In this document: positions 1-64,000 of the stretch, in pieces
Layout of the letters: each line of letters begins with the position of its first letter
Position numbering within the stretch: position 1 is the stretch's first letter
From: Amphiscolops sp. MND2022
Taxonomy: Eukaryota
Direction of reading: 5' to 3'
DNA length: 64,000 nucleotides
Assembly: GCA_964187785.1 (NCBI GenBank)
Contig: OZ076409.1
Location: forward strand, 15,440,001-15,504,000
Position numbers and translations under genes: made by a program
The notes under the pieces: generated by a model
Database searches by the model: none
What the model was told of the DNA's origin: nothing
Seen by the model: only the letters and a program-made list of their open reading frames with translations

Positions 1-16
1 CTGGCTTTGTTACCAC

Positions 17-244
17 TCAGGCCTTTGAAAGCTGGTTAAGGCCCAAAGGATCCTGAGGGTCAAACTTGGCTTTCCGCTTCCGTCGATTCCGCTTCTTTGG
101 GGGAGGCGGTTCTTGGGGAGAGGAATAGTCCAACACGGCTAGATTACTATTTTGACTGCGCTTTCGCCTTGCTCTCTTTCGGACTCGAGGATCCTCCAGA
201 GTGTCAGTTGTTGGTTCGAGCGGAATCAATTTCATAGCTAGCAA
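17..244 (-). CDS. Small basic Lys/Arg/Pro-rich ORF or captured terminal exon (copy 1 of 4)
   Basis: 75-aa ORF with RKRARRKR and PPPPKKRNRRKRK clusters; acceptor-like ttttgctag near 239-247 on minus; identical translation at 10575, 13730 and 15818. Confidence 0.35.
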   Translation of the reverse strand: MLAMKLIPLEPTTDTLEDPRVRKRARRKRSQNSNLAVLDYSSPQEPPPPKKRNRRKRKAKFDPQDPLGLNQLSKA

Positions 245-504
245 AATATGTTTTTGAGGTTTTCAACGCGAGACATAATTCATCCACTCTGACATTTCTG
301 GGGCAGCTGCGAGTGATTGGGTATACTTAAACATGTGTAGAGTCAAAAAAACCTATATTCGACTAGATTATTGTAATGCAGTGATTTCTTTTACATCTGC
401 GTACGTAATGTCTGTGCTTATGTAAAGTCGGAAACAATAGACATACGGGCGATGCAAGTTCGTTATGGCGCAGGCGTTTACCACTATCACGGAGCTTGAA
501 TAAA

Positions 505-3500
505 CAACCGATAGCGTAGAGGTTGCGTATCAGACTCTGCTTCCAGTGTTTTCAGTTCGATCCCCTCTATCGATCCTTTTCTTTCAAATATTGTCAGCGT
601 GAAGAGCTTTTCAAAAGCTCTGGGTTATTCTTTTCTCTTAGTGAGTCGCTTACAACCACTGTTTTGCAAGATAACTTGGACTAGAGGTTACGTTGGTCCA
701 CAGGTTCGTTAGAGTGTTGTTTTGGTAGCTTTGGGTTCGATCCCCGTGGTGGACTTGGATGGGCACTTGAGTTGATCAATTTGAAAGTTCTTTCATTATT
801 TGAATACGAATGCTTACTTTGGAAGCGGCAAAATTTCAAGATAGGGATTTTTGGACTCTTTCCAATACCGTTGTCCGTTTTTTGCAGTCTTTTCAACAGT
901 CAAGGGCGTAGTGGTTGCGTGTTAGATTTCCATTCCAATGTCTTGAGTTCGATTCCCTCAATCAAATTTTTCATAAAATTTTTGTCGGCGGAGACAGTAT
1001 TTCAAAACCACTGGATTATTCTTCTCCCTTAATGGTGCGCCTAAAACCACTGTTTTGCAAGATATCGTGGCCTAGGGGTTGTGTTGGTGGTTAGGTTTGG
1101 TTTAGCGTTTTTCTGGTATCTTTGGGTTCGGTTCCCGGGGATGGAATTTGTTCCGCACTTGTATAGATAAAGTGTTATCGCTTACACCCAACTTGGTTGT
1201 TTAATTCGACACAACTACCGAATATAGCATTATGAATTCGTCCAAAATTTGAATTGGAATGCTTACTTTGGAAGCGGCGAAAACTTCAGCATAGGGACTA
1301 TTTGAACGATTTTTCCAATGACGTTGTCGATTTTTTCACATCGTTTCAACAGTCAATAGCTTAGTGGTTGTGTGATAGATTTCCATTCCAATGTCTTGAG
1401 TTCGATTCCCTCGATCAAAATTTTTTCAAAAAATTGTCCGCGTGGACAGTCTTTCAGAAGCACTGGATTATTCCAATCACTTAGTGGTGCGCCTAAAACC
1501 ACTGTTTCGCAAGATATCGTGGCCTAGAGGTTGCGTGATAGACTCACAACCCAATGTCTTGAGTTCGATTCCCGCCATCGATCTTTTTTCAAAAAAATTG
1601 TCAGCGTGAACAGTCTTTTAAAACCAATGGTGTTCTTCTTTTTCCTTAATGGTGCGCTTGCAACTACTGTTCAGCAAGAGATCGTGGCCTAGACGTTGCG
1701 TTGATTGTCAGGTTTGTCCGGGTGTTATTCTGGTAGCTTTGGGTTCAATCCCCGGGATGGACACGGTTCAGCGCTTGAATTGATCGTGTTATGGCTTAAA
1801 CCCAACTTGATTGTTCATTTCGACACATACCGTATATAAGACTCTAAGTTCGTTCATTATTTGAATACGAATGCTGACTTTGGAAGCGGCAAAAATTTCA
1901 ACATAGTGATTTTTGGACTCCTTCCAATAACGTTGTCCATTTTTTCACATCTTTTAAACAGTAAATGGCGTAGTGGTTGCGTAACAGATTGCCATACCAA
2001 TGTCTTGAGTTCGATTCCCTCGATCAAGATTTTTTGAAAAAAATTGTCCGCGTGGACAGTCTTTCAGAAGCACTGGATTATTCCAATCACTTAGTGGTGC
2101 GCCTAAAACCACTGTTTCGCAAGATATCGTGGCCTAGAGGTTGCGTGTTAGACTCACAACCCAATGTCTTGAGTTCGATTCCCGCCATCGATCTTTTTTC
2201 AAAAAAATTGTCAGCGTGAACAGTCTTTTAAAACCAATGGTGTTCTTCTTTTTCCTTAATGGTGCGCTTGCAACTACTGTTCAGCAAGAGATCGCGGCCT
2301 AGAAGTTGCGTTGATTGTCAGGTTTGTCCGGGGGTTATTCTGTTAGCTTTGGGTTCAATCCCCGAGATGGACACGGTTCAGCGCTTGAATTGATCGTGTT
2401 ATGGCTTAAACCCAACTTGATTGTTCAATTCGACACATACCGTATATAAGACTCTAAGTTCGTTCATTATTTGAATACGAATGCTGACTTTGGAAGCGGC
2501 TAAAATTTCAACATAGTGATTTCTGGACTCCTTCCAATAACCTTGTCCATTTTTTCACATCTTTTAAACAGTAAATGGCGTAGTGGTTGCGTAATAGATT
2601 GCCATACCAATGTCTTGAGTTCGATTCCCTCGATCAAGATTTTTTGAAAGAAATTGTCCGCGTGGACAGTCTTTCAGAAGCACTGGATTATTCCATTCAC
2701 TTAGTGGTGCGCCTGAAATCACTGTTTCGCAAGATATCGTGGCCTAGAGGTTGCGTGTTAGACTCTCAACCCAATGTCCTGAGTTCAATTCCCGCCATCG
2801 ATCTTTTTTCAAAAATAATTGTCAGGGTGAACAGTCTTTTAAAAGCATTGGAGTTCTTGATGGTGCGGTGCGCTTGCAACTACAGTTCAGCAAGAGATCG
2901 TGGCCTAGAGGTTGCGTTGGTTTTCAATTTCGTCCGGGAGTTATTCTGGTAGCTTTGGGTTCAATCCCAGGGATTGACATGGTTCAGCACTTGAATTGAT
3001 ATTGATATGGCTTAAACCCAATTTCATTGTTCATTTTGACACATACCGAATATAGCATTATGAATTCGTCCAAAATTTGAATTGGAATGCTTACTTTGGA
3101 AACGGCTAAAACTTCAGCGTAGTAACTATTTGGACGTTCTTTCCAATGACGTTGTACATTTTTGGCACATCGTTTCAACAGTCAATAGTGTAGTGGTTGC
3201 GTGATAGATTTCCATTCCAATGTCTTGAGTTCGATTCCGTCTATCAAGATTTTTTAAAAATTTGTTCGCGTGGACAGTCTTTCAGAACACTGGATTATTC
3301 CATTCACTTAGTGGTGCGCCTAAAACCATTGTTTCGCAAGATATCGTGGCCTAGAGGTTGCGTGTTAGACTCTCAACCCAATGCCTTGAGTTCGATTCCC
3401 GCCATCGATCTTTTTTTAAAAAAAATTGTCAGCGTGAACATAGCTGCAATCAACTGTGGATGGTGCAGAGGTCGTGTACTAGGCTCTCATAACAACGGCT

Positions 3501-4805
3501 TGAGTTCGAAACTCTTTGTCAACTTTTCTTTTGCGAAGAATGCGATTGTGATTCTGCAACATTGTCACCGAAGTTAAACCACGTTTTTTGAAAAGGTCGA
3601 ATAACCACAAAAATATGACAAACCTAATTAACGGAAAAAAGCCGATAACATTTATTGGAAGGCAACATAACTTAACTCAAGGAAGTTTTCGTGGACGCCT
3701 TTTCCAATGGCAATGACCATTTTCTTCCATCTTTCCAAGGTGTCCCACTTTGTGACACTGTCACCGAAAGTGAACCTCACTTCGTAACAACATGAATAAA
3801 AGGAAAAACTCAGTGAAGTTTGCAAGGAACACGGCAAAATTTTCACTGTGAAGGTTTTGAACGCTTTTTTAAATGCTGTTCTCCATTTTTTCACATTTTT
3901 TCACATTGACCACACACTTTGCAATACTGTCACCAAAGTTAAAATACGAATTTGGAAAAAAAAGCTACAACAAAGTGGGAGTTTTGGTGGACGCTTTCTC
4001 TACGGTTGATGTCTATTTGCTTCCAAATGTCCAATTTGACTATTTTTGCAACCCTGCTCCGACAATAACACCTGTTTTGCGTTCACTACCACAACGCTGA
4101 ATTCAACAGTGGTTAATGCAGTGGTCGTGTACTAGGCTCTCATACCAACTGTTCGACTTCAAAACCGTTAGTTGAACCACGTTTTTTGACACAGTCGAAA
4201 AACCACGAAATTAGTCAACGAAAAAAGCAGAAAACTTTCATTGGAAGGCAACATAAAATACAGCATGAAAGTTTTCGTGGAATCCAAAGTCTATGTCTTT
4301 TTTTTCCATTTTTTTCAATTTGACCCTCTTTGCAACACTGTTACACTGCAACACCGAAGTTAAACCTCATTTTGTGGCAAAATAAAATTGACGCATAAGT
4401 CAGTGAAGTTTCCAAACCACGCAGCAAAACGTTTACCGTTGGGGGTTTTTTGAACGCTTTTTCCTATGGTGTTCTCCAATTTTCCACATCTTTTCACATT
4501 GACCCCAACTTGGCAATACGGTCACCAAAGTTAAACCACGTTTTTGACAAAAAGCTACAACTTCGGCAAGATATCGTGGCCAGGAGGTTGTCTTGAGTTC
4601 GATTCCCTCTATCAACTTTGTTTTTCAAAATTCTAATTCTCTCATTCTAATGCTAAGTTAACTATCACATAGCTGCAAGCAACACTCGATGGCACAGAAG
4701 TCATACAAATATGTGTCTCTAATAAGAAGCTCATTTCAACTGTCCATGGTGCAGAGGTCGGGAACTGGGCAGCCACTCCAGTGGTCCTGAGTTCGAACCA
4801 CTCTT
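505..4805 (+). repeat. Array of degenerate tRNA-like Pol III cassettes (~610-bp unit with 3 cassettes), followed by 5S-spacer-like repeats
   Basis: Recurrent TGGCGTAGTGG/TGGCCTAGAGG (A box) and GAGTTCGATTCC/GGGTTCGATCCCC (B box), often followed by T-runs. Period 610 bp (ORFs at 1977, 2587, 3197). Acceptor and T stems do not pair. Confidence 0.85.
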
Positions 4806-5775
4806 TCAACTTTTTTTGTGCTGCAACTTTTTGAAGCCGCCTTGAGAGATTTTCATACACAGATTTTTTCCAATGTGATCAAGTTTTTTTGTCTGATAAT
4901 AAATTCTTTTAACGTTTTTGGCTTATACAATAGACGTCTTCAATTTGCGTCCACATTAACCCAATATCATCTGTCTTCGAATGTAAAAACGCAATCTTCA
5001 CTTTATTCTAAACACCTAGCCCTTCATTGTTTTCCGACTACTGGTATCAAAATGTAACTACTGCAGACACAGCTCTCACTTCGCAACAATGAAAACGTTG
5101 GTAACATTATTCGATCTTGCGACCTGTGCCATTATGCACGTCTACATAGATCATAATGTTACCCAATGCGCTAGCCTAACAAACTTCGATCCACTTCGTT
5201 GAGCCGTGGCCCCGCTGTCGGATCAGTCTGTGAAGCTAAGGGTGATCTGGATTTGATCCCAACGTTTGAGCCATAGCCCCGTTGTGGAACATTCAGTGAG
5301 ACTCCCGCTTTTTGCCGTTTTTATATCAATCAAGGCGTTACACCGTTTACGTTGGAGTAAAAACTAATTGAAACCAATTCTGATAGCTCTAATCAACTTT
5401 ATCCAATTCAACTCTATCCAATTGGCGAAGTAAAAGCCCGCTTAGGTCTTTTTCAAGACTGGTTGACAGCTGTGAGCCCAGTGGGTGTTCTGGAACCTAT
5501 GTAGCATAAGTTAGTCGCAAAACAGGCCATCGGTAGTCCCGGCTAGAGTTTGCCTGATAGTGATCTGGGCCCCACGCTCTGACCCTAACGCGATGGAGTG
5601 AATTGTATGGATGAAATAACTTTCGAGCTAAGTTACTGAAGTCGCCCTTGAGTAAAAGTAATTTTGAACATTTCGATTGACCAAGTTTTCTTTAATTTTT
5701 CCCAGTCTAACAATACTTCAACCTACTATCAATTCTTTGTGAGTTTATTTTCCTTACATTTCAGACTCTCCAGTC

Positions 5776-6482
5776 ATGGAGCAAACTTCGTTTACAACTC
5801 TGATTGGTTCTGCAAGTGGTAAGCAGCTAACATCTATACTTTTACTCTCTACAAATTCCTCTATAGAAAACTCAGTTTGTTCAGATCTTATCAACGATAT
5901 AAAGAATATGGGGAAAAGATATTTGCACGAGCAAAAAGAAAATCAAAATTTAATGGCAAGTAAGTAAACATTTGTTTTTCCAAAAAATTGTACCATTTTC
6001 GAAACTTTCCATTCCATGCTTACTTTTTCAGAATATTCAAAACTGGAACAACAAAACGAAGGTGAGCCTATGTTTGGATTTATATCAACCAATATCAAAC
6101 GTCTAAAATCTATCAAAACGGTTTTAGAGCTGAAGAAGGAGCTGAAAGTAACACGCCTCAAGCTCGCTGCAGAAAAATCGCGCACGTTCAAATTGAAGAA
6201 AGGTTCACTATGGTTTTGAATACCCAATATTTGAATGAAATAAATGACATGACTCACATGAAATTTGTTTAGATTCTGAAACCTTAGCGACAGCCCGAAC
6301 ACGTTAGTCATATAATTGTTTTTCAAAAAATCAAATTTTTGGAACATTTTGCTATGCTCTGTAGGTTCCTTTGTTTCGTGAAACACATCTTCCATAATAA
6401 AAATTAATGATGTCTTATTGTTTCAGTTTGCCTGCAAATGGAGTACAGACACTTCAAAAGACGACATTCAGCTTCGTTTTAA
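5776..6482 (+). CDS. Putative spliced accessory gene, unknown product (copy of 21577-22283)
   Basis: Duplicate of the exon set at 21577 onward (offset 15801). Confidence 0.35.
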
Positions 6483-7082
6483 GATTGACATTTTGCTATA
6501 CATTATTGAAAAAATCTCTTCAATGTGTTTTTTCCTTCGATGTAAAAAAAGGATAGTCAGTTTACAGCTGGATTATGAATAACGCGAGGTTTCCTTTTTT
6601 TCGCATCCGTGAGGTAGAATACTTTCCATCAGTTAATCATAGCATTCTGCAGAGTCTGTAAAACGCAGTCAAAGTTTCAATTTTTCATACGCCTTATCTG
6701 CGTTTTGGTATTCAGGCATCTTAATGTATCAAAAAAGGTCGAGTCATTAAGACGGTGTTCGGTAATACGGAAATACTTTTCACAACTTGTCACTCTTTTT
6801 GTTTTTACAGCTTCTTATCTTTTTCAGAGAAAGTGGCTCTTCCATTAACTCTACAATGAATGCTGAACAAAATGCTGAAACGGTAAGAGGACATCTGTTT
6901 CTTTGATCTCATTATACATATATAAAGGGAGACCGGACAAATTCGCTGATTGGTTGAGATACGCTCGGTGATACGCGCTGCTGCAAAACAGTTCAAAAGA
7001 AGATTCCGAGGTACGCTGTAAGAAAATATGTTGCTGACTTTCGAAATAGACGACGTTTCAGATTATCCAGCTCTAATCAACA

Positions 7083-10000
7083 GTGGATAGCGTAGAGGTT
7101 GCGTGTTAGACTCTCAACCCAATGTCTTGAGTTCGATTCCCGCCATCGATCGTTTTTCAAAAAAATTGTCAGCGTGAACAGTCTTTTAAAAGCATTCGTG
7201 TTCTTCTTTTCCCCTAATGGTGCGCTTGCAACTACTGTTCAGCAAGATAACGTGGCCTAGAGGTTGCGTTGGTTGTCAGGTTCGTTCGGGTGTTATTCTG
7301 GTAGCTTTGGGTTCGATCCCCGGGATGGACATGGTTTATAACTTGAATTGATGAATTGATAGTGTTATGGTTTAAAGCCAACTTGATTGTTCATTTCGAC
7401 ACAAACCGTATATAGGACTCTAAGTTCGTTAGAAATTTGAATAAAATTGCATACTTTGGAAGCGGCAAATTTTTCAATTTAGGGATATTTGGAATCTTTC
7501 TAATAACGTTGTCCATTTTTTCACCTTTTCAACAGTCAATGGCGTAGTGGTTGCGTGTTAGATTTCCATTCCAATGTCTTGAGTTCGATTCCCTCGATCA
7601 AGATTTTTTTAAAATTTCTCCGCGTGGACAGTCTTTCAGAAGCACTGGATTATTCCACTCACTTAGTGGTTTGCCTAAAACCACTGTTTCGCAAGATATC
7701 GTGGCCTAGAGGTTGCGTGTTAGACTCTCAACCCAATGTCTTGAGTTCGATTCCCGCCATCGATCTTTTTACAAAGAAAATTGTCAACGTGAACAGTCTT
7801 TTAAAAGCTTTGGTGTTCTTCTTTTTCCTTAATGGTGCGCTTGCAACTACTGTTCAGCAAGAGATCGTAGCCTAGAGGTTGCGTTGGTGTCAGGTTCGTT
7901 CGGGTGTTATTCTGGTAGCTTTGGATTCGATCCCCGGGTTGGACATGGTTTATAACTTGAAATGATAGTGTTATGGCTTAAACCCATCTTGATTGTTCAT
8001 TTCGACACATGCCGCGTATGGGACTCTAAGTTCGTTAAAAATTTGAATAAAATTGCTTACTTTGAAGCGGCAATTTTTTCAACTTATGGATTTTTGGATT
8101 CTTTCCAATAACGTTGTCCATTTTTTCACATCTTTTCAACAGTCAATGGCGTAGTGGTTGCGTGTTAGATTTCCATTCCAATGTCTTGAGTTCGATTCCC
8201 TCGATCAAGATTTTTTTTAAACATTTCTCCGCGTGGAAAGTCTTTCAGAAGCAATGGATTGTTCCACTCACTTAGTGGTGCGCCTAAAACCACTGTTTCG
8301 CAATATATCGTGGCCTAGAGGTTGCGTGTTAGACTCTCAACCCCATGTCTTGAGTTCGATTCCCGCCATCGATCTTTTTTCAAAAAAAATTGTCAGCGTG
8401 AACAGTCTTTTAAAAGCTTTGGTTTTCTTCTTTTTCCTTAATGGTGCGCTTGCAACTACTGTTCAGCAAGAGATCGTAGCCTAGAGGTTGCGTTGGTGTC
8501 AGGTTCGTTCGGGTGTTATTCTGGTAGCTTTGGGTTCGATCCCCGGGTTGGACATGGTTTATAACTTGAAATGATAGTGTTATGGCTTAAACACATCTTG
8601 ATTGTTCATTTCGACACATGCCGCGTATAGGACTTTCAGTTCGTTAAAAATTTGAATAAAATTGCTTACTTTGGAAGCGGCAAGTTTTTCAACTTAGGGA
8701 TTCTTGGATTCTTTCCAATAACGTTGTCCATTTTTTCACATCTTTTCAACAGTCAATGGCGTAGTGGTTGCGTGTTAGATTTCCATTCCAATGTCTTGAG
8801 TTCGATTCCCTCGATCAAGATTTTTTTTAAACATTTCTCCGCGTGGACAGTCTTTCAGAAGCAATGGATTGTTCCACTCACTTAGTGGTGCGCCTAAAAC
8901 CACTGTTTCGCGAGATATCGTGGCCTAGAGGTTGCGTGTTAGACTCTCAACCCAATGTCTTGAGTTCGATTCCCGCCATCGATCTTTTTTCAAAAATATT
9001 TGTCAGCGTGAACAGTCTTTTGAAAGCTTTGGTGTTCTTCTTTTTCCTTAATGGTGCGGTGCGCTTGCAACTACTGTTCAGCAAGAGATGGTGGCCTAGA
9101 GGTTGCGTTGGTTGTCAGGTTTGTCCGGGAGTTATTCTGGTAGCTTTGGGTTCAATCCCGGGATTGACATGGTTCAGCAGTTGAATTGATAGTGATATGG
9201 CTTTAACCCAATTTGATTGCTCATTTTTACACATACCGAATATAGCATTATGAATTCTTCCAAAATTTGAAATGGAATGCTTACTTTGGAAACGGCTAAA
9301 ACTTCAGCATAGTGACTATTTGGACATTCTTTCCAATGACGTTGTCCATTTTTACATCGTTTCAACAGTCAAAAGCGTAGTGGTTGCGTAATAGATTTCC
9401 TTTCCAATGTCTTGAGTTCGATTCCCTCGATCAAGAATTTTTAAAAAATTTGTCCGCGTGGACAGTCTTTCAGAAGCACTGGATTATTCCATTCACTTAG
9501 TGGTGCGCCTAAAGCCACTGTTTCGCAAGATATCGTGGCCTAGAGGTTGCGTGTTAGACTCTCAACCCAATGTCTTGAGTTCGATTCCCGCCATCGATCT
9601 TTTTTTTGAAAAAATTGTCAGCGTGAACAGTCTTTCAAAAGCATTGGTGTTCTTCTTTTTCCTTAATGGTGCAGTGCGCTTGCAACTACTGTTCAGCAAG
9701 AGATCGTGGGATAGAGGTTGCTTGAGTTCAAATCCCTTAGTCAACTTTTATTTTACGAAGAGAGTGATTGTGGTTCAACAACATTGGCACCGAAGTTAAA
9801 CCACGTTTTTTGACAAAATCGAAAAACCTCAAAATTATAACAACATTAGTTAACGACAAATGCAGATAACAATCTTTGGAGGGCAACATGAATTACATCA
9901 TGGTTTTCGCGGACGCCTTTTCTATAGGCTATGTCTATTTTTTCCATCTTTTCACTTTGATCTACTTTGCAACAGTGTCACCGAAGTTAAAACTCACTTT

Positions 10001-10460
10001 GTTACAAAAAGAATATAAGGAATAACTCAGTGAAGTTCCCAAAGAACGCGGCAAAACTTTCTTCGTGAGGGTTTTTCTTACGCTTTTTCCAGTGGTGCTC
10101 TCCAATTTTTCACATCTTTTCAATTTAAAACACTTTGCAAAACTTTCACCAAAGTTAAACCACGTTTCTTGACAAAAAAAGCTACAACAGCGTAGGAGTT
10201 TCCGTGGACGCTCTCTCCAAAGTTGTAGTCTATTTTTTTCCGTCTTTTTAACTTGACTAACTTTCGAAGTAAGTTGAAACCTGTTTGTGTTCACTATCAT
10301 ATTTTATTAATTTGAAATCAAGGGTCAATGGTGCAGAGGTTGTGTACTAGGCTCTCATAACAATCGCTTGAGTTCGAAACCCTCAATCAACTTTTTTTTT
10401 CGGAGAATGCGATCGTGATTCTGGAACATTGTCTGCGAAGTTAAACCACGTTTTTTGATA
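7083..10460 (+). repeat. tRNA-like Pol III cassette array (610-bp units) plus 5S-spacer-like block
   Basis: Same A/B-box cassettes; period ~610-615 bp (ORFs at 8233, 8843, 9458); tcaccgaagttaaaccac-type subrepeats at ~9790-10450. Confidence 0.85.
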
Positions 10461-10574
10461 AAGTCGATAAAGTCCACGAATTCAAGTGCAGACTTCATTG
10501 TTTAATGCAATTTTTTGTTACTTAGATAAAGTTTCAGAATTGGGCGCCAGCCCGAAGGCTGGCTTTGTTACCAC

Positions 10575-10802
10575 TCAGGCCTTTGAAAGCTGGTTAAGGC
10601 CCAAAGGATCCTGAGGGTCAAACTTGGCTTTCCGCTTCCGTCGATTCCGCTTCTTTGGGGGAGGCGGTTCTTGGGGAGAGGAATAGTCCAACACGGCTAG
10701 ATTACTATTTTGACTGCGCTTTCGCCTTGCTCTCTTTCGGACTCGAGGATCCTCCAGAGTGTCAGTTGTTGGTTCGAGCGGAATCAATTTCATAGCTAGC
10801 AA
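10575..10802 (-). CDS. Small basic ORF/exon (copy 2)
   Basis: Translation identical to 17-244. Confidence 0.35.
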   Translation of the reverse strand: MLAMKLIPLEPTTDTLEDPRVRKRARRKRSQNSNLAVLDYSSPQEPPPPKKRNRRKRKAKFDPQDPLGLNQLSKA

Positions 10803-13729
10803 AATATGTTTTTGAGGTTTTCAACGCGAGACTTAATTCATCCTTTCTGACATTTCTGGGGCAGCTGCGAGTGATTGGGTATACTTAAACATGTGTAGAG
10901 TCAAAAAAACCTATATTCGACTAGATTATTGTAATGCAGTGATTTCTTTTACATCTGCGTACGTAATGTCTGTGCTTATGTAAAGTCGGAAACAATAGAC
11001 ATACGGGCGATGCAAGTTCGTCATGGCGCAGGCGTTTACCACTATCACGGAGCTTGAATAAACAACCGATAGCGTAGAGGTTGCGTATCAGACTCTGCTT
11101 CCAGTGTTTTCAGTTCGATCCCCTCTATCGCTCCTTTTCTTTCAAATATTGTCAGCGTGAAGAGCCTTCCAAAAGCTCTGGGTTATTCTTTTCTCTTAGT
11201 GGGTCGCTTGCAACGACTGTTTTGCAAGATAACGTGGACTAGAGGTTACGTTGGTCCACAGGTTCGTTAGAGTGTTGTTTTGGTAGCTTTGGGTTCGATC
11301 TCCGTGGTGGACTTGGATGGGCACTTGAGTTGATCAATTTAAAAGTTCTTTCATTATTTGAATACGAATGCTTACTTTGGAAGCGGCAAAATATCAAGAT
11401 AGGGATTTTTGGACTCTTTCCAATACCGTTGTCCATTTTTGCAGTCTTTTCAACAGTCAATGGCGTAGTGGTTGCGTGTTAGATTTCAATTCCAATGTCT
11501 TGAGTTCGATTCCCTCAATCAAATTTTTTATAAAAATTTTGTCGGCGGAGACAGTATTTCAAAACCACTGGATTATTCTTCTCCCTTAATGGTGCGCTTA
11601 AAACCACTGTTTTGCAAGATATCGTGGCCTAGGGGTTGTGTTGGTGGTTAGGTTTGGTTTAGCGTTGTTCTGGTATCTTTGGGTTCGGTCCCCGGGGATG
11701 GAATTTGTTCCGCACTTGAATAGATAGAGTGTTATCGCTTACACCCAACTTGGTTGTTTAATTCGACACAACTACCGAATATAGCATTATGAATTCGTCC
11801 AAATTTGAATTGGAATGCTTACTTTGGAAGCGGCGAAAACTTCAGCATAGGGACTATTTGAACGTTTTTTCCAATGACGTTGACGATGTTTTCACATCGT
11901 TTCAACAGTCAATAGCGTAGTGGTTGTGTGATAGATTTCCATTCCAATGTCTTGAGTTCGATTCCTTCGATCAAAATTTTTTTCAAAAAATTGTCCGCGT
12001 GGACAGTCTTTCGGAAGCACTGGATTATTCCAATCACTTAGTGGTGAGCCTAAAACCACTGTTTCGCAAGATATCGTGGCCTAGAAGTTGCGTGTTAGAC
12101 TCACAACCCAATGTATTGAGTTCGATTCCCCCCATGGATTTTTTTTAAAAATATTTGTCAGCGTGAACAGTCTTTTGAAAGCTTTGGTGTTCTTCTTTTT
12201 CCTTAATGGTGCGATGCGCTTGCAACTACTGTTCAGCAAGAGATCGTGGTCTAGAGGTTGCGTTGGTTGTCAGGTTCGTCCGGGAGTTATTCTTGTAGCT
12301 TTGGGTTCAATCCCGGGATTGACATGGTTCAGCAGTTGAATTGATAGTGATATGGCTTAAACCCAATTTGATTGTTCATTTTTACACATACCGAATATAG
12401 CATTATGAATTCGTCCAAAATTTGAAATGGAATGCTTACTTTGGAAACGGCTAAAACTTCAGCATAGTGATTATTTGGATGTTCTTTCCAATGACGTTGT
12501 CCATTTTTACATCGTTTCAAAAGTCCATAGCGTAGTGGTTGCGTAATAGATTTCCATTCCAATGTCTTGAGTTCGATTCCCTCGATCAAGGTTTTTTAAA
12601 AAATTTGTCCGCGTGGACAGTCTTTCAGAAGCACTGGATTATTCCATTCACTTAGTGGTGCGCCTAAAACCACTGTTTCGCAAGATATCGTGGCCTAGAG
12701 GTTGCGTGTTAGACTCTCAACCCAATGTCTTGAGTTCGATTCCCGCCATCGATCTTTTTTTTAAAAAAATTGTCAGCGTGAACAGTCTTTCAAAAGCATT
12801 GGTGTTCATCTTTTTCCTTAATGGTGCGGTGCGCTTGCAACTACTGTTCAGCAAGAGATCGTGGGATAGAGGTTGCCTGAGTTCAAATCCCTTAGTCAAC
12901 TTTTATTTTACGAAGAGAGTGATTGTGGTTCAACAACATTGGCACCGAAGTTAAACCACGTTTTTTGACAAAATCGAAAAACCTCAAAATTATAACAACA
13001 TTAGTTAACGACAAATGCAGATAACAATCTTTGGAGGGCAACATGAATTACATCATGGTTTTCGCGGACGCCTTTTCTATAGGCTATGTCTATTTTTTCC
13101 ATCTTTTCACTTTGATCTACTTTGCAACAGTGTCACCGAAGTTAAAACTCACTTTGTTACAAAAAGAATATAAGGAATAACTCAGTGAAGTTCCCAAAGA
13201 ACGCGGCAAAACTTTCTTCGTGAGGGTTTTTCTTACGCTTTTTCCAGTGGTGCTCTCCAATTTTTCACATCTTTTCAATTTAAAACACTTTGCAAAACTT
13301 TCACCAAAGTTAAACCACGTTTCTTGACAAAAAAAGCTACAACAGCGTAGGAGTTTCCGTGGACGCTCTCTCCAAAGTTGTAGTCTATTTTTTTCCGTCT
13401 TTTTAACTTGACTAACTTTCGAAGTAAGTTGAAACCTGTTTGTGTTCACTATCATATTTTATTAATTTGAAATCAAGGGTCAATGGTGCAGAGGTTGTGT
13501 ACTAGGCTCTCATAACAATCGCTTGAGTTCGAAACCCTCAATCAACTTTTTTTTTCGGAGAATGCGATCGTGATTCTGGAACATTGTCTGCGAAGTTAAA
13601 CCACGTTTTTTGATAAAGTCGATAAAGTCCACGAATTCAAGTGCAGACTTCATTGTTTAATGCAATTTTTTGTTACTTAGATAAAGTTTCAGAATTGGGC
13701 GCCAGCCCGAAGGCTGGCTTTGTTACCAC

Positions 13730-13957
13730 TCAGGCCTTTGAAAGCTGGTTAAGGCCCAAAGGATCCTGAGGGTCAAACTTGGCTTTCCGCTTCCGTCGAT
13801 TCCGCTTCTTTGGGGGAGGCGGTTCTTGGGGAGAGGAATAGTCCAACACGGCTAGATTACTATTTTGACTGCGCTTTCGCCTTGCTCTCTTTCGGACTCG
13901 AGGATCCTCCAGAGTGTCAGTTGTTGGTTCGAGCGGAATCAATTTCATAGCTAGCAA
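13730..13957 (-). CDS. Small basic ORF/exon (copy 3)
   Basis: Translation identical to 17-244. Confidence 0.35.
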   Translation of the reverse strand: MLAMKLIPLEPTTDTLEDPRVRKRARRKRSQNSNLAVLDYSSPQEPPPPKKRNRRKRKAKFDPQDPLGLNQLSKA

Positions 13958-15817
13958 AATATGTTTTTGAGGTTTTCAACGCGAGACATAATTCATCCAC
14001 TCTGACATTTCTGGGGCAGCTGCGAGTGATTGGATATACTTAAACATGTGTAGAGTCAAAAAAACCTATATTCGACTAGATTATTGTAATGCAGTGATTT
14101 CTTTTACATCTGCGTACGTAATGTCTGTGCTTATGTAAAGTCGGAAACAATAGACATACGGCGATGCAAGTTCGTTATGGCGCAGGCGTTTACCACTATC
14201 ACGGAGCTTGAATAAACAACCGATAGCGTAGAGGTTGCGTATCAGACTCTGCTTCCAGTGTTTTCAGTTCGATCCCCTCTATCGATCCTTTTCTTTCAAA
14301 TATTGTCAGCGTGAAGAGCCTTTCAAAAGCTCTGGGTTATTCTTTTCTCTTAGTGAGTCGCTTACAACCACTGTTTTGCAAGATAACTTGGACTAGAGGT
14401 TACGTTGGTCCACAGGTTCGTTAGAGTGTTGTTTTGGTAGCTTTGGGTTCGATCCCCGTGGTGGACTTGGATGGGCACTTGAGTTGATCAATTTGAAAGT
14501 TCTTTCATTATTTGAATACGAATGCTTACTTTGGAAGCGGCAAAATTTCAAGATAGGGATTTTTGGACTCTTTCCAATACCGTTGTCCGTTTTTTGCAGT
14601 CTTTTCAAAAGTCCATAGCGTAGTGGTTGCGTAATAGATTTCCATTCCAATGTCTTGAGTTCGATTCCCTCGATCAAGGTTTTTTAAAAAATTTGTCCGC
14701 GTGGACAGTCTTTCAGAAGCACTGGATTATTCCATTCACTTAGTGGTGCGCCTAAAACCACTGTTTCGCAAGATATCGTGGCCTAGAGGTTGCGTGTTAG
14801 ACTCTCAACCCAATGTCTTGAGTTCGATTCCCGCCATCGATCTTTTTTTTAAAAAAATTGTCAGCGTGAACAGTCTTTCAAAAGCATTGGTGTTCTTCTT
14901 TTTCCTTAATGGTGCGGTGCGCTTGCAACTACTGTTCAGCAAGAGATCGTGGGATAGAGGTTGCTTGAGTTCAAATCCCTTAGTCAACTTTTATTTTACG
15001 AAGAGAGTGATTGTGGTTCAACAACATTGGCACCGAAGTTAAACCACGTTTTTTGACAAAATCGAAAAACCTCAAAATTATAACAACATTAGTTAACGAC
15101 AAATGCAGATAACAATCTTTGGAGGGCAACATGAATTACATCATGGTTTTCGCGGACGCCTTTTCTATAGGCTATGTCTATTTTTTCCATCTTTTCACTT
15201 TGATCTACTTTGCAACAGTGTCACCGAAGTTAAAACTCACTTTGTTACAAAAAGAATATAAGGAATAACTCAGTGAAGTTCTCAAAGAACGCGGCAAAAC
15301 TTTCTTCGTGAGGGTTTTTCTTACGCTTTTTCCAGTGGTGCTCTCCAATTTTTCACATCTTTTCAATTTAAAACACTTTGCAAAACTTTCACCAAAGTTA
15401 AACCACGTTTCTTGACAAAAAAAGCTACAACAGCGTAGGAGTTTCCGTGGACGCTCTCTCCAAAGTTGTAGTCTATTTTTTTCCGTCTTTTTAACTTGAC
15501 TAACTTTCGAAGTAAGTTGAAACCTGTTTGTGTTCACTATCATATTTTATTAAATTGAAATCAAGGGTCAATGGTGCAGAGGTTGTGTACTAGGCTCTCA
15601 TAACAATCGCTTGAGTTCGAAACCCTCAATCAACTTTTTTTTTCGGAGAATGCGATCGTGATTCTGGAACATTGTCTGCGAAGTTAAACCACGTTTTTTG
15701 ATAAAGTCGATAAAGTCCACGAATTCAAGTGCAGACTTCATTGTTTAATGCAATTTTTTGTTACTTAGATAAAGTTTCAGAAGTGGGCGCCAGCCCGAAG
15801 GCTGGCTTTGTTACCAC

Positions 15818-16045
15818 TCAGGCCTTTGAAAGCTGGTTAAGGCCCAAAGGATCCTGAGGGTCAAACTTGGCTTTCCGCTTCCGTCGATTCCGCTTCTTTG
15901 GGGGAGGCGGTTCTTGGGGAGAGGAATAGTCCAACACGGCTAGATTACTATTTTGACTGCGCTTTCGCCTTGCTCTCTTTCGGACTCGAGGATCCTCCAG
16001 AGTGTCAGTTGTTGGTTCGAGCGGAATCAATTTCATAGCTAGCAA
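15818..16045 (-). CDS. Small basic ORF/exon (copy 4)
   Basis: Translation identical to 17-244. Confidence 0.35.
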   Translation of the reverse strand: MLAMKLIPLEPTTDTLEDPRVRKRARRKRSQNSNLAVLDYSSPQEPPPPKKRNRRKRKAKFDPQDPLGLNQLSKA

Positions 16046-16305
16046 AATATGTTTTTGAGGTTTTCAACGCGAGACATAATTCATCCACTCTGACATTTCT
16101 GGGGCAGCTGCGAGTGATTGGGTATACTTAAACATGTGTAGAGTCAAAAAAACCTATATTCGACTAGATTATTGTAATGCAGTGATTTCTTTTACATCTG
16201 CGTACGTAATGTCTGTGCTTATGTAAAGTCGGAAACAATAGACATACGGGCGATGCAAGTTCGTTATGGCGCAGGCGTTTACCACTATCACGGAGCTTGA
16301 ATAAA

Positions 16306-19300
16306 CAACCGATAGCGTAGAGGTTGCGTATCAGACTCTGCTTCCAGTGTTTTCAGTTCGATCCCCTCTATCGATCCTTTTCTTTCAAATATTGTCAGCG
16401 TGAAGAGCTTTTCAAAAGCTCTGGGTTATTCTTTTCTCGTAGTGAGTCGCTTACAACCACTGTTTTGCAAGATAACTTGGACTAGAGGTTACGTTGGTCC
16501 ACAGGTTCGTTAGAGTGTTGTTTTGGTAGCTTTGGGTTCGATCCCCGTGGTGGACTTGGATGGGCACTTGAGTTGATCAATTTGAAAGTTCTTTCATTAT
16601 TTGAATACGAATGCTTACTTTGGAAGCGGCAAAATTTCAAGATAGGGATTTTTGGACTCTTTCCAATACCGTTGTCCGTTTTTTGCAGTCTTTTCAACAG
16701 TCAATGGCGTAGTGGTTGCGTGTTAGATTTCCATTCCAATGTCTTGAGTTCGATTCCCTCAATCAAATTTTTCATAAAATTTTTGTCGGCGGAGACAGTA
16801 TTTCAAAACCACTGGATTATTCTTCTCCCTTAATGGTGCGCCTAAAACCACTGTTTTGCAAGATATCGTGGCCTAGGGGTTGTGTTGGTGGTTAGGTTTG
16901 GTTTAGCGTTTTTCTGGTATCTTTGGGTTCGGTTCCCGGGGATGGAATTTGTTCCGCACTTGTATAGATAAAGTGTTATCGCTTACACCCAACTTGGTTG
17001 TTTAATTCGACACAACTACCGAATATAGCATTATGAATTCGTCCAAAATTTGAATTGGAATGCTTACTTTGGAAGCGGCGAAAACTTCAGCATAGGGACT
17101 ATTTGAACGATTTTTCCAATGACGTTGTCGATTTTTTCACATCGTTTCAACAGTCAATAGCGTAGTGGTTGTGTGATAGATTTCCATTCCAATGTCTTGA
17201 GTTCGATTCCCTCGATCAATTTTTTTTCAAAAAATTGTCCGCGTGGACAGTCTTTCAGAAGCACTGGATTATTCCAATCACTTAGTGGTGCGCCTAAAAC
17301 CACTGTTTCGCAAGATATCGTGGCCTAGAGGTTGCGTGATAGACTCACAACCCAATGTCTTGAGTTCGATTCCCGCCATCGATCTTTTTTCAAAAAAATT
17401 GTCAGCGTGAACAGTCTTTTAAAACCAATGGTGTTCTTCTTTTTCCTTAATGGTGCGCTTGCAACTACTGTTCAGCAAGAGATCGTGGCCTAGACGTTGC
17501 GTTGATTGTCAGGTTTGTCCGGGTGTTATTCTGGTAGCTTTGGGTTCAATCCCCGGGATGGACACGGTTCAGCGCTTGAATTGATCGTGTTATGGCTTAA
17601 ACCCAACTTGATTGTTCATTTCGACACATACCGTATATAAGACTCTAAGTTCGTTCATTATTTGAATACGAATGCTGACTTTGGAAGCGGCAAAAATTTC
17701 AACATAGTGATTTTTGGACTCCTTCCAATAACGTTGTCCATTTTTTCGCATCTTTTAAACAGTAAATGGCGTAGTGGTTGCGTAACAGATTGCCATACCA
17801 ATGTCTTGAGTTCGATTCCCTCGATCAAGATTTTTTGAAAAAAATTGTCCGCGTGGACAGTCTTTCAGAAGCACTGGATTATTCCAATCACTTAGTGGTG
17901 CGCCTAAAACCACTGTTTCGCAAGATATCGTGGCCTAGAGGTTGCGTGTTAGACTCACAACCCAATGTCTTGAGTTCGATTCCCGCCATCGATCTTTTTT
18001 CAAAAAAATTGTCAGCGTGAACAGTCTTTTAAAACCAATGGTGTTCTTCTTTTTCCTTAATGGTGCGCTTGCAACTACTGTTCAGCAAGAGATCGCGGCC
18101 TAGAAGTTGCGTTGATTGTCAGGTTTGTCCGGTGGTTATTCTGTTAGCTTTGGGTTCAATCCCCGAGATGGACACGGTTCAGCGCTTGAATTGATCGTGT
18201 TATGGCTTAAACCCAACTTGATTGTTCAATTCGACACATACCGTATATAAGACTCTAAGTTCGTTCATTATTTGAATACGAATGCTGACTTTGGAAGCGG
18301 CTAAAATTTCAACATAGTGATTTCTGGACTCCTTCCAATAACCTTGTCCATTTTTTCACATCTTTTAAACAGTAAATGTCGTAGTGGTTGCGTAATAGAT
18401 TGCCATACCAATGTCTTGAGTTCGATTCCCTCGATCAAGATTTTTTGAAAGAAATTGTCCGCGTGGACAGTCTTTCAGAAGCACTGGATTATTCCATTCA
18501 CTTAGTGGTGCGCCTGAAATCACTGTTTCGCAAGATATCGTGGCCTAGAGGTTGCGTGTTAGACTCTCAACCCAATGTCCTGAGTTCAATTCCCGCCATC
18601 GATCTTTTTTCAAAAATAATTGTCAGGGTGAACAGTCTTTTAAAAGCATTGGAGTTCTTGATGGTGCGGTGCGCTTGCAACTACAGTTCAGCAAGAGATC
18701 GTGGCCTAGAGGTTGCGTTGGTTTTCAATTTCGTCCGGGAGTTATTCTGGTAGCTTTGGGTTCAATCCCAGGGATTGACATGGTTCAGCACTTGAATTGA
18801 TATTGATATGGCTTAAACCCAATTTCATTGTTCATTTTGACACATACCGAATATAGCATTATGAATTCGTCCAAAATTTGAATTGGAATGCTTACTTTGG
18901 AAACGGCTAAAACTTCAGCGTAGTAACTATTTGGACGTTCTTTCCAATGACGTTGTACATTTTTGGCACATCGTTTCAACAGTCAATAGTGTAGTGGTTG
19001 CGTGATAGATTTCCATTCCAATGTCTTGAGTTCAATTCCGTCTATCAAGAATTTTTAAAAATTTGTTCGCGTGGACAGTCTTTCAGAACACTGGATTATT
19101 CCATTCACTTAGTGGTGCGCCTAAAACCATTGTTTCGCAAGATATCGTGGCCTAGAGGTTGCGTGTTAGACTCTCAACCCAATGCCTTGAGTTCGATTCC
19201 CGCCATCGATCTTTTTTTAAAAAAAATTGTCAGCGTGAACATAGCTGCAATCAACTGTGGATGGTGCAGAGGTCGTGTACTAGGCTCTCATAACAACGGC

Positions 19301-20605
19301 TTGAGTTCGAAACTCTTTGTCAACTTTTCTTTTGCGAAGAATGCGATTGTGATTCTGCAACATTGTCACCGAAGTTAAACCACGTTTTTTGAAAAGGTCG
19401 AATAACCACAAAAATATGACAAACCTAATTAACGGAAAAAAGCCGATAACATTTATTGGAAGGCAACATAACTTAACTCAAGGAAGTTTTCGTGGACGCC
19501 TTTTCCAATGGCAATGACCATTTTCTTCCATCTTTCCAAGGTGTCCCACTTTGTGACACTGTCACCGAAAGTGAACCTCACTTCGTAACAACATGAATAA
19601 AAGGAAAAACTCAGTGAAGTTTGCAAGGAACACGGCAAAATTTTCACTGTGAAGGTTTTGAACGCTTTTTTAAATGCTGTTCTCCATTTTTTCACATTTT
19701 TTCACATTGACCACACACTTTGCAATACTGTCACCAAAGTTAAAATACGAATTTGGAAAAAAAGCTACAACAAAGTGGGAGTTTTGGTGGACGCTTTCTC
19801 TACGGTTGATGTCTATTTGCTTCCAAATGTCCAATTTGACTATTTTTGCAACCCTGCTCCGACAATAACACCTGTTTTGCGTTCACTACCACAACGCTGA
19901 ATTCAACAGTGGTTAATGCAGTGGTCGTGTACTAGGCTCTCATACCAACTGTTCGACTTCAAAACCGTTAGTTGAACCACGTTTTTTGACACAGTCGAAA
20001 AACCACGAAATTAGTCAACGAAAAAAGCAGAAAACTTTCATTGGAAGGCAACATAAAATACAGCATGAAAGTTTTCGTGGAATCCAAAGTCTATGTCTTT
20101 TTTTTTCCATTTTTTTCAATTTGACCCTCTTTGCAACACTGTTACACTGCAACACCGAAGTTAAACCTCATTTTGTGGCAAAATAAAATTGACGCATAAG
20201 TCAGTGAAGTTTCCAAACCACGCAGCAAAACGTTTACCGTTGGGGGTTTTTTGAACGCTTTTTCCTATGGTGTTCTCCAATTTTCCACATCTTTTCACAT
20301 TGACCCCAACTTGGCAATACGGTCACCAAAGTTAAACCACGTTTTTGACAAAAAGCTACAACTTCGGCAAGATATCGTGGCCAGGAGGTTGTCTTGAGTT
20401 CGATTCCCTCTATCAACTTTGTTTTTCAAAATTCTAATTCTCTCTTTCTAATGCTAAGTTAACTATCACATAGCTGCAAGCAACACTCGATGGCACAGAA
20501 GTCATACAAATATGTGTCTCTAATAAGAAGCTCATTTCAACTGTCCATGGTGCAGAGGTCGGGAACTGGGCAGCCACTCCAGTGGTCCTGAGTTCGAACC
20601 ACTCT
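16306..20605 (+). repeat. tRNA-like Pol III cassette array plus 5S-spacer-like repeats (copy of 505-4805)
   Basis: Duplicate at offset 15801; same A/B-box cassettes. Confidence 0.85.
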
Positions 20606-21576
20606 TTCAACTTTTTTTGTGCTGCAACTTTTTGAAGCCGCCTTGAGAGATTTTCATACACAGATTTTTTCCAATGTGATCAAGTTTTTTTGTCTGATAA
20701 TAAATTCTTTTAACGTTTTTGGCATATACAATAGACGTCTTCAATTTGCGTCCACATTAACCCAATATCATCTGTTTTCGAATGTAAAAACGCAATCTTC
20801 ACTTTATTCTAAACACCTAGCCCTTCATTGTTTTCCGACTACTGGTATCAAAATGTAACTACTGCAGACACAGCTCTCACTTCGCAACAATGAAAACGTT
20901 GGTAACATTATTCGATCTTGCGACCTGTGCCATTATGCACGTCTACATAGATCATAATGTTACCCAATGCGCTAGCCTAACAAACTTCGATCCACTTCGT
21001 TGAGCCGTGGCCCCGCTGTCGGATCAGTCTGTGAAGCTAAGGGTGATCTGGATTTGATCCCAACGTTTGAGCCATAGCCCCGTTGTGGAACATTCAGTGA
21101 GACTCCCGCTTTTTGCCGTTTTTATATCAATCAAGGCGTTACACCGTTTACGTTGGAGTAAAAACTAATTGAAACCAATTCTGATAGCTCTAATCAACTT
21201 TATCCAATTCAACTCTATCCAATTGGCGAAGTAAAAGCCCGCTTAGGTCTTTTTCAAGACTGGTTGACAGCTGTGAGCCCAGTGGGTGTTCTGGAACCTA
21301 TGTAGCATAAGTTAGTCGCAAAACAGGCCATCGGTAGTCCCGGCTAGAGTTTGCCTGATAGTGATCTGGGCCCCACGCTCTGACCCTAACGCGATGGAGT
21401 GAATTGTATGGATGAAATAACTTTCGAGCTAAGTTACTGAAGTCGCCCTTGAGTAAAAGTAATTTTGAACATTTCGATTGACCAAGTTTTCTTTAACTTT
21501 TCCCAGTCTAACAATACTTCAACCTACTATCAATTCTTTGTGAGTTTATTTTCCTTACATTTCAGACTCTCCAGTC

Positions 21577-22283
21577 ATGGAGCAAACTTCGTTTACAACT
21601 CTTATTGGTTCTGCAAGTGGTAAGCAGCTAACATCTATACTTTTACTCTCTACAAATTCCTCTATAGAAAACTCAGTTTGTTCAGATCTTATCAACGATA
21701 TAAAGAATATGGGGAAAAGATATTTGCACGAGCAAAAAGAAAATCAAAATTTAATGGCAAGTAAGTAAACATTTGTTTTTCCAAAAAATTGTACCATTTT
21801 CGAAACTTTCCATTCCATGCTTACTTTTTCAGAATATTCAAAACTGGAACAACAAAACGAAGGTGAGCCTATGTTTGGATTTATATCAACCAATATCAAA
21901 CGTCTAAAATCTATCAAAACGGTTTTAGAGCTGAAGAAGGAGCTGAAAGTAACACGCCTCAAGCTCGCTGCAGAAAAATCGCGCACGTTCAAATTGAAGA
22001 AAGGTTCACTATTGTTTTGAATACCCAATATTTGAATGAAATAAATGACATGACTCACATGAAATTTGTTTAGATTCTGAAACCTTAGCGACAGCCCGAA
22101 CACGTTAGTCATATAATTGTTTTTCAAAAAATCAAATTTTTGGAACATTTTGCTATGCTCTGTAGGTTCCTTTGTTTCGTGAAACACATCTTCCATAATA
22201 AAAATTAATGATGTCTTATTGTTTCAGTTTGCCTGCAAATGGAGTACAGACACTTCAAAAGACGACATTCAGCTTCGTTTTAA
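21577..22283 (+). CDS. Putative spliced accessory gene upstream of RepHel, unknown product
   Basis: Exon 21577-21760 (donor GTAAGT) joins in frame to exon 21833-22003 (acceptor tttttcag), giving a Lys/Leu-rich segment LELKKELKVTRLKLAAEK. Later exons (22074-22103, ~22228-22283) are tentative. Confidence 0.4.
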
Positions 22284-22655
22284 GATTGACATTTTGCTAT
22301 ACATTATTGAAAAAATCTCTTCAATGTGTTTTTTCCTTCGATGTAAAAAAAGGATAGTCAGTTTACAGCTGGATTATGAATAACGCGAGGTTTCCTTTTT
22401 TCGCATCCGTGAGGTAGAATACTTTCCATCAGTTAATCATAGCATTCTGCAGAGTCTGTAAAACGCAGTCAAAGTTTCAATTTTTCATACGCCTTATTTG
22501 CGTTTTGGTATTCAGGCATCTTAATGTATCAAAAAAGGTCGAGTCATTAGGACGGTGTTCGGTAATACGGAAATACTTTTCACAACTTGTCACTCTTTTT
22601 GTTTTTACAGCTTCTTATCTTTTTCAGAGAAAGTGGCTCTTCCATTAACTCTACA

Positions 22656-25600
22656 ATGAATGCTGAACAAAATGCTGAAACGGTAAGAGGACATCTGTTT
22701 CTTTGATCTCATTATTCTGGAACGACTTGTCAAAACAGTGTCGTTTCTTTTCAGGAAGTCCCTCGCAGATCGCGAGGTCGTCCCCGTTCTAGCAATCCTA
22801 GCATTGAAGCAGTTCAAAGACGACGAAGAAGGGGTGACGCGCAACCTCCGTTAGGCCTTCAATCTCTGTGTTTTTTAGCGGACTCGGATTCAGTTCTCGA
22901 TAGTTTTGTTGGCAAAATTGGGGACGTGATATGTCCACATTGTGATGCTTTTTTGTTCAAGCAAGAGACTCACTCAATTTGTTGTAATCGAGGTTCCATC
23001 CGGATTGATTGTTTCCCTGAACCTCCGCCTTTTCTGAAATACCTTTGGACTACTCAGAATCAAGATGGAGTTGTCTTTCGGAAGTATGCGAGGCAGTTAA
23101 ACAATTGTTTAGCTCTAGCTTCTGTTTATATGAAAAACCTAACTGCACCTGGCTCAAGGTATCAACCAACTGTAATCATTCAAGGTAAAACGTACACACT
23201 CTTGGGACCCTTGCAAGGAGAGCACAATCAGCCACCGAAATTTGCTCAACTTTATGTTCACGATTCCAGCAATGAACGAATACTAGACCAACGGATGAAA
23301 ATTCTAAAGGCATCATCTCTGTCTCACTCAGATGTTGTCATACTTCGCAACATTGTTGATCAACTCCAAGTAAATTCTTTACGTGATAACGAGAAACCAG
23401 TGTGTTTTATAAACTAATTTTTCCTTCTTTACAGATGGAATTAAGCGAAAATCACTCCTACATTCCCGACTTCCTCCAAGTTTGCCAATTTCCCGACCAC
23501 GCGGTTGAAGGTTTACAGTTTCATATCAACCCAAACAGAAGACCCCAGAACGAACATGCACGGAGGTACAACTTGAGTCTGAAAGAAGTTTCGGTTCTCA
23601 AAGACAGTGAAAGCAATGCTGATGCGGGCTTCGTGCTGCGGAAACGTGGGGGTGGTCTCACAACCATCTCTGAAACTCATAGATCGAAAGATCCCTTGCA
23701 TTTCGTCCTATTTTTCCCGCATGGAACAGATGGTTGGCATAATCAATTGAAGCAAAAGTACGTTTTTGATATATCAAATTGAATTGCGTCAATCTTTTTG
23801 CCAAGTTTTTGGTATCTTGGCAAATTGCTACGTCCCGTAAAACAAACTTTGGATACGCAGAAAAGAAGTAGTTGAAAGTATGTGTGATACTTTTTGACTA
23901 TCGTTGTTTTGTTTTAGCTCAGAAAGCTCCAAAGCACTGTCCTGTAAAGAATATTATGCATACATTTTGCACAAGCGACCTCCGACAGTGAATTACCTTC
24001 ACTTTGGAAAACGACTTTACCAAGAGTTTCTGTGCATGGCATGGTCGTCTGTTGAAGCACAAAGACTTATGTTCATACGCAGTCATCAACAGCAATTGCG
24101 AGCTGATCTGTATTGCAATTTGATGGACAATCCTCATTCTTCTGTTTCTGAAGGTGGCAAGTTGGGAGTCAGAAGAATTCTTCCACCGTCATTTGAAGGT
24201 TCTCCAAGAGATCGTAACAGACGGTTAGGTTTGTTTCAGTTTAATTATCTTGTGACGTATTGTTTTTTCCTTAATAAATATGGTTTAGGTATCTTGATGG
24301 ACTAGCTGTTTGTCAAAAGTTTCACAAGCCCGATCTCTTCATTACTTTCACGTGTAATCCCAAGTGGCCTGGAATTCTGACGAGCTTGAAAGAGAACCAG
24401 TTAGCTGAGGACCGCCCAGACATAGTAGCTCGCGTATTCCATTTGAAACTCAAAGGGTTGATTCAAGATCTGAGGCACAAAGGTAAAACAACACTTTTTG
24501 TACTAAAATCCTTTCCTGGTGAACCTAATTGTTCCGAAAAAAATTTTCTTTCTCATTCGTTTAGAAGTTTTTGGAAAAGTGCTCGCTATCATGTCAGTTG
24601 TGGAATTCCAGAAACGTGGGTTACCTCATGCACATATCTTATTAATACTCTCATCGGACGTTTCGGCCTTCATCTCAAATCAGTTAGACAGTATTGTCAC
24701 TGCAGAAATACCATCAGTTGACGGAGTTACACCTGACAGACGCGAGCGTCAGAGTAAACTTCTCACGTTGGTTCAAACCCATATGATGCATGGACCTTGT
24801 GGCTCCTTGAATGATAAAAGTCCGTGCATGAGCAACGGAAAATGTACAAAAAAATACCCCAAAAAGTTTCAACAACAAAGTTCATGTCTTGCTGAAACAG
24901 GCTATCCCATGTATAGAAGAAGATCACCTGAAAATGGAGGACATGTTGTGAGCGTTAAAGGGCACACACTAGACAATCGTTTTGTTGTTCCCTACAACGC
25001 GTTTCTTCTCCTCAAGTATCAAAGCCATTTGAATGTTGAAGTTTGCGCTAACGCATTGGCAGCAAAACATCTTTATCTGTACATCACAAAGGTTAGATGT
25101 CAAAATTAGCTAAGTGTAAGTTTCCTTTGACAATACATCTTCGATAGCTTTTGACGTTTTGCTTCACATGCTGCGCCAATTTTTGATATTTTCAAGGGAC
25201 TTTTCTCAATCTAACGTAATGCAGATTAATCTGATCCCTTATGGTTCCGTCCTTGATTTCTTTTCTCTTCTTTACAGGGGGGTGATCGGTCCATGGTTAA
25301 TATTGCAGATGACACAAATACCGATGAAATTGAAAGTTTCCGTGACATGAGGTCCTTTGGGGCAAGTGAAGCTGCTTATCGGTTGCTTGGTTTGGACATT
25401 CATTATCGCCATCCATCAGTGTATGCCCTGCCTGTCCATCTTGAGAGAAGACATTTAGTATTGTTCAGTGACTCTTCCAACCTGTCGACCTCAACAACTT
25501 TGCACAAGACAGAGCTGACGGAATTTTTTGCCTTCAATGCCAAAAACCCTTCATGTGTCATTAAATACTTGGTATTTCCTGAACACTTTATATGGAGTAA

Positions 25601-27776
25601 AACCAGCAAAAAATGGGTTGAACGAAAAGTAAACACTGGAACAATTGGCAGAATCAATGTTGTTTCGCCAGCAGCTGGAGATGTCTTTTACTTGAGAATA
25701 TTGCTCAACATGGAGCATTGCACAGGTTTGTTAATTTGATACGTCATTGTTTGTCTTCGGGTTTCTCACTAACAAATTCTGTTCAGGTAAAAAAAGCTTT
25801 GATCACTTGCTTGAAGTAAACGGGACAAAATACAGCAGCTTCCAAGAAGTTTGTCGAGTCCTTGGTTTGCTGAAAGACGACAATGAGTGGATGCATCTTT
25901 TAACCGAAGCCGCATTCACCAACACCAGCGCAAAAATGCGGCAACTTTTTATTATATTGCTCATGTTTTGTGAAGTCAGCAACCCGTTAGAACTTTTTGA
26001 ATTGCACTATCTATCCATGTGTGAAGATTTTCCTGAAAGCCAATGTGAACTTGATCGTAGATCTTGGGTCCTCCTCCAGTTGCAAAAGTATCTTCATGCA
26101 TTCGAAAAGTCATTAGTTGATTTTGGTTTTACATTACCAACGGAAATGCACTCTGTGAATCAGGACTGCAATTATCGTTTTGATGAAGAAAGGGTACGAA
26201 GAACTCAACTGAACCAATCAGAAATAAGTCGAAGTGTTGCTCAGTTGAATAGTGAACAAAGAGTGTTCTTTGACACAGTTGTGGGGTCCTTGATTCCTGA
26301 CAGCCAGTGTCGTTGTTTTTTTCTAGATGCCCCTGGTGGCACAGGAAAGACATTCACTCTGAATGTCCTTTTGGCTACTATTCGTTCAAATGGCAATAAC
26401 GCAATAGCTGTGGCGACCAGTGGTATTGCAGCTGCCTTACTTGATGGTGGTAGAACATTCCACTCGAAACTGAAGTGCCCATTGAAGGTCGACAACGACA
26501 CTCATCTCTCAATTCCTGCACAGTCTGATCTAGCTGATTACATAAGGTCTGTTAAAGTTATAGTTTGGGATGAAGCTCCAATGGCAAACAAGCAGTTGTT
26601 AGAGTGCTTGGACAGAAGTCTTCGTGATATCAATTGCAACAATGATCCCTTCGGTGGCAAAGTAGTGGTGCTAACTGGTGACTTCAGACAGGTTTTGCCA
26701 GTTTTGAAAGGAGGTTCCAGGGCCCAAATTGTGGGTGCAGCTTTGAAAAATTCTTCTCTATGGTGCCTCTTCAAGACGTTTCAGCTGACTAAAAACATGC
26801 GTCTGCGTGCGACTAACCTTTATTTTGGGCAATGGCTGCTCAAAGTGGGAAACGGCGAAGTCGAAGTTGACTTGGAAGGCCGACTGAGAATTCTACCTTC
26901 GCTGGTACTTCCCACAAGACCATCTATGTCCAAACACGATCGTGCTGAAGTTATTGCTGACTGGGCTTTTGGCACTGACGTGAGTATCAGTTTTTATTAG
27001 GAAGCTTTTCTATTATCTGATTAAAAAATTTTCATGATGTTTCTTCAGTCTCCATCAACTGCAACTCCGCGATGCAGAACGGTCATTTTGTGTACTACCA
27101 ATAAGTCAGCAGAATTCATTAACAGCAAAGTTATTCAGAAAATGCCAGGTTTGTTCTGAAAGTTTGAAAGATTTGGATTGAATCGGTTAGGTATGGTTTT
27201 ACCTTTTATACATTTTTAGGCCAATTCTTCGAATGCCGAAGCGCTGATAGAACACTGGAAGTAGCGGACCAATGTAGATTTCCCGTGGAATATCTCAACA
27301 CATTGAATCCATCTGGTCTTCCACCACATACGTTACAACTGAAACCAGGTTGTTTGATCATTTTGCTGCGTAATCTTAACCCATCTCTCGGTTTGTGTAA
27401 CGGAGCGAGGTTGATTCTAATCACAATAAGCAGACATAGTTACCTCGAAGCTACTTCGATTGGTGGAAACCTTTCTGGGTCGGACGTGTTGATACCACGT
27501 ATCGATTTGACTACAGAACAAGACTTCGACATGCCAGTAACTTGGGTTAGAAGACAATTTCCCATACGTCCCGCATTCGCAATGACAATCAACAAAAGTC
27601 AGGGTCAAACTTTTGACAAAGTTGGTTTGTACTTAGAAGAACCTGTATTTTCTCATGGTCAATTGTATGTTGCTTTGTCCCGATGTTCATCTGCTGCCAA
27701 CCTTAGATTACTTTTACCACCCAAAGATGATGGCACTTTTTGGATGAAAAACGTAGTTTACAAAGAAATTTTTTGA
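22656..27776 (+). CDS. Helitron RepHel protein (AT-hook, Cys/Zn motif, HUH Rep endonuclease, Pif1 helicase); 10 exons, 1429 aa
   Basis: Exons 22656-22682, 22755-23369, 23435-23757, 23918-24223, 24289-24482, 24565-25091, 25278-25725, 25787-26979, 27049-27148 and 27220-27776 join through GT-AG introns into 4290 nt in one frame. Motifs: RRSRGRPRS, CPHC...CC, PDLFITFTCNPKW, VEFQKRGLPHAH, DAPGGTGKT, VWDEAPM, GDFRQVLPV, FAMTINKSQGQT, HGQLYVALSR. Start codon is tentative. Confidence 0.93.
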
Positions 27777-28101
27777 ATATCAGTCTCTTTTAAAAAGCAC
27801 CCAAGCTAGCCACTGGTAGTTTAGGGGAGTAAAATCAAAGGACAAGATTAGATGTTTTGAAAATCCAACACATGTATTTTGTGCTCTAATCAACTTTTTT
27901 GTGCTCTAATCAACAGTGGATAACGTTGTGCTATTCTGGTAACTTTGTGTTCGAGCTCTAACGTGGACTTCGATCCGCACTTGAGTTGATAGAGTCTTAT
28001 GGCTTCACCCAACTTGGTTGTTTAATTTGACAATTACCATACAAGGCAAAAGTCGGGGAAAACTTTCATTCCGATTTATATCAATTAAACCCCTTTAAAT
28101 A

Positions 28102-28130
28102 GCCGCCGTAGGCGGCAACGGGTCTGCTAG
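28102..28130 (+). other. Helitron 3' terminal hairpin and CTAG
   Basis: gccgccgtaggcggc aacgggtctg ctag|t. Confidence 0.9.
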
Positions 28131-28690
28131 TCAGGCTAAAAGCAAAGAGTCAATTTTTGGAGCGCGAGACTCCTATCTGCGGTACGGACTTACCATTACC
28201 AGCCAAAAACTTGTTTTGAGGAGAAATTCTCATGAAAAGACGACGTTTCAAGTTATTGACATCTGATGAAACAAAAATATTCCAGAAAAATTGTGAGAAA
28301 GCAAAATTTTGACTCTATTACGAAAATGTATGCTGAAAAGCATAAATTAGTAAGCTTAAAAATGAAATTCCATGTATTATCAAAAGTCGACTCAGGAGTG
28401 TGAAAAACACGTTTTAGGGGTAATTTTGGGCCCTCTTTCCAATGCCGTTGTCCGTTTTTTGCTATCTGTTCATTTTGACCCCTTTTGCAAAACTGTCACC
28501 GAAGTTAAACCACATTTTGTGAAAATAGTAAAAATGACATAACTCAATGAAAATTCAAGTGATGGCGGCGAAAATTTCAGCATGGGGGTTTTTTTGGACG
28601 CTCTTTCTAATGGCGTTGTCCGTTTTTTGCTATCTTTTCAATTTGACCCCTTTTGCAAAACTGTCACCGAAGTTAAACCACATTTCTGAC

Positions 28691-28696
28691 AAAAAA
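28691..28696 (-). terminator. Pol III terminator (T6) of 5S gene; also at 31234-31239
   Basis: aaaaaa on + strand directly adjoining the 5S 3' end. Confidence 0.8.
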
Positions 28697-28814
28697 GGCT
28701 ACAACACCTGGTGTTCCCAAGCGGTCTCCCATCCAAGTACTAACCAGGCCCTATGTTGTTTAACTTCGGTGATCGGACGAGAACCGGTGCATTCAACATG
28801 GTATGGTCGTAGCC
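28695..28814 (-). rRNA. 5S rRNA
   Basis: Minus strand reads GGCTACGACCATACCATGTTGAATGCACCGGTTCTCGTCCGATCACCGAAGTTAAAC...AGTACTTGGATGGGAGACCGCTTGGGAACACCAGGTGTTGTAGCCTT; stem I GGCTACGAC/GTTGTAGCC; box C intact. Confidence 0.97.
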
Positions 28815-28835
28815 GATCATTGTAAAATCAATAGC

Positions 28836-28841
28836 TTTATA
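28836..28841 (-). promoter_or_regulatory. TATAAA element at -22 to -27 of the 5S gene; also at 31379-31384
   Basis: tttata on + strand, at the position typical of 5S upstream TATA-like elements. Confidence 0.55.
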
Positions 28842-29042
28842 TGCTTAACAACAAAATTACGTACAATGATACGAAAATTTTCTCGGTCAAAATACGCGTA
28901 ACTTTTAAGTTAGTGCAGACTAGCTTGTTCCTTGTTCAAAAAATTGGGCAGCAGACCACTTTCGCAGTCTGCTTTCAAATAAAACTTATCAATAGGGTTG
29001 GAATACTTACCTATTTAATAAGTTTATCACAACAATTAGGCT

Positions 29043-30662
29043 TTTAAAGATTGTATTGGACCTTTTAATGTATAAATCAAATAGTCTTTATAGTAAGTCT
29101 AAGTACAAATTGTATAAAAGATATAAACGGTATAAAAGGTGTACAGAGTACTGTATAAGAGTATGAAAAAGTACTGAGTGAAAAATTGAAGCTTGTTTGA
29201 AAGTTCAGGCAAAAAAGAACGTTGTTTTTTTGAAGAAATTAGTATAATGTAGTCTTGAGTATGTGGGGTAAAAGTGATGTTTGCTCCTGGATGGAGTTAT
29301 TGGATCAAACTGTTTTTTGGCTTTTTTAATAGCATGGTATTGAACTTTAAAAGACTTGGGATTTGAGGGTGTAGCATATCAAGGAGTGGGTTTTGAGTTA
29401 TTTGTGTTTGTTACAAAAAATAGCATCAATCTTGTTTTTCAAATGGGATAAAGTCATATCTAACTTTTCCTTGGAGATTTACTAAATAAATGATGTTCTC
29501 GGGTTTGTAAAAGAAGGCATCCAGTCTTCCTTTGATGTATTTGAAGGCATCGTAGTTGGCGATCTTTGAAGAGGAGGTTCGGCTTCTCCACTCTTTGTCT
29601 TCAAACATCTCTTGTTGTGCTGATTCCGATAGTTTTTGGACATATCTTAGTTGGTTAACAACAACTTTTTTATCGTTAATGATGTTGATATCACCTCCTT
29701 TGTGATCACATTCTGCTAGTTTAGGATATTTTGATTCCATTCTGTTGACAGTTTGAATAATTTCGTTGTCCACATCGAGGTAAAACGGTAAAAAAGCAAA
29801 ATCGGGATCCACTTTCGTGGCTTTGTTTTCAGGTTCATCAGCTGACTCCTCCTCCTCCTCAGAAGGTATTGGCTCAGTATCTTCTTTGCTAAGATTGTTT
29901 TTTTGTGTAGAGTGATGTTTGCATTGCTTCTTATGATGGCCCATAAATTGGCGTTTTCCTTCGTTACAATTCTCACATTGTAACAAGGTTTGAATGTAAC
30001 ATTTGAAGGGAATTTCATTAGTAACAAACTGGTTCAAAAAGGCTTGTTGGTTCCATGATTTGATGTTTTCTAATTGGCATTGATTGGCAATCTCTATTTC
30101 AGCATAACAGATTCCAGTAAAGGCTTCGATGTCGTCAGAAATTCTTACTCTTTGGTGGCGTAATTTGGAAATTTTGTACTCTTGCAGATTACAAGCCTCC
30201 ACAATCTCTCCATCTTCTAAAAAGTGTGGTAAATTGCGGAATTTCAAAGTGAATTGCTTTGGGTAGGAGTTAGAATTTACATCACTGTTTTGGAATGCAT
30301 AAATTATCCGGTTTTTGTAAGGAATTCCTTTAAGAAGTAGGTTTTTGAAGTCGTTTTCTATCGAGTTTGGAGCAATAATTTTGATGCATTCAAGCTTCTT
30401 TTCATGCTCATGCGCTGGCGCATGTTTGGACACGTACGATTTAATGCATGTCACGCTGTCAATATGAGTAGGCGATAAAGCATGTAAAAGCTTGCAAAGG
30501 AATTCTTTGTAAACAGCTTTCTTTATGTTTGGGCTGGTAATTTCTTCTTTTGTGTAAGGAATGATGAATTCTGCTGTCAATAAAGGCATTGTTCAGGTAA
30601 TTTTCGTCTTCTCTGCCGCAGCAGTGAGAGTAGAGTTAGCAAATAATCGCTGACACACGCAG
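29043..30662 (-). mobile_element. Non-autonomous ORF1-only non-LTR retroelement (L1/Tx1-like) in the 5S spacer
   Basis: Flanked by perfect 18-bp direct repeat TATCACAACAATTAGGCT (29025-29042 and 30663-30680); 73-nt 5' UTR, single ORF, 3' UTR with ATTAAA ending ...CTTTAAA. Confidence 0.8.
29426..30589 (-). CDS. L1/Tx1-type ORF1 protein (RRM-like region, CCHC-variant knuckle, acidic linker), 387 aa, intronless
   Basis: FTLKFRNLPHFLEDGEIVEAC...FTGICYAEIEI resembles the Tx1 ORF1 RRM; CENC-x9-H-x4-C knuckle; no RT or endonuclease motifs. Confidence 0.72.
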   Translation of the reverse strand: MPLLTAEFIIPYTKEEITSPNIKKAVYKEFLCKLLHALSPTHIDSVTCIKSYVSKHAPAHEHEKKLECIKIIAPNSIENDFKNLLLKGIPYKNRIIYAFQNSDVNSNSYPKQFTLKFRNLPHFLEDGEIVEACNLQEYKISKLRHQRVRISDDIEAFTGICYAEIEIANQCQLENIKSWNQQAFLNQFVTNEIPFKCYIQTLLQCENCNEGKRQFMGHHKKQCKHHSTQKNNLSKEDTEPIPSEEEEESADEPENKATKVDPDFAFLPFYLDVDNEIIQTVNRMESKYPKLAECDHKGGDINIINDKKVVVNQLRYVQKLSESAQQEMFEDKEWRSRTSSSKIANYDAFKYIKGRLDAFFYKPENIIYLVNLQGKVRYDFIPFEKQD

Positions 30663-31237
30663 TATCACAACAATTAGGCTAAAAGCAAAGAGTCAATTTT
30701 TGGAGCGCGAGACTCCTATCTGCGGTACGGACTTACCATTACCAGCCAACAACTTGTTTTGAGGAGAAATTCTCATGAAAAGACGACGTTTCAAGTTATT
30801 GACATCTGATGAAACAAAAATATTCCAGAAAAATTGTGAGAAAGCAAAATTTTGACTCTATTACGAAAATGTATGCTGAAAAGCATAAATTAGTAAGCTT
30901 AAAAATGAAATTCCATGTATTATCAAAAGTCGACTCAGGAGTGTGAAAAACACGTTTTAGGGGTAATTTTGGGCCCTCTTTCCAATGCCGTTGTCCGTTT
31001 TTTGCTATCTGTTCATTTTGACCCCTTTTGCAAAACTGTCACCGAAGTTAAACCACATTTTGTGAAAATAGTAAAAATGACATAACTCAATGAAAATTCA
31101 AGTGATGGCGGCGAAAATTTCAGCATGGGGGTTTTTTTGGACGCTCTTTCTAATGGCGTTGTCCGTTTTTTGCTATCTTTTCAATTTGACCCCTTTTGCA
31201 AAACTGTCACCGAAGTTAAACCACATTTCTGACAAAA

Positions 31238-31357
31238 AAGGCTACAACACCTGGTGTTCCCAAGCGGTCTCCCATCCAAGTACTAACCAGGCCCTATGTT
31301 GTTTAACTTCGGTGATCGGACGAGAACCGGTGCATTCAACATGGTATGGTCGTAGCC
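31238..31357 (-). rRNA. 5S rRNA (copy 2)
   Basis: Same sequence as 28695-28814. Confidence 0.97.
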
Positions 31358-31585
31358 GATCATTGTAAAATCAATAGCTTTATATGCTTAACAACAAAAT
31401 TACGTACAATGATACGAAAATTTTCTCGGTCAAAATACGCGTAACTTTTAAGTTAGTGCAGACTAGCTTGTTCCTTGTTCAAAAAATTGGGCAGCAGACC
31501 ACTTTCGCAGTCTGCTTTCAAATAAAACTTATCAATAGGGTTGGAATACTTACCTATTTAATAAGTTTATCACAACAATTAGGCT

Positions 31586-32618
31586 TTTAAAGATTGTATT
31601 GGACCTTTTAATGTATAAATCAAATAGTCTTTATAGTAAGTCTAAGTATAAATTGTATAAAAGATATAAACGGTATAAAAGGTGTACAGAGTACTGTATA
31701 AGAGTATGAAAAAGTACTGAGTGAAAAATGGAAGCTTGTTTGAAAGTTCAAGCAAAAAAGAACGTTGTTTTTTTGAAGAAATTAGTATAATGTAGTCTTG
31801 AGTATGTGGGGTAAAAGTGATGTTTGCTCCTGGATGGAGTTATTGGATCAAACTGTTTTTTGGCTTTTTTAATAGCATGGTATTGAACTTTAAAAGACTT
31901 GGGATTTGAGGGTGTAGCATATCAAGGAGTGGGTTTTGAGTTATTTGTGTTTGTTACAAAAAATAGCATCAATCTTGTCTTTCAAATGGGATAAAGTCAT
32001 ATCTAACTTTTCCTTGGAGATTTACTAAATAAATGATGTTCTCGGGTTTGTAAAAGAAGGCATCCAGTCTTCCTTTGATGTATTTGAAGGCATCGTAGTT
32101 GGCGATCTTTGAAGAGGAGGTTCGGCTTCTCCACTCTTTGTCTTCAAACATCTCTTGTTGTACTGATTCCGATAGTTTTTGGACATATCTTAGTTGGTTA
32201 ACAACAACTTTTTTATCGTTAATGATGTTGATATCACCTCCTTTCTGATCACATTCTGCTAGTTTAGGATATTTTGATTCCATTCTGTTGACAGTTTGAA
32301 TAATTTCGTTGTCCACATCGAGGTAAAACGGTAAAAAAGCAAAATCGGGATCCACTTTCGTGGCTTTGTTTTCAGGTTCATCAGCTGACTCCTCCTCCTC
32401 CTCAGAAGGTATTGGCTCAGTATCTTCATTGCTAAGATTGTTTTTTTGTGTAGAGTGATGTTTGCATTGCTTCTTATGATGGCCCATAAATTGGCGTTTT
32501 CCTTCGTTACAATTCTCACATTGTAACAAGGTTTGAATGTAACATTTGAAGGGAATTTCATTAGTAACAAACTGGTTCAAAAAGGCTTGTTGGTTCCATG
32601 ATTTGATGTTTTCTAATT
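31586..32618 (-). mobile_element. Second copy of the ORF1-only element at the same spacer site, cut by the gap
   Basis: Same 3' junction next to the target motif at 31568-31585. Confidence 0.8.
31969..32618 (-). CDS. ORF1 protein copy 2, C-terminal part (N-terminus in the gap)
   Basis: Matches the C-terminal half of the 387-aa ORF with 4 amino-acid differences. Confidence 0.72.
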
Positions 32619-32818
32619 NNNNNNNNNNNNNNNNNNNNNNNNNNNNNNNNNNNNNNNNNNNNNNNNNNNNNNNNNNNNNNNNNNNNNNNNNNNNNNNNNN
32701 NNNNNNNNNNNNNNNNNNNNNNNNNNNNNNNNNNNNNNNNNNNNNNNNNNNNNNNNNNNNNNNNNNNNNNNNNNNNNNNNNNNNNNNNNNNNNNNNNNNN
32801 NNNNNNNNNNNNNNNNNN
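32619..32818. other. Assembly gap (200 N)
   Basis: Run of N; true size unknown. Confidence 1.
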
Positions 32819-35800
32819 CCATCTTCTTCATGATGATATATTTTTCAGATTGACTCCTGAGTTAGACCGATTCTTCAATGCAAAAGATGCTGAATTCGCT
32901 AATCCTAACTTTCTCACCACTCTTATTCCACAGTTGATGCTTCCTTAAATGGTTTAGGTATAAAAATATTTCATTCAAACAAAATGCAAGTTATCTCTTA
33001 TAACTCCGGTTTTTACCAATTCAAAAACAAAAACATTCCACCTCCCACCACCGAGAACTCTGTGCTATAACTTTTACAATCACCACATCTGAGTCTATTA
33101 TTATTGATTCACAACATCCTACAATTTTTTTCACTGATCATATCCATATTTTATTTCTTTTCACCCGCAAAAGAAATCTTACACTGCGGTACTATAAAGT
33201 TCAAACGGTAATAACAAACTTTTGAAACATTCGAATCTTTCATATTGGGGGTACTAGTTGAACTGTTGATGATATGGTCAGTAGAAGTTTCTCAACAGTT
33301 ACAAACAAAACATGTCCCTTTTAACGGAAACCTCTACCGCCACGTATTGAAGTTACACAGTTACGAACAAACAACTCTTTATATTGAGTGCATTAACTAA
33401 GGAAATATGAAACAAAAGTTTTCCGACTCGATAAAAAAAGATTCACACCAAACCCCTGCTGGTTACGGTGATGATCAATTCACACTTCGAATCGAAGATA
33501 AGGTAACACCGTTACATACACTGCACTTGATTCCTTTTCATTTCAATTTTTTTATCTTCTTGAACAAAAATAAGAAACCCATTATAAACAAAGTCAACAC
33601 TTGATTTCAACAAAACCCATTATATTACGAAACTGACTCATATGAAGACGATGATCCGGTTTGTAAGCGAAGTCCACAACAAAGTCTCACATCAACTGAA
33701 GCTCCTCCTATTTTGAATCATCATCCAATGAAGTTTAACACCAAAATCATCAAGAGCCTCATCCTTCTCAAGAAATAGTAACATCCTAAAATTCCTTCAT
33801 CAAGCTCCGAAATAAATTTTAAAACAATTACTATTACTCAAACAAACTCCTTTTAAAACCAACTCCACTCAATTTTTATCAAGGTTTGACCCATACTTCT
33901 TTGCTCATTTCAAATAATGTTTCAAACTTCTTCCATCTCGGACACACAGTCTGAAAAATACCTATTCTTTCACAGTCTCAAAATTTGTTTAGGTTGATTT
34001 TGATAGAACCCATTCCCATAGACAGTCCGGTGAAAAACGTTCGATGAAAAATATCTATCTTCATGCACTTCATTACATACCACACCTACTGTTTTGGTTA
34101 TCCACCTTTATTCATGATTGCGTTGAATATCAAACAAATAAACACTTCCCATTACACGTAATAAAATTTCTCTTCCCTCGCCATTTTTAGAAAACACCAC
34201 TCATTTTAATTACAGAATCTCAATGATGGATACAAAAGGACCTTTATCTCACTAACGCGTCAAAGGACTCTTGTTTTTTGTAAACATCAACGCTTCCAGT
34301 CATTTTGTCGTCACGAACTCAACACCTCAATTTTTTTTCCAAATTTGCAGTACAAACATTCCCAAAACATTTTATCACTAAACTTGGCCCCCATCAAAAC
34401 CTAGTAACAGATAGAGGGACTGAAAGATTTGGTCAAGGTATGGCACAGCTTTGCTCTCTTTTCAATATCAATCATACTCCACGCACTCCATATTCTCCTT
34501 CACCAAACCATTTAGGTGAAGTTCACAACTGTAACCTTGGAATCTATTTACGTTTATTTTTGCAAAACCCTCTTACCAATTGGTCAATTCAAACTTAAAT
34601 GTAAGCTTATGCACACAACTCTACCCCTCTTTTTGAACCTAAACTTTTTCATATCAAAATGTTTTTCACACATCCTCGTATTTCGGTAACCTTTTCTCTT
34701 AAGCTTGTACGTACTTCGTCAAATATAATATTGCTAGATAGTGACCCACTTCTTGATGATGATTATTATAGTGATCAAGATCTCAATACTTTCTTTCATT
34801 TCCCCATCAGTAAACCTATCTCTTCATGGCTTTTATCAGCAGAACAAGAAATGTTAAGAATATATTCTACTGTTCATCGCCATCTAACTGAAGAAAAAAC
34901 TCAAAAATTTCCTCATTTGAGGCGTTTCAATCTAAACAACTCTTCGCCAACACCTTTGTTTTTCATACCAGTTATGAAGCTGTTAAATTTTAAATCAAGC
35001 TCGAACTTCTTCGATTTGGCCTCAATGAAAGACCTAAACAACCTTCTGATATAACTAATGAACTTATGGCTTAGGATGGCTCTACACTCCATTGAAACCA
35101 TATTTTACCATATTATCCCAAGGAACCTCTCATCGTCCCAAATATTCATCAATTTCATTCAAAACCGTCTCTTATCAACAACCCTGATACTGGCTTTTAC
35201 CTAGACGATTTGTCGAGACGTTGACTATAGTCAACCTAAACCGCCTGCACCCCTCCAATTGAACACTTCGATTGAAATAATTCCTCAATATTGAGATTTT
35301 TTACACTCACCTCGTAACTATTAGAAATGTTCTGATCCTGATCTCACAAAAGACATCTTAAAGACCAGTTTTGACTCACTCGATTCACATTTTAAAAAGC
35401 TCCAAAGTCCAATATGTAAACCTACTTCTTCTGATACAGCACCTTATCCTTCTAAAAAACTCCTTCTTTTCCAACAAATCTACCCAAGCAGTCCTGATTC
35501 TCCAGAATTTAATCTTAAGCACTTACAGGATAATCAAACACAACTCACTCACTTTAGAGCTCCTCATTCACCCTATAGGTTACGGTCACTCACACGGAAA
35601 ACTTATAACTAATCCCAACATGGTTTCAGTTTCTCTCTTTTAAAAACAAATCAAACACTACTTGCATTACAATATCTGACATGAATTATCATTGCACATT
35701 GTCTAGACACATCATTACGCTCACATCTAGCCTTTCATAGGACCATTTTACCATCATTTGATTATAGACTTCTGAGTGCGCAGTCGACTAATCAATCTTT

Positions 35801-38800
35801 TTAAACACAAAAAGTGAACAATAATCTGAAGATCGAAATGACAAAAATTAATCATTTTTATACTATTTCATCCTGTATTCTTCAGTCAAAATATCATCTA
35901 GTTTTACAGAAACCAGTTCATCAATATCTTTTTCAGTCTCCGCTAAGATTTTGAACTACTCCTCAAACTCTTCTTTAGTTTCACACCCTCTACCTTTAAA
36001 TTCCATACCTGTACTTCTTTTTCTCGAATGAAAACTTTCAACAACTCTACTTTCTAATACTGAATTTATTACACCTGTTTTTGATATTACACTAACACAT
36101 TTTTCTCCCCCCATTCTCCTCCTCCTCATACGATTCCTCATTTTAGTGATTTGGATCCTATACCTTTAGGTATTAATATTAAACCTATCCCTCGTCAATC
36201 AATCCTATTACCATTCTCAACTTCCAGCCCTGACGCCTTTAGATATTCTCGTTCTTGAACCTTATTGAACAATCAGTGAAAATTTTTGTTTATGTGAAAT
36301 TGATTCTTTTACTTTTTCTTTTTTCTAACCCCGTCCTCCTCCATCTAACTCAGCCTCAAAACACACTACATTTTCTTAAGAGAATCTCATACACGACCCC
36401 TCTGACACTTCTTCAACTTCCTTCACGTCATAAATATAGTCTTAGGTCCAATCAAACTGTCTCACCCTCGCTAGTAAGTAGCAGTTCTACCTTATTAGGA
36501 AGACACGCACAAACTTCTGATACCCTCTCTTCAGACACCACTGTCGAATCCTCTGATGTAGACACGCCTTTCTTACAAGGCTCTCCCATATCATCTTTTA
36601 ATACTACAGGACTTTTTTTCTAGTTCTTCCTCTCGTAATTTTAGTGTACTTTCTTCTGATAGACACCTTCTAAGTATTTCTCTCAACACTGATCAATTTT
36701 ATTCTCCTCCTACGCCTAATTGAGTTTATTATCGCTAAATTATTGTCCATATTCTGACTACTCAACTTTGTAACGGTCCTTAAATTTTTTACTTGCGTCT
36801 CATAAACCAAATTCCAACAATATCATTTGAGACGAACGTCGTCTTGAAGAATTTCAAAGGTTAGAAATTTCAAATCCCAACTAAACATTGAACGAATTGT
36901 TCAGTTTCTTGAACTAAATCCACATCCATACTTTCTCACACCACTGTGCAGTTTATATATCATTACCTCATCATTTCATCACAACTAACATCAATTTTTT
37001 TGTTCGCGATCACCTCTTTTTCGCCACATCCACCAATCTATCATTTTTCTCAATAACCTCACATTTTTTGAAAGATACGGCCCAAATTTATTGCACTAAC
37101 TCCATGACCTTTTCCTCTATCCTGGCTCAAGTTCTCCAACTACATAACCTACCTCCTCTTCCTTTTTCTTTCTCTCACTCATTTCCGTTCACCCATCTCT
37201 CCTACTGTTCCTCATACAGATTTTGTTCAACCTAACGACCCAGCTATTTCTGACCTTCTTGTTTCGCAATATGATTGTTCATAGCAACATAACCTCGTCA
37301 GTTTAGTTTTACTCGTGTTCAAGTGTGTGCTCAAGCCCCTTCTCCTTTAGAACGCACCCCTGCATTCACCAGTGATTTGTACGCGCAAAAGCTAAACGTC
37401 ATAAAGCTTGAACTAGTGAAGCATGTGTCAAACCTGGAAAACGTGTCTGTGCTTCATTCGAATACAAACATCGTCGTCATGACCGTTCTGATTATCATCA
37501 AAAGACTATGGAACAACCAAGTACTTTCAGTTCTATCGAATGAAAAACTGCTACACGTCACCTAAAAGGTACTAACAACCCTCAACCTAATGCTTTTCAC
37601 TATAGTAGCTAGACTTTCATTGAAGATACTCAAAAACAACGTCTTCTTGAAACTGAACAACCTCCATCAGGCTTAATTAACTTCAACACTTTCCACTTTG
37701 ACGCTTTTCCTTGGATTACAAACTCCTAATTTGTCCTAAACTCTATTTTTACACACAATGAAATCACATTTGACGCTAAATAATAAATAAATGATTTTTA
37801 ATGCACATACTCTCCATTGTCCTCGTGATGATGGTTTCTATAACCCAATTTTTTCACCTCCTTTTACCATAATATGGTTCCCCGAAGATTTCCTTCTTAA
37901 ATTTTTATATCACTCTTCCATCTGACGCATATCTAAAACGAATAACAGTTATTGGCTTGAAACGAAACACGTTTTTTAAAACACTTTTTGATACTTTTAA
38001 TTCTCCTCCTGAAACACCTTATCATGATGCTGAATCTCAAAGTCGCCTTTCTTCTTTTGTAATCTTTTTTGAAAAAATCGTCTTGCAACAAATCTACACC
38101 TATATAAACCAACCCACACCCTGACACCCTGACCACTTCGTAACCTTACTGAATGTTTTAATGTGCATATTGGTCAACGACATCCTCTTCAGTTATCTGA
38201 AGGTGAACAATATGATGTATCTCCACTCAACTCATCTCTAGTAAATTTGTTTAAGATCAAATTGAACTTCTCTTTCCTGCTTTAAACACCTCCAAAATTT
38301 TGACTCTATTGACTATGAAGCCCCTATTAAAACTAATATTGACTATAGTAATAGTCTAATTTTTCAAACCATGACTGTCGCTGAACTTAACACCCTCCAC
38401 ACTATTTGTGAAGTTGAACGAACTCAACTCGTAACTGTTCTCCCATATCTGGTGAAAATCAACAAATACTTGGTTCTTTCCTGACTCAAAATCGTAGTAA
38501 CTCTTTATTTGTCAAACGCCGACTCCAATATTGCCCTCATATCCTTTCTCCTTTATATAATATTAAAAAAAGGAATAATAAATTCCTTCTCAACTAACTT
38601 GACACTGTGATTCATCTCGACCCTATAATTTGTCAATCTTTTAAATATGCAAACCAATTACCTCGTAAAAACCATTCTAAAACAAATGTCGCTCTTGACC
38701 CAGACGTTATTCATTCACACGTTTTAACTCCAAAACCCATTGGAAAGGACCAACTGTTTGAACCTACTCAAGTTTAAAGTGTCATTGGTCCAAACATTTT

Positions 38801-41800
38801 ACTGATCAAGATGAAGGTTTTTATCCACAAAAAGAACTTCACCATTTTTGGGACCGTGTTTTTTGGCCAAACTTTCAAGTAATACACTACAACTCCTCGG
38901 CAAAGATGTTAGTTAAAAACTTATGAGTAAATAACCTTCCAAACTTCTCTCTGGTCAACCAAACCAATCTCTTAGAATCGGTGTTCATGACTATACGCTC
39001 AATCTGGTTTCTTTTTTATCCCTGAAAGGTTTTCTGAGGCTTTAATTAAGTTCCTCGAATATCCGTGCTATGTTTTAACCCAATATGGGGACTTTCATTC
39101 CACTGCCCTCGTTCTTCAGTTATGCTTTGATCCCCTTCTTAGTCTATATCGTTCATTCATTGCTGACAGGGTTTTTGAAAAACAAATAACTTTCATTTCT
39201 GCCATCAGCTATGGTTTCTTTGGGGAACAGAAACAATGATAATAGCAATATTACAACCCTCCAATTCTGCTACACAACACTCACCTCATCTCTGGGAAAC
39301 TTATACAAGATCAAAATGAACTTCTCTTTCCCGCTTTAAATACCTGCAACAATTTTGCCTTTATCGACTATGAAGCTCTATTAATACCAAAAATTGACTT
39401 TTGTATTATTCATTCTTTAAAACCATGACTGTTGCTGAACTTAACACCCTCCACACCAATTTCGAAGTTGAGCGAACTCAACTTGTAACCGTTTTCGCCA
39501 TGTCTGGTAAACATCAACAACTACCTGGTTTCCTCCTAACTAAAAATCGTAGTACATTTTTTTTTACTGTCGAAGGCCGGCTCTATCATTGCCCTCATCA
39601 CCTTTTTTTTATATACTACTGCAAAAAGGTATGATAAATTTCTTCTAAACTAGCTTGACACTCTGATTTATGTCGACCTTATATTTTGTCAATCTTTTGA
39701 ATATGCAAACCAATAACTTCGTAAAAACAATTCTCAAAATGTTATCGCACTTGACATAGACACTGATCAAAATTACGTTTTAACTCCAATTTTTTAAAGG
39801 ACCATTTGCTTGAACCTACTCGAAATTAAAGTGCCTTTGGTCCAAACAATTTACTGCCCAAGATGCAGGTATTTATCCACAAAAAGAACATCCGAACCTT
39901 ACATATCCACTTCAATTTCAACCATTCTTTTCGAATCTTTATTTCCCGGACGACAACCTAGAATTTTAACCATGACTCCACCACAAAATCAGTCTAATCT
40001 TTAACAAAGGAAATTGAAACACTTCCCTTCTAACCATTCTTGTCAGAGTCTTTTTTCCAGACAGTGAAAAATTTTAACCAATACTTCACCACAAAATGGA
40101 GAAGAATGGTCGTCCAGCATTGCCACGTTCTCTCCACCACTTTCTCTTAAATCTGGCATCATATATCTTCCGACTCAGATTCTTGACCCTGCCGCCACCA
40201 ACTCTGAATCATGCTCGTGATAATACTATTACAACCTTGTTCCTCAACTCAAACTCCCAAAGTTTCTATTAAAACTTTCCACCTTTTTCTTCTTTTCTTC
40301 GAGTCTCAAAACGTCTCACGTTGTTACCCCTCCACCTACTAATCTTCAAGTCACTATTAAGAAATATACTACACCTCAAAAGAATGAAAAACTTGGATGA
40401 CTCTGTGTTTATATTCTTGTGTTCTCCTCCTACTTTGTACTCATGTGAATGTCCCTCTGAAACCAACGCTATGTCTGATGAAATTTTCCGCACTTGTTCC
40501 AATTTTAACGCCCATCTCCCATCTATATATATGACTAATACAACTTACAAATTCCGACTCAAGATCATAGTTTTGATCATTATGTAGCGTATGCCTCTAA
40601 AAATCTTGAACAACTCTTTTTTCGCAAACAAAAGGTATCTTTTTTTTCAATTCAACTTCAACTTCTTAAAACCCACACAACGTGACCTCAATACGAATCC
40701 CAATTTTATACTACGTCTCCATCTGTTGACGATCTTCACCACCAATTCTACCAACTGTTTCTCGAACTGAAACACCCTCAAAACAAAATTTTTCGAGACC
40801 AAAAAATTTTCCCACAAAACCTTTTTCTTAAATATCCAAATATCATTGAATCACCTTCATACTATTGGCACAATACGCAACTAGGACCTCTCAAAACAAC
40901 ACTATATATTCTCCCCTTATATAGACACCATTCGTCATCTGATTGTCAATAAAGAATCCCTAAATCTCATTGATGACTTTTTCTTTCCCACTCAACTCCG
41001 TACTAGTGTCCTAACTTCTTCCTAAAACTGAATAAACTTGTTGAATTTCCCCTTGATGATCACTCTCATCCTTTATACACTTCTCTTGTACATAAACGGT
41101 ATTTTTTTGCCCAGCTTAACTTCATAACTGGAAAACTCTTGTCTCATACCCTACTACGCCTTCACGTTGAAATGGCTCCTAATACTGATCCTTTCATACA
41201 TCTAACTCATATTTTCGATACGTATCGTTCTCTCCAAAGCCTCCTACAACTCCCTACTAACAATTTTCTCACCATTACAATGCCAAATCTACATGGTAAT
41301 GATTTATTCAACACACTTTTCTTCTAGAAAGCTCCGCTTTTTTTGACAAATCCTGCTGATAAATTTTTGCTCCTTTCACCCTTTCAATTCTCCTACCCGA
41401 AATACCCTTACAAAAAATTCGTTGTCAACAATTTCTGTTTTAAAAAACTATCACTTCAGGTAAAAATCCTGTTTGCTTCCCCGAAAGGTTTTTCTTTTTT
41501 CATTATCAAATTCTTCTTTAAAACTCAGTACGTTCTATGAATGTTCAAATACCTACTTCTGCTGCCTCCCGGAAAAACGCAAAATTCATCAGTTTTATTT
41601 TTCTACCTATTTAAAACTGACAGTTTTCAATTGACTTACTCAAAATTCTTGCAACCTTTCCAACTCTTGACATGTCTTACTTTCAATCGTTCTAACACAA
41701 TCTCCTCCTTAAGCACTCTATTCTACCTTATAATTATTGAATTCATTAGTTTTTTAAAACTTCTCCCAAACTTCAGAACAAGTATCATATTTCTTTCAGA

Positions 41801-43200
41801 ATCGTTTTCTCATCTAAAAACACTGAAAATATAAATACTTTCACTCCCTTCACTAAGCTTTTAAAACGAAGCACTTCCAGCTCTTTTTCTAACGTTGTTA
41901 ACATTGCTTCTTGATATAATTTGAAAAAAAAAACACAATAAACACTTCTAACATTTTAACAAATATAGTCCATCACAAATATTGTTGCTTCAATTCAGCA
42001 TTGTCTCAGGTTTTTATACAAAAATCTTCACGGATTCCACCATGCTTCATTTCTTCCCTCCTCCAAATTAATCACAACACCATACAACACTTTAAACAAC
42101 AATTTCACATTCAATTTTACTGATATTCAAAAAAGTTGTTTTTTAGCCACTCTTATTTTCCACAACTCTTCTTGTTTCCATCATGCCTTTCCGCCCATCA
42201 TTTTCCACAACTCATCAAGACGCCGAAACGGCCAATCCACTGATTGATCAGATGCTGGATTCCTCCAATACTTTTTCTACATCCACCACTACAATATCTA
42301 CTTCTAATTTGCCAGGTGTTTTTTCACTGTTTCCCCGGACCTCCACCCCACAATGTGCTCAAAACGGAATGTCACCCGCTGGCATTTCTTCATCTGCCTC
42401 TTCCATCCCTCTTCCTGTTTTGCCACCAGATGCCGTGGCCACCAACTCCTTTTTTCAACAAGGCCCTGCTAAGAACGAACTGACCCAACAACTGCAACAT
42501 CGTTACCCAATTTGTGATAAATGAACAGGAACTCTCCAACTACATTGACGCTCTCTTACAGTGCGAAACGTTTTTAGACACACTACTTTACAATCGACCT
42601 GACGATTTAAATAAAAGTGCATCAAACTTGAGCGAAACTGCCAATCACATTACTGTAACATCCTCACAATTATCGAAGTTTTAATGACCTCAATACACTT
42701 ATAAAAGTGCGTACTCTCAACCCCTCAATATACCAATACGTTCTCCCAAAAACATTACTCTAAAAACTCTCACTTTCCCAAATTTCAAAATATGCACTCT
42801 TATTCCAATTCGAATTGTTTCCACCTTCAAATGCTAACATTTCCTCAGTCTCCCCTTTCTCTGCGTTTCATCTTAATCATACAACGATTGAACCTAATAC
42901 AGCCCCTGAACCATCTCCTACTGCACTAAATAATCTTAACTCACTGCTCACATCATTGCAAGATGTTGTTTGACATTTTAAATAACTAAATTTGTCTGAC
43001 TTATATTATTTTCTTATTATTATTCCTATTTCCTTTCTTTGTTTGCTACCCTAGTGTTTTCATTTTATTTCGTTGTAATTATCTTACAAAATCATTGCGC
43101 TTTGTATGTCCATTCAATGCCATTAAAAACACGAGAAATGTAAACGTTCTTCAAAACAAACTTCATGCTGTTGAAATTAAGAAAAACTCTTTCAAATTTT
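32819..43200 (+). mobile_element. Heavily decayed Gypsy-like LTR retrotransposon remnant (RNase H, integrase, long 3' region possibly env-like)
   Basis: Disrupted frames with VDASLNGLG (~32933), FFTDH...VDDMVSR (~33125-33285), MDTKGP (~34225) and LVTDRGTERF...HTPRTPYSP...GEVHN (34400-34530). RNase H precedes integrase. Uniform G-poor + strand. Right boundary approximate; no LTR identified. Confidence 0.75.
38224..39890 (+). repeat. Old diverged internal duplication (~610 bp, offset ~1054) within the retroelement
   Basis: aaaccatgactgtYgctgaacttaacaccctccacac and flanks occur at ~38366 and ~39420. Confidence 0.8.
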
Positions 43201-43272
43201 ACTCCTCAGTGTCTTCTGTTCTACAACTGATATTCGTCTTTTTAAAAATCTCCTAGTGAAAATAAATGTGTA

Positions 43273-43612
43273 CTCATCTCGCACAATGATTTTCATTGAA
43301 GCTCTTAACTCTTAAACTTCTTATGTCAAAAGGTTCAAAAATTTTTTACCCAATTTACGTGACCAACAATATTCAACTTTATGAACTCATTTTGACTGTG
43401 ATTTGTTTTTGATCTGAACACGTCGCATCTTGCCATTGAAACATTTCAATTCTCACTTCATTTTAGTTTGCACTGAACCATAGTCAAAATGAGTTCATAA
43501 AGTTGAATATTGTTGGTCACGTGAGGCGGGTAAAACAAATTTTGAACTTTTTGTCATAAGAAGTTCAATAGTCAAATGCTTCAGTTGAGTGAAAATCATT
43601 GTTCGAGATGAG
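43273..43612. mobile_element. Foldback/MITE-like inverted repeat
   Basis: ~125-bp imperfect arms with a perfect 41-bp core, 43357-43397 vs 43482-43522. Confidence 0.75.
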
Positions 43613-44833
43613 AACGCCAAAGATGAACGGTTATATTGACAAGAAAACTAATCAGTCAAAAAGAAAAAAAACTTTTACAACTTCATGCTCAAATTTAGAG
43701 ATTATTCAAGTTCTTACACTTTCTTACATTGCCTCTAACATGAAATTATTTTATATTGAACTCCACGTTCATTAAATTGTCTCAAGATCGAAAATGTATT
43801 TTGCCCGAACCTAGCGTAAGGAACGAGTAATCTAAGATATAATCACAACTTAAGATATAGTCACAACTGCACGATATAAACAACTTGAGCTCTAGTTCTC
43901 ATACACTTCAACGACATCCCTACATATGTTTTAACCTCTGCTCAAATAAAATTCTATCCGAACTCTCAAATTTTTTAGTTCCAAACTCAAAACAAACACG
44001 ATAAAATCCAAGATATTGACAAAATATCCAACATGAAATCCTACATCTTGTCGAGATATCCAAGATGAAATCCAAGATATTACCAAGAGATCCAAGATAG
44101 ACTCCAGGAGTATATTTGTAGAACTTGTAGTTCTGCAAGCAACGCTTCCAGAAACTGAACATTGTCCTGATCCTGATGTATATTACTCTAAACCAATCAA
44201 ATAAACAATTTGACCGAAGACGCCACTAATTGCTGGCCATGATTTACAAATTGATAAAAAATATATATCAAATCGTTAGGACTACAATGTGTAAACATAT
44301 GTCAAGCTTAGACAAGAGAGTTTCTTTCGATTGGAGACCAATTTCTGTCGGGCCTCGAGCACACACCCCAGCCCCGTAATGCTCAGTCCGCTTCCTCCAC
44401 GAATATTGCTGGGGCCCTCGGTTGAAGAGATAGAATTTTAATTTTGAACGGACTTTTGGTTTCAGAGGCAGACTTGTGAATTTTCTTTTGATGTTGTTCC
44501 TCCCTCTGTAATACTAGTAATGTCGTTTCATTGTGACGTTATATTTATTTTGCATCAGAAAAGTTTGCGACAATTACTGAACTCCATGTGAGACGTCTGA
44601 AGTCTCCGAGAGAATTCAACAAAATTCAGGGTTGTTAATCCTTCTATTAGATTCCAGTGGAAACTCCGTAATTTGTGCTGATATTCTCTAATTCTGGAAC
44701 CACATCAGGTGATTAGGTTTGAACCATCGGTATATAACAGGGACAGTTTACAATTTCAGCCCAGAGTTGGGAGTTTCGGAACTTTTCGAACTTTTCAACC
44801 TGTTCGACATACAATCCGAAGGAGCTATTAGAA

Positions 44834-45415
44834 TTGATCGGGAATAACGTACCCATTGATATTCAAATTGCAACGCATGGAGCAAAATTCGCAATCAAAG
44901 CGAGCCAGCAGTACCAAGACGATCGCGTTTACTGCCTTTTTAATAACAGCAATTCACCCATCATCAAGAAATTAATTGCAGATAGCAGAAGGTTCGGCTC
45001 ACCCCTGTTTTACAGTCAGGAATCAATGAAGGAGTTAACTTACAGAAGATGGAACGACCGAATTAGAAACCTAAATCTGTCTGGAAACACTGGATTAAAA
45101 GCCAAAATTGAAGGAGTGTTACCCAAGCATTTGAGTAAAGCTCATACTAGACGAATGGTGCAACTATTGACAGAGCATAGCAACCTTGGTTATTTCCAGT
45201 TTTTGATAGGAAGATGTTTCTCACCAGTGTGCACATGTTTGAATGCAGAAGAAACAACTGCTCATTTCTTTTACCGATGCCCTTTTTATTCAAATCTACG
45301 ACGCCTTGAACCACCCAAGAAATTGGAGGAATTGTTACAGAGCTGTGGGTGGGAGAACTGGGAATCAACTTTATGTTTTGTGAAGCTTTCGCGACGCCTG
45401 GATAAAGCAAAATAG
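44834..45415 (+). pseudogene. C-terminal fragment of a non-LTR retrotransposon ORF2 (Cys/His finger)
   Basis: VQLLTEHSNLGYFQFLIGRCFSPVCTCLNAEETTAHFFYRCPFYSNLR matches the LTGH...SPxCxC...ETxxH...CP pattern of R1/I-group LINE C-termini. Confidence 0.7.
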
Positions 45416-45778
45416 ATCTGCACTTCATGAAGTGAAACGATGGAACTGATGACATTGGTGATGATGATGCGATTTGCAAGATCAACAAGAAAAAAAAACA
45501 GAAGTCCGCCTCGGAACGTAAAAAAAGTCCGTTCAAATTGAAATATGTCTTTTTCATCAAAGGGCCCCAGCATTCTGTGGAGGGAACGGACTGAGTTTCA
45601 CCGGGCTGGGGTGTGAGCTCGAGGCCCCAAGAGAACAGAGGAACAGAACGAAACTCGGGGTTTAAAAAAAACTTACAACAACTGCTTTTTAAGCGCTGAA
45701 TAAATTACTCTTTATTTATAAATCATGGCCAGCAAATAGTGGCATCTTCCTACAAATTTGATTATTTGTACGTTAGAG

Positions 45779-45779
<1 letters not shown>

Positions 45780-45810
<31 letters not shown>
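45780..45810. repeat. (AT)n microsatellite
   Basis: ~15 AT units inside the right TIR. Confidence 0.95.
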
Positions 45811-45812
<2 letters not shown>

Positions 45813-45900
45813 CAGGGACAGTGTCAAAATTTCGAATTGACGGAATTCGTCGAATTTTGGACACATGGAGCAAATCCAAATTTTAGGTGAACAGATTAAG

Positions 45901-46446
45901 GTGGGCACAAACTACGATCTAAGGAATAAGATCGAAACGCACTTCTGTAACTAAGATCTAAAGAACTAAGATCTAAATGTCATTTTTCGTAACTAAGATC
46001 TAGAGAATGCCAGCTCCCGAATCGTACCGAAAGTCTAAATTTCAGACGTTATTCCCGTTTTAATTTCCGTTATTCCCATTTTTTAGATGTTACGGTAAAG
46101 TATAAAATGCTTTAAAGTATAAAACGTGCCTCAGATATGTCCCAATTTCCTCTAGTGCCCTGCGGCCCCTTGGGGCCGCTTATGTTCCCATCTTGCTAAG
46201 CGAGGTCGAACAGGAGCAAAGACCTAGCGGGAACGGAGATCGCGAAGCGATCGTAGTGGGAGCTGGTCTTTGCGACGGTGAGGGCGAGCGTGCATACACC
46301 GTATATGACCCCACATTATTCCTTAGACGTTATTTTAATTCAATTTAGACCTTAGTTACGGTGCATGCTTTTTAGATCTTAGTTCTTTAGATCTTAGTTA
46401 CGAAATTTCTTTAGATCTTATTCCTTAGACCTTAGTTGCGGTCCCC
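45901..46446. mobile_element. Non-autonomous TIR element A (taagatcta subterminal repeats)
   Basis: Flanked by CAGATTAAG at 45892-45900 and 46447-46455; inverted taagatctaaag / ctttagatctta arrays. Confidence 0.65.
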
Positions 46447-46455
46447 CAGATTAAG

Positions 46456-46737
46456 GGGAGAGGGGAATAAGATCTAAAGAATAAGATCTAAAATAATAAG
46501 ATCTAAAATTATGACATGCTCAACTTCCAAAAGGGGAATAAGATCTAAAATTTTAGATCTTATTCCCTTCAGATGTTATTCTTTAGAGAAGGGGAATAAG
46601 ATCTAAAATGCATTGATTTTAGATCTTATTCCCTTTAGATCTTATTCCCGTCCTGAAATTTTAGATCTTATTCCGTCTAGATCTTATTCCCTTTTTTGAT
46701 TTTAGATCTTATTCTTTAGGTCTTATTCCCCCCTCTA
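46456..46737. mobile_element. MITE B (ggaataagatctaaa family)
   Basis: Termini gggagaggggaataa...ttattcccccctcta; CAGATTAAG on both sides. Confidence 0.7.
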
Positions 46738-46746
46738 CAGATTAAG

Positions 46747-47931
46747 GGGGAAACGGAAATCGGACTAAAGAAATAGAACTAATGGAATTAGGACTAACAT
46801 GCTCCAAATTTCTTAAACGTTCATGTGAAATAGAACTAATTTCGTATTCTCTCAAACAGGTATTAGAACTAATTTTTACGGGAGTTAGAACTAATTTGTT
46901 ACGGGAATTGGAACTAAAACTTTTGGGTAACCTGAATTAGAACTAACAAACTTCAAAGTTTCTAGGGAGTGATGTCATCAGATTTCGAAATAATCGAAGG
47001 TTTGAAGAAAAACTCAAAAACTTATGTCCATGATGACTACATATATACGAAAAACAACTCGGATGCATTGAAGACAAGGCTGCGGTGTCGTGATTGGAAA
47101 GTTGGATGTAAATTCGCGTCTACACCATCACCAGTGTCGCCTTTCAGTAAGATATCATCGACTATTTCAAAAAGACGTTGAATTGTTCTGCCAAAATTAC
47201 CCAAAACAATAAATGAATTTGACGGAGCCCTGAAAACAGACGAAAGGAATGTAAACGATAAAAGCTATCGAGGTTTCGGAACGGCAGGTCAAGAATTTGC
47301 TTTAATTTTCTTCCTAGACACTGAATTTGACGTTATCAAAAAATACAAAATGGGCATATAGACGGGCACATTCAAGGTTGTAGCTAAACCGTTCTTTCAG
47401 CTCGTTACTTTCCATGTTATAATGGATACTGTCATTCCATTTTTCTATGCATTGATGACCTCGAAAAATCGGGCACTCTATGATACCCTCTTTCTTCGTC
47501 TGCGAAATTCTTACCCCTGCCTAAAATTTCAAAAATGTACAACTGATTTCGACCCAGCCCTTTTCACGTCTGTAAAATTCAATTTTGAATGCCAGATGTA
47601 AGGATGTTTCTTTCACTACAAAAAAACTGTGTGAAGAAAATGGGTGAAATTGGATCTCACGAAATTGGGAAAATAATTCAGTGCAGTTGTTGAAACTACT
47701 AATGTGTCTGCCGTTCTTACCAGGCGATAGCATTGAGAATGTCATGATTTTGTCGATTTGATCTACGTAATTGCAAATTTTGTGTGCCAAAAATTGTTTT
47801 AGTCCTATTTCAATTAGTCCTATTTCCATTAGTTCTAAGGCGGCACTAAAAAAGAATTAGTCCTATTTCCATTAGTCCTATTTCAGTTTTAATCATTATT
47901 CCTATTTCATTAGTCCGAATTCCTGTCTCCC
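46747..47931 (+). mobile_element. Mutator-like (MULE) element, internally deleted
   Basis: TIRs ggggaaacggaaatcggactaa / ttagtccgaattcctgtctccc; 9-bp flanks CAGATTAAG and CAGAATAAG; transposase remnant inside. Confidence 0.8.
46969..47760 (+). pseudogene. MULE transposase remnant with FLYWCH-like N-terminus
   Basis: YVHDDYIYTKN...RLRCRDWKVGCK; frameshifted IDG/TFKVVAKPFFQLVTFH; IPFFYALMTSKNRALY; TDFDPAL; GCFFHY. Confidence 0.8.
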
Positions 47932-47940
47932 CAGAATAAG

Positions 47941-48166
47941 GGGAGGGGGGAATAAGATCTAAAATAATAATATCTAAACTTGGGGCATGCTCAACTTCGA
48001 AAAAGGGAATAAGATCTAAAATTTTAGATCTTATTCCCTTCAGATCTTTTTCTTTAGAGAAGGGGAATAAGATCTAAAATGCATTGGTTTTAGATCTTAT
48101 TCCCTTTAGATCTTATTCCCTTTTTTGATTTTAGATCTTATTCTTTAGATCTTATTCCCCCCTCTA
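47941..48166. mobile_element. MITE D (shorter sister of MITE B)
   Basis: Near-identical termini and internal sequence to 46456-46737; CAGAATAAG on both sides. Confidence 0.7.
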
Positions 48167-48175
48167 CAGAATAAG

Positions 48176-49900
48176 ACCTAAATCGAAAACAGGAATAGGA
48201 ATAAGACTTGAAATAAAATTCATTTTCGGGAATAAGATCTAAAAATTTAGGTCTTATTCCTACTTCATGGAAAAGGACCTATTAGCGGAAAAAGATCTAA
48301 AAACCGGACCAAGACCTAAAAAATGGGAATAAGACCTGAAAACGAGAATAGGACCTAAATGCGGAATGAGAACCAAGGGGAGAACGGAATAGTCTTTAAA
48401 GGAATAATATCTGAAGTTTTTTAAAGTATAAAACGTGCCTCTGATATTTCCCTATTTCTTCTAGTGCCCCGCGGCCCCTTGGGGCCGCCTATGTTCCCAT
48501 CTTGCTAAGAGAGGTCGAACAGGTGTAAAGACCGAGGAGCGATCGTAGTGGGAACTGGTCTTTGCGACGTTGAGGGCGAGCTTGCATACACATCAAATGC
48601 CCCACATATGATATTTTCGCTTTCAGAAAGTCCATATGGATTGAATTTACCTTCGCAATTTAGACTTTTAGTACCACCAAATGTTTTCGTCAACCCAAAC
48701 CCACGGAAAGAGGGCCAAACCCCCCTACCTGCGCATGCGAACTGTGTGGTGACAACTTATTACCGTTACACTCCATCACATGTACAGTTTAGTTTTCCCC
48801 AAATGGAAAGAATTAAAACACTCTGGTTCAACCCGCACAGTCCAATCACGATGATTTAGTTTTTTCTTCCTCTTTCAAAATGTTACTAATAAAAGGACCG
48901 TGCGAACTTTAAATAACTAATAAAAGGACCATGGTAAAAGCGTCTTTATGAAATGGAATTAGCCCGAGTTGAAGCATGGGCAGTCAAAAAAAGATAAGCA
49001 AGGTGCCAGAACGCTGCAAGCTACAGAGCCTCCATACAGTGTCAATAACGGTCCCCTGAATGAAACAAGCATCAAGTGGAGGAGAAATTTATAAATTAGG
49101 GCATCGTATCATAATTTTAAAAGCATCGACTGTAAATTTATCGCGAGAATCACCAAATTAGGATCGTCGAGGTAAGTCACGACAACCTTCCCTCTTCAAC
49201 CATTGTAGAGATAGATGATTCGTCAGTTTGACGGCGAGTAGATCTCGATGATTTAGTTGTTTATTTCTGGTTATGATCTTTATAGTTATTTACTTTACTT
49301 TATGATAATTTTATTTAATCCAATTTCCATTTCATTACATAAACTACTCATTGTTTTAGTCTGTCATGACGTAATTTGTTTTTTTTTCGCAGATCTTATT
49401 TCCGTCCTGAAATTTTACATCTTGTTCTCTTTAGATCTCATTCTTTTTTTTATTTGGGATCCTATTTTTTAGACCTACTTATTCCCCGCTTCAAACCAGA
49501 AGGATGTTATTCCTTACACGTTATTCGCGCTCCTAAAGAATAATTTTTAGATCTTATTCCACCCTCTAGAGAACAAGATCTAATATTTTAGATTTTGTTC
49601 CCTTTAGATCTTATTCCTTAGTGGGTGGAATAAGATCTAAAATTTTTTGATTTTAGATCTTATTGCCCCCTCCAGAACCAGAGTGGAAAAGATCTAAAGA
49701 GTAAGATCTAGAAAACGGAATAAGATTTGAAAGAGAAGGGTCCAACGGAATAAGGTATAAAACTTTGGATATATCTAACTTCGACAAAGGGAATAAGATC
49801 TAAAATTGACTTGAGTAAGATCTAAAATTCCAAAATAGAAAAGCCAGGGAACCGGAAATCAGACCAAATAAAAATACCTAATGGAATTAGAACTAGCATG
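48176..49900. repeat. Older fragments of the same gaataagatctaaa TIR family
   Basis: Many gaataaga(t/c)ctaaa / tttagatcttattcc motifs; 48420-48610 duplicates 46108-46320 including palindrome gcggccccttggggccgc; MULE-TIR-like piece at ~49846-49900. Confidence 0.6.
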
Positions 49901-50251
49901 CTGCGTCTGAGAAGACTGAGTAGTTCCGATCTAAATCCGAAGGTTTGTACCCTAATGGCTAATGTGCTAACCTCAGTTCTCGGATAAAAAATGCCGTTTT
50001 TGTTTGAGCTGTTACTTGAAACACTTCAGTGACAGAAGTTCAGGTGGACTTTAACGGTTTTTTAACGACAATAGAATACATCTTTCTACATTTCATCTTT
50101 CGGTGGTATTACCAATGACTAAAAACTCAAGTTAAAGATTTCATTTGTTTGAAAAATGAATGTTCCTGTTGCATTTTGTTTCCAGATTTTTTGCTACACT
50201 CCTAATATACCATGGAGCGTGATGTATCTGGTGCTATTAGATATTAAATAG

Positions 50252-53200
50252 ATGGATGATGTTCTGTTCTCTCGTCTTAACCAAATTGGAGCCGATTCCG
50301 ACGCCCTGAGAGCCAAAGGATGTGATGAGAACGTTAGTTGATTTTCTATCAAGTCATGATATGCTTTTTCTAGTAAAGACAGCCCATTCATTATACGAAG
50401 ACTTTGAATGACGAGGAATCTTACGGGTTTAAGTGCTACGAATTATGCTAGCCTTTGTACAACAATTCTGAGACGCTCTGAACAAAGTGAAGCCATGTCT
50501 TCGTGCGCTAAATTCTCAAGGTCTTCTGATAAATTACCTCTGTTGGAATTTTTCAAAAACATCGGCCCAATTGTCTTTGGGAGTAGCAAGCTCGTAGCCC
50601 TATACTTACTTTAACCAACGGAAACAATTTGTTTGTTCGCGTGGATAAACCAAGCTCTAAATTTTTGGACATTGCAAGCTCGCCTACCACTGTGGTAGGG
50701 CCAGCCATGTTTTGTAAATTACTTTTCACAGTACTGGTTGTTGACAATGCTTCAGACAATAGACACACGGAGTCGGCAGGTTTTACCTCCAATTCGAGTA
50801 GCCCCATCTCCTGTACCGCAGTTCCGATACAGGCGAACTAAGAAAGCCGCTGTGCATTATGCAGATCTGCGTAGTGATCTTGTTCAAAAGCCGTCCGATG
50901 AGCAACACAGCATCCTAGAAGATGTGGCCGCCAAAGTTAAATCGAGGTCTGAAGTTCTGGAATCTAGAAATCGAAGCCAGCAGAAGACACCCAGTCGTGT
51001 CAGCTCTGCCAAATCAAATGTCTCCGATGACGACATTGTGAAGTCACTACTCGCGGAAGCAGGTTGGAATTTCTCATACAGCGTTTCCTAAATTTGCATC
51101 CGGTGAAGTTAGCTCTATTTGTGACTCTATTTCAAGTAATTTGTTTTTTTTTTGCCGAAATAAATGGCAATTGCGCAAGCATCTTTTAAGAAACCTTCAT
51201 AACAGTAATTGAACTGAAACCAATACGTTGCAAAACTTGCCCAAATAGAGGTCGCAATGGTCTGAAAATTGGTTTTACAATTCAGCTGTAAGAATAGGAC
51301 ATTGCTTGTATTATAATAATATTCCTGCTAAAGCAGAAATATTAAAAATAGAGAAATTTAAAAACTATTCGTATACTATCACCTGAGCTCATGTATATTG
51401 TAACTTCTTTATGAATGCCATATCAAACAAGTCTCTGCTGCAATTCGATAGAGACTGTCAATCGAAACGTTCAAAATTCTGAAAGAGACTACGCTGGGCT
51501 AACAAGTGGAACGATAAAAATGAAAGGAAAGCAGCATTTAGAGAATATATGTATTTTCTTAGGCAGAAAAGAAGCAATTGGATTGTTGATACATTCGAAC
51601 TTGAGAAGGAAACAGTCTGAAAACCCCTAGTGGGCTTTTTTCAAGAAACTGGACAGTAAAGATGAAAGAATACCTGTTGAAATAACAAAAATGTATAATC
51701 ACTTTAAAAATCTCAATTCCACGAATGTTTGCTCTCAAACCTGGAATTTGGACATAAATCTAAATGATAAATTGAACAAAGCCTTAACAGAAAATGAGGT
51801 GATTAAATGTATGAAAAAAATTAAGAACGGTAAGTCATCTGGTCTCGATAATATTTATCCGGAGTTTATCAAGTATCTTCCCGACTCCCTAATAAATGTA
51901 ATAACTAAATTCTTCGATCGAATACTAGAAACGACTGAAGTACCTGACGAATGGGCCATCTCAATCTACCAACCCGTTTTTGAAAAAGGTAACAGAAATG
52001 ATCCAAACAACAACAGGGGGATCTCGCTTTCGAGCTGCCTATGTAAACTTTTTACTGCGCTTCTCACTGAAAGGATACAAAATGATCTAGAAAAAAGAAA
52101 TGTGTTAGGGAGAGAACAAGCGGGATTTAGAAAAAAACATGGGCTGTACGGACCAAGTTTTTCTTTTAACATCACTCATCTCACTATACCTGGCCATTAA
52201 GGAAAATTGTTTCTGACTTTCATTGATCACGAGAAAGCATTTGACCGTGTTGACCACGGCTTATTATGGAAAAAATGCAGTCGGTCAACATACATGCAAG
52301 AGTGTTGGAAGTAATAAGAAACCTATATCAGAAAACGAAAGTATGTGTTAGAGTCAATGGAGAACTTACAGACGCATTTAAATATCGAATGGGTGTACGA
52401 CAAGGGGACACATTGTTACCTCTTCTGTTTATAATTTACATTAATGATTTTAAAAATTCTATTAGTCGGAAGTTCTCAGGAATCGAACTGCAGTCAGAAA
52501 CTAGTATAAATACGGATCTCTCAGATCTCGAAATGTGGGTAAAGATGTACGCTCTTCTATATGCAGATTATATCGTGCTTATGAGCGAAAGTGAACTTGA
52601 TATGCAAAAAGAACTCGACGCAACAGCAGAATACTGTATGGAAAACAATATGAAAAGTAGTGTTTTTGAGACAAAAATTTATGATATGTTCACTTGGGAA
52701 AGTTAGAACATATTCCGATGTCTTTGTGTATGGCACACCAATTGAACGTGTTGATTCCTTTCTGTATTTGGAAATTGTTGTCAAGATTAATAACACTTTT
52801 CAAACAACCATAAAAAACAATGTGGACAAAGCTAAAAAGGTATTAAATAAACTAGCAGTCTATTCGGGTAAAATTGAATTAAGAAACACAACTACATCTT
52901 TTCGACGCATTGATCAAGCCTATTTTATTGTACAGCTGTGAGGTGTGGGGATATGAAAATGTCGAACAAATTGAAAGTTTCCACCGAAATTTTTCTGAGA
53001 AATTACGAAATAGGAACGGTGCCCCTAAAGCAATGATTTACGGTGAATTAGGAGACCAGAGATGAAGTTTTCAATCTGGCAAAGAATGGCAGCCCACTGG
53101 AAAAAAATTAACATGAACAGTCCCCCCGAAACATGAAACTTCCCGATATGATTCTCAAATGGCTAAACTTAATCAACTATGAAACTAAGTGTTTGCAAGG

Positions 53201-56200
53201 TGTGAAAAACATACTGATAAACTGCGGCATACCAACTATTGAGAATTACGTCAACTACGTTAATGACAATGAGTTTAAATAATATATCAAAAGATAGATA
53301 CTGTGAGGATCTTGCTAACCAATCCTGGCAAACAATGATGCGCGCAACGCCTAAATGTGAATGTCACAGCATATACAAACGAAAGGCCGAATTAGAATTG
53401 TACATTCGCAAACTGAATCTTAAAAAAAGGATAGGACTGACCCATTTCAGGTGTGCACCTATAACTTTACCAACGGTAAAAGACAAGATACTAGGGAACG
53501 AAAGCAATACATGTCCGTTCTGTTGAGAAAATTGTAAAGCCGACGAATACCACCTACTGCTAGTTTGTATTTTTTTTCAAACTGACCGTGAAAGACTCTT
53601 GCCGCAATATTTCTGTAACTACCCGAATTTGATAAAATTAGACCAGCTGATGAATACCGTGAAAGTTGATAACTTGAATAAACTCTCTGTTTTGTGCTGA
53701 ATTATCTGCAATGCTAGTGCTTCCATAACTGGTGTTAATCAAACTTATTTAAGTCTGTAATTTGTACGCCCTCGGGCATCAAATTAAATAAATTTTCTTC
53801 TTCATGCGTTTTCTAATTCGGTTTAAAATGTGATTCTTTAAAAGTAGTGTTTTTTGTTGCTTGAAAAAGTTTTTTTTTCACTTTTGGAAGTTTTCAAACC
53901 AATGGGTGCAAACTCAGCAGCTGTAAGTAGAAATCTGCAAAAAACTTGAAGTGAGATTGGTCATTTACAGATAAACAACTTTTCGAGCTGCGAACAAAAG
54001 AGAAAACGCTATGGCAGCATTCAGCGAAGCCTTCGTCTCGAGCAAGCTCGGCTGTGGCAGACTCTTCTGTGATTCTGTTGAGGAACAAAACCAACTTGTA
54101 TGATGACGATATTCCTGACAACAACCGAGACGTCTACTACCATATAAGGAGACTGAGGACTCCGTTGAAACTCCCAGTAGACTTGCCCCGTCATGGTCCT
54201 AAAGTCAGAGACGAACTGGAAGCCTTAGAACGACTGGTAAGTTACCCGAAAACCAATTTTTTTCTTACTAATGAAGTTATGTAGATTTCCTGAGGTTAGG
54301 TATATCTGCATATCGATACTGATACTTCCTGACCCAAAGCTTTCAATTTAATAAATTTCAATCAGTTGCCAATTTTTGTTAATTAACATTTAACATTTTT
54401 GCAATCAAACAATGAAATGATTTCATTTTCTTGATTGCTTAAGGAGGAACAAATCTTCGAAGCGAATGAAGAAGACGGAGGATTCGTCTACTGTTTGCCG
54501 AAAAACAGGAAAAACCAGAGGGCCCGTTATGACCCCTATGACCTGGAAGTCGTATCCCCAGAAGAAGCCAGGAAGTCCAAGGAGGTCTTCACAGTGTCCA
54601 TGACATGCGTCACATTGGTTAGTTTGGAACCCTTAAAAAATTGGGTTTCAATAATTTTCAAGGAAGTATTTTGGAAGCTCAAGTAACTGTAGTAAAATTG
54701 GAAGTAACTGTAGTAGTAACTCCAGTAGTTGGAGAACTATAGTAAATGCATAGCGTTTTTCTGTTGATGGTTTTTTGACAAAAAAAAATTGTCGATTTCA
54801 TTGGATCATGTTTATTATTTTAGTTGCTCTCTTTTGCCAAAAGAGAGCAACTAAAATAATAAACATGATCCAATGAAATCGACAAAGTGGAAGAACTCGT
54901 TGTCAAAGTATGTTTTTTTTTCAAATCTTTGAGCTGCACTTGCTGCTTTCTAAGTTTAAATTGTATTCTACTGCTTATTCCAAGTTACCCCCTCGTATTG
55001 TTTAACCCTAATTAACCTGGTGGTACTTTGAAGCAGCCTCCCATTTTTTTTCAATTTCTGATTCCTTCTGCCAGCAGCCCATTTTCTCTAGCACAGTTTT
55101 TTTTCAACAGTCCATTGGTACCTAGATTGGTTTGATTGGCCCAAGCATTAGGAAAAGTGAATATGTCTCCAAAACTGAGAAAAATGAGTTTTTTGCACAA
55201 AAATTGTTCATTTTTTTCTAAATTTCAGTTTTTGGCGAAATCCAGTTTTCTCGAAAAATCTTGACCCATAGCAAAAACTAACCCCATACACTTGCACAGC
55301 AAGTTCTTACGCAACAAACCCCAATAATATTCTGTTGTTGCCACAAGCCCCCGCACAGCGGGCCGCACGAAGCGGCGGTACCGGAAAAAGAAACTAAAAT
55401 TCTGAAGGAGGGGGCACGCGGTGAAAGGCACTTACTTGACCAAAATGAAAGCCCAATACCAGACCTTTCAAACGCGCTATAGTTCGTTTCTCTGGTACGC
55501 GTAGTTGTGGAGATATTAATTATTTAAAAACTTTAATCCGAATTTTTGAATTTTTGCAAAAATGCCCAGGTCCATTAGGGTTAAGTTTTAAAATTGACTA
55601 GTGGAAGTATGTATGGAATTGAAAATTACTAGAGAAATATTCAGACCACCCCTCCAATGCGAACCTCTTTTTACGCGTATCGTCAAGATTCGGTGGAATC
55701 CGTTTCTAAATGCAACTTCAACTGTTGATAGGTCCTGCAGGATATTTATCTATTTTCAAGGTGAAGTTAAATCCCGATGGCACTCCTTGGTTTGTGAGGA
55801 CTTCTGTGCTTCGATGGATGTATGAAGCTCGTCTCTTCAAACTCATCTTCGACAAATCGGTGTTTGTCAAATTCAGAATCTGGAAGACGTTCAAGCTGTG
55901 GCGAGCTAACGTTCGCAGCAAAAAGAAAACTGAGTTCTGGTTAGTTTGTTGCAATATCACTTCGAAAAAAATTTAGACTGAAACAAAAAGATTTAGGAAA
56001 TCAATTTTTACAGTACTTCAAATTCAAAGTCAGGTTTTAAAAGTCATTTTCATAATGAGGCTTTTTTAGTTGGCGCTTATCGGAAGAAAATGTGTCCGAA
56101 TTATAAGATTTTTCTTTTATGGACAATTTTTACACTGAATGACTCTTTTTGTACCAACTTTACGTACGCCTCCGAGGCAGTACTGAGTCAGTCGAAATAG

Positions 56201-59200
56201 TATTAAAAAGTTGATGAGGGATTATTCTTCTCGTCTAAGAGCATTGAAATTACGTTATACAAAATTACTTTTCCCTTCGCACTAGTTGCAATTGCATGGG
56301 AACTTTTAAGGGAAGCAACTTTTATGTGAAGTTTATTTTTTTGGCTAGTTCAAAAGGTTTTATGAAGCTGTTGTGTTGCTCTGTCGTCGTTGGCTTGCTT
56401 CCAATCTGTATTTGTTGTTCGAGCTACAATGGGGCGTCGCATAACAATATCTGCTAAAATACCACTTCACAGTGCCTCGATTCATTCTGTTTTTTTTTCA
56501 GAATTTTACTTGAAATTCGGTTGAAGTTTCATAAAATAAATTTTTTGATGAAATCATGAACGCTCAGATTCATTTTTTGCTTTTGTGTCAGCCGGAATTT
56601 TTATTATTTCTACGATAGCAGTAGCAGGAATAATGTAGAAATCTGAAAACATCACGTTTTCTTTCAGACAATTTTTTAGCGATTCCGAGTACCTGCTGAA
56701 AAATTAAGATGTTTTCTCCGGCAGTGCGTATAAGTGAGATTTAACTTTCTCAGGCTGCCGACGACAATTCGTTTCTCGTGCGATGAAACGAGCGAGTGGT
56801 ATTTATGCTTTCGTACGCCGAGTTATTGAGATGAAGCGGACGAGTGTTAATTATTCGCCGAGAGCTTTGCCTGCATTTAAATAAGTGTAAGTGAGTGTAA
56901 ATGAGTATAAGTGAGGTTTAAATTTTTCAGGCTGCCGACGACAATTCGTTTCTCCTGCGATGAAACGAGCGAGTGGTATTTATGCTTTCGTACGCCGAGT
57001 TATTGAGATGAAGCGGACGAGTGTTAATTATTCGCCGAGAGCTTCGCCTGCATTTAAATGCGAATGCGAATCTTAGTATACGCTTAGTAGTTATATTTTC
57101 TTTAGTCCGAGAAGAATTAAAGGCGGTGTAAACTTGTACATGTAATTGTGCGCTAAATAATGATTTAGCAGGTATTCAGTATTCCAGATATGCTTCTTTT
57201 ATTGAACATGAAAGCCTAAAAGCAGAAATAATACTGTGCCCCGCAGTGACCTATTTTATTACAATGGCAAACGATAGTTTGTTTTTTCCCGACAGCAATA
57301 TGTTGAAGAACGTTCAATCTTTCTCGAAGAAAGCGAATTAAACTGGCTCGCACCTGTTTTTTAGTCGGCGCATTTTAGTAGAAAATGTGCCCGACTATTA
57401 CAGTGGGTAGTTTTTTTAGACACGAAAGTTCCACTTTTTTGTTCATTTGTTCAATTACGTCAAACCTCAACAACTTCGAACCTCAACAAGTCGAACCGGA
57501 AAAGCGCGAACCTGAAAAACGAAAAGAGGAAACAAAACAGACGTCCAGAACCTCGAAACCACACTAAGGATCCCTCCTAGCCCCACTTTTTTCGGCACTA
57601 TGCGACTTTTTTTGAAACTTTTTGGATTGCACCAAAGGGTCCCCCTTCATTTTTTTTCGATATTTTGCAACACAGTGGATGTCAAAAAATCCCAAAGGGT
57701 CCCCCCTTTTACATTTTTCGGCACTGTGACACTGTTCAAAAATCTCAATTTTCAAAATTTTCTGGGAAATTTTTTTTTTTAAGTCATCAAAGGGTCCCCT
57801 TCAATTTTTTGTTTATTTTGCAACCAGCTGGAGTTTCACGTAGCCCGAAGGGTCCCCCCTTTTACAATTTTGAGCCTTATATATAGCGCCGATTTTGGCC
57901 GTTCTCGGCTTGTTTTTACAGAAGGCGAGTGATTATTTGTTTAACTAGTTATTTGTTCTGGAATCGAAAAGGTTACTTTGGACCTTTTGATGAACGAACC
58001 ATTAGACCAAAGGTTCTCCCCTTTGGGGGTTTTCGACACTGCGACTTTTTCTGAAGTTTTTTAAAACTCAACCTTTTGATTTTTAAAGGAACAAAGCGTT
58101 TTCGCGAGCATAGAGGGTTTTTCTATACTGTGCGATTCATCAAGGATTTTTTTGTAACATTTGGTTTTTGATGTTTTCTGTTAAGGAAAACCGATCTCCG
58201 AGTCTTGACCTTGACCTCTTTCGTTAAAGATGATCTCTCTGGGACTGAAAGTTTCATCAAAGATTGTGAAAAATATTCGATTTTTAGGTAGAATTTTTTA
58301 CTGGTTCGCTGCTTCGTTTTTCTGATGTTTTCAGTTTGTAAAGCGCGTTTTTCGAGCCTCAATGGACACACCTTTGAGTAATTTCGACACTGTGTGATTT
58401 TTTTTGCACCCGAAATTTTCGGAAAATACCACAATATCGGGATTTTGTGATATTTTCAGTTACGAAATCATTTTTTAAACCCGAACCAAAGATATCATAG
58501 TGCCACCCACTGCACCTCTTGTTAGCATTTTCATGCTTGTTGACACTGTTAAAACTACGAACCTGGTGGTTGTTTGCAAATTTTGTCATTCATCCAAATT
58601 GAAAATTTAAAGGACATTTGAAATCGGAGTTATTCGGTTTAGCTTGGTTTGTTTTTCGGAATCAATAAATTTTTTGAACACTTGATCTTCCATTATACAT
58701 TTGTCAGACGAATCTTCAATCCATGAGAGGATATGATTGCGACTAGGGAAACAATTTTTGAACATGCTTCAGCATCCTTCACTCCACGTTTGTTCATTTA
58801 GTGCTGTCATTGGTCAAGAGCTGTTAACTAACACTGAAGTTCTCCTACTGTGTGTACAAAATGTGCGGACTCTGTGTCAAAGAGCCTGCTCTAGTAACTC
58901 CACACAGGATTTGGGATCAACAGAAGTCTGTCTCATTAAATTGGACCCAAAAGATACAATCTGGTTGGCTGACTTTATGTCCAATCAACGAGAACAGTGT
59001 TCAATTGCTCTGGAAAAGCTGCTCAAAATACGCGAGGAGATAGTCCAGTTGGCATATAAAGCATGCATGGTTAGTGACATGCAAATACTGAGACGACGTT
59101 TTCTGCAGCTTTTCTTTCGGTAAAAGTCTTTTGCTTTCTGATGGCCTGCTTTTCCTTTATGGTGGAAAAATTACTTACAATCCAATATTTCTGGCAACAG

Positions 59201-62200
59201 AACGTTTTTCAGATTTTGACAAATTGCTGAAAAAAATGGAAAGAACCACATTGAATCTGATTTTTCAATCTCATAGAAATCAAAAGTTTAAAAACTTGTT
59301 GCTTTTTTGACCAAATGAAATGCTACTGGGGAGATGAATGTCCGCTTTTTGTCCTTACCATATTCACGAATTTGTTAACCAACTTTCAGGAAACCATTTC
59401 CAAAGAACTATTTTACCTTCAATTTCGCAGCTGAAACAGTCTTATGACCTTTAGGAAAATCTGTCATTATTTCTACCATCCTCTATGATCGTTGCAATAA
59501 AATAAATTCATCATAAAGCTGTTTTGTGAAATTTAGAACGTGGCTCAAGACGAAGCCAGATCTCACGGCATTGACCCTTCTAAACTCATCCATGGACAGT
59601 TCGACTTCTCTAAGCACAAGAGGGAGTACAGTAAGTTGAACATCATCATTTTTAAAATTTCGGTAGCCATCTGTAGGAATGGCAGAAAGTCACAAGATTT
59701 TTTTTTAATTTCACGGCGCAATATATGAGGGATTCGGGGCAATTCAATGCTGAATTTCATGTTAACTTTTGAATAACATATTAACCTTAAATACATGAAA
59801 ATTCACCTTTCGTCTTCATTAAAATCAAGTAACAGTATGTTCCATAACGGATTTCTGGATAATCTACTTCTACCATGTGATTCAAAGAATTTAAGTAGAT
59901 AAAAACGTGTAACTCATTGAATGTCAGCTTCGAACTTCACTAAAAGTCTCATAATCTATTCATTGGCTTTTACTCTCAAACTTCGCTTGTAAGACTTGAT
60001 TAGAGGAAATCTTGGAAGTATATGTGTTGTCGACACTGGATAGATCATGAGACTATTTGTTTAATTTCAAAAATGATATTCAATGACTGATTTATATTTG
60101 TATTTTTCTCTTGAACGGATTGGTTGATTGGCGTTCCAGCTTCTCCATACACTGAACTGGCAGTATGGAAACACATTTTGAGACGACTGAGCAAATTCCT
60201 GCGAATTCTCGACAACCAGATGCTTGATCTTCTTCAGCGACTGGTTGTGAATGCTACCAAATATCTCTGGTCTCACATCAACGGAGGAATAGAGAATGTC
60301 AGACGTAGGAATATATTGCTGAATGAACAAGTTGGTTCCATTTCATTGCACGTAGGGCTTCGCTAACAAGAGACACTTCAGCCCGAGTATTCAGGAAAGG
60401 ATCATTTGCATGGAAATTTCCATAAAATATCCACCTTTTTCTAATCCTTATAAGGAAGAATCCAATTTCTTACAGGAACTTTTTTCTCAAGGTTTTCTCG
60501 CTTCGCTACCAATAGACAATTCAGCCCGAGTATTTAGGAAAGGAACATTTGCTTGGAAATTTCCGTACAATGTCCGCCTATTTTTTAATCTTTACAAGGA
60601 AGAAACCAATTTCTTCCAGGGACGTGTTTCTCAAGGTTTTCTCGCTTTTTCGATGCAAATTGATGCATTTTCTGAACCAAAAAATCGTTTTAATTTTTTT
60701 TGCGTTTTGCATTTCCTACGAAGGTATCTTGCAAGTTATGTGTTTATGATTCATGTCACACTCTCGGTTTAAAATGGAGATTTAAATCACATAGTGTTCG
60801 GCTCGCACATGATAATATTCATTACTTTCCTTGTAAAATTTCGGATTTTTTGAACGACATGCCTCCGGGTATGCTTGGGGAGGGGATGGGTTCTTCAGGA
60901 GGTGCAACTTGGGGGAGGGGCTATGCTTCATAAGGTGACATATTATCAAGGTGTTAATTGAAATTGAAAATTTAAAAAAAATTGAGCAAGACTTGAGAAA
61001 GATGAGATTGAGAAGGAACCAAAAATATCTGATATAACTCAATTTACTCCTATTTGTGGAATGAAGTACCGTAATAAGTATAGTTAGAACTCGAATATTT
61101 GAGCGAGCGAATTTAGATATGACATGAAATATTTGCCAGTAGCGTCTTGGACAATTAGGCAATTTTCTGCCCAATTTTATGGGGAGCCTGTTCTTCATGA
61201 GGAGCAATTTGTGAGGCCTGTTGTTCATAAGATTCGAATTTTTTGTCTATACCTTGCTTATAAACTTGAAAAAAAATTATTTTAGGCATTAAACGATGAC
61301 GAAGATGCTGATTTGTACCCTCTGCCGAAGTTGAAGGCATCTGGTTTCAAACGATCTTTAGGGCCCGAGGGGTTTGAGCAAGCGAAGACACCGAAGAAAG
61401 ATGAATACACTGCGCCTAAATTTGACTTCACCGTTTCAGAAGAACCTCAAACTGAAATTGACATTGATGCTGTAAGTTGATGTTTGAGTAGAATATGAAC
61501 TTTCGAAAACATCGCTAGGTAAGAACACCAATGATTGAATACCAAAATATAGTAAAGACCAAATGGCTTCGCAATGACCGAATAGCCTGATTTCATTGCG
61601 TAATAGTACAATTATTGCAGATTTTGGGCTCAATTGTCCAGAAAGAGCAAGAAGACGAATTGCCGGAACCTCTGTTCAATGTGAGACTGGAACTCAATGT
61701 CACACCTCTGCGCACACTCAGCTCTAGAATTGTCCGAAGTGTTGGTTCATCACTCTTTTATTTACTTAACAGGCCTGTCAAGCACTGGGATGTTTTGGTC
61801 ACCCAAATCGAAGATAAAAGTGTACTTTTCGTCACTTTACAATGCGCTACACCCGCGAAACTGAATCACTGATGCAATTTTGATAGGTTTTATTGAAACT
61901 TTTCGATGATCAAATTTAATTCTGAGTCAACACTATATACAATATATATGCCGGTGATATGGTAACGTTTTATCAGAGTGACTGTGGATATGGTTTTTCA
62001 GTTGACGGAGTAAATTGGGATATTTATTTTCAACGAAATTACTAATTTGCAGTGGTTTCGTTTGCAGTTCCGACGATCTTCCGACAAGACATTGTTCCAC
62101 TTGGAAGCAGAAAGTGCCGGTTTAAAATTCCGGCTGGAGTTTTTTAAAAAGCTTTTGGAAGAATACTGACAGTAGGTACGATATGTTGTTAATCGTTGTT

Positions 62201-63504
62201 TAAAAGTTCGAGACGTTTCCTTTTTCAACCTTGAGTAGGGCGCCGACTTCGACCGTTTCTTGCTTTTTTTCGTTTGAAGCGCATCAATTGATGTCAAAAT
62301 ATGTTTTGCAGAAAAGTTCAGCGGCTCTCACTGCAAGTGGTTTGAACTCGCGTCAAGACTTCACGTCAAAACTGAGAATAGCATCACACGTGACCTTTCA
62401 CGAGGACAAAGACGAGGTCATCGATGAAGGAGGTCAAGGTCATACCTCTGTGACCCCAACCGGAATGGAAGCCGAGGAGGATGCAGCCACCTTCATTTCG
62501 GAGGATAACGAGTCGGTGTATTCGGAGAGCAGTGCTGGAATCAGCTCGACAACGGGGGGTAACCTGATTGGCTACTTCGGTCGCTTCAAAGAGAGCCAAT
62601 CAGGTGAGGTGTACACTTCGCTCTTCCCTTCATTGCAGGACTTCAAAGACAACATTGTGGGATGTTTCAACATATTCGAGGAGACTGTTGGTTAGTTAGA
62701 TGCTATTACATGCAATAAGAATTTTATTACTCATCGGTTGGCTTTTAAGAGCCAATTTATTCAGAGTCAAATTTTCTATTGAACTGTTTAGCCTCAAGTT
62801 ATGCGGATTTGAAAAATAGTTATCCAAAAATGATTGTTTTCAGACAAATCAAGAAAACTATAATGTGATAAAACTTGATGAAACAATTTTGCAATTTTCC
62901 TGTCTTTACTTTTACTGAATATGTGTATCAAATTTTAATCATAAAAAATTTTACAAGAGCTGTTCCATGAAATTGGTTGTTGCGTACTTGCAAGCTTAGG
63001 GAGCATCCTCAAAATCTGTCAAAAAAGTTGGAGCGAAGGTCCAACTTACATCATGATGCAATTTTCCTTCCTCGAAAAACCGAAAAACATGCACGCCTTT
63101 TCTCAAATTTTCCTTACTAGCTTTTTCCCGGAAAAATTCACGGGCCGTGAATTCTAGGTCAAACTTACTCGTTGCTGCGTGAACCCAAACTGAAACTGTT
63201 CTATGAACAACCAAAAGTAGTCATACCCAAATCCCCTCGCCAGGACAAGCCGACGAAAAAGTCAAAGTCGAATGCTGGTGGAAAACTCAAGACTAGCAAA
63301 TCCAAACTTGTTCGATCCCACAGTCCCACACCTTCCCCTTCGCCTATTGCTCTCCTGGAAGAGGATGAACTTTCCATGCAGTACTTGCACCCGTGGCCCG
63401 ACCTTGACCTTGTGTTCGGACTTGACACGTGGTACCAGGGAAGCATTGATAAGCTGATCACTCTGTTCAATGACCTGTTCGAGGAAATTGATGATTATGC
63501 CATT
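50252..63504 (+). CDS. DNAH14: Axonemal dynein heavy chain, N-terminal exons (DNAH14/DNAH6-like); gene continues past the window
   Basis: Phase-compatible exons 50252-50332 (tentative), 50732-51062, 53971-54236, 54444-54617, 55761-55939, 58802-59069, 59537-59630, 60140-60330, 61286-61471, 61621-61740, 62312-62690 and 63158-63504. EEDGGFVYCLP...YDPYDLEVVS, FRIWKTFKLWRANVRSKK, VCLIKLD and RRLSKFLRILD resemble the N-terminus of DNAH14/DNAH6 as recalled. Paralogue assignment needs a tree. Confidence 0.75.
51400..53803 (+). mobile_element. 5'-truncated, frameshifted LINE (APE-type; CR1/L2-group-like) in a dynein intron
   Basis: KNGKSSGLDNIYPEFIK, RGISLSSCLCKLF, EQAGFRK, FIDHEKAFDRV, GVRQGD..PLLFIIYIND, LLYADY, CPFC...DEYHLLLVC; ends with aataaattttcttcttc. 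Confidence 0.85.
54789..54885. repeat. Perfect 97-bp palindrome (48-bp arms, 1-nt centre)
   Basis: 54789-54836 is the reverse complement of 54838-54885. Confidence 0.92.
55006..55580. mobile_element. piggyBac-type MITE
   Basis: TTAA|CCCTAATTAACCTGG ... CCAGGTCCATTAGGG|TTAA (13/15 TIR match, TTAA TSD). Confidence 0.85.
56728..57059. repeat. Tandem duplication, ~177-bp period
   Basis: tcaggctgccgacgacaattcg...gcctgcatttaaat occurs twice. Confidence 0.9.
57530..57916. mobile_element. Interspersed repeat with aagggtcccc subrepeats, possibly a Helentron/DINE-like non-autonomous element
   Basis: Four aagggtcccc units; end reads gccgattttggccgttctcggcttgttt (short hairpin, then T-run). Confidence 0.35.
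60371..60650. repeat. Diverged tandem duplication, ~143-bp period
   Basis: ttcagcccgagtatt..ggaaagga..atttgc.tggaaatttcc occurs twice. Confidence 0.8.
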
Positions 63505-64000
63505 GTTAGCTTTTGTCACTTTTCTCATTGCCGTTCTCATTCACTCTAGTGAATTTTTGGCTAGGTTAAATTAATTTATCTGGAATCAGGGCATCAAAAA
63601 TGCACTGACTTTGATTTCTTCAGCAAACCTGAAAACCGCAAACAGTTTAACGAAATTAGTAGATGTTGCGAAAATTTGGACCTTGAAAAATTGGACCGTT
63701 CAGTGTGAGGTCTGTTGTCTGGAGAAGAAAAGTCACTGTAAGGGTCGGGCATTTTTGTTTCACTAAAAGTGTCTACTAAAAACAGGTTGATTCTATTATG
63801 ATTTTATTAATTCCAGGTTTTGAATGTTTTTTAAGCAAGCGTTTAAAATATCATCATCGTTTAAAGGAAATTTTAGCGTTTAAATATCATTTAAACCGTC
63901 AACACTGCTTTTGACTTTCCGGCGTTATAGGGCTTTTTTCCTGTTAAAAATGTTTTCCATTTTTTTCTTCAAAAAATTGTGTTTTTGATATCTCGAGTCA

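Follow-up and report, generated by a model that had tools for sequence, protein, structure and literature searches.

A Helitron family with one insertion site in the 5S rDNA spacer and an array of tRNA-like units that may act as Pol III promoters

The Helitron and its cassettes

The window analysed here, 64,000 nucleotides from Amphiscolops sp. MND2022, opens inside a Helitron copy of 37.1 kb in total, which includes an internal tandem duplication of 15.8 kb (Table 1). The two tandem halves belong to a single element and are 99.7% alike, thus the 65 cassettes described below are not 65 independent events. The element is unambiguously a Helitron of the canonical type, with the 5' TC, the hairpin and CTRR end, A/T insertion and a HUH Rep with Pif1 helicase. 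All 16 target-joined 5' ends of the family start with TCAT (one row is one base off register), and the hairpin with CTAG closes 16 of 17 3' ends, the remaining one having a junction deletion. Comparing the empty site TATCACAACAA|TTAGGCT with the filled junctions shows that the element goes in between A and T and duplicates no target sequence. Helraiser and Helibat1, as reported, are alike in these termini and this mode of insertion (PMC4778049, PMC5876387), and also in a HUH Rep with two tyrosines plus Pif1 helicase and in the capture of flanking DNA (PMC4778049, PMC5876387).

The Rep/helicase protein contains the Pfam domains Helitron_like_N, PIF1 and Pif1_2B. Both tyrosines of the HUH Rep are present in the two other full copies, and the first catalytic one is also kept in 100 of the 100 homologues in which the motif was found, so the histidine seen at this position is private to the window copy and a special one-tyrosine Rep is ruled out. 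Decoding the small-exon-like stretch at 21577-22650 gave no convincing model. The closest proteins in other organisms are 38-43% identical and no close relatives of the family were found in the metagenome contigs searched; our helicase tree is a quick one in which the window row sits on a long branch.

The initial annotation had noticed 60-70 cassettes with an A and a B box in 505-20605, within a Helitron and spaced by 163/165/282 bp, and this description holds up well. A profile search finds 65 cassettes in 489-20629 (47 short, 18 long) and a strict box scan 62 (43 short, 19 long); with some five internally deleted ones (4577, ~9700, 12862, 14950 and 20378) the number is about 65-70, and the spacing between units measures 164/165/281. 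All are on the plus strand, as is most of the strict B-box word in the whole window (63 matches, 61 of them in 555-20592, versus 4 on the minus strand). The A and B boxes are 43 nt apart in the short type and 57-58 nt in the long type, a T4 run follows at no more than 25 nt in 43/43 short and 1/19 long cassettes, and CAA is found in 34/43 short ones; over the window's whole element both boxes are intact in 61 of 68 short units. These are the sequence features of a type 2 Pol III promoter: A box, B box, workable spacing and a downstream T-run. The 5'-most unit points inward, 178 bp inside the 5' end, and the decayed piece near the 3' end that had earlier been connected to the array is indeed long-type cassette sequence. 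The last ~80 bp of the spacer in the 607-610-bp unit are similar to the 5S-spacer subrepeat.

The cassettes are ruled out as tRNA genes by an ARAGORN count of 0, by Rfam tRNA scores of 24-27 bits under a cut-off of 29, much as the initial annotation had expected of a tRNA finder, and by the unpaired acceptor and T stems of the short units. Pairing in the short cassettes is 90% for the D stem, 56% for the anticodon stem, 44% for the T stem and 24% for the acceptor, against 92-98% in the stems of the host tRNA-Lys array, and across all 25 cassette types 0-3 of the 7 acceptor pairs are formed. The earlier statement that acceptor and T stems are broken needs correcting for the long type, which keeps its T stem (87% paired), and the type given as 'CAT' at the anticodon position reads CTC at a fixed register. 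Among 7-9 sampled host tRNA types the progenitor was not identified (the best, Met, Arg-TCT and Lys, have a body identity of 69% at most), a Glu motif search returned nothing, and CAA at the cassette position is missing from 7 sampled host types. The body identity between cassette types has a median of 75%, and Leu-AAG is the best, though weak, match of the long type in 4 of 6 cases. The host itself has large tandem tRNA arrays.

Table 1. Features of the Helitron copy and its 5S rDNA surroundings (positions in the window)
Feature	Position	Strand	Remarks
Helitron copy	1..28130	+	outer 5' end 9 kb upstream of the window, at C1:15431000
Array tail of first tandem half	489..4828	+	18 cassettes by profile
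Internal 5' terminus copy (TCAT..ATACATATATAAAGGG)	6910..6935	+	microhomology join to intron of first half's Rep gene
Main cassette array	7064..20629	+	47 cassettes by profile; short and long units in higher-order repeats
5'-most Pol III unit (putative)	7078..7157	+	CAA 7078-7080, A box 7088-7098, B box 7130-7140, T-run from 7153
Single 607-610-bp unit	7530..8136	+	short type 1, short type 2, long type, spacer
Captured 5S-spacer subrepeats (70-74% alike)	19486..20354	+	others: 3685-4553, 9891-10178, 13046-13333, 15134-15421
Rep/helicase gene	22656..27776	+	10 exons, 1,429 aa, no internal stop; RGRP (AT-hook-like) word, HUH and Pif1 motifs
Rep catalytic motif	25065..25091	+	His in place of first catalytic Tyr in this copy
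Decayed long-type cassette piece near 3' end	27900..28040	+	matches long-type units at 75-81% (~27930-28040)
3' hairpin and terminal CTAG	28102..28130	+	GCCGCC-GTA-GGCGGC 28102-28116, CTAG 28127-28130; abuts T of target site
5S rDNA spacer downstream of insertion	28131..28695	.	168-bp subrepeats
Intact 5S rRNA gene	28696..28814	-	antisense to Helitron; 117.5 bits
18-bp target copy TATCACAACAA|TTAGGCT	29025..29042	+	221 bp upstream of 5S start; doubles as retroelement's left duplication
ORF1-only non-LTR element	29043..30662	-	ORF 29426-30592; same site, 18-bp duplication, second copy 30663-30680

One insertion site in the 5S rDNA spacer

The family has one fixed A|T insertion site in the 5S rDNA spacer, used by 16/17 5' ends and 16/17 3' ends, and its copies are clustered on four chromosomes and one unplaced contig. 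The 5' ends are preceded by (T)ATCACAACAA in 16 of 17 cases, the 17th being the internal duplication, and 16 of the 17 3' ends join the TTAGGCT-type spacer, the last one meeting the same spacer past a deletion. Genome-wide there are 16 matches to the 3' hairpin (up to 2 mismatches), all among the 5S-spacer 3' ends, and the genome search including these matches located no family end outside 5S clusters. Site-specific insertion had been absent from the initial annotation.

Across chromosomes the element ends are 97-100% alike in flanks that are 87-93% alike. Near-identical elements in diverged flanks are the product of repeated targeted insertions, and between chromosomes they rule out a single ancestral insertion spread by 5S-unit duplication. 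The neighbours on C1 have flanks 98-99% alike and element ends only 68-70% alike, and spacer variants 16 bp from the junction agree with the local cluster. Duplication of 5S units may explain some neighbours inside one cluster. In having inserted independently, again and again, at a single site of a multicopy repeat, the family behaves as a target-specific DNA transposon does.

Two Helitron copies lie in the duplicated site of a retroelement, 2.2 and 2.8 kb from the 5S start, and since they occupy the same sequence the target would seem to be set by local sequence and not by distance from the 5S gene. The 18-bp target is also used by several unrelated retroelement families without such arrays, which suggests that there is something special about this part of the spacer.

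To our knowledge, Helitrons are otherwise thought to choose only the A-T pair. The 1,751 insertions of Helraiser, as reported, have only the AT dinucleotide in common, in AT-rich DNA genome-wide (PMC4778049), whereas every end found of the present family is at one site in one repeat. The use of multicopy RNA genes as a safe haven, apparently by primary sequence, is described for Dada (tRNA, snRNA and 5S genes), Pokey (28S) and CryptonV (PMC8869645) and for Starships in 5S rDNA (PMC11162782). According to these descriptions, those elements rely on DDE transposases or tyrosine recombinases, the present one on a rolling-circle HUH enzyme; Dada-5S and Starships go into the gene itself, while the Helitron sits in the spacer and leaves 5S genes whole (PMC8869645, PMC11162782). 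Ty3, Ty1, TRE5 and TRE3 likewise insert close to Pol III genes, and for TRE5 this includes sites upstream of 5S in the opposite orientation, but for Ty3 and TRE5 it is reported that their proteins bind the target's TFIIIB and that insertion takes place at a set distance (PMC5911963); the present Helitron bears boxes itself, and the two copies described above share one target sequence at 2.2 and 2.8 kb from the 5S start.

Distribution and constraint of the units

The cassette array is confined to the 5S-targeted family. All 179 exact cassette 22-mers in the genome fall within 5S-cluster stretches, and 960 of 964 cassettes are inside defined elements or fragments, with the other 4 beside fragments. 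The array thus belongs to the Helitron, as had been proposed, and is carried by its other copies: every two-ended copy examined has cassettes, the smallest 16. The same counts rule out a free-standing satellite, and a tRNA-derived SINE is ruled out because the 179 matches are tandem arrays in the 5S clusters, whereas SINE copies would be dispersed, with target duplications and a 3' tail. The 5'-most unit is intact, 175-178 bp from the end, in 13/17 ends, these intact first cassettes having common ancestry. The B-box core is intact in 176/196 short and 66/80 long cassettes of five copies with the window-type array and in only 185/339 and 49/276 of nine non-autonomous copies, compared to 94% of 445 host tRNA-Lys units. 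Non-autonomous copies often lack the B-box A58, and substitutions at this base have been amplified (179 long cassettes read GTTCGGTC and 78 short ones GTTCGTTT).

Comparison across cassette types supports the view that promoter bases were kept over long times while stems and folds were lost, with canonical bases changing at a rate 2-4 times lower than that of bases between the boxes or in the spacer. Over 25 types, in a test seeded with box-bearing cassettes, the 13 canonical positions have 0.85 changes per site against 2.44 at other body positions (permutation p 7e-5). A test anchored in the spacer alone gives 0.31-0.69 versus 0.97-1.79; with one non-homologous row removed at each of four thresholds p is 0.0001-0.018, and with the non-homologous row retained it is 0.012 and 0.31 at the two thresholds used. 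The earlier reading of promoter units rather than tRNA genes is supported. The conservation check that it suggested is only partly favorable, because box conservation does not exceed that of spacers (p 0.10 and 0.21) or of inter-box bases (p 0.45 and 0.98) when recent differences between copies are compared.

A second family of Helitrons, dispersed and with a helicase 34-37% identical, bears a single unit ~340 bp from the 5' end (6 copies examined). This unit has the CAA, the A and B boxes at 43-nt spacing and the T-run, a geometry found in 0/3000 shuffles, and its inter-box sequence is unrelated to that of the 5S family. 5S targeting is thus no prerequisite for the unit. This second family also has a plain 38-bp minisatellite. 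No such unit was found at eleven other Rep/helicase loci of the genome, some of which are 98-99% alike and thus recently mobile, or at 79 distant metagenomic Helitron loci, many on short contigs, 16 of which had no Rfam match; Helitrons in general do not need the unit.

Tandem arrays inside or overlapping Helitrons are described for DINE-TR1 (PMC9659126) and for an Arabidopsis tRNA-Cys cluster (PMC10701932). The Arabidopsis units are reported as high-confidence tRNA genes, and three Helitron finders confirmed no element there (PMC10701932), whereas the present case involves an unambiguous element, units other than tRNAs and promoter bases that are preferentially kept. Neither 'tRNA' nor 'polymerase III' is mentioned in the Helraiser paper (0 occurrences; PMC4778049), in contrast to the Pol III-like units of the present family.

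What the units may do

We give an even chance to the reading that the inward-pointing tRNA-like units of this 5S-site-specific Helitron are cis Pol III promoters which keep the 5' end open for the Rep nick. TFIIIC on the A and B boxes would load TFIIIB and Pol III, with a start near the CAA and a stop at the T-run after ~75 nt. Transcription of the 5'-most unit, 175-178 bp inside and directed away from the end, could clear nucleosomes, block silencing and leave negative supercoils over the AT-rich terminus, providing single strand for the HUH nuclease. Negative supercoiling driven by transcription has been proposed as the source of single strand at the AT-rich 5' end of Helraiser (PMC4778049). 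For tDNA barriers, function is reported to require intact A and B boxes, and these barriers are alike in their clustered boxes with TFIIIB-loading geometry (PMC7990762), although the present boxes, candidates for such a role, are transposon-borne and without a cloverleaf. In the 5S-resident lineage the unit and captured 5S-spacer pieces may have grown by unequal exchange into arrays of 6-26 kb, whose inner copies would be weakly constrained and partly decaying. The target would be picked mainly by the local DNA sequence or a protein bound there, not by the distance to the 5S start. A broader version is more tentative: that strictly sequence-targeted Helitrons are possible, that some lineages carry their own cis Pol III unit to melt and unsilence the 5' end, and that the TFIIIC array of the 5S lineage also docks the circle at 5S foci.

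Alternatively, the array could be neutral cargo, a captured tRNA gene that decayed and was amplified as an internal satellite, which is common for central repeats of Helitrons, with the boxes seemingly retained by chance or by bias in finding cassettes. The lack of a box effect in recent variation and the amplification of A58 substitutions to hundreds of copies are consistent with this, as is the minisatellite of the second family; the host tRNA arrays would be a source for capture, and satellites arising from such central repeats have been reviewed (PMC9659126). We consider it unlikely, because canonical positions change more slowly across types already without acceptor pairing, because a distant family has the CAA, the spacing and the terminator again around an unrelated inter-box sequence, and because the 7 sampled host tRNA types lack a CAA at that place.

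The many TFIIIC sites could also pull a double-stranded circle to a Pol III focus at the 5S arrays and raise the local concentration for Rep. The arrays occur only in the 5S-targeted family, all of whose two-ended copies examined bear cassettes (the smallest copy 16), while the dispersed family has one unit; double-stranded circles are described as donors (PMC5876387), and the C. elegans 5S cluster is reported to host Pol III foci (bioRxiv 10.64898/2026.01.07.698080). Such a tether should however favor host tRNA arrays too, yet no end was found outside 5S clusters, and the same site is used by copies with mostly broken B boxes and by unrelated retroelements without arrays. Base-pair precision would require another determinant. 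The tether to Pol III loci, one of the roles raised initially, is weakened as the main job by the dispersed family having the same unit and by a target that follows local sequence, and we regard it as distinctly improbable.

Finally, a role for ~75-nt RNAs as tRNA mimics, decoys or guides is very unlikely and the earlier suggestion of mimics is not supported: CAA, T4 run and a paired D stem would suit a product, but shuffled sequences fold as well as the predicted transcripts in 7/7 cases (z -1.2 to +1.3), acceptor pairing is poor in all types, the inter-box sequence is unrelated between the two families, and a guide-like permuted match between a cassette and the target site is due to chance, since 92% of shuffled targets score equally.

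With a Helitron that inserts 6-37 kb at a single base pair of a safe multicopy locus, HUH enzymes would join the site-specific transposons of eukaryotes, and there would be a natural system for the study of large cargo at a fixed site. If the promoter reading is right, the Pol III unit would also allow a direct test of the question posed by Helraiser, namely the source of the single-stranded 5' end.

A Helitron family in the 5S rDNA spacer

Targeting of this Helitron family to the 5S spacer, which the initial annotation overlooked, is well supported. Within 1.246 Mb fetched around genome-wide matches we recovered 17 5' ends (TCATATACATATATAAAGGG) and 17 3' ends. (T)ATCACAACAA precedes 16 of the 17 5' ends, the exception being an internal duplication, and 16 of the 17 3' ends join a TTAGGCT-type sequence, the exception being a junction deletion inside the same spacer. 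The empty target site reads TATCACAACAA followed directly by TTAGGCT. It is found 221 bp upstream of where 5S begins; the inserted Helitron is antisense relative to 5S. Genome-wide matches (19 to the 5' end, 16 to the 3' hairpin) all fall inside 5S clusters on C1, C2, C12, C13 and C917. A second, dispersed Helitron family served as a control: five of its copies occupy unrelated AT-rich sites, and the 20 kb examined gave no match to 5S. The site is empty or retroelement-distal in 439 cases, retroelement-proximal in 83, occupied by the Helitron in 16 and in another state in 6. Full-length non-LTR retroelements of several families (ORF2 about 1,050-1,110 aa, RT by Pfam) and ORF1-only derivatives also strike this same 18-bp site and leave 18-bp duplications; their junctions make up 83 of 544 site copies (5S clusters of C1, C12, C13 and C917, e.g. 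fetched stretch L184).

The family copies are repeated insertions: between chromosomes, the last 400 bp of the elements are 97-100% alike and the flanks 87-93%, and C1 neighbours are 98-99% alike in their flanks and 68-70% at the element ends. At 16 bp from the junction the spacer variant agrees with the local cluster, which speaks against spread by recombination with long flanks. Two Helitron copies occupy the farther of a retroelement's two target-site duplicates, 2.2 and 2.8 kb away from the start of 5S, which suggests that local sequence, not distance from 5S, sets the site. Pieces of 5S spacer incorporated in the arrays (70-88% alike) are a sign of long residence.

The Rep/helicase gene has ten exons and is open across 1,429 aa (domains by Pfam). 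The helicase is encoded at four loci (95-100% identity), the remaining copies being mostly ends and arrays of 6-26 kb. The first catalytic Tyr of Rep is His in the window copy, and both Tyr are present in two other full copies; since mutation of either is reported to abolish Helraiser transposition (PMC4778049), the window copy is probably unable to supply its own enzyme. The coding-like stretch upstream of this gene is a candidate targeting module. The word RGRP is rare among homologues (1/120).

Coordinates of the features (window positions unless a contig or fetched stretch is named)
Feature	Position	Strand	Remarks
Outer 5' end	G000:C1:15431000		of the window's Helitron, in the genome assembly
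Cassette array	489-20629	+	two halves of one element, 99.7% identical to each other
Second, internal 5' end	6910
Array unit	7530-8136		used with its relatives for CpG comparison
Coding-like stretch	21577-22682		small-exon; could be N-terminal extension or second gene
Rep/helicase	22656-27776
3' end	28130	+	GCCGCC hairpin and CTAG
5S spacer subrepeat	28481-28520, 28645-28680		inverted 14-bp piece of 5S internal control region, CACCGAAGTTAAAC; also repeated within Helitron as captured copies
ORF1-only derivative	29025-30680		retroelement in the same 18-bp spacer site
Target site on 5S strand	29029-29042	-	resembles 11-bp A box, perhaps by chance; no good B box follows
Assembly gap	32619-32818
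Strong negative GC skew	33000-43500		-0.3 to -0.48, a 10-kb run beyond the gap
Chimeric copy	G000:C917:23035-36682		stretches L075-L076; window-type array, 3' end of other subfamily
Dispersed 9.4-kb family	L207:2834-12276		further copies on C1, C2, C3, C7, C8; 38-bp minisatellite, up to ~84 copies

Conservation of the cassette promoters

The cassette array of the initial annotation is present. By box scan and by profile search it comprises 62-65 full cassettes and about five internally deleted ones, every one on the plus strand, with A-B spacings of 43 or 57-58 and unit spacings of 164/165/281. Its assignment to the Helitron was borne out: 960 of 964 cassettes are within defined elements or fragments and the other 4 next to fragments. 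The genome contains 179 exact matches to a 22-mer of the short cassette, each of them in a 5S-cluster stretch. As had been expected, ARAGORN called none a tRNA, and Rfam tRNA scores fell below cut-off. Short cassettes are paired at 90% in the D stem, 56% in the anticodon stem, 44% in the T stem and 24% in the acceptor, compared with 92-98% in 445 host tRNA-Lys units; long cassettes retain the T stem (87%) and have a near terminator in 1 of 19. Host tRNA genes (stretches L111-L128, L135, L195-L200) form single-type tandem arrays of ~190-220-bp units, the anticodon drifting on an unchanged body, stop-reading anticodons included.

The proposal that boxes are conserved above stems and spacers stood over long times and failed over short ones. 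Across 25 short types with at least three copies (five deleted or long types were left out), the 13 canonical promoter positions changed 0.85 times per site and the remaining body positions 2.44 times (permutation p 7e-5); the CAA that lies ten bases ahead of the A box changed once per site. A spacer-anchored test gave 0.31-0.69 versus 0.97-1.79 at four thresholds with one row holding a non-homologous inter-box stretch dropped, and p 0.012 and 0.31 with it kept. The constraint does not simply reflect different tRNA genes, since each of the 25 types has 0-3 of 7 acceptor pairs and the types are for the most part nearer to each other than to any host tRNA compared. Over short times, 48 and 214 unit variants were compared, and conservation of the boxes did not significantly exceed that of spacers or inter-box bases. 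Neutral cargo is, on balance, an unlikely description of the cassettes.

The B-box core is intact in 185/339 short and 49/276 long cassettes of nine non-autonomous copies, and in 176/196 and 66/80 of those in five copies whose array is of the window type. At 13 of 17 ends, which share ancestry, the 5'-most unit (175-178 bp from the end) is intact. CpG and other array sites changed at 4.24 versus 4.30 and 0.85 versus 0.67 per site, which gives little indication of decay driven by methylation.

A single unit in a second Helitron family

The dispersed family is intronless, with a helicase 34-37% identical to that of the window's family, and carries a single Pol III-like unit ~340 bp inside the 5' end in all six copies examined. 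Its CAA is followed by an A box of the same unusual form, by a B box at 43-nt spacing and by a T-run; the inter-box sequence is unrelated to that of the window cassettes. Shuffles gave the geometry in 0 of 3000 and a loose A+B pair in 19 of 1000, and seven host tRNA types sampled lack CAA at that place. No comparable unit was found at 11 other Rep/helicase loci of this genome or at 79 metagenomic Helitron loci. In a quick tree the dispersed family falls among cassette-free loci and apart from the window's family, a placement compatible with one old origin and loss or with exchange between families.

We found no literature account of a Helitron with a sequence-specific target or with a Pol III unit of its own, although Repbase reports, subscription journals and supplements may contain precedent. 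The target-specific DNA transposons listed in the Dada paper are Pokey, CryptonV and Dada, with Helitrons absent from that list (PMC8869645). The target of Starships is the 5S gene itself (PMC11162782). In Arabidopsis, a cluster of tRNA-Cys genes overlaps annotated Helitrons, which de novo tools failed to confirm (PMC10701932).

A possible role at the 5' end

It is promoter geometry, orientation and closeness to the 5' end that are conserved, not an RNA fold. TFIIIC binds to A and B boxes and then loads TFIIIB upstream, and such genes are described as nucleosome-free and as serving as barriers (PMC7990762, PMC5911963). That the cassettes tether the element to Pol III foci is rather doubtful. 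An RNA product that matters is improbable, predicted cassette transcripts having fold z-scores of -1.2 to +1.3 in 7 of 7.

A function for the cassettes is moderately supported, and we put the chance of a cis role for the unit at the Helitron's 5' end at about even. Helitron Rep is reported to cut single strands only, and the source of single strands at the AT-rich 5' end has been proposed to be negative supercoiling driven by transcription (PMC4778049). With a unit that transcribes away from it, the 5' end would lie in the wake of transcription.

Follow-up and report, generated by a model that had tools for sequence, protein, structure and literature searches.

Multicopy RNA genes are safe havens for non-LTR elements and for Dada, and Helitrons carry large cargo. 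The locus described here raises the question whether a Helitron may also come to reside in a 5S rRNA array by more than chance. In the window, by which we mean the whole 64,000-nt stretch of Amphiscolops sp. MND2022 DNA that was analysed, a Helitron ends inside an 18-bp sequence of the 5S spacer, and intact copies of the same sequence flank a short retroelement in the adjoining unit. The features around this meeting point are as follows.

28102..28130, plus strand: Helitron 3' end, a 6-bp GC hairpin, 10 nt and CTAG
28131..28137, plus strand: last 7 bases of the 18-bp repeat, with C for T at 28132, in register with offset 2543
28131..28695, plus strand: 5S spacer (28436-28706 is common to the Helitron cargo)
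28696..28814, minus strand: 5S rRNA gene (Rfam RF00001, 117.5 bits)
29025..29042, plus strand: 18-bp direct repeat at the 3' end of the ORF1 element, intact copy
29043..30662, minus strand: ORF1-only non-LTR element of 1,620 bp, with a single ORF at 30589-29426 (387 aa)
30663..30680, plus strand: 18-bp direct repeat at the 5' end of the ORF1 element, intact copy
31239..31357, minus strand: second 5S rRNA gene (Rfam RF00001)
31568..32618, minus strand: third 18-bp repeat (31568-31585) and second ORF1 element, ending at a 200-N gap (32619-32818)

The GCCGCC-GTA-GGCGGC hairpin occupies 28102-28116 and is followed, 10 nt on, by CTAG at 28127-28130, the arrangement (3' CTRR with a short hairpin before it) by which the Helitron class is recognised. 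Its folding gives a z of -2.16, with 5 of 200 shuffles folding equally well, the 29-mer at 28102-28130 has a single occurrence in the window, and the stop codon of the RepHel gene lies 350 nt ahead of this end. From 28131 on, the DNA is that of a 5S unit and aligns with 30674 onward at an offset of 2543; 9 substitutions separate the two over 1,945 bases, the first being the C for T at 28132. The junction was seen within the window on its right side, from which the A|T register is read; it is an A|T step between bases 11 and 12 of the 18-bp repeat. Projected onto a 5S unit, it falls 222 nt upstream of where the gene starts, and the next 5S gene has its 3' end 565 nt away. The initial annotation, which had placed the Helitron 3' end within the 18-bp repeat, is borne out in this respect: hairpin and CTAG are followed by spacer at an A|T step, with one base different (28132).

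How much weight this position carries depends on what chance would give. Within the 18-bp stretch fall 4 of the 203 AT steps of the 2543-bp unit and 2 of the 65 of the empty unit, and chance overlap, given an insertion in the unit, is about 2-3%, a post hoc figure for a single event. That both elements lie within this one stretch, which precedes the start of 5S by about 220 bp, is the part of the proposed shared spot that stands. The AT-richness of the target is unremarkable, as 80% of the unit's AT steps equal or exceed it, and this weakness counts against the explanation that we prefer. So does the mismatch at 28132, just 2 nt from the junction, despite 5S units differing at 0.46% of sites, which is the substitution probability at a given base. 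Under a clean insertion the C would be a substitution or a spacer variant; because CTAG|TC is also what a tail-to-head joint would leave, a remnant of such a joint is a possible alternative, discussed below.

The retroelement at 29043..30662 fits a HAL1-like ORF1-only non-LTR element. Direct repeats of exactly 18 bp stand on both flanks, as expected of a TSD, and the 1,620 bp between them have one 387-aa ORF and no ORF2, with ATTAAA about 20 nt ahead of an end of 3-4 A and hardly any A tail. The element sits in the spacer, 211-228 bp upstream of 5S; the 5S genes at 28696..28814 and 31239..31357 are both intact and complete, on the minus strand. Of those window ORFs that were scanned, none was recognised as an ORF2 partner. 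The ORF1 protein has no meaningful Pfam match, and an RRM or zinc-knuckle type domain was found by Pfam in 0 of 30 relatives; its language-model neighbours are zf-CCHC/RRM and ZCCHC3-like proteins (0.87-0.90, a lead only), its structure model (pLDDT 68) gives weak matches to a tandem RRM fold (best E 0.003), and all 11 of the sequences compared keep the knuckle Cys/His residues unchanged. It is a putative protein of two RRM-like domains and a Cys/His knuckle. Relatives in prokaryote genomes numbered 0 of 31 candidates.

The intact 18-mer has 3 matches in the window (29025-29042, 30663-30680 and 31568-31585) against a chance expectation of 0.10. The initial annotation had taken it for a target motif, a reading that we do not retain, as the two ORF1 units are array duplicates that share 99.5% identity, and hence not independent insertions; repeated targeting is therefore not demonstrated by them. 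As far as the sequence goes, the 18-mer is a duplication that was amplified along with the array, its role as a target being unproven. An exact scan of viral sequences gave 10 loci for it, none with likeness past the 18-mer itself. In TPRT, the ends of a TSD mark the endonuclease nicks. The Helitron junction lies 7 nt from one end of the 18-bp repeat and 11 nt from the other, and therefore, if the 18-mer is a TSD, the Helitron and the retroelement use different bonds.

Further ORF1 copies were sought in a protein collection that keeps one contig per protein, the longest, and in which empty 5S units carry no marker. By exact sequence, 5 of 8 window proteins are absent from it, and a 676,304-bp contig, taken to be the one with this locus, accounts for four window proteins. 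The ORF1 cluster at 90% has 36 members; the 16 listed fall on contigs of 10 sizes, 5 of them on the 676,304-bp contig. Of the first ten relatives of the element, 7 are represented on contigs of 1.4-1.7 kb, either themselves or through members of their clusters. The gap at 32619-32818 cuts the second ORF1, and the full-length P0018 has the same three private changes; the 676,304-bp contig bears P0018 and three more ORF1 copies, and thus more ORF1 units than the window displays. The wider ORF1 family (P0003-P0011, P0039) comprises at least 10 clusters at 40-80% identity, several of them on element-sized contigs of 1.4-1.7 kb.

The Helitron itself extends far to the left of the junction, with these parts.

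1..6914, plus strand: truncated second copy of the Helitron (arrays and unique region), compared with 15802-22714
6907..6926, plus strand: putative Helitron 5' end, the sole head-like pattern match in the window on either strand
7066..20400, plus strand: cargo of tRNA-like A-box/B-box cassette arrays with T-runs and 5S-spacer homologs (consensus scan)
9919..10189, plus strand: 5S-spacer-like module, 75% identical to 28436-28706
19493..20362, plus strand: two more diverged 5S-spacer-like modules (19502-19772 and 20083-20362), 71% and 72% identical to the spacer
22926..27776, plus strand: RepHel gene, 9 exons mapped from tblastn blocks and a GT-AG chain, open frame of about 1,360 aa
25068..25070, plus strand: His codon at the first Y2 tyrosine, from homolog comparison
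27900..28040, plus strand: cargo repeat fragment in the RepHel 3' untranslated part, 79-81% identical to 1111-1211, 11668-11768 and 16912-17012

The full element most likely spans about 6907-28130 (~21.2 kb), because the sole head-like motif begins at the break of the sister copy. The head-like pattern was modelled on Helitron ends, and the candidate first bases of the head are TC at 6907 (after A), TC at 6909 and TA at 6915 (after A). The sister copy (1-6914) has 21 differences in 6,915 columns from 15802-22714 and breaks off in an intron that precedes the mapped RepHel exons. The unique region at 20400-22700, upstream of the mapped exons, has short exon-like pieces, which might belong to the N-terminus of RepHel or to another gene.

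RepHel has Helitron_like_N and PIF1 matches, that is, the HUH motif and the PIF1 helicase of the class, and it matches animal and plant Helitrons. The first Y2 position is Tyr in all 87 pattern-matched homologs (120 examined); in the RepHel family members it is Tyr in 3 of 5, Asn in one and His in one, the window copy. This copy does not have both of the Y2 tyrosines expected of an autonomous element, and since His replaces the first of them it is probably not autonomous now, while the family keeps Tyr members. In Helraiser, a Y727 mutant lost transposition in cells and kept cleavage (PMC4778049). The window copy and that on a 37,658-bp contig have different substitutions at the same two RepHel codons (P0336, P0337, P0349, P0353), one of which is the catalytic Tyr (His in the window, Asn in the other). 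Exact scans with the Helitron ends found 0 viral and 0 prokaryote loci; 2 metagenome matches were rejected as chance, with a GC content of 56-62% and no likeness past 20-21 nt.

The cargo is unusual in carrying predicted Pol III promoter elements. With an A-box/B-box consensus, 6909-28130 has 49 A+B cassettes on the plus strand, 37 of them followed by a T-run, and 3 on the minus strand, whereas elsewhere there are 0-1 in the 31-kb right arm and 0 in the 5S units. Real tRNA genes were considered for these cassettes and rejected, as cloverleaf models were not passed (ARAGORN found 0 tRNA genes in the cargo, and the best Rfam tRNA hit was 26.7 bits against a cut-off of 29). The arrays belong inside the Helitron, because a piece of the cargo repeat is found downstream of RepHel, ahead of the terminal hairpin. 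A GC-rich stretch with a perfect 7-bp hairpin at its start also occurs inside the Helitron (1-250, 10537-10800, 13692-13950 and 15780-16050); it looks like a small RNA gene and has no Rfam match at E up to 1.

The second component of the cargo is homologous to the 5S spacer. Three non-redundant modules are 71-76% identical, on the same strand, to spacer 28436-28706, with a local score of 267 against 53-66 for three controls, and near-identical copies of the module at 9919-10189 occur at 13074-13344 and 15162-15432. The modules at 19502-19772 and 20083-20362 both finish in an A-run followed by GCTACAAC, and all 7 interior copies of the A-run and GCTACAAC in the window share one stopping point, about 10 nt inside the 3' end of 5S, so that module ends resemble the real flank, a terminator A-run with about 10 nt of the 5S 3' end. 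Cargo homology to the proximal spacer (28131-28435), the upstream spacer or the 5S body is not above controls, apart from a weak extension to about 28300 solely in alignments anchored on the shared module. The spacer at 28436-28706 further contains, twice, a 15-mer that matches 5S nt 43-57 exactly, and this 15-nt match recurs in the cargo, whereas 200 shuffles reach at most 11. We take 5S nt 43-57 to be the region of box A. A subunit tree does not fix the direction of the exchange, and the conservation of 0.91 against 0.62 is biased by the picking of copies by motif. The modules are 71-76% identical, whereas divergence among the insertion neighbours is 0.3-0.5%, and therefore the Helitron lineage and the spacer would have exchanged DNA long before the present insertion. 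In some modules (3960-4030, 10177-10240), a near-complementary stretch and then a T-run stand past the A-run and GCTACAAC, resembling a 50-nt hairpin with a stem like 5S helix I.

To the right of the array, the window has other material. Immediately after the gap, 33000-43500 is 10 kb with a GC skew of -0.3 to -0.48 and without a long ORF, probably a decayed retroelement; decayed non-LTR fragments lie at 44800-45400 and 51600-53700, with a weak RVT_1 match at 51691-52200. At 45900-48600, two minus-strand 8-bp hairpins followed by CTAG (46155, 48464) stand around short tandem repeats and probably represent another Helitron-like family, a non-autonomous one. A large host gene, presumably one for an axonemal dynein heavy chain, has exons scattered over 54000-64000.

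Whether other copies of the Helitron also lie near 5S units was approached by proxy, as RepHel- and ORF1-bearing contigs of equal size in bp in the protein collection, a measure that gives no distances. Three RepHel exon clusters (5, 6 and 7 members, all included) cover 8 contig sizes, and of the 7 contigs other than that of the window at least 2 (37,658 and 325,040 bp) equal ORF1-bearing contigs in bp; the remaining 5 have no match among the ORF1 members listed (16 of 36). Among the 19 members of nine other Helitron clusters, 0 match ORF1-bearing contigs (2/7 against 0/19, p ~0.065 by hand, with control families that may come from other assemblies). If copies are independent, the probability of at least two chance matches is 0.008 to 0.00004 for assumed assemblies of 0.1-1.4 Gb. 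RepHel copies have private changes only and no shared derived change, so alleles and paralogs are inseparable, and the 37,658- and 325,040-bp contigs may be alleles of the window locus. The 37,658-bp contig also bears a diverged ORF1 (P0004), 51% identical and absent from the window. Three of the unmatched RepHel contigs (14.6, 24.4 and 26.1 kb) are about the size of one element. Spacer-like cargo and co-located contigs are hints that make a family-level link with 5S arrays plausible.

Considering these lines of evidence together, the reading that we prefer, at just short of an even chance, is that of a Helitron of the canonical HLE1 type, ~21.2 kb long and adjoined on its left by a truncated sister copy, from a family with a long affinity for 5S arrays. 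The 5S units would already have held the ORF1-only retroelement, its 18-bp duplication having been amplified with the unit, when RepHel linked the CTAG terminus to the T at an A|T step, in what would be ordinary rolling-circle strand transfer. The family may have adjoined 5S units repeatedly, with an ancient spacer swap either by 3' read-through capture or through a relic left in the spacer, and cargo upstream of the ORF would require a nested or tandem step. Helitrons are known to capture DNA by read-through (PMC4778049), and a nested or tandem step is argued for Paramecium Helitrons (PMC13085455). One accessible patch, located about 220 bp upstream of where 5S begins, might serve both elements with different enzymes and at different bonds, the partner enzyme of the retroelement having used it separately from the Helitron; open chromatin is preferred 14.2-fold by Helraiser (PMC4778049). 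More speculatively, the A/B-box cassettes and the 5S-identical 15-mer might allow a circular intermediate to bind Pol III factors and to co-localise with 5S clusters. The strongest form of this reading, a 5S-array-targeting Helitron that always lands a few hundred bases upstream, with a homing cargo of predicted Pol III cassettes and a 5S promoter piece and a landing patch shared with the ORF1-only retroelement, appears doubtful to us.

The alternative that survives best is an untargeted Helitron with a lucky 18-bp overlap, the co-located contigs being allelic and the modules deriving from a single ancient capture. We regard it as unlikely, yet as a serious competitor: there is a single junction, 5 of the 7 other contigs are unmatched among the ORF1 members listed, RepHel copies have private changes only, and Helraiser requires just AT, in open, AT-rich DNA (PMC4778049). 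However, three coincidences are needed, namely the overlap of 2-3%, old spacer homologs in the very element beside that spacer, and an allele with a different ORF1 type.

An improbable alternative is rearrangement, in which CTAG|TC is a tail-to-head joint of a tandem array; a deletion would have left 2-3 nt of the next copy and fused them to the spacer at AGGCT. The Helitron would then have inserted elsewhere, and we rank such a remnant below clean insertion. It would explain the C at 28132 without mutation, precise CTAG-to-TC joints are described for Helraiser circles and tandem arrays (PMC4778049, PMC5876387), and the left breakpoint has 7-9 nt of intron/head identity, if the head starts with TC. 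However, a break at most 3 nt from the head must also hit the A|T register, as about 8% of steps do (203/2543), the microhomology is 0-1 nt, and several first bases of the head would fit.

Lower still in our estimation stands strict sequence specificity, whereby RepHel recognises the spacer motif and every array copy sits at the same bond, possibly with a preference for A|TC, which resembles its own head. The A|T step in register inside the motif and the co-located contigs are in keeping with it, and the initial annotation, in treating Helitrons as lacking gene-specific targeting, had put the matter too strongly, since targeting of a fixed repeat, the telomeric one, is proposed for Paramecium Helitrons (PMC13085455), which gives a targeted Helitron a precedent. 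However, there is one 5S junction, and a further one, at 6907-6915, falls within an intron of the element itself rather than in 5S spacer. Finally, entry of the Helitron into a nick made by the retroelement's endonuclease, one of the hotspot mechanisms first proposed, is rejected on position and deserves almost no credence: both elements do fall within 18 bp, but the junction is 7 and 11 nt from the repeat ends marking the putative nicks, an ORF2 partner was not found among the window ORFs scanned, and Helraiser cleaves DNA with its own nuclease (PMC4778049).

Under the preferred reading, a family-level affinity for 5S arrays, indirect signs suggest long residence in 5S clusters, which would be new for rolling-circle elements. 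If the family is indeed targeted, Helitron target choice becomes testable, as a matter of sequence, chromatin or cargo tethering, and a natural rule for landing beside 5S genes would be of interest to vector design; if the event is a one-off, the Pol III promoter cargo remains unusual. Among DNA transposons that are not rolling-circle, Starship is reportedly linked to 5S genes. A Starship paper has 21 mentions of 5S rDNA (PMC11162782). The literature searched yielded no Helitron that targets 5S or any other Pol III gene, and supplements, Repbase and subscription papers may hold cases; Helitrons go unmentioned in the main text of a 2024 review of rDNA-transposon interplay (PMC10946416), and a term search of another rDNA paper (PMC10319768) likewise gave none aimed at 5S or Pol III genes.

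The known systems each share part of this arrangement. Dada-5S is likewise a DNA transposon tied to 5S genes, but it has a DDE transposase, inserts in the gene and is not rolling-circle (PMC8869645). Mutsu of zebrafish is a non-LTR element in 5S arrays (PMC5340908); it is autonomous, with two ORFs and about 5 kb, and inserts inside the 5S gene (PMC5340908, PMC3706591), whereas the ORF1-only element here has 1.6 kb and one ORF and lies in the spacer, leaving both 5S genes intact. HAL1 (half-L1) is non-autonomous and encodes ORF1p alone, but is described in mammals and derives from L1 (PMC5753468), in contrast to an element with a predicted RRM-RRM-knuckle ORF1, almost no A tail and a fixed place in 5S units. 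The telomeric Helitrons of Paramecium form a separate clade with a telomeric-repeat target shown over many copies (PMC13085455), while here the target is a Pol III gene array, RepHel is animal/plant-like and the junction is single. Canonical Helitrons (Helraiser/Helibat1) share the RepHel HUH and PIF1 domains, the 3' hairpin and CTAG, the A|T junction, tandem copies and captured host DNA (PMC4778049, PMC5876387). Unlike Helraiser with its 5.3 kb, however, the element described here has about 21 kb, an intron-containing gene that has lost the first Y2 tyrosine, and a cargo of Pol III cassettes and 5S spacer, and it sits in a 5S array.

Follow-up and report, generated by a model that had tools for sequence, protein, structure and literature searches.

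A 1620-bp segment upstream of a 5S rRNA gene of Amphiscolops sp. MND2022 is bounded by a perfect 18-bp direct repeat, encodes one protein, and recurs in the next 5S unit. What fixes the position of such an element, and how is it copied, when the open reading frames of the 1620-bp body include no reverse transcriptase (RT) or endonuclease frame? In the window, by which we mean the entire 64,000-nucleotide stretch analyzed here, the element body (29043..30662, minus strand; a member of what we call family A, bearing a window-type 3' tail) lies between a 5' repeat at 30663..30680 and a 3' repeat at 29025..29042, both on the minus strand, and the same 18-mer recurs at 31568-31585. The body is composed of a 73-bp 5' untranslated region (30590..30662), a 387-aa frame, ORF1 (29426..30589), and a 3' untranslated region (29043..29425) whose final ~55 nt are a tail exchanged among variants, all on the minus strand. 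The 5S genes of the two units (28696..28814 and 31239..31357, minus strand; 117.5 bits each) start 211-228 bp from the repeat. The 3' part of the second element copy (31586..32618, minus strand), which differs from the first at 8 of 1943 bases, is ended by a 200-N assembly gap at 32619. A sequence-only reading had described the three 18-mers, the body, the 5S genes, the frame with its zinc knuckle, and the gap-cut copy, and all of these coordinates were confirmed. Its proposal of a non-autonomous, ORF1-only, site-specific retroelement is likewise supported. A chance repeat was rejected; the 17-mer core has three exact matches in the window versus 0.17 expected allowing up to three mismatches.

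The repeat proved to be the start of a spliced-leader (SL) exon, a point missed in the sequence-only reading. On the minus strand the 3' repeat continues through the remainder of a 31-nt exon to a GT donor, after which come a strong hairpin and an Sm-like site rich in U; the 119 nt fold with a z of -3.6. In unit 1 a complete SL RNA coding sequence lies behind the element (28925..29041, minus strand), with the exon at 29041-29011, the GT donor at 29010, the hairpin, and an Sm-like U-run at 28945-28936. Unit 2 contains the equivalent sequence at 31468..31584 (minus strand; exon 31584-31554), overlapping the third 18-mer. Judged from its sequence, this locus is an SL RNA gene, with leader exon, GT donor, hairpins, and Sm-like site. 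The window exon is an exact match, minus the final A, to the published trans-splicing leader of the acoel Symsagittifera roscoffensis (PMC9911081), and SL addition has been noted in a further acoel (PMC2481426); the match makes an acoel host likely. Independent support for the leader identity comes from dispersed exon matches, of which 20 were fetched: 17 show the 31-nt exon, ending at its AG, and then unrelated DNA without the SL intron, as would be expected of retrocopies of trans-spliced RNA; the other three are more decayed. The array unit thus consists of an SL gene plus a 5S gene, and the target duplication is leader nt 1-17 plus one A. At the 5' repeat this is the upstream A followed by exon nt 1-17, the leader-derived head of the element, and at the 3' repeat it is the last A of the tail followed by the same 17 nt. 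The claim that the element uses the 5S spacer without disrupting the gene is not supported: the site is the SL RNA gene, and insertion places 1.6 kb between the SL coding sequence and the DNA that had preceded it. The 5S gene is left untouched; the displaced SL copy is likely silent. Elsewhere in the window, SL nt 1-6 of the next unit (28131..28136, minus strand) have been cut away by a Helitron, and the remaining head of that unit, with another family A copy, lies 37 kb off, beyond the window.

Units lacking the element, for which the sequence-only reading had proposed a search, are abundant. Genome-wide exact patterns returned 1142 intact promoter-side exons, or empty units, spaced at 904 bp, and 1309 promoter-side SL starts; taken together, these two counts, which come from two different exact patterns, indicate that about 13% of starts are interrupted or variant. 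Given the empty units, a host gene belonging as a fixed component to a 2543-bp unit was rejected. So was the retrocopying of a trans-spliced mRNA, since such retrocopies bear all 31 leader bases. Dispersed copies with unrelated flanks had been named in advance as evidence against a target-specific element; for family A none was seen, as all 23 leader-element 5' junctions genome-wide (5 on C1, 5 on C12, 11 on C13, and the rest on two small contigs) are within SL/5S arrays. In 629 kb of array DNA, sampled around protein matches and hence biased toward ORF1-only copies, an interruption was present at 90 of the 209 promoter-side starts. The 102 delimited inserts comprised 74 that were ORF1-only (A, 20; B, 8; C, 42; C2, 1; D, 1; K, 2), 22 with an RT motif, and 6 with neither. 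The site is shared by five or more related ORF1-only families and by six or more endonuclease-RT families of the L1 group.

An insert that was once mobile might by now be a mere passenger of array turnover, spread by unequal crossover and conversion. Array amplification does spread copies, as seen in near-identical filled runs such as six deleted A copies on C610, and the near identity of the window pair would fit such an origin. The divergence of elements and flanks, however, argues against it. Family A elements differ by 0.74-1.03% within a chromosome and by 0.75-0.95% between chromosomes, whereas their flanks, compared over 300 bp of spacer on the upstream side, are 0.5-0.8% apart within a chromosome and 7.5-10.3% apart between chromosomes. 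Elements are alike between chromosomes while flanks are some tenfold more diverged, and the element has therefore crossed between arrays on its own, without its flanks. The copies display the hallmarks of insertion, namely a 17-18 bp duplication, truncation, and a tail ending in four A. Furthermore, 5'-truncated copies and stacks of different families bear fresh duplications, with a new leader head parting each pair, and the 387-aa frame is kept in 15 of 19 full family A copies and is 390 aa in one more. We consider it very unlikely that these elements are now only passengers.

Autonomous elements reside at the same nucleotide. Families E, F, G, H, I, and J, each 4.9-6.0 kb with two ORFs, occupy the same SL site, and two further two-ORF families were each met there once. 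Every ORF2 scanned has an RVT_1 match at E 1e-29 or better; APE, which is N-terminal, and zf-RVT are matched less strongly. The one ORF2 tested against solved structures, that of family E, is closest to human L1 ORF2p (E 7e-55, versus 1e-20 for R2). We class the SL-site autonomous elements with the L1 group, as they possess ORF1 and an ORF2 with APE, an RT nearest to that of L1, and a C-terminal zinc motif. When relatives were sought by name for placement within Tx1, one of ten clusters was named, as 'pol-like protein', and no named Tx1 reference was among the relatives retrieved for the autonomous elements. Candidates thus exist for the autonomous APE-RT partner postulated in the sequence-only reading: such elements occupy the same site and, for some variants, have the 3' end in common. 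One more family was observed inserted further along in the SL gene.

The site could alternatively be set by distance from the 5S gene, through Pol III factor tethering as for TRE5-A at tRNA genes, the SL overlap being incidental. The distance from SL start to 5S start is a constant 226-229 bp in most units, so that position and sequence are confounded inside the arrays. Two observations separate them: 3' junctions are base-exact in all families, even in stacked copies 1.4-5 kb from the 5S gene, and GCC followed by non-SL DNA lies behind all five off-array copies with intact 3' ends (four of family M, one of C2). Targeting by 5S distance is accordingly very unlikely.

The 3' tails connect the ORF1-only elements to these neighbors, and sequence comparison indicates that tails are exchanged with autonomous families. 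Fifteen of the 19 full family A copies (variant A2) end in 43 nt identical to autonomous family J, two stop part-way through the J-type tail, and two have the window-type tail, which is similar to that of family B. Variant 2 of family C and family G have 26 nt in common, and variant 1 of C matches H at 32 of 35 positions. The tail of the window copies has no autonomous match among the eight families compared; a 19-nt motif from it has 15 matches in the genome, of which families A and B account for 14 and one is unexplained. Apart from the final 60 nt, stretches shared with any of the eight autonomous families reach 10-15 nt at most, which is background. Tail identities could arise either from template switching by the RT of a partner or from conversion beside the shared downstream SL. 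The shared site and tails suggest that mobilization in trans by a partner ORF2 protein is likely.

The 5' ends bear on where element RNA starts. ORF1-only family M is represented by four dispersed copies, three of which open at leader +1, carry 17 nt of leader, and lack array spacer in front of it; the first bases of the fourth are missing. A dispersed copy of autonomous family I retains leader nt 2-16. That off-array relatives begin at leader nt 1 points to transcription from the SL promoter. A target duplication was not found for the off-array family M copies. Among the matches listed, no close array copy of family M is present in the assembly, and its head may therefore be a fixed part of the element. 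The promoter itself presumably lies upstream of the SL gene, within the spacer at 30681..31238 (minus strand); promoters of the snRNA type sit upstream of the genes they drive, and R2 depends on transcription of its target (PMC4494074). On these DNA footprints, transcription of the element and its start at leader +1 are likely. Within arrays, full-length heads are 17 nt in families A, B, and C, 16 in G, 15 in E, and 11 or 13 in F, and truncated copies are joined at 17 in E, G, and C, at 18 in A, and at 16 in one J copy. This pattern of joins would fit nicking of the top strand near +17 and, in full-length copies, junctions determined by where the RNA-borne leader head anneals.

The reading we regard as probable, with good confidence, is that of an ORF1-only retroelement inserted after nt 17 of the SL exon in SL/5S arrays; the SL promoter likely drives its transcription, and the endonuclease-RT of a full-size L1-group element at the same site likely copies it. 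Transcription from leader +1 would yield an RNA with a 17-nt leader head, which the ORF1 protein would package. The ORF2 protein of a neighbor would then grip the 3' tail of this RNA, nick the bottom strand at the SL start, and reverse-transcribe, and a top-strand nick near +17 would generate the 17-18 bp duplication. The observed product reads, in order, upstream spacer, head, element, and complete SL coding sequence. Because the complete SL behind the element renews the target, elements stack.

What the ORF1 protein contributes was approached through its structure and descent. A structure model (61 sequences; mean pLDDT 84.4) predicts a pair of alpha/beta domains followed by a knuckle, an acidic, disordered linker, and a folded domain at the C terminus. 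By the model and fold searches, the first two are RRM-like (residues ~2-99, 30293..30586; residues ~108-201, 29987..30268; both minus strand) and resemble tandem RRM proteins (Foldseek E 2e-4 to 1e-3; VIA Z 5-6). The CCHC knuckle, C-x2-C-x9-H-x4-C (residues 205-223; 29921..29977, minus strand), is present in autonomous ORF1s too. The model lacks an N-terminal coiled coil, the RRM-like domains starting at residue 2, and human L1 ORF1p is absent among the Foldseek and VIA matches listed. Homology to ORF1, on which the sequence-only reading had staked its interpretation, was borne out: hhalign aligned residues 4-223 with the ORF1 of autonomous family H (probability 98.2, E 3e-14), and alignment ties the core to autonomous ORF1s, at 16-20% identity to those of the SL-site partners.

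The C-terminal domain (residues ~267-387; 29429..29791, minus strand) sets the ORF1-only lineage apart. Modeled alone, its ~120 aa fold with a pLDDT of 87.6 and a pTM of 0.80. It is present in the ORF1-only families and in proteins of 381-477 aa from the database and is missing from the aligned autonomous ORF1s; in the alignment it is cut short in family D, and family M lacks the knuckle. Searches with it gave nothing recurrent in Pfam over 17 members, no usable match in Atlas, a best Foldseek E of 0.83 in PDB and 0.2 in BFVD, and a best VIA Z of 4.3 (rmsd 3.5, 71 aligned). Its first half matches the I-TevI DNA-binding domain and sCTP-23166 at Z 3.0-3.1, below usual noise; these searches do not establish a new fold. 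A profile search for an origin in ORF2 or autonomous ORF1 gave no significant match among those listed, the 25 weakest of 158 six-frame rows, with family E ORF1 at E 1.6-2, and a modeled complex with residues 1-761 of J ORF2 scored 0.03. Our best guess is that the extra domain assists the RNA-protein particle in acquiring the borrowed enzyme or in reaching the target. A fuller version, in which an old lineage of protein-coding LINE parasites obtains the SL promoter and cap through its 17-nt head, switches autonomous hosts by swaps of 3' tails, and captures ORF2 protein or the SL locus through a dedicated new domain, is possible, if rather doubtful; in that version, read-through into the complete SL behind the element could also cause the whole ORF1 to be trans-spliced to host mRNAs as a 1.6-kb leader.

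A midpoint-rooted tree built from 47 core domains groups the 14 rows that are ORF1-only or bear the C-terminal domain (six from this genome and eight database proteins assigned by that domain) on one branch (97/88). The branch adjoins an autonomous element on C8 that lies outside the arrays (98/92), and the SL-site partners fall elsewhere. This separation, together with the 10-15 nt limit on shared non-tail DNA, excludes family A as a deletion product of the present autonomous neighbors. Database relatives of the protein are found at 80% and at 40-46% identity, and no 80% family is among the matches in this genome, which suggests that the lineage exists in other genomes. Between A and B, dN is 0.33 and dS 1.33 in the core, and dN is 0.54-0.59 with dS 1.97 or saturated in the C-terminal domain. 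Variants among the 15 intact copies comprise 19 synonymous and 31 non-synonymous changes (p 0.0016). As far as these sequences tell, the ORF1-only proteins are one old clade under purifying selection, in both core and C-terminal domain. Such selection, and the age of the clade, might mean that ORF1-only elements are tolerated or kept since their protein restrains full-size elements, as defective-interfering or half-domesticated agents; ZCCHC3 and L1TD1 offer a comparison. The nearest named Atlas clusters include ZCCHC3-like proteins (0.87-0.88), which is a lead only, and ORF1-only inserts predominate in the array sample, itself chosen around ORF1-only matches. However, selection would also be expected of a protein that works for its own RNA, a single fixed copy was not encountered, and the multiplicity of families, the exchange of tails, and the insertions outside arrays are consistent with selfish spread. 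A restraining role is thus unlikely, and we retain the trans-mobilized retroelement as our reading.

Mammalian HAL1 proper derives from L1, encodes a coiled coil-RRM-CTD ORF1p, and has copies dispersed in the genome. As a non-autonomous L1 derivative encoding ORF1p alone (PMC5753468), HAL1 resembles the acoel element, which is also non-autonomous and ORF1-only. The acoel element differs in occupying one nucleotide of a multicopy RNA gene, with a leader-derived head and exchanged tails, and in a protein of RRM-RRM-CCHC plus an added domain, without an N-terminal coiled coil. Closer is TRE5-A.2 of Dictyostelium, which carries ORF1 without ORF2, is RNA-gene targeted, and is trans-mobilized by an APE-RT partner, TRE5-A.1, of which it is a derivative with its own promoter module, inserting in a window upstream of tRNA genes (PMC5391098). 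The acoel element, also ORF1-bearing, ORF2-less, and targeted to an RNA gene, has by contrast an ORF1 only 16-20% identical to those of its partners and a base-exact junction inside the gene. In trypanosomatids, CRE and CZAR are non-LTR elements specific for spliced-leader genes. SLACS, likewise of trypanosomatids, and NeSL-1, of nematodes, are also spliced-leader-gene elements (PMC8869645), and NeSL and related clades insert in the SL exon with a restriction-like endonuclease (PMC4640811, PMC8869645). The acoel elements use the same kind of target, but where the NeSL and CRE clades have a restriction-like endonuclease after the RT and no APE, the acoel partners possess an N-terminal APE and an L1-like ORF2 and support an ORF1-only lineage. 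Sequence-specific Tx1 elements, such as Keno in U2, are of the APE-RT type and occupy one fixed position in a small-RNA gene; the Fig. 3 legend of PMC4494074 names U2, U5, 5S, satellites, microsatellites, and transposons as Tx1 targets, and SL is not named in that legend. The acoel partners are like them in site and enzyme and are grouped with L1 by structure match. SINEU has an snRNA-derived 5' head and is short and non-coding, and R2 is autonomous, inserts in rDNA, and needs target transcription (PMC4494074); the acoel element differs from SINEU in coding for protein and from R2 in being non-autonomous and in an SL gene. The earlier view that this combination is undescribed is weakened by TRE5-A.2; the SL target, the leader head, an independent old clade whose proteins have a domain to themselves, and the exchange of tails with several partners still distinguish it. 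Among the openly searchable papers, we found no account of Tx1/L1 elements that target SL genes or of elements in acoel SL arrays. The parts of the combination are known from HAL1, TRE5-A.2, and NeSL/SLACS, and we found the whole in none of these papers.

These arrays represent a further, independent colonization of spliced-leader genes, by APE-type LINEs in an animal outside nematodes, in which at least 12 families compete for a single nucleotide. Because the ORF1-only elements have intact frames under selection, matched tails, and candidate partners, two standing questions become open to testing, namely why a non-autonomous element retains ORF1 and how trans-mobilization beats cis preference. 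The base-exact APE endonucleases of the partners, whose target is a 1000-copy, promoter-fronted locus, are candidates for targeted gene insertion in acoel models.

The spliced-leader (SL) exon also carries an inserted Helitron, which occupies positions 1-28130 of the window on the strand opposite to the exon, carries helicase frames at 24591-27775, and terminates at 28130 in a 3' hairpin followed by CTAG. The insertion separates exon nt 6 from nt 7. A second copy is found in the same genome (G000:C13, about 13198400-13209526), and both of the two copies genome-wide that possess exactly this Helitron end are located at nt 6/7. One copy resides in the leader-derived head of a family-A ORF1-only element and the other lies within an element of family C whose spacer is of another type. 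Since both the host families and the spacer types differ, the two insertions probably arose independently, and with two cases it is possible that the Helitron is site-specific for this position. Within the Helitron, window positions 1-22700 contain arrays of a repeat of ~610 bp as well as large duplications; parts of this region resemble the SL/5S spacer (28436-28706) at a level of ~70-76%. The spacer itself contains a 168-bp internal repeat (28417-28517 and 28585-28685), whose variable copy number yields SL/5S units of ~905, 1074, and 1242 bp and within which 20 nt are complementary to nt 43-62 of the 5S gene.

The SL gene has a second insertion site, used by a two-ORF APE-RT family whose 5' junctions fall close to nt 28 of the exon or at roughly nt 46 (loci L032:4379-9448, L038 from 7293, and L046). 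Outside the arrays, a 496-aa chimeric frame is present in two minus-strand copies (L071:3160-4647 and 6229-7719); its first part corresponds to the second half of an autonomous-type ORF1, and the rest comes from an ORF1-only protein, contributing RRM 2, the knuckle, and the C-terminal domain. The window also holds LINE RT fragments at 45026-45415 and 51691-52706 and, past the assembly gap, a decayed region at 32819-35100 that by eye resembles an LTR-retrotransposon pol/integrase region.

Many complete 31-nt leaders are dispersed immediately upstream of ORFs (loci L089-L110, e.g. L097, L098, and L104). Several of these ORFs open with cysteine patterns judged by eye to be PHD-like, and at L090 one leader-preceded frame is in tandem with an RT-like frame. 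The position of the leaders, the PHD-like starts, and the RT-like tandem suggest that these loci are retroelements or genes derived by copying of trans-spliced RNA.
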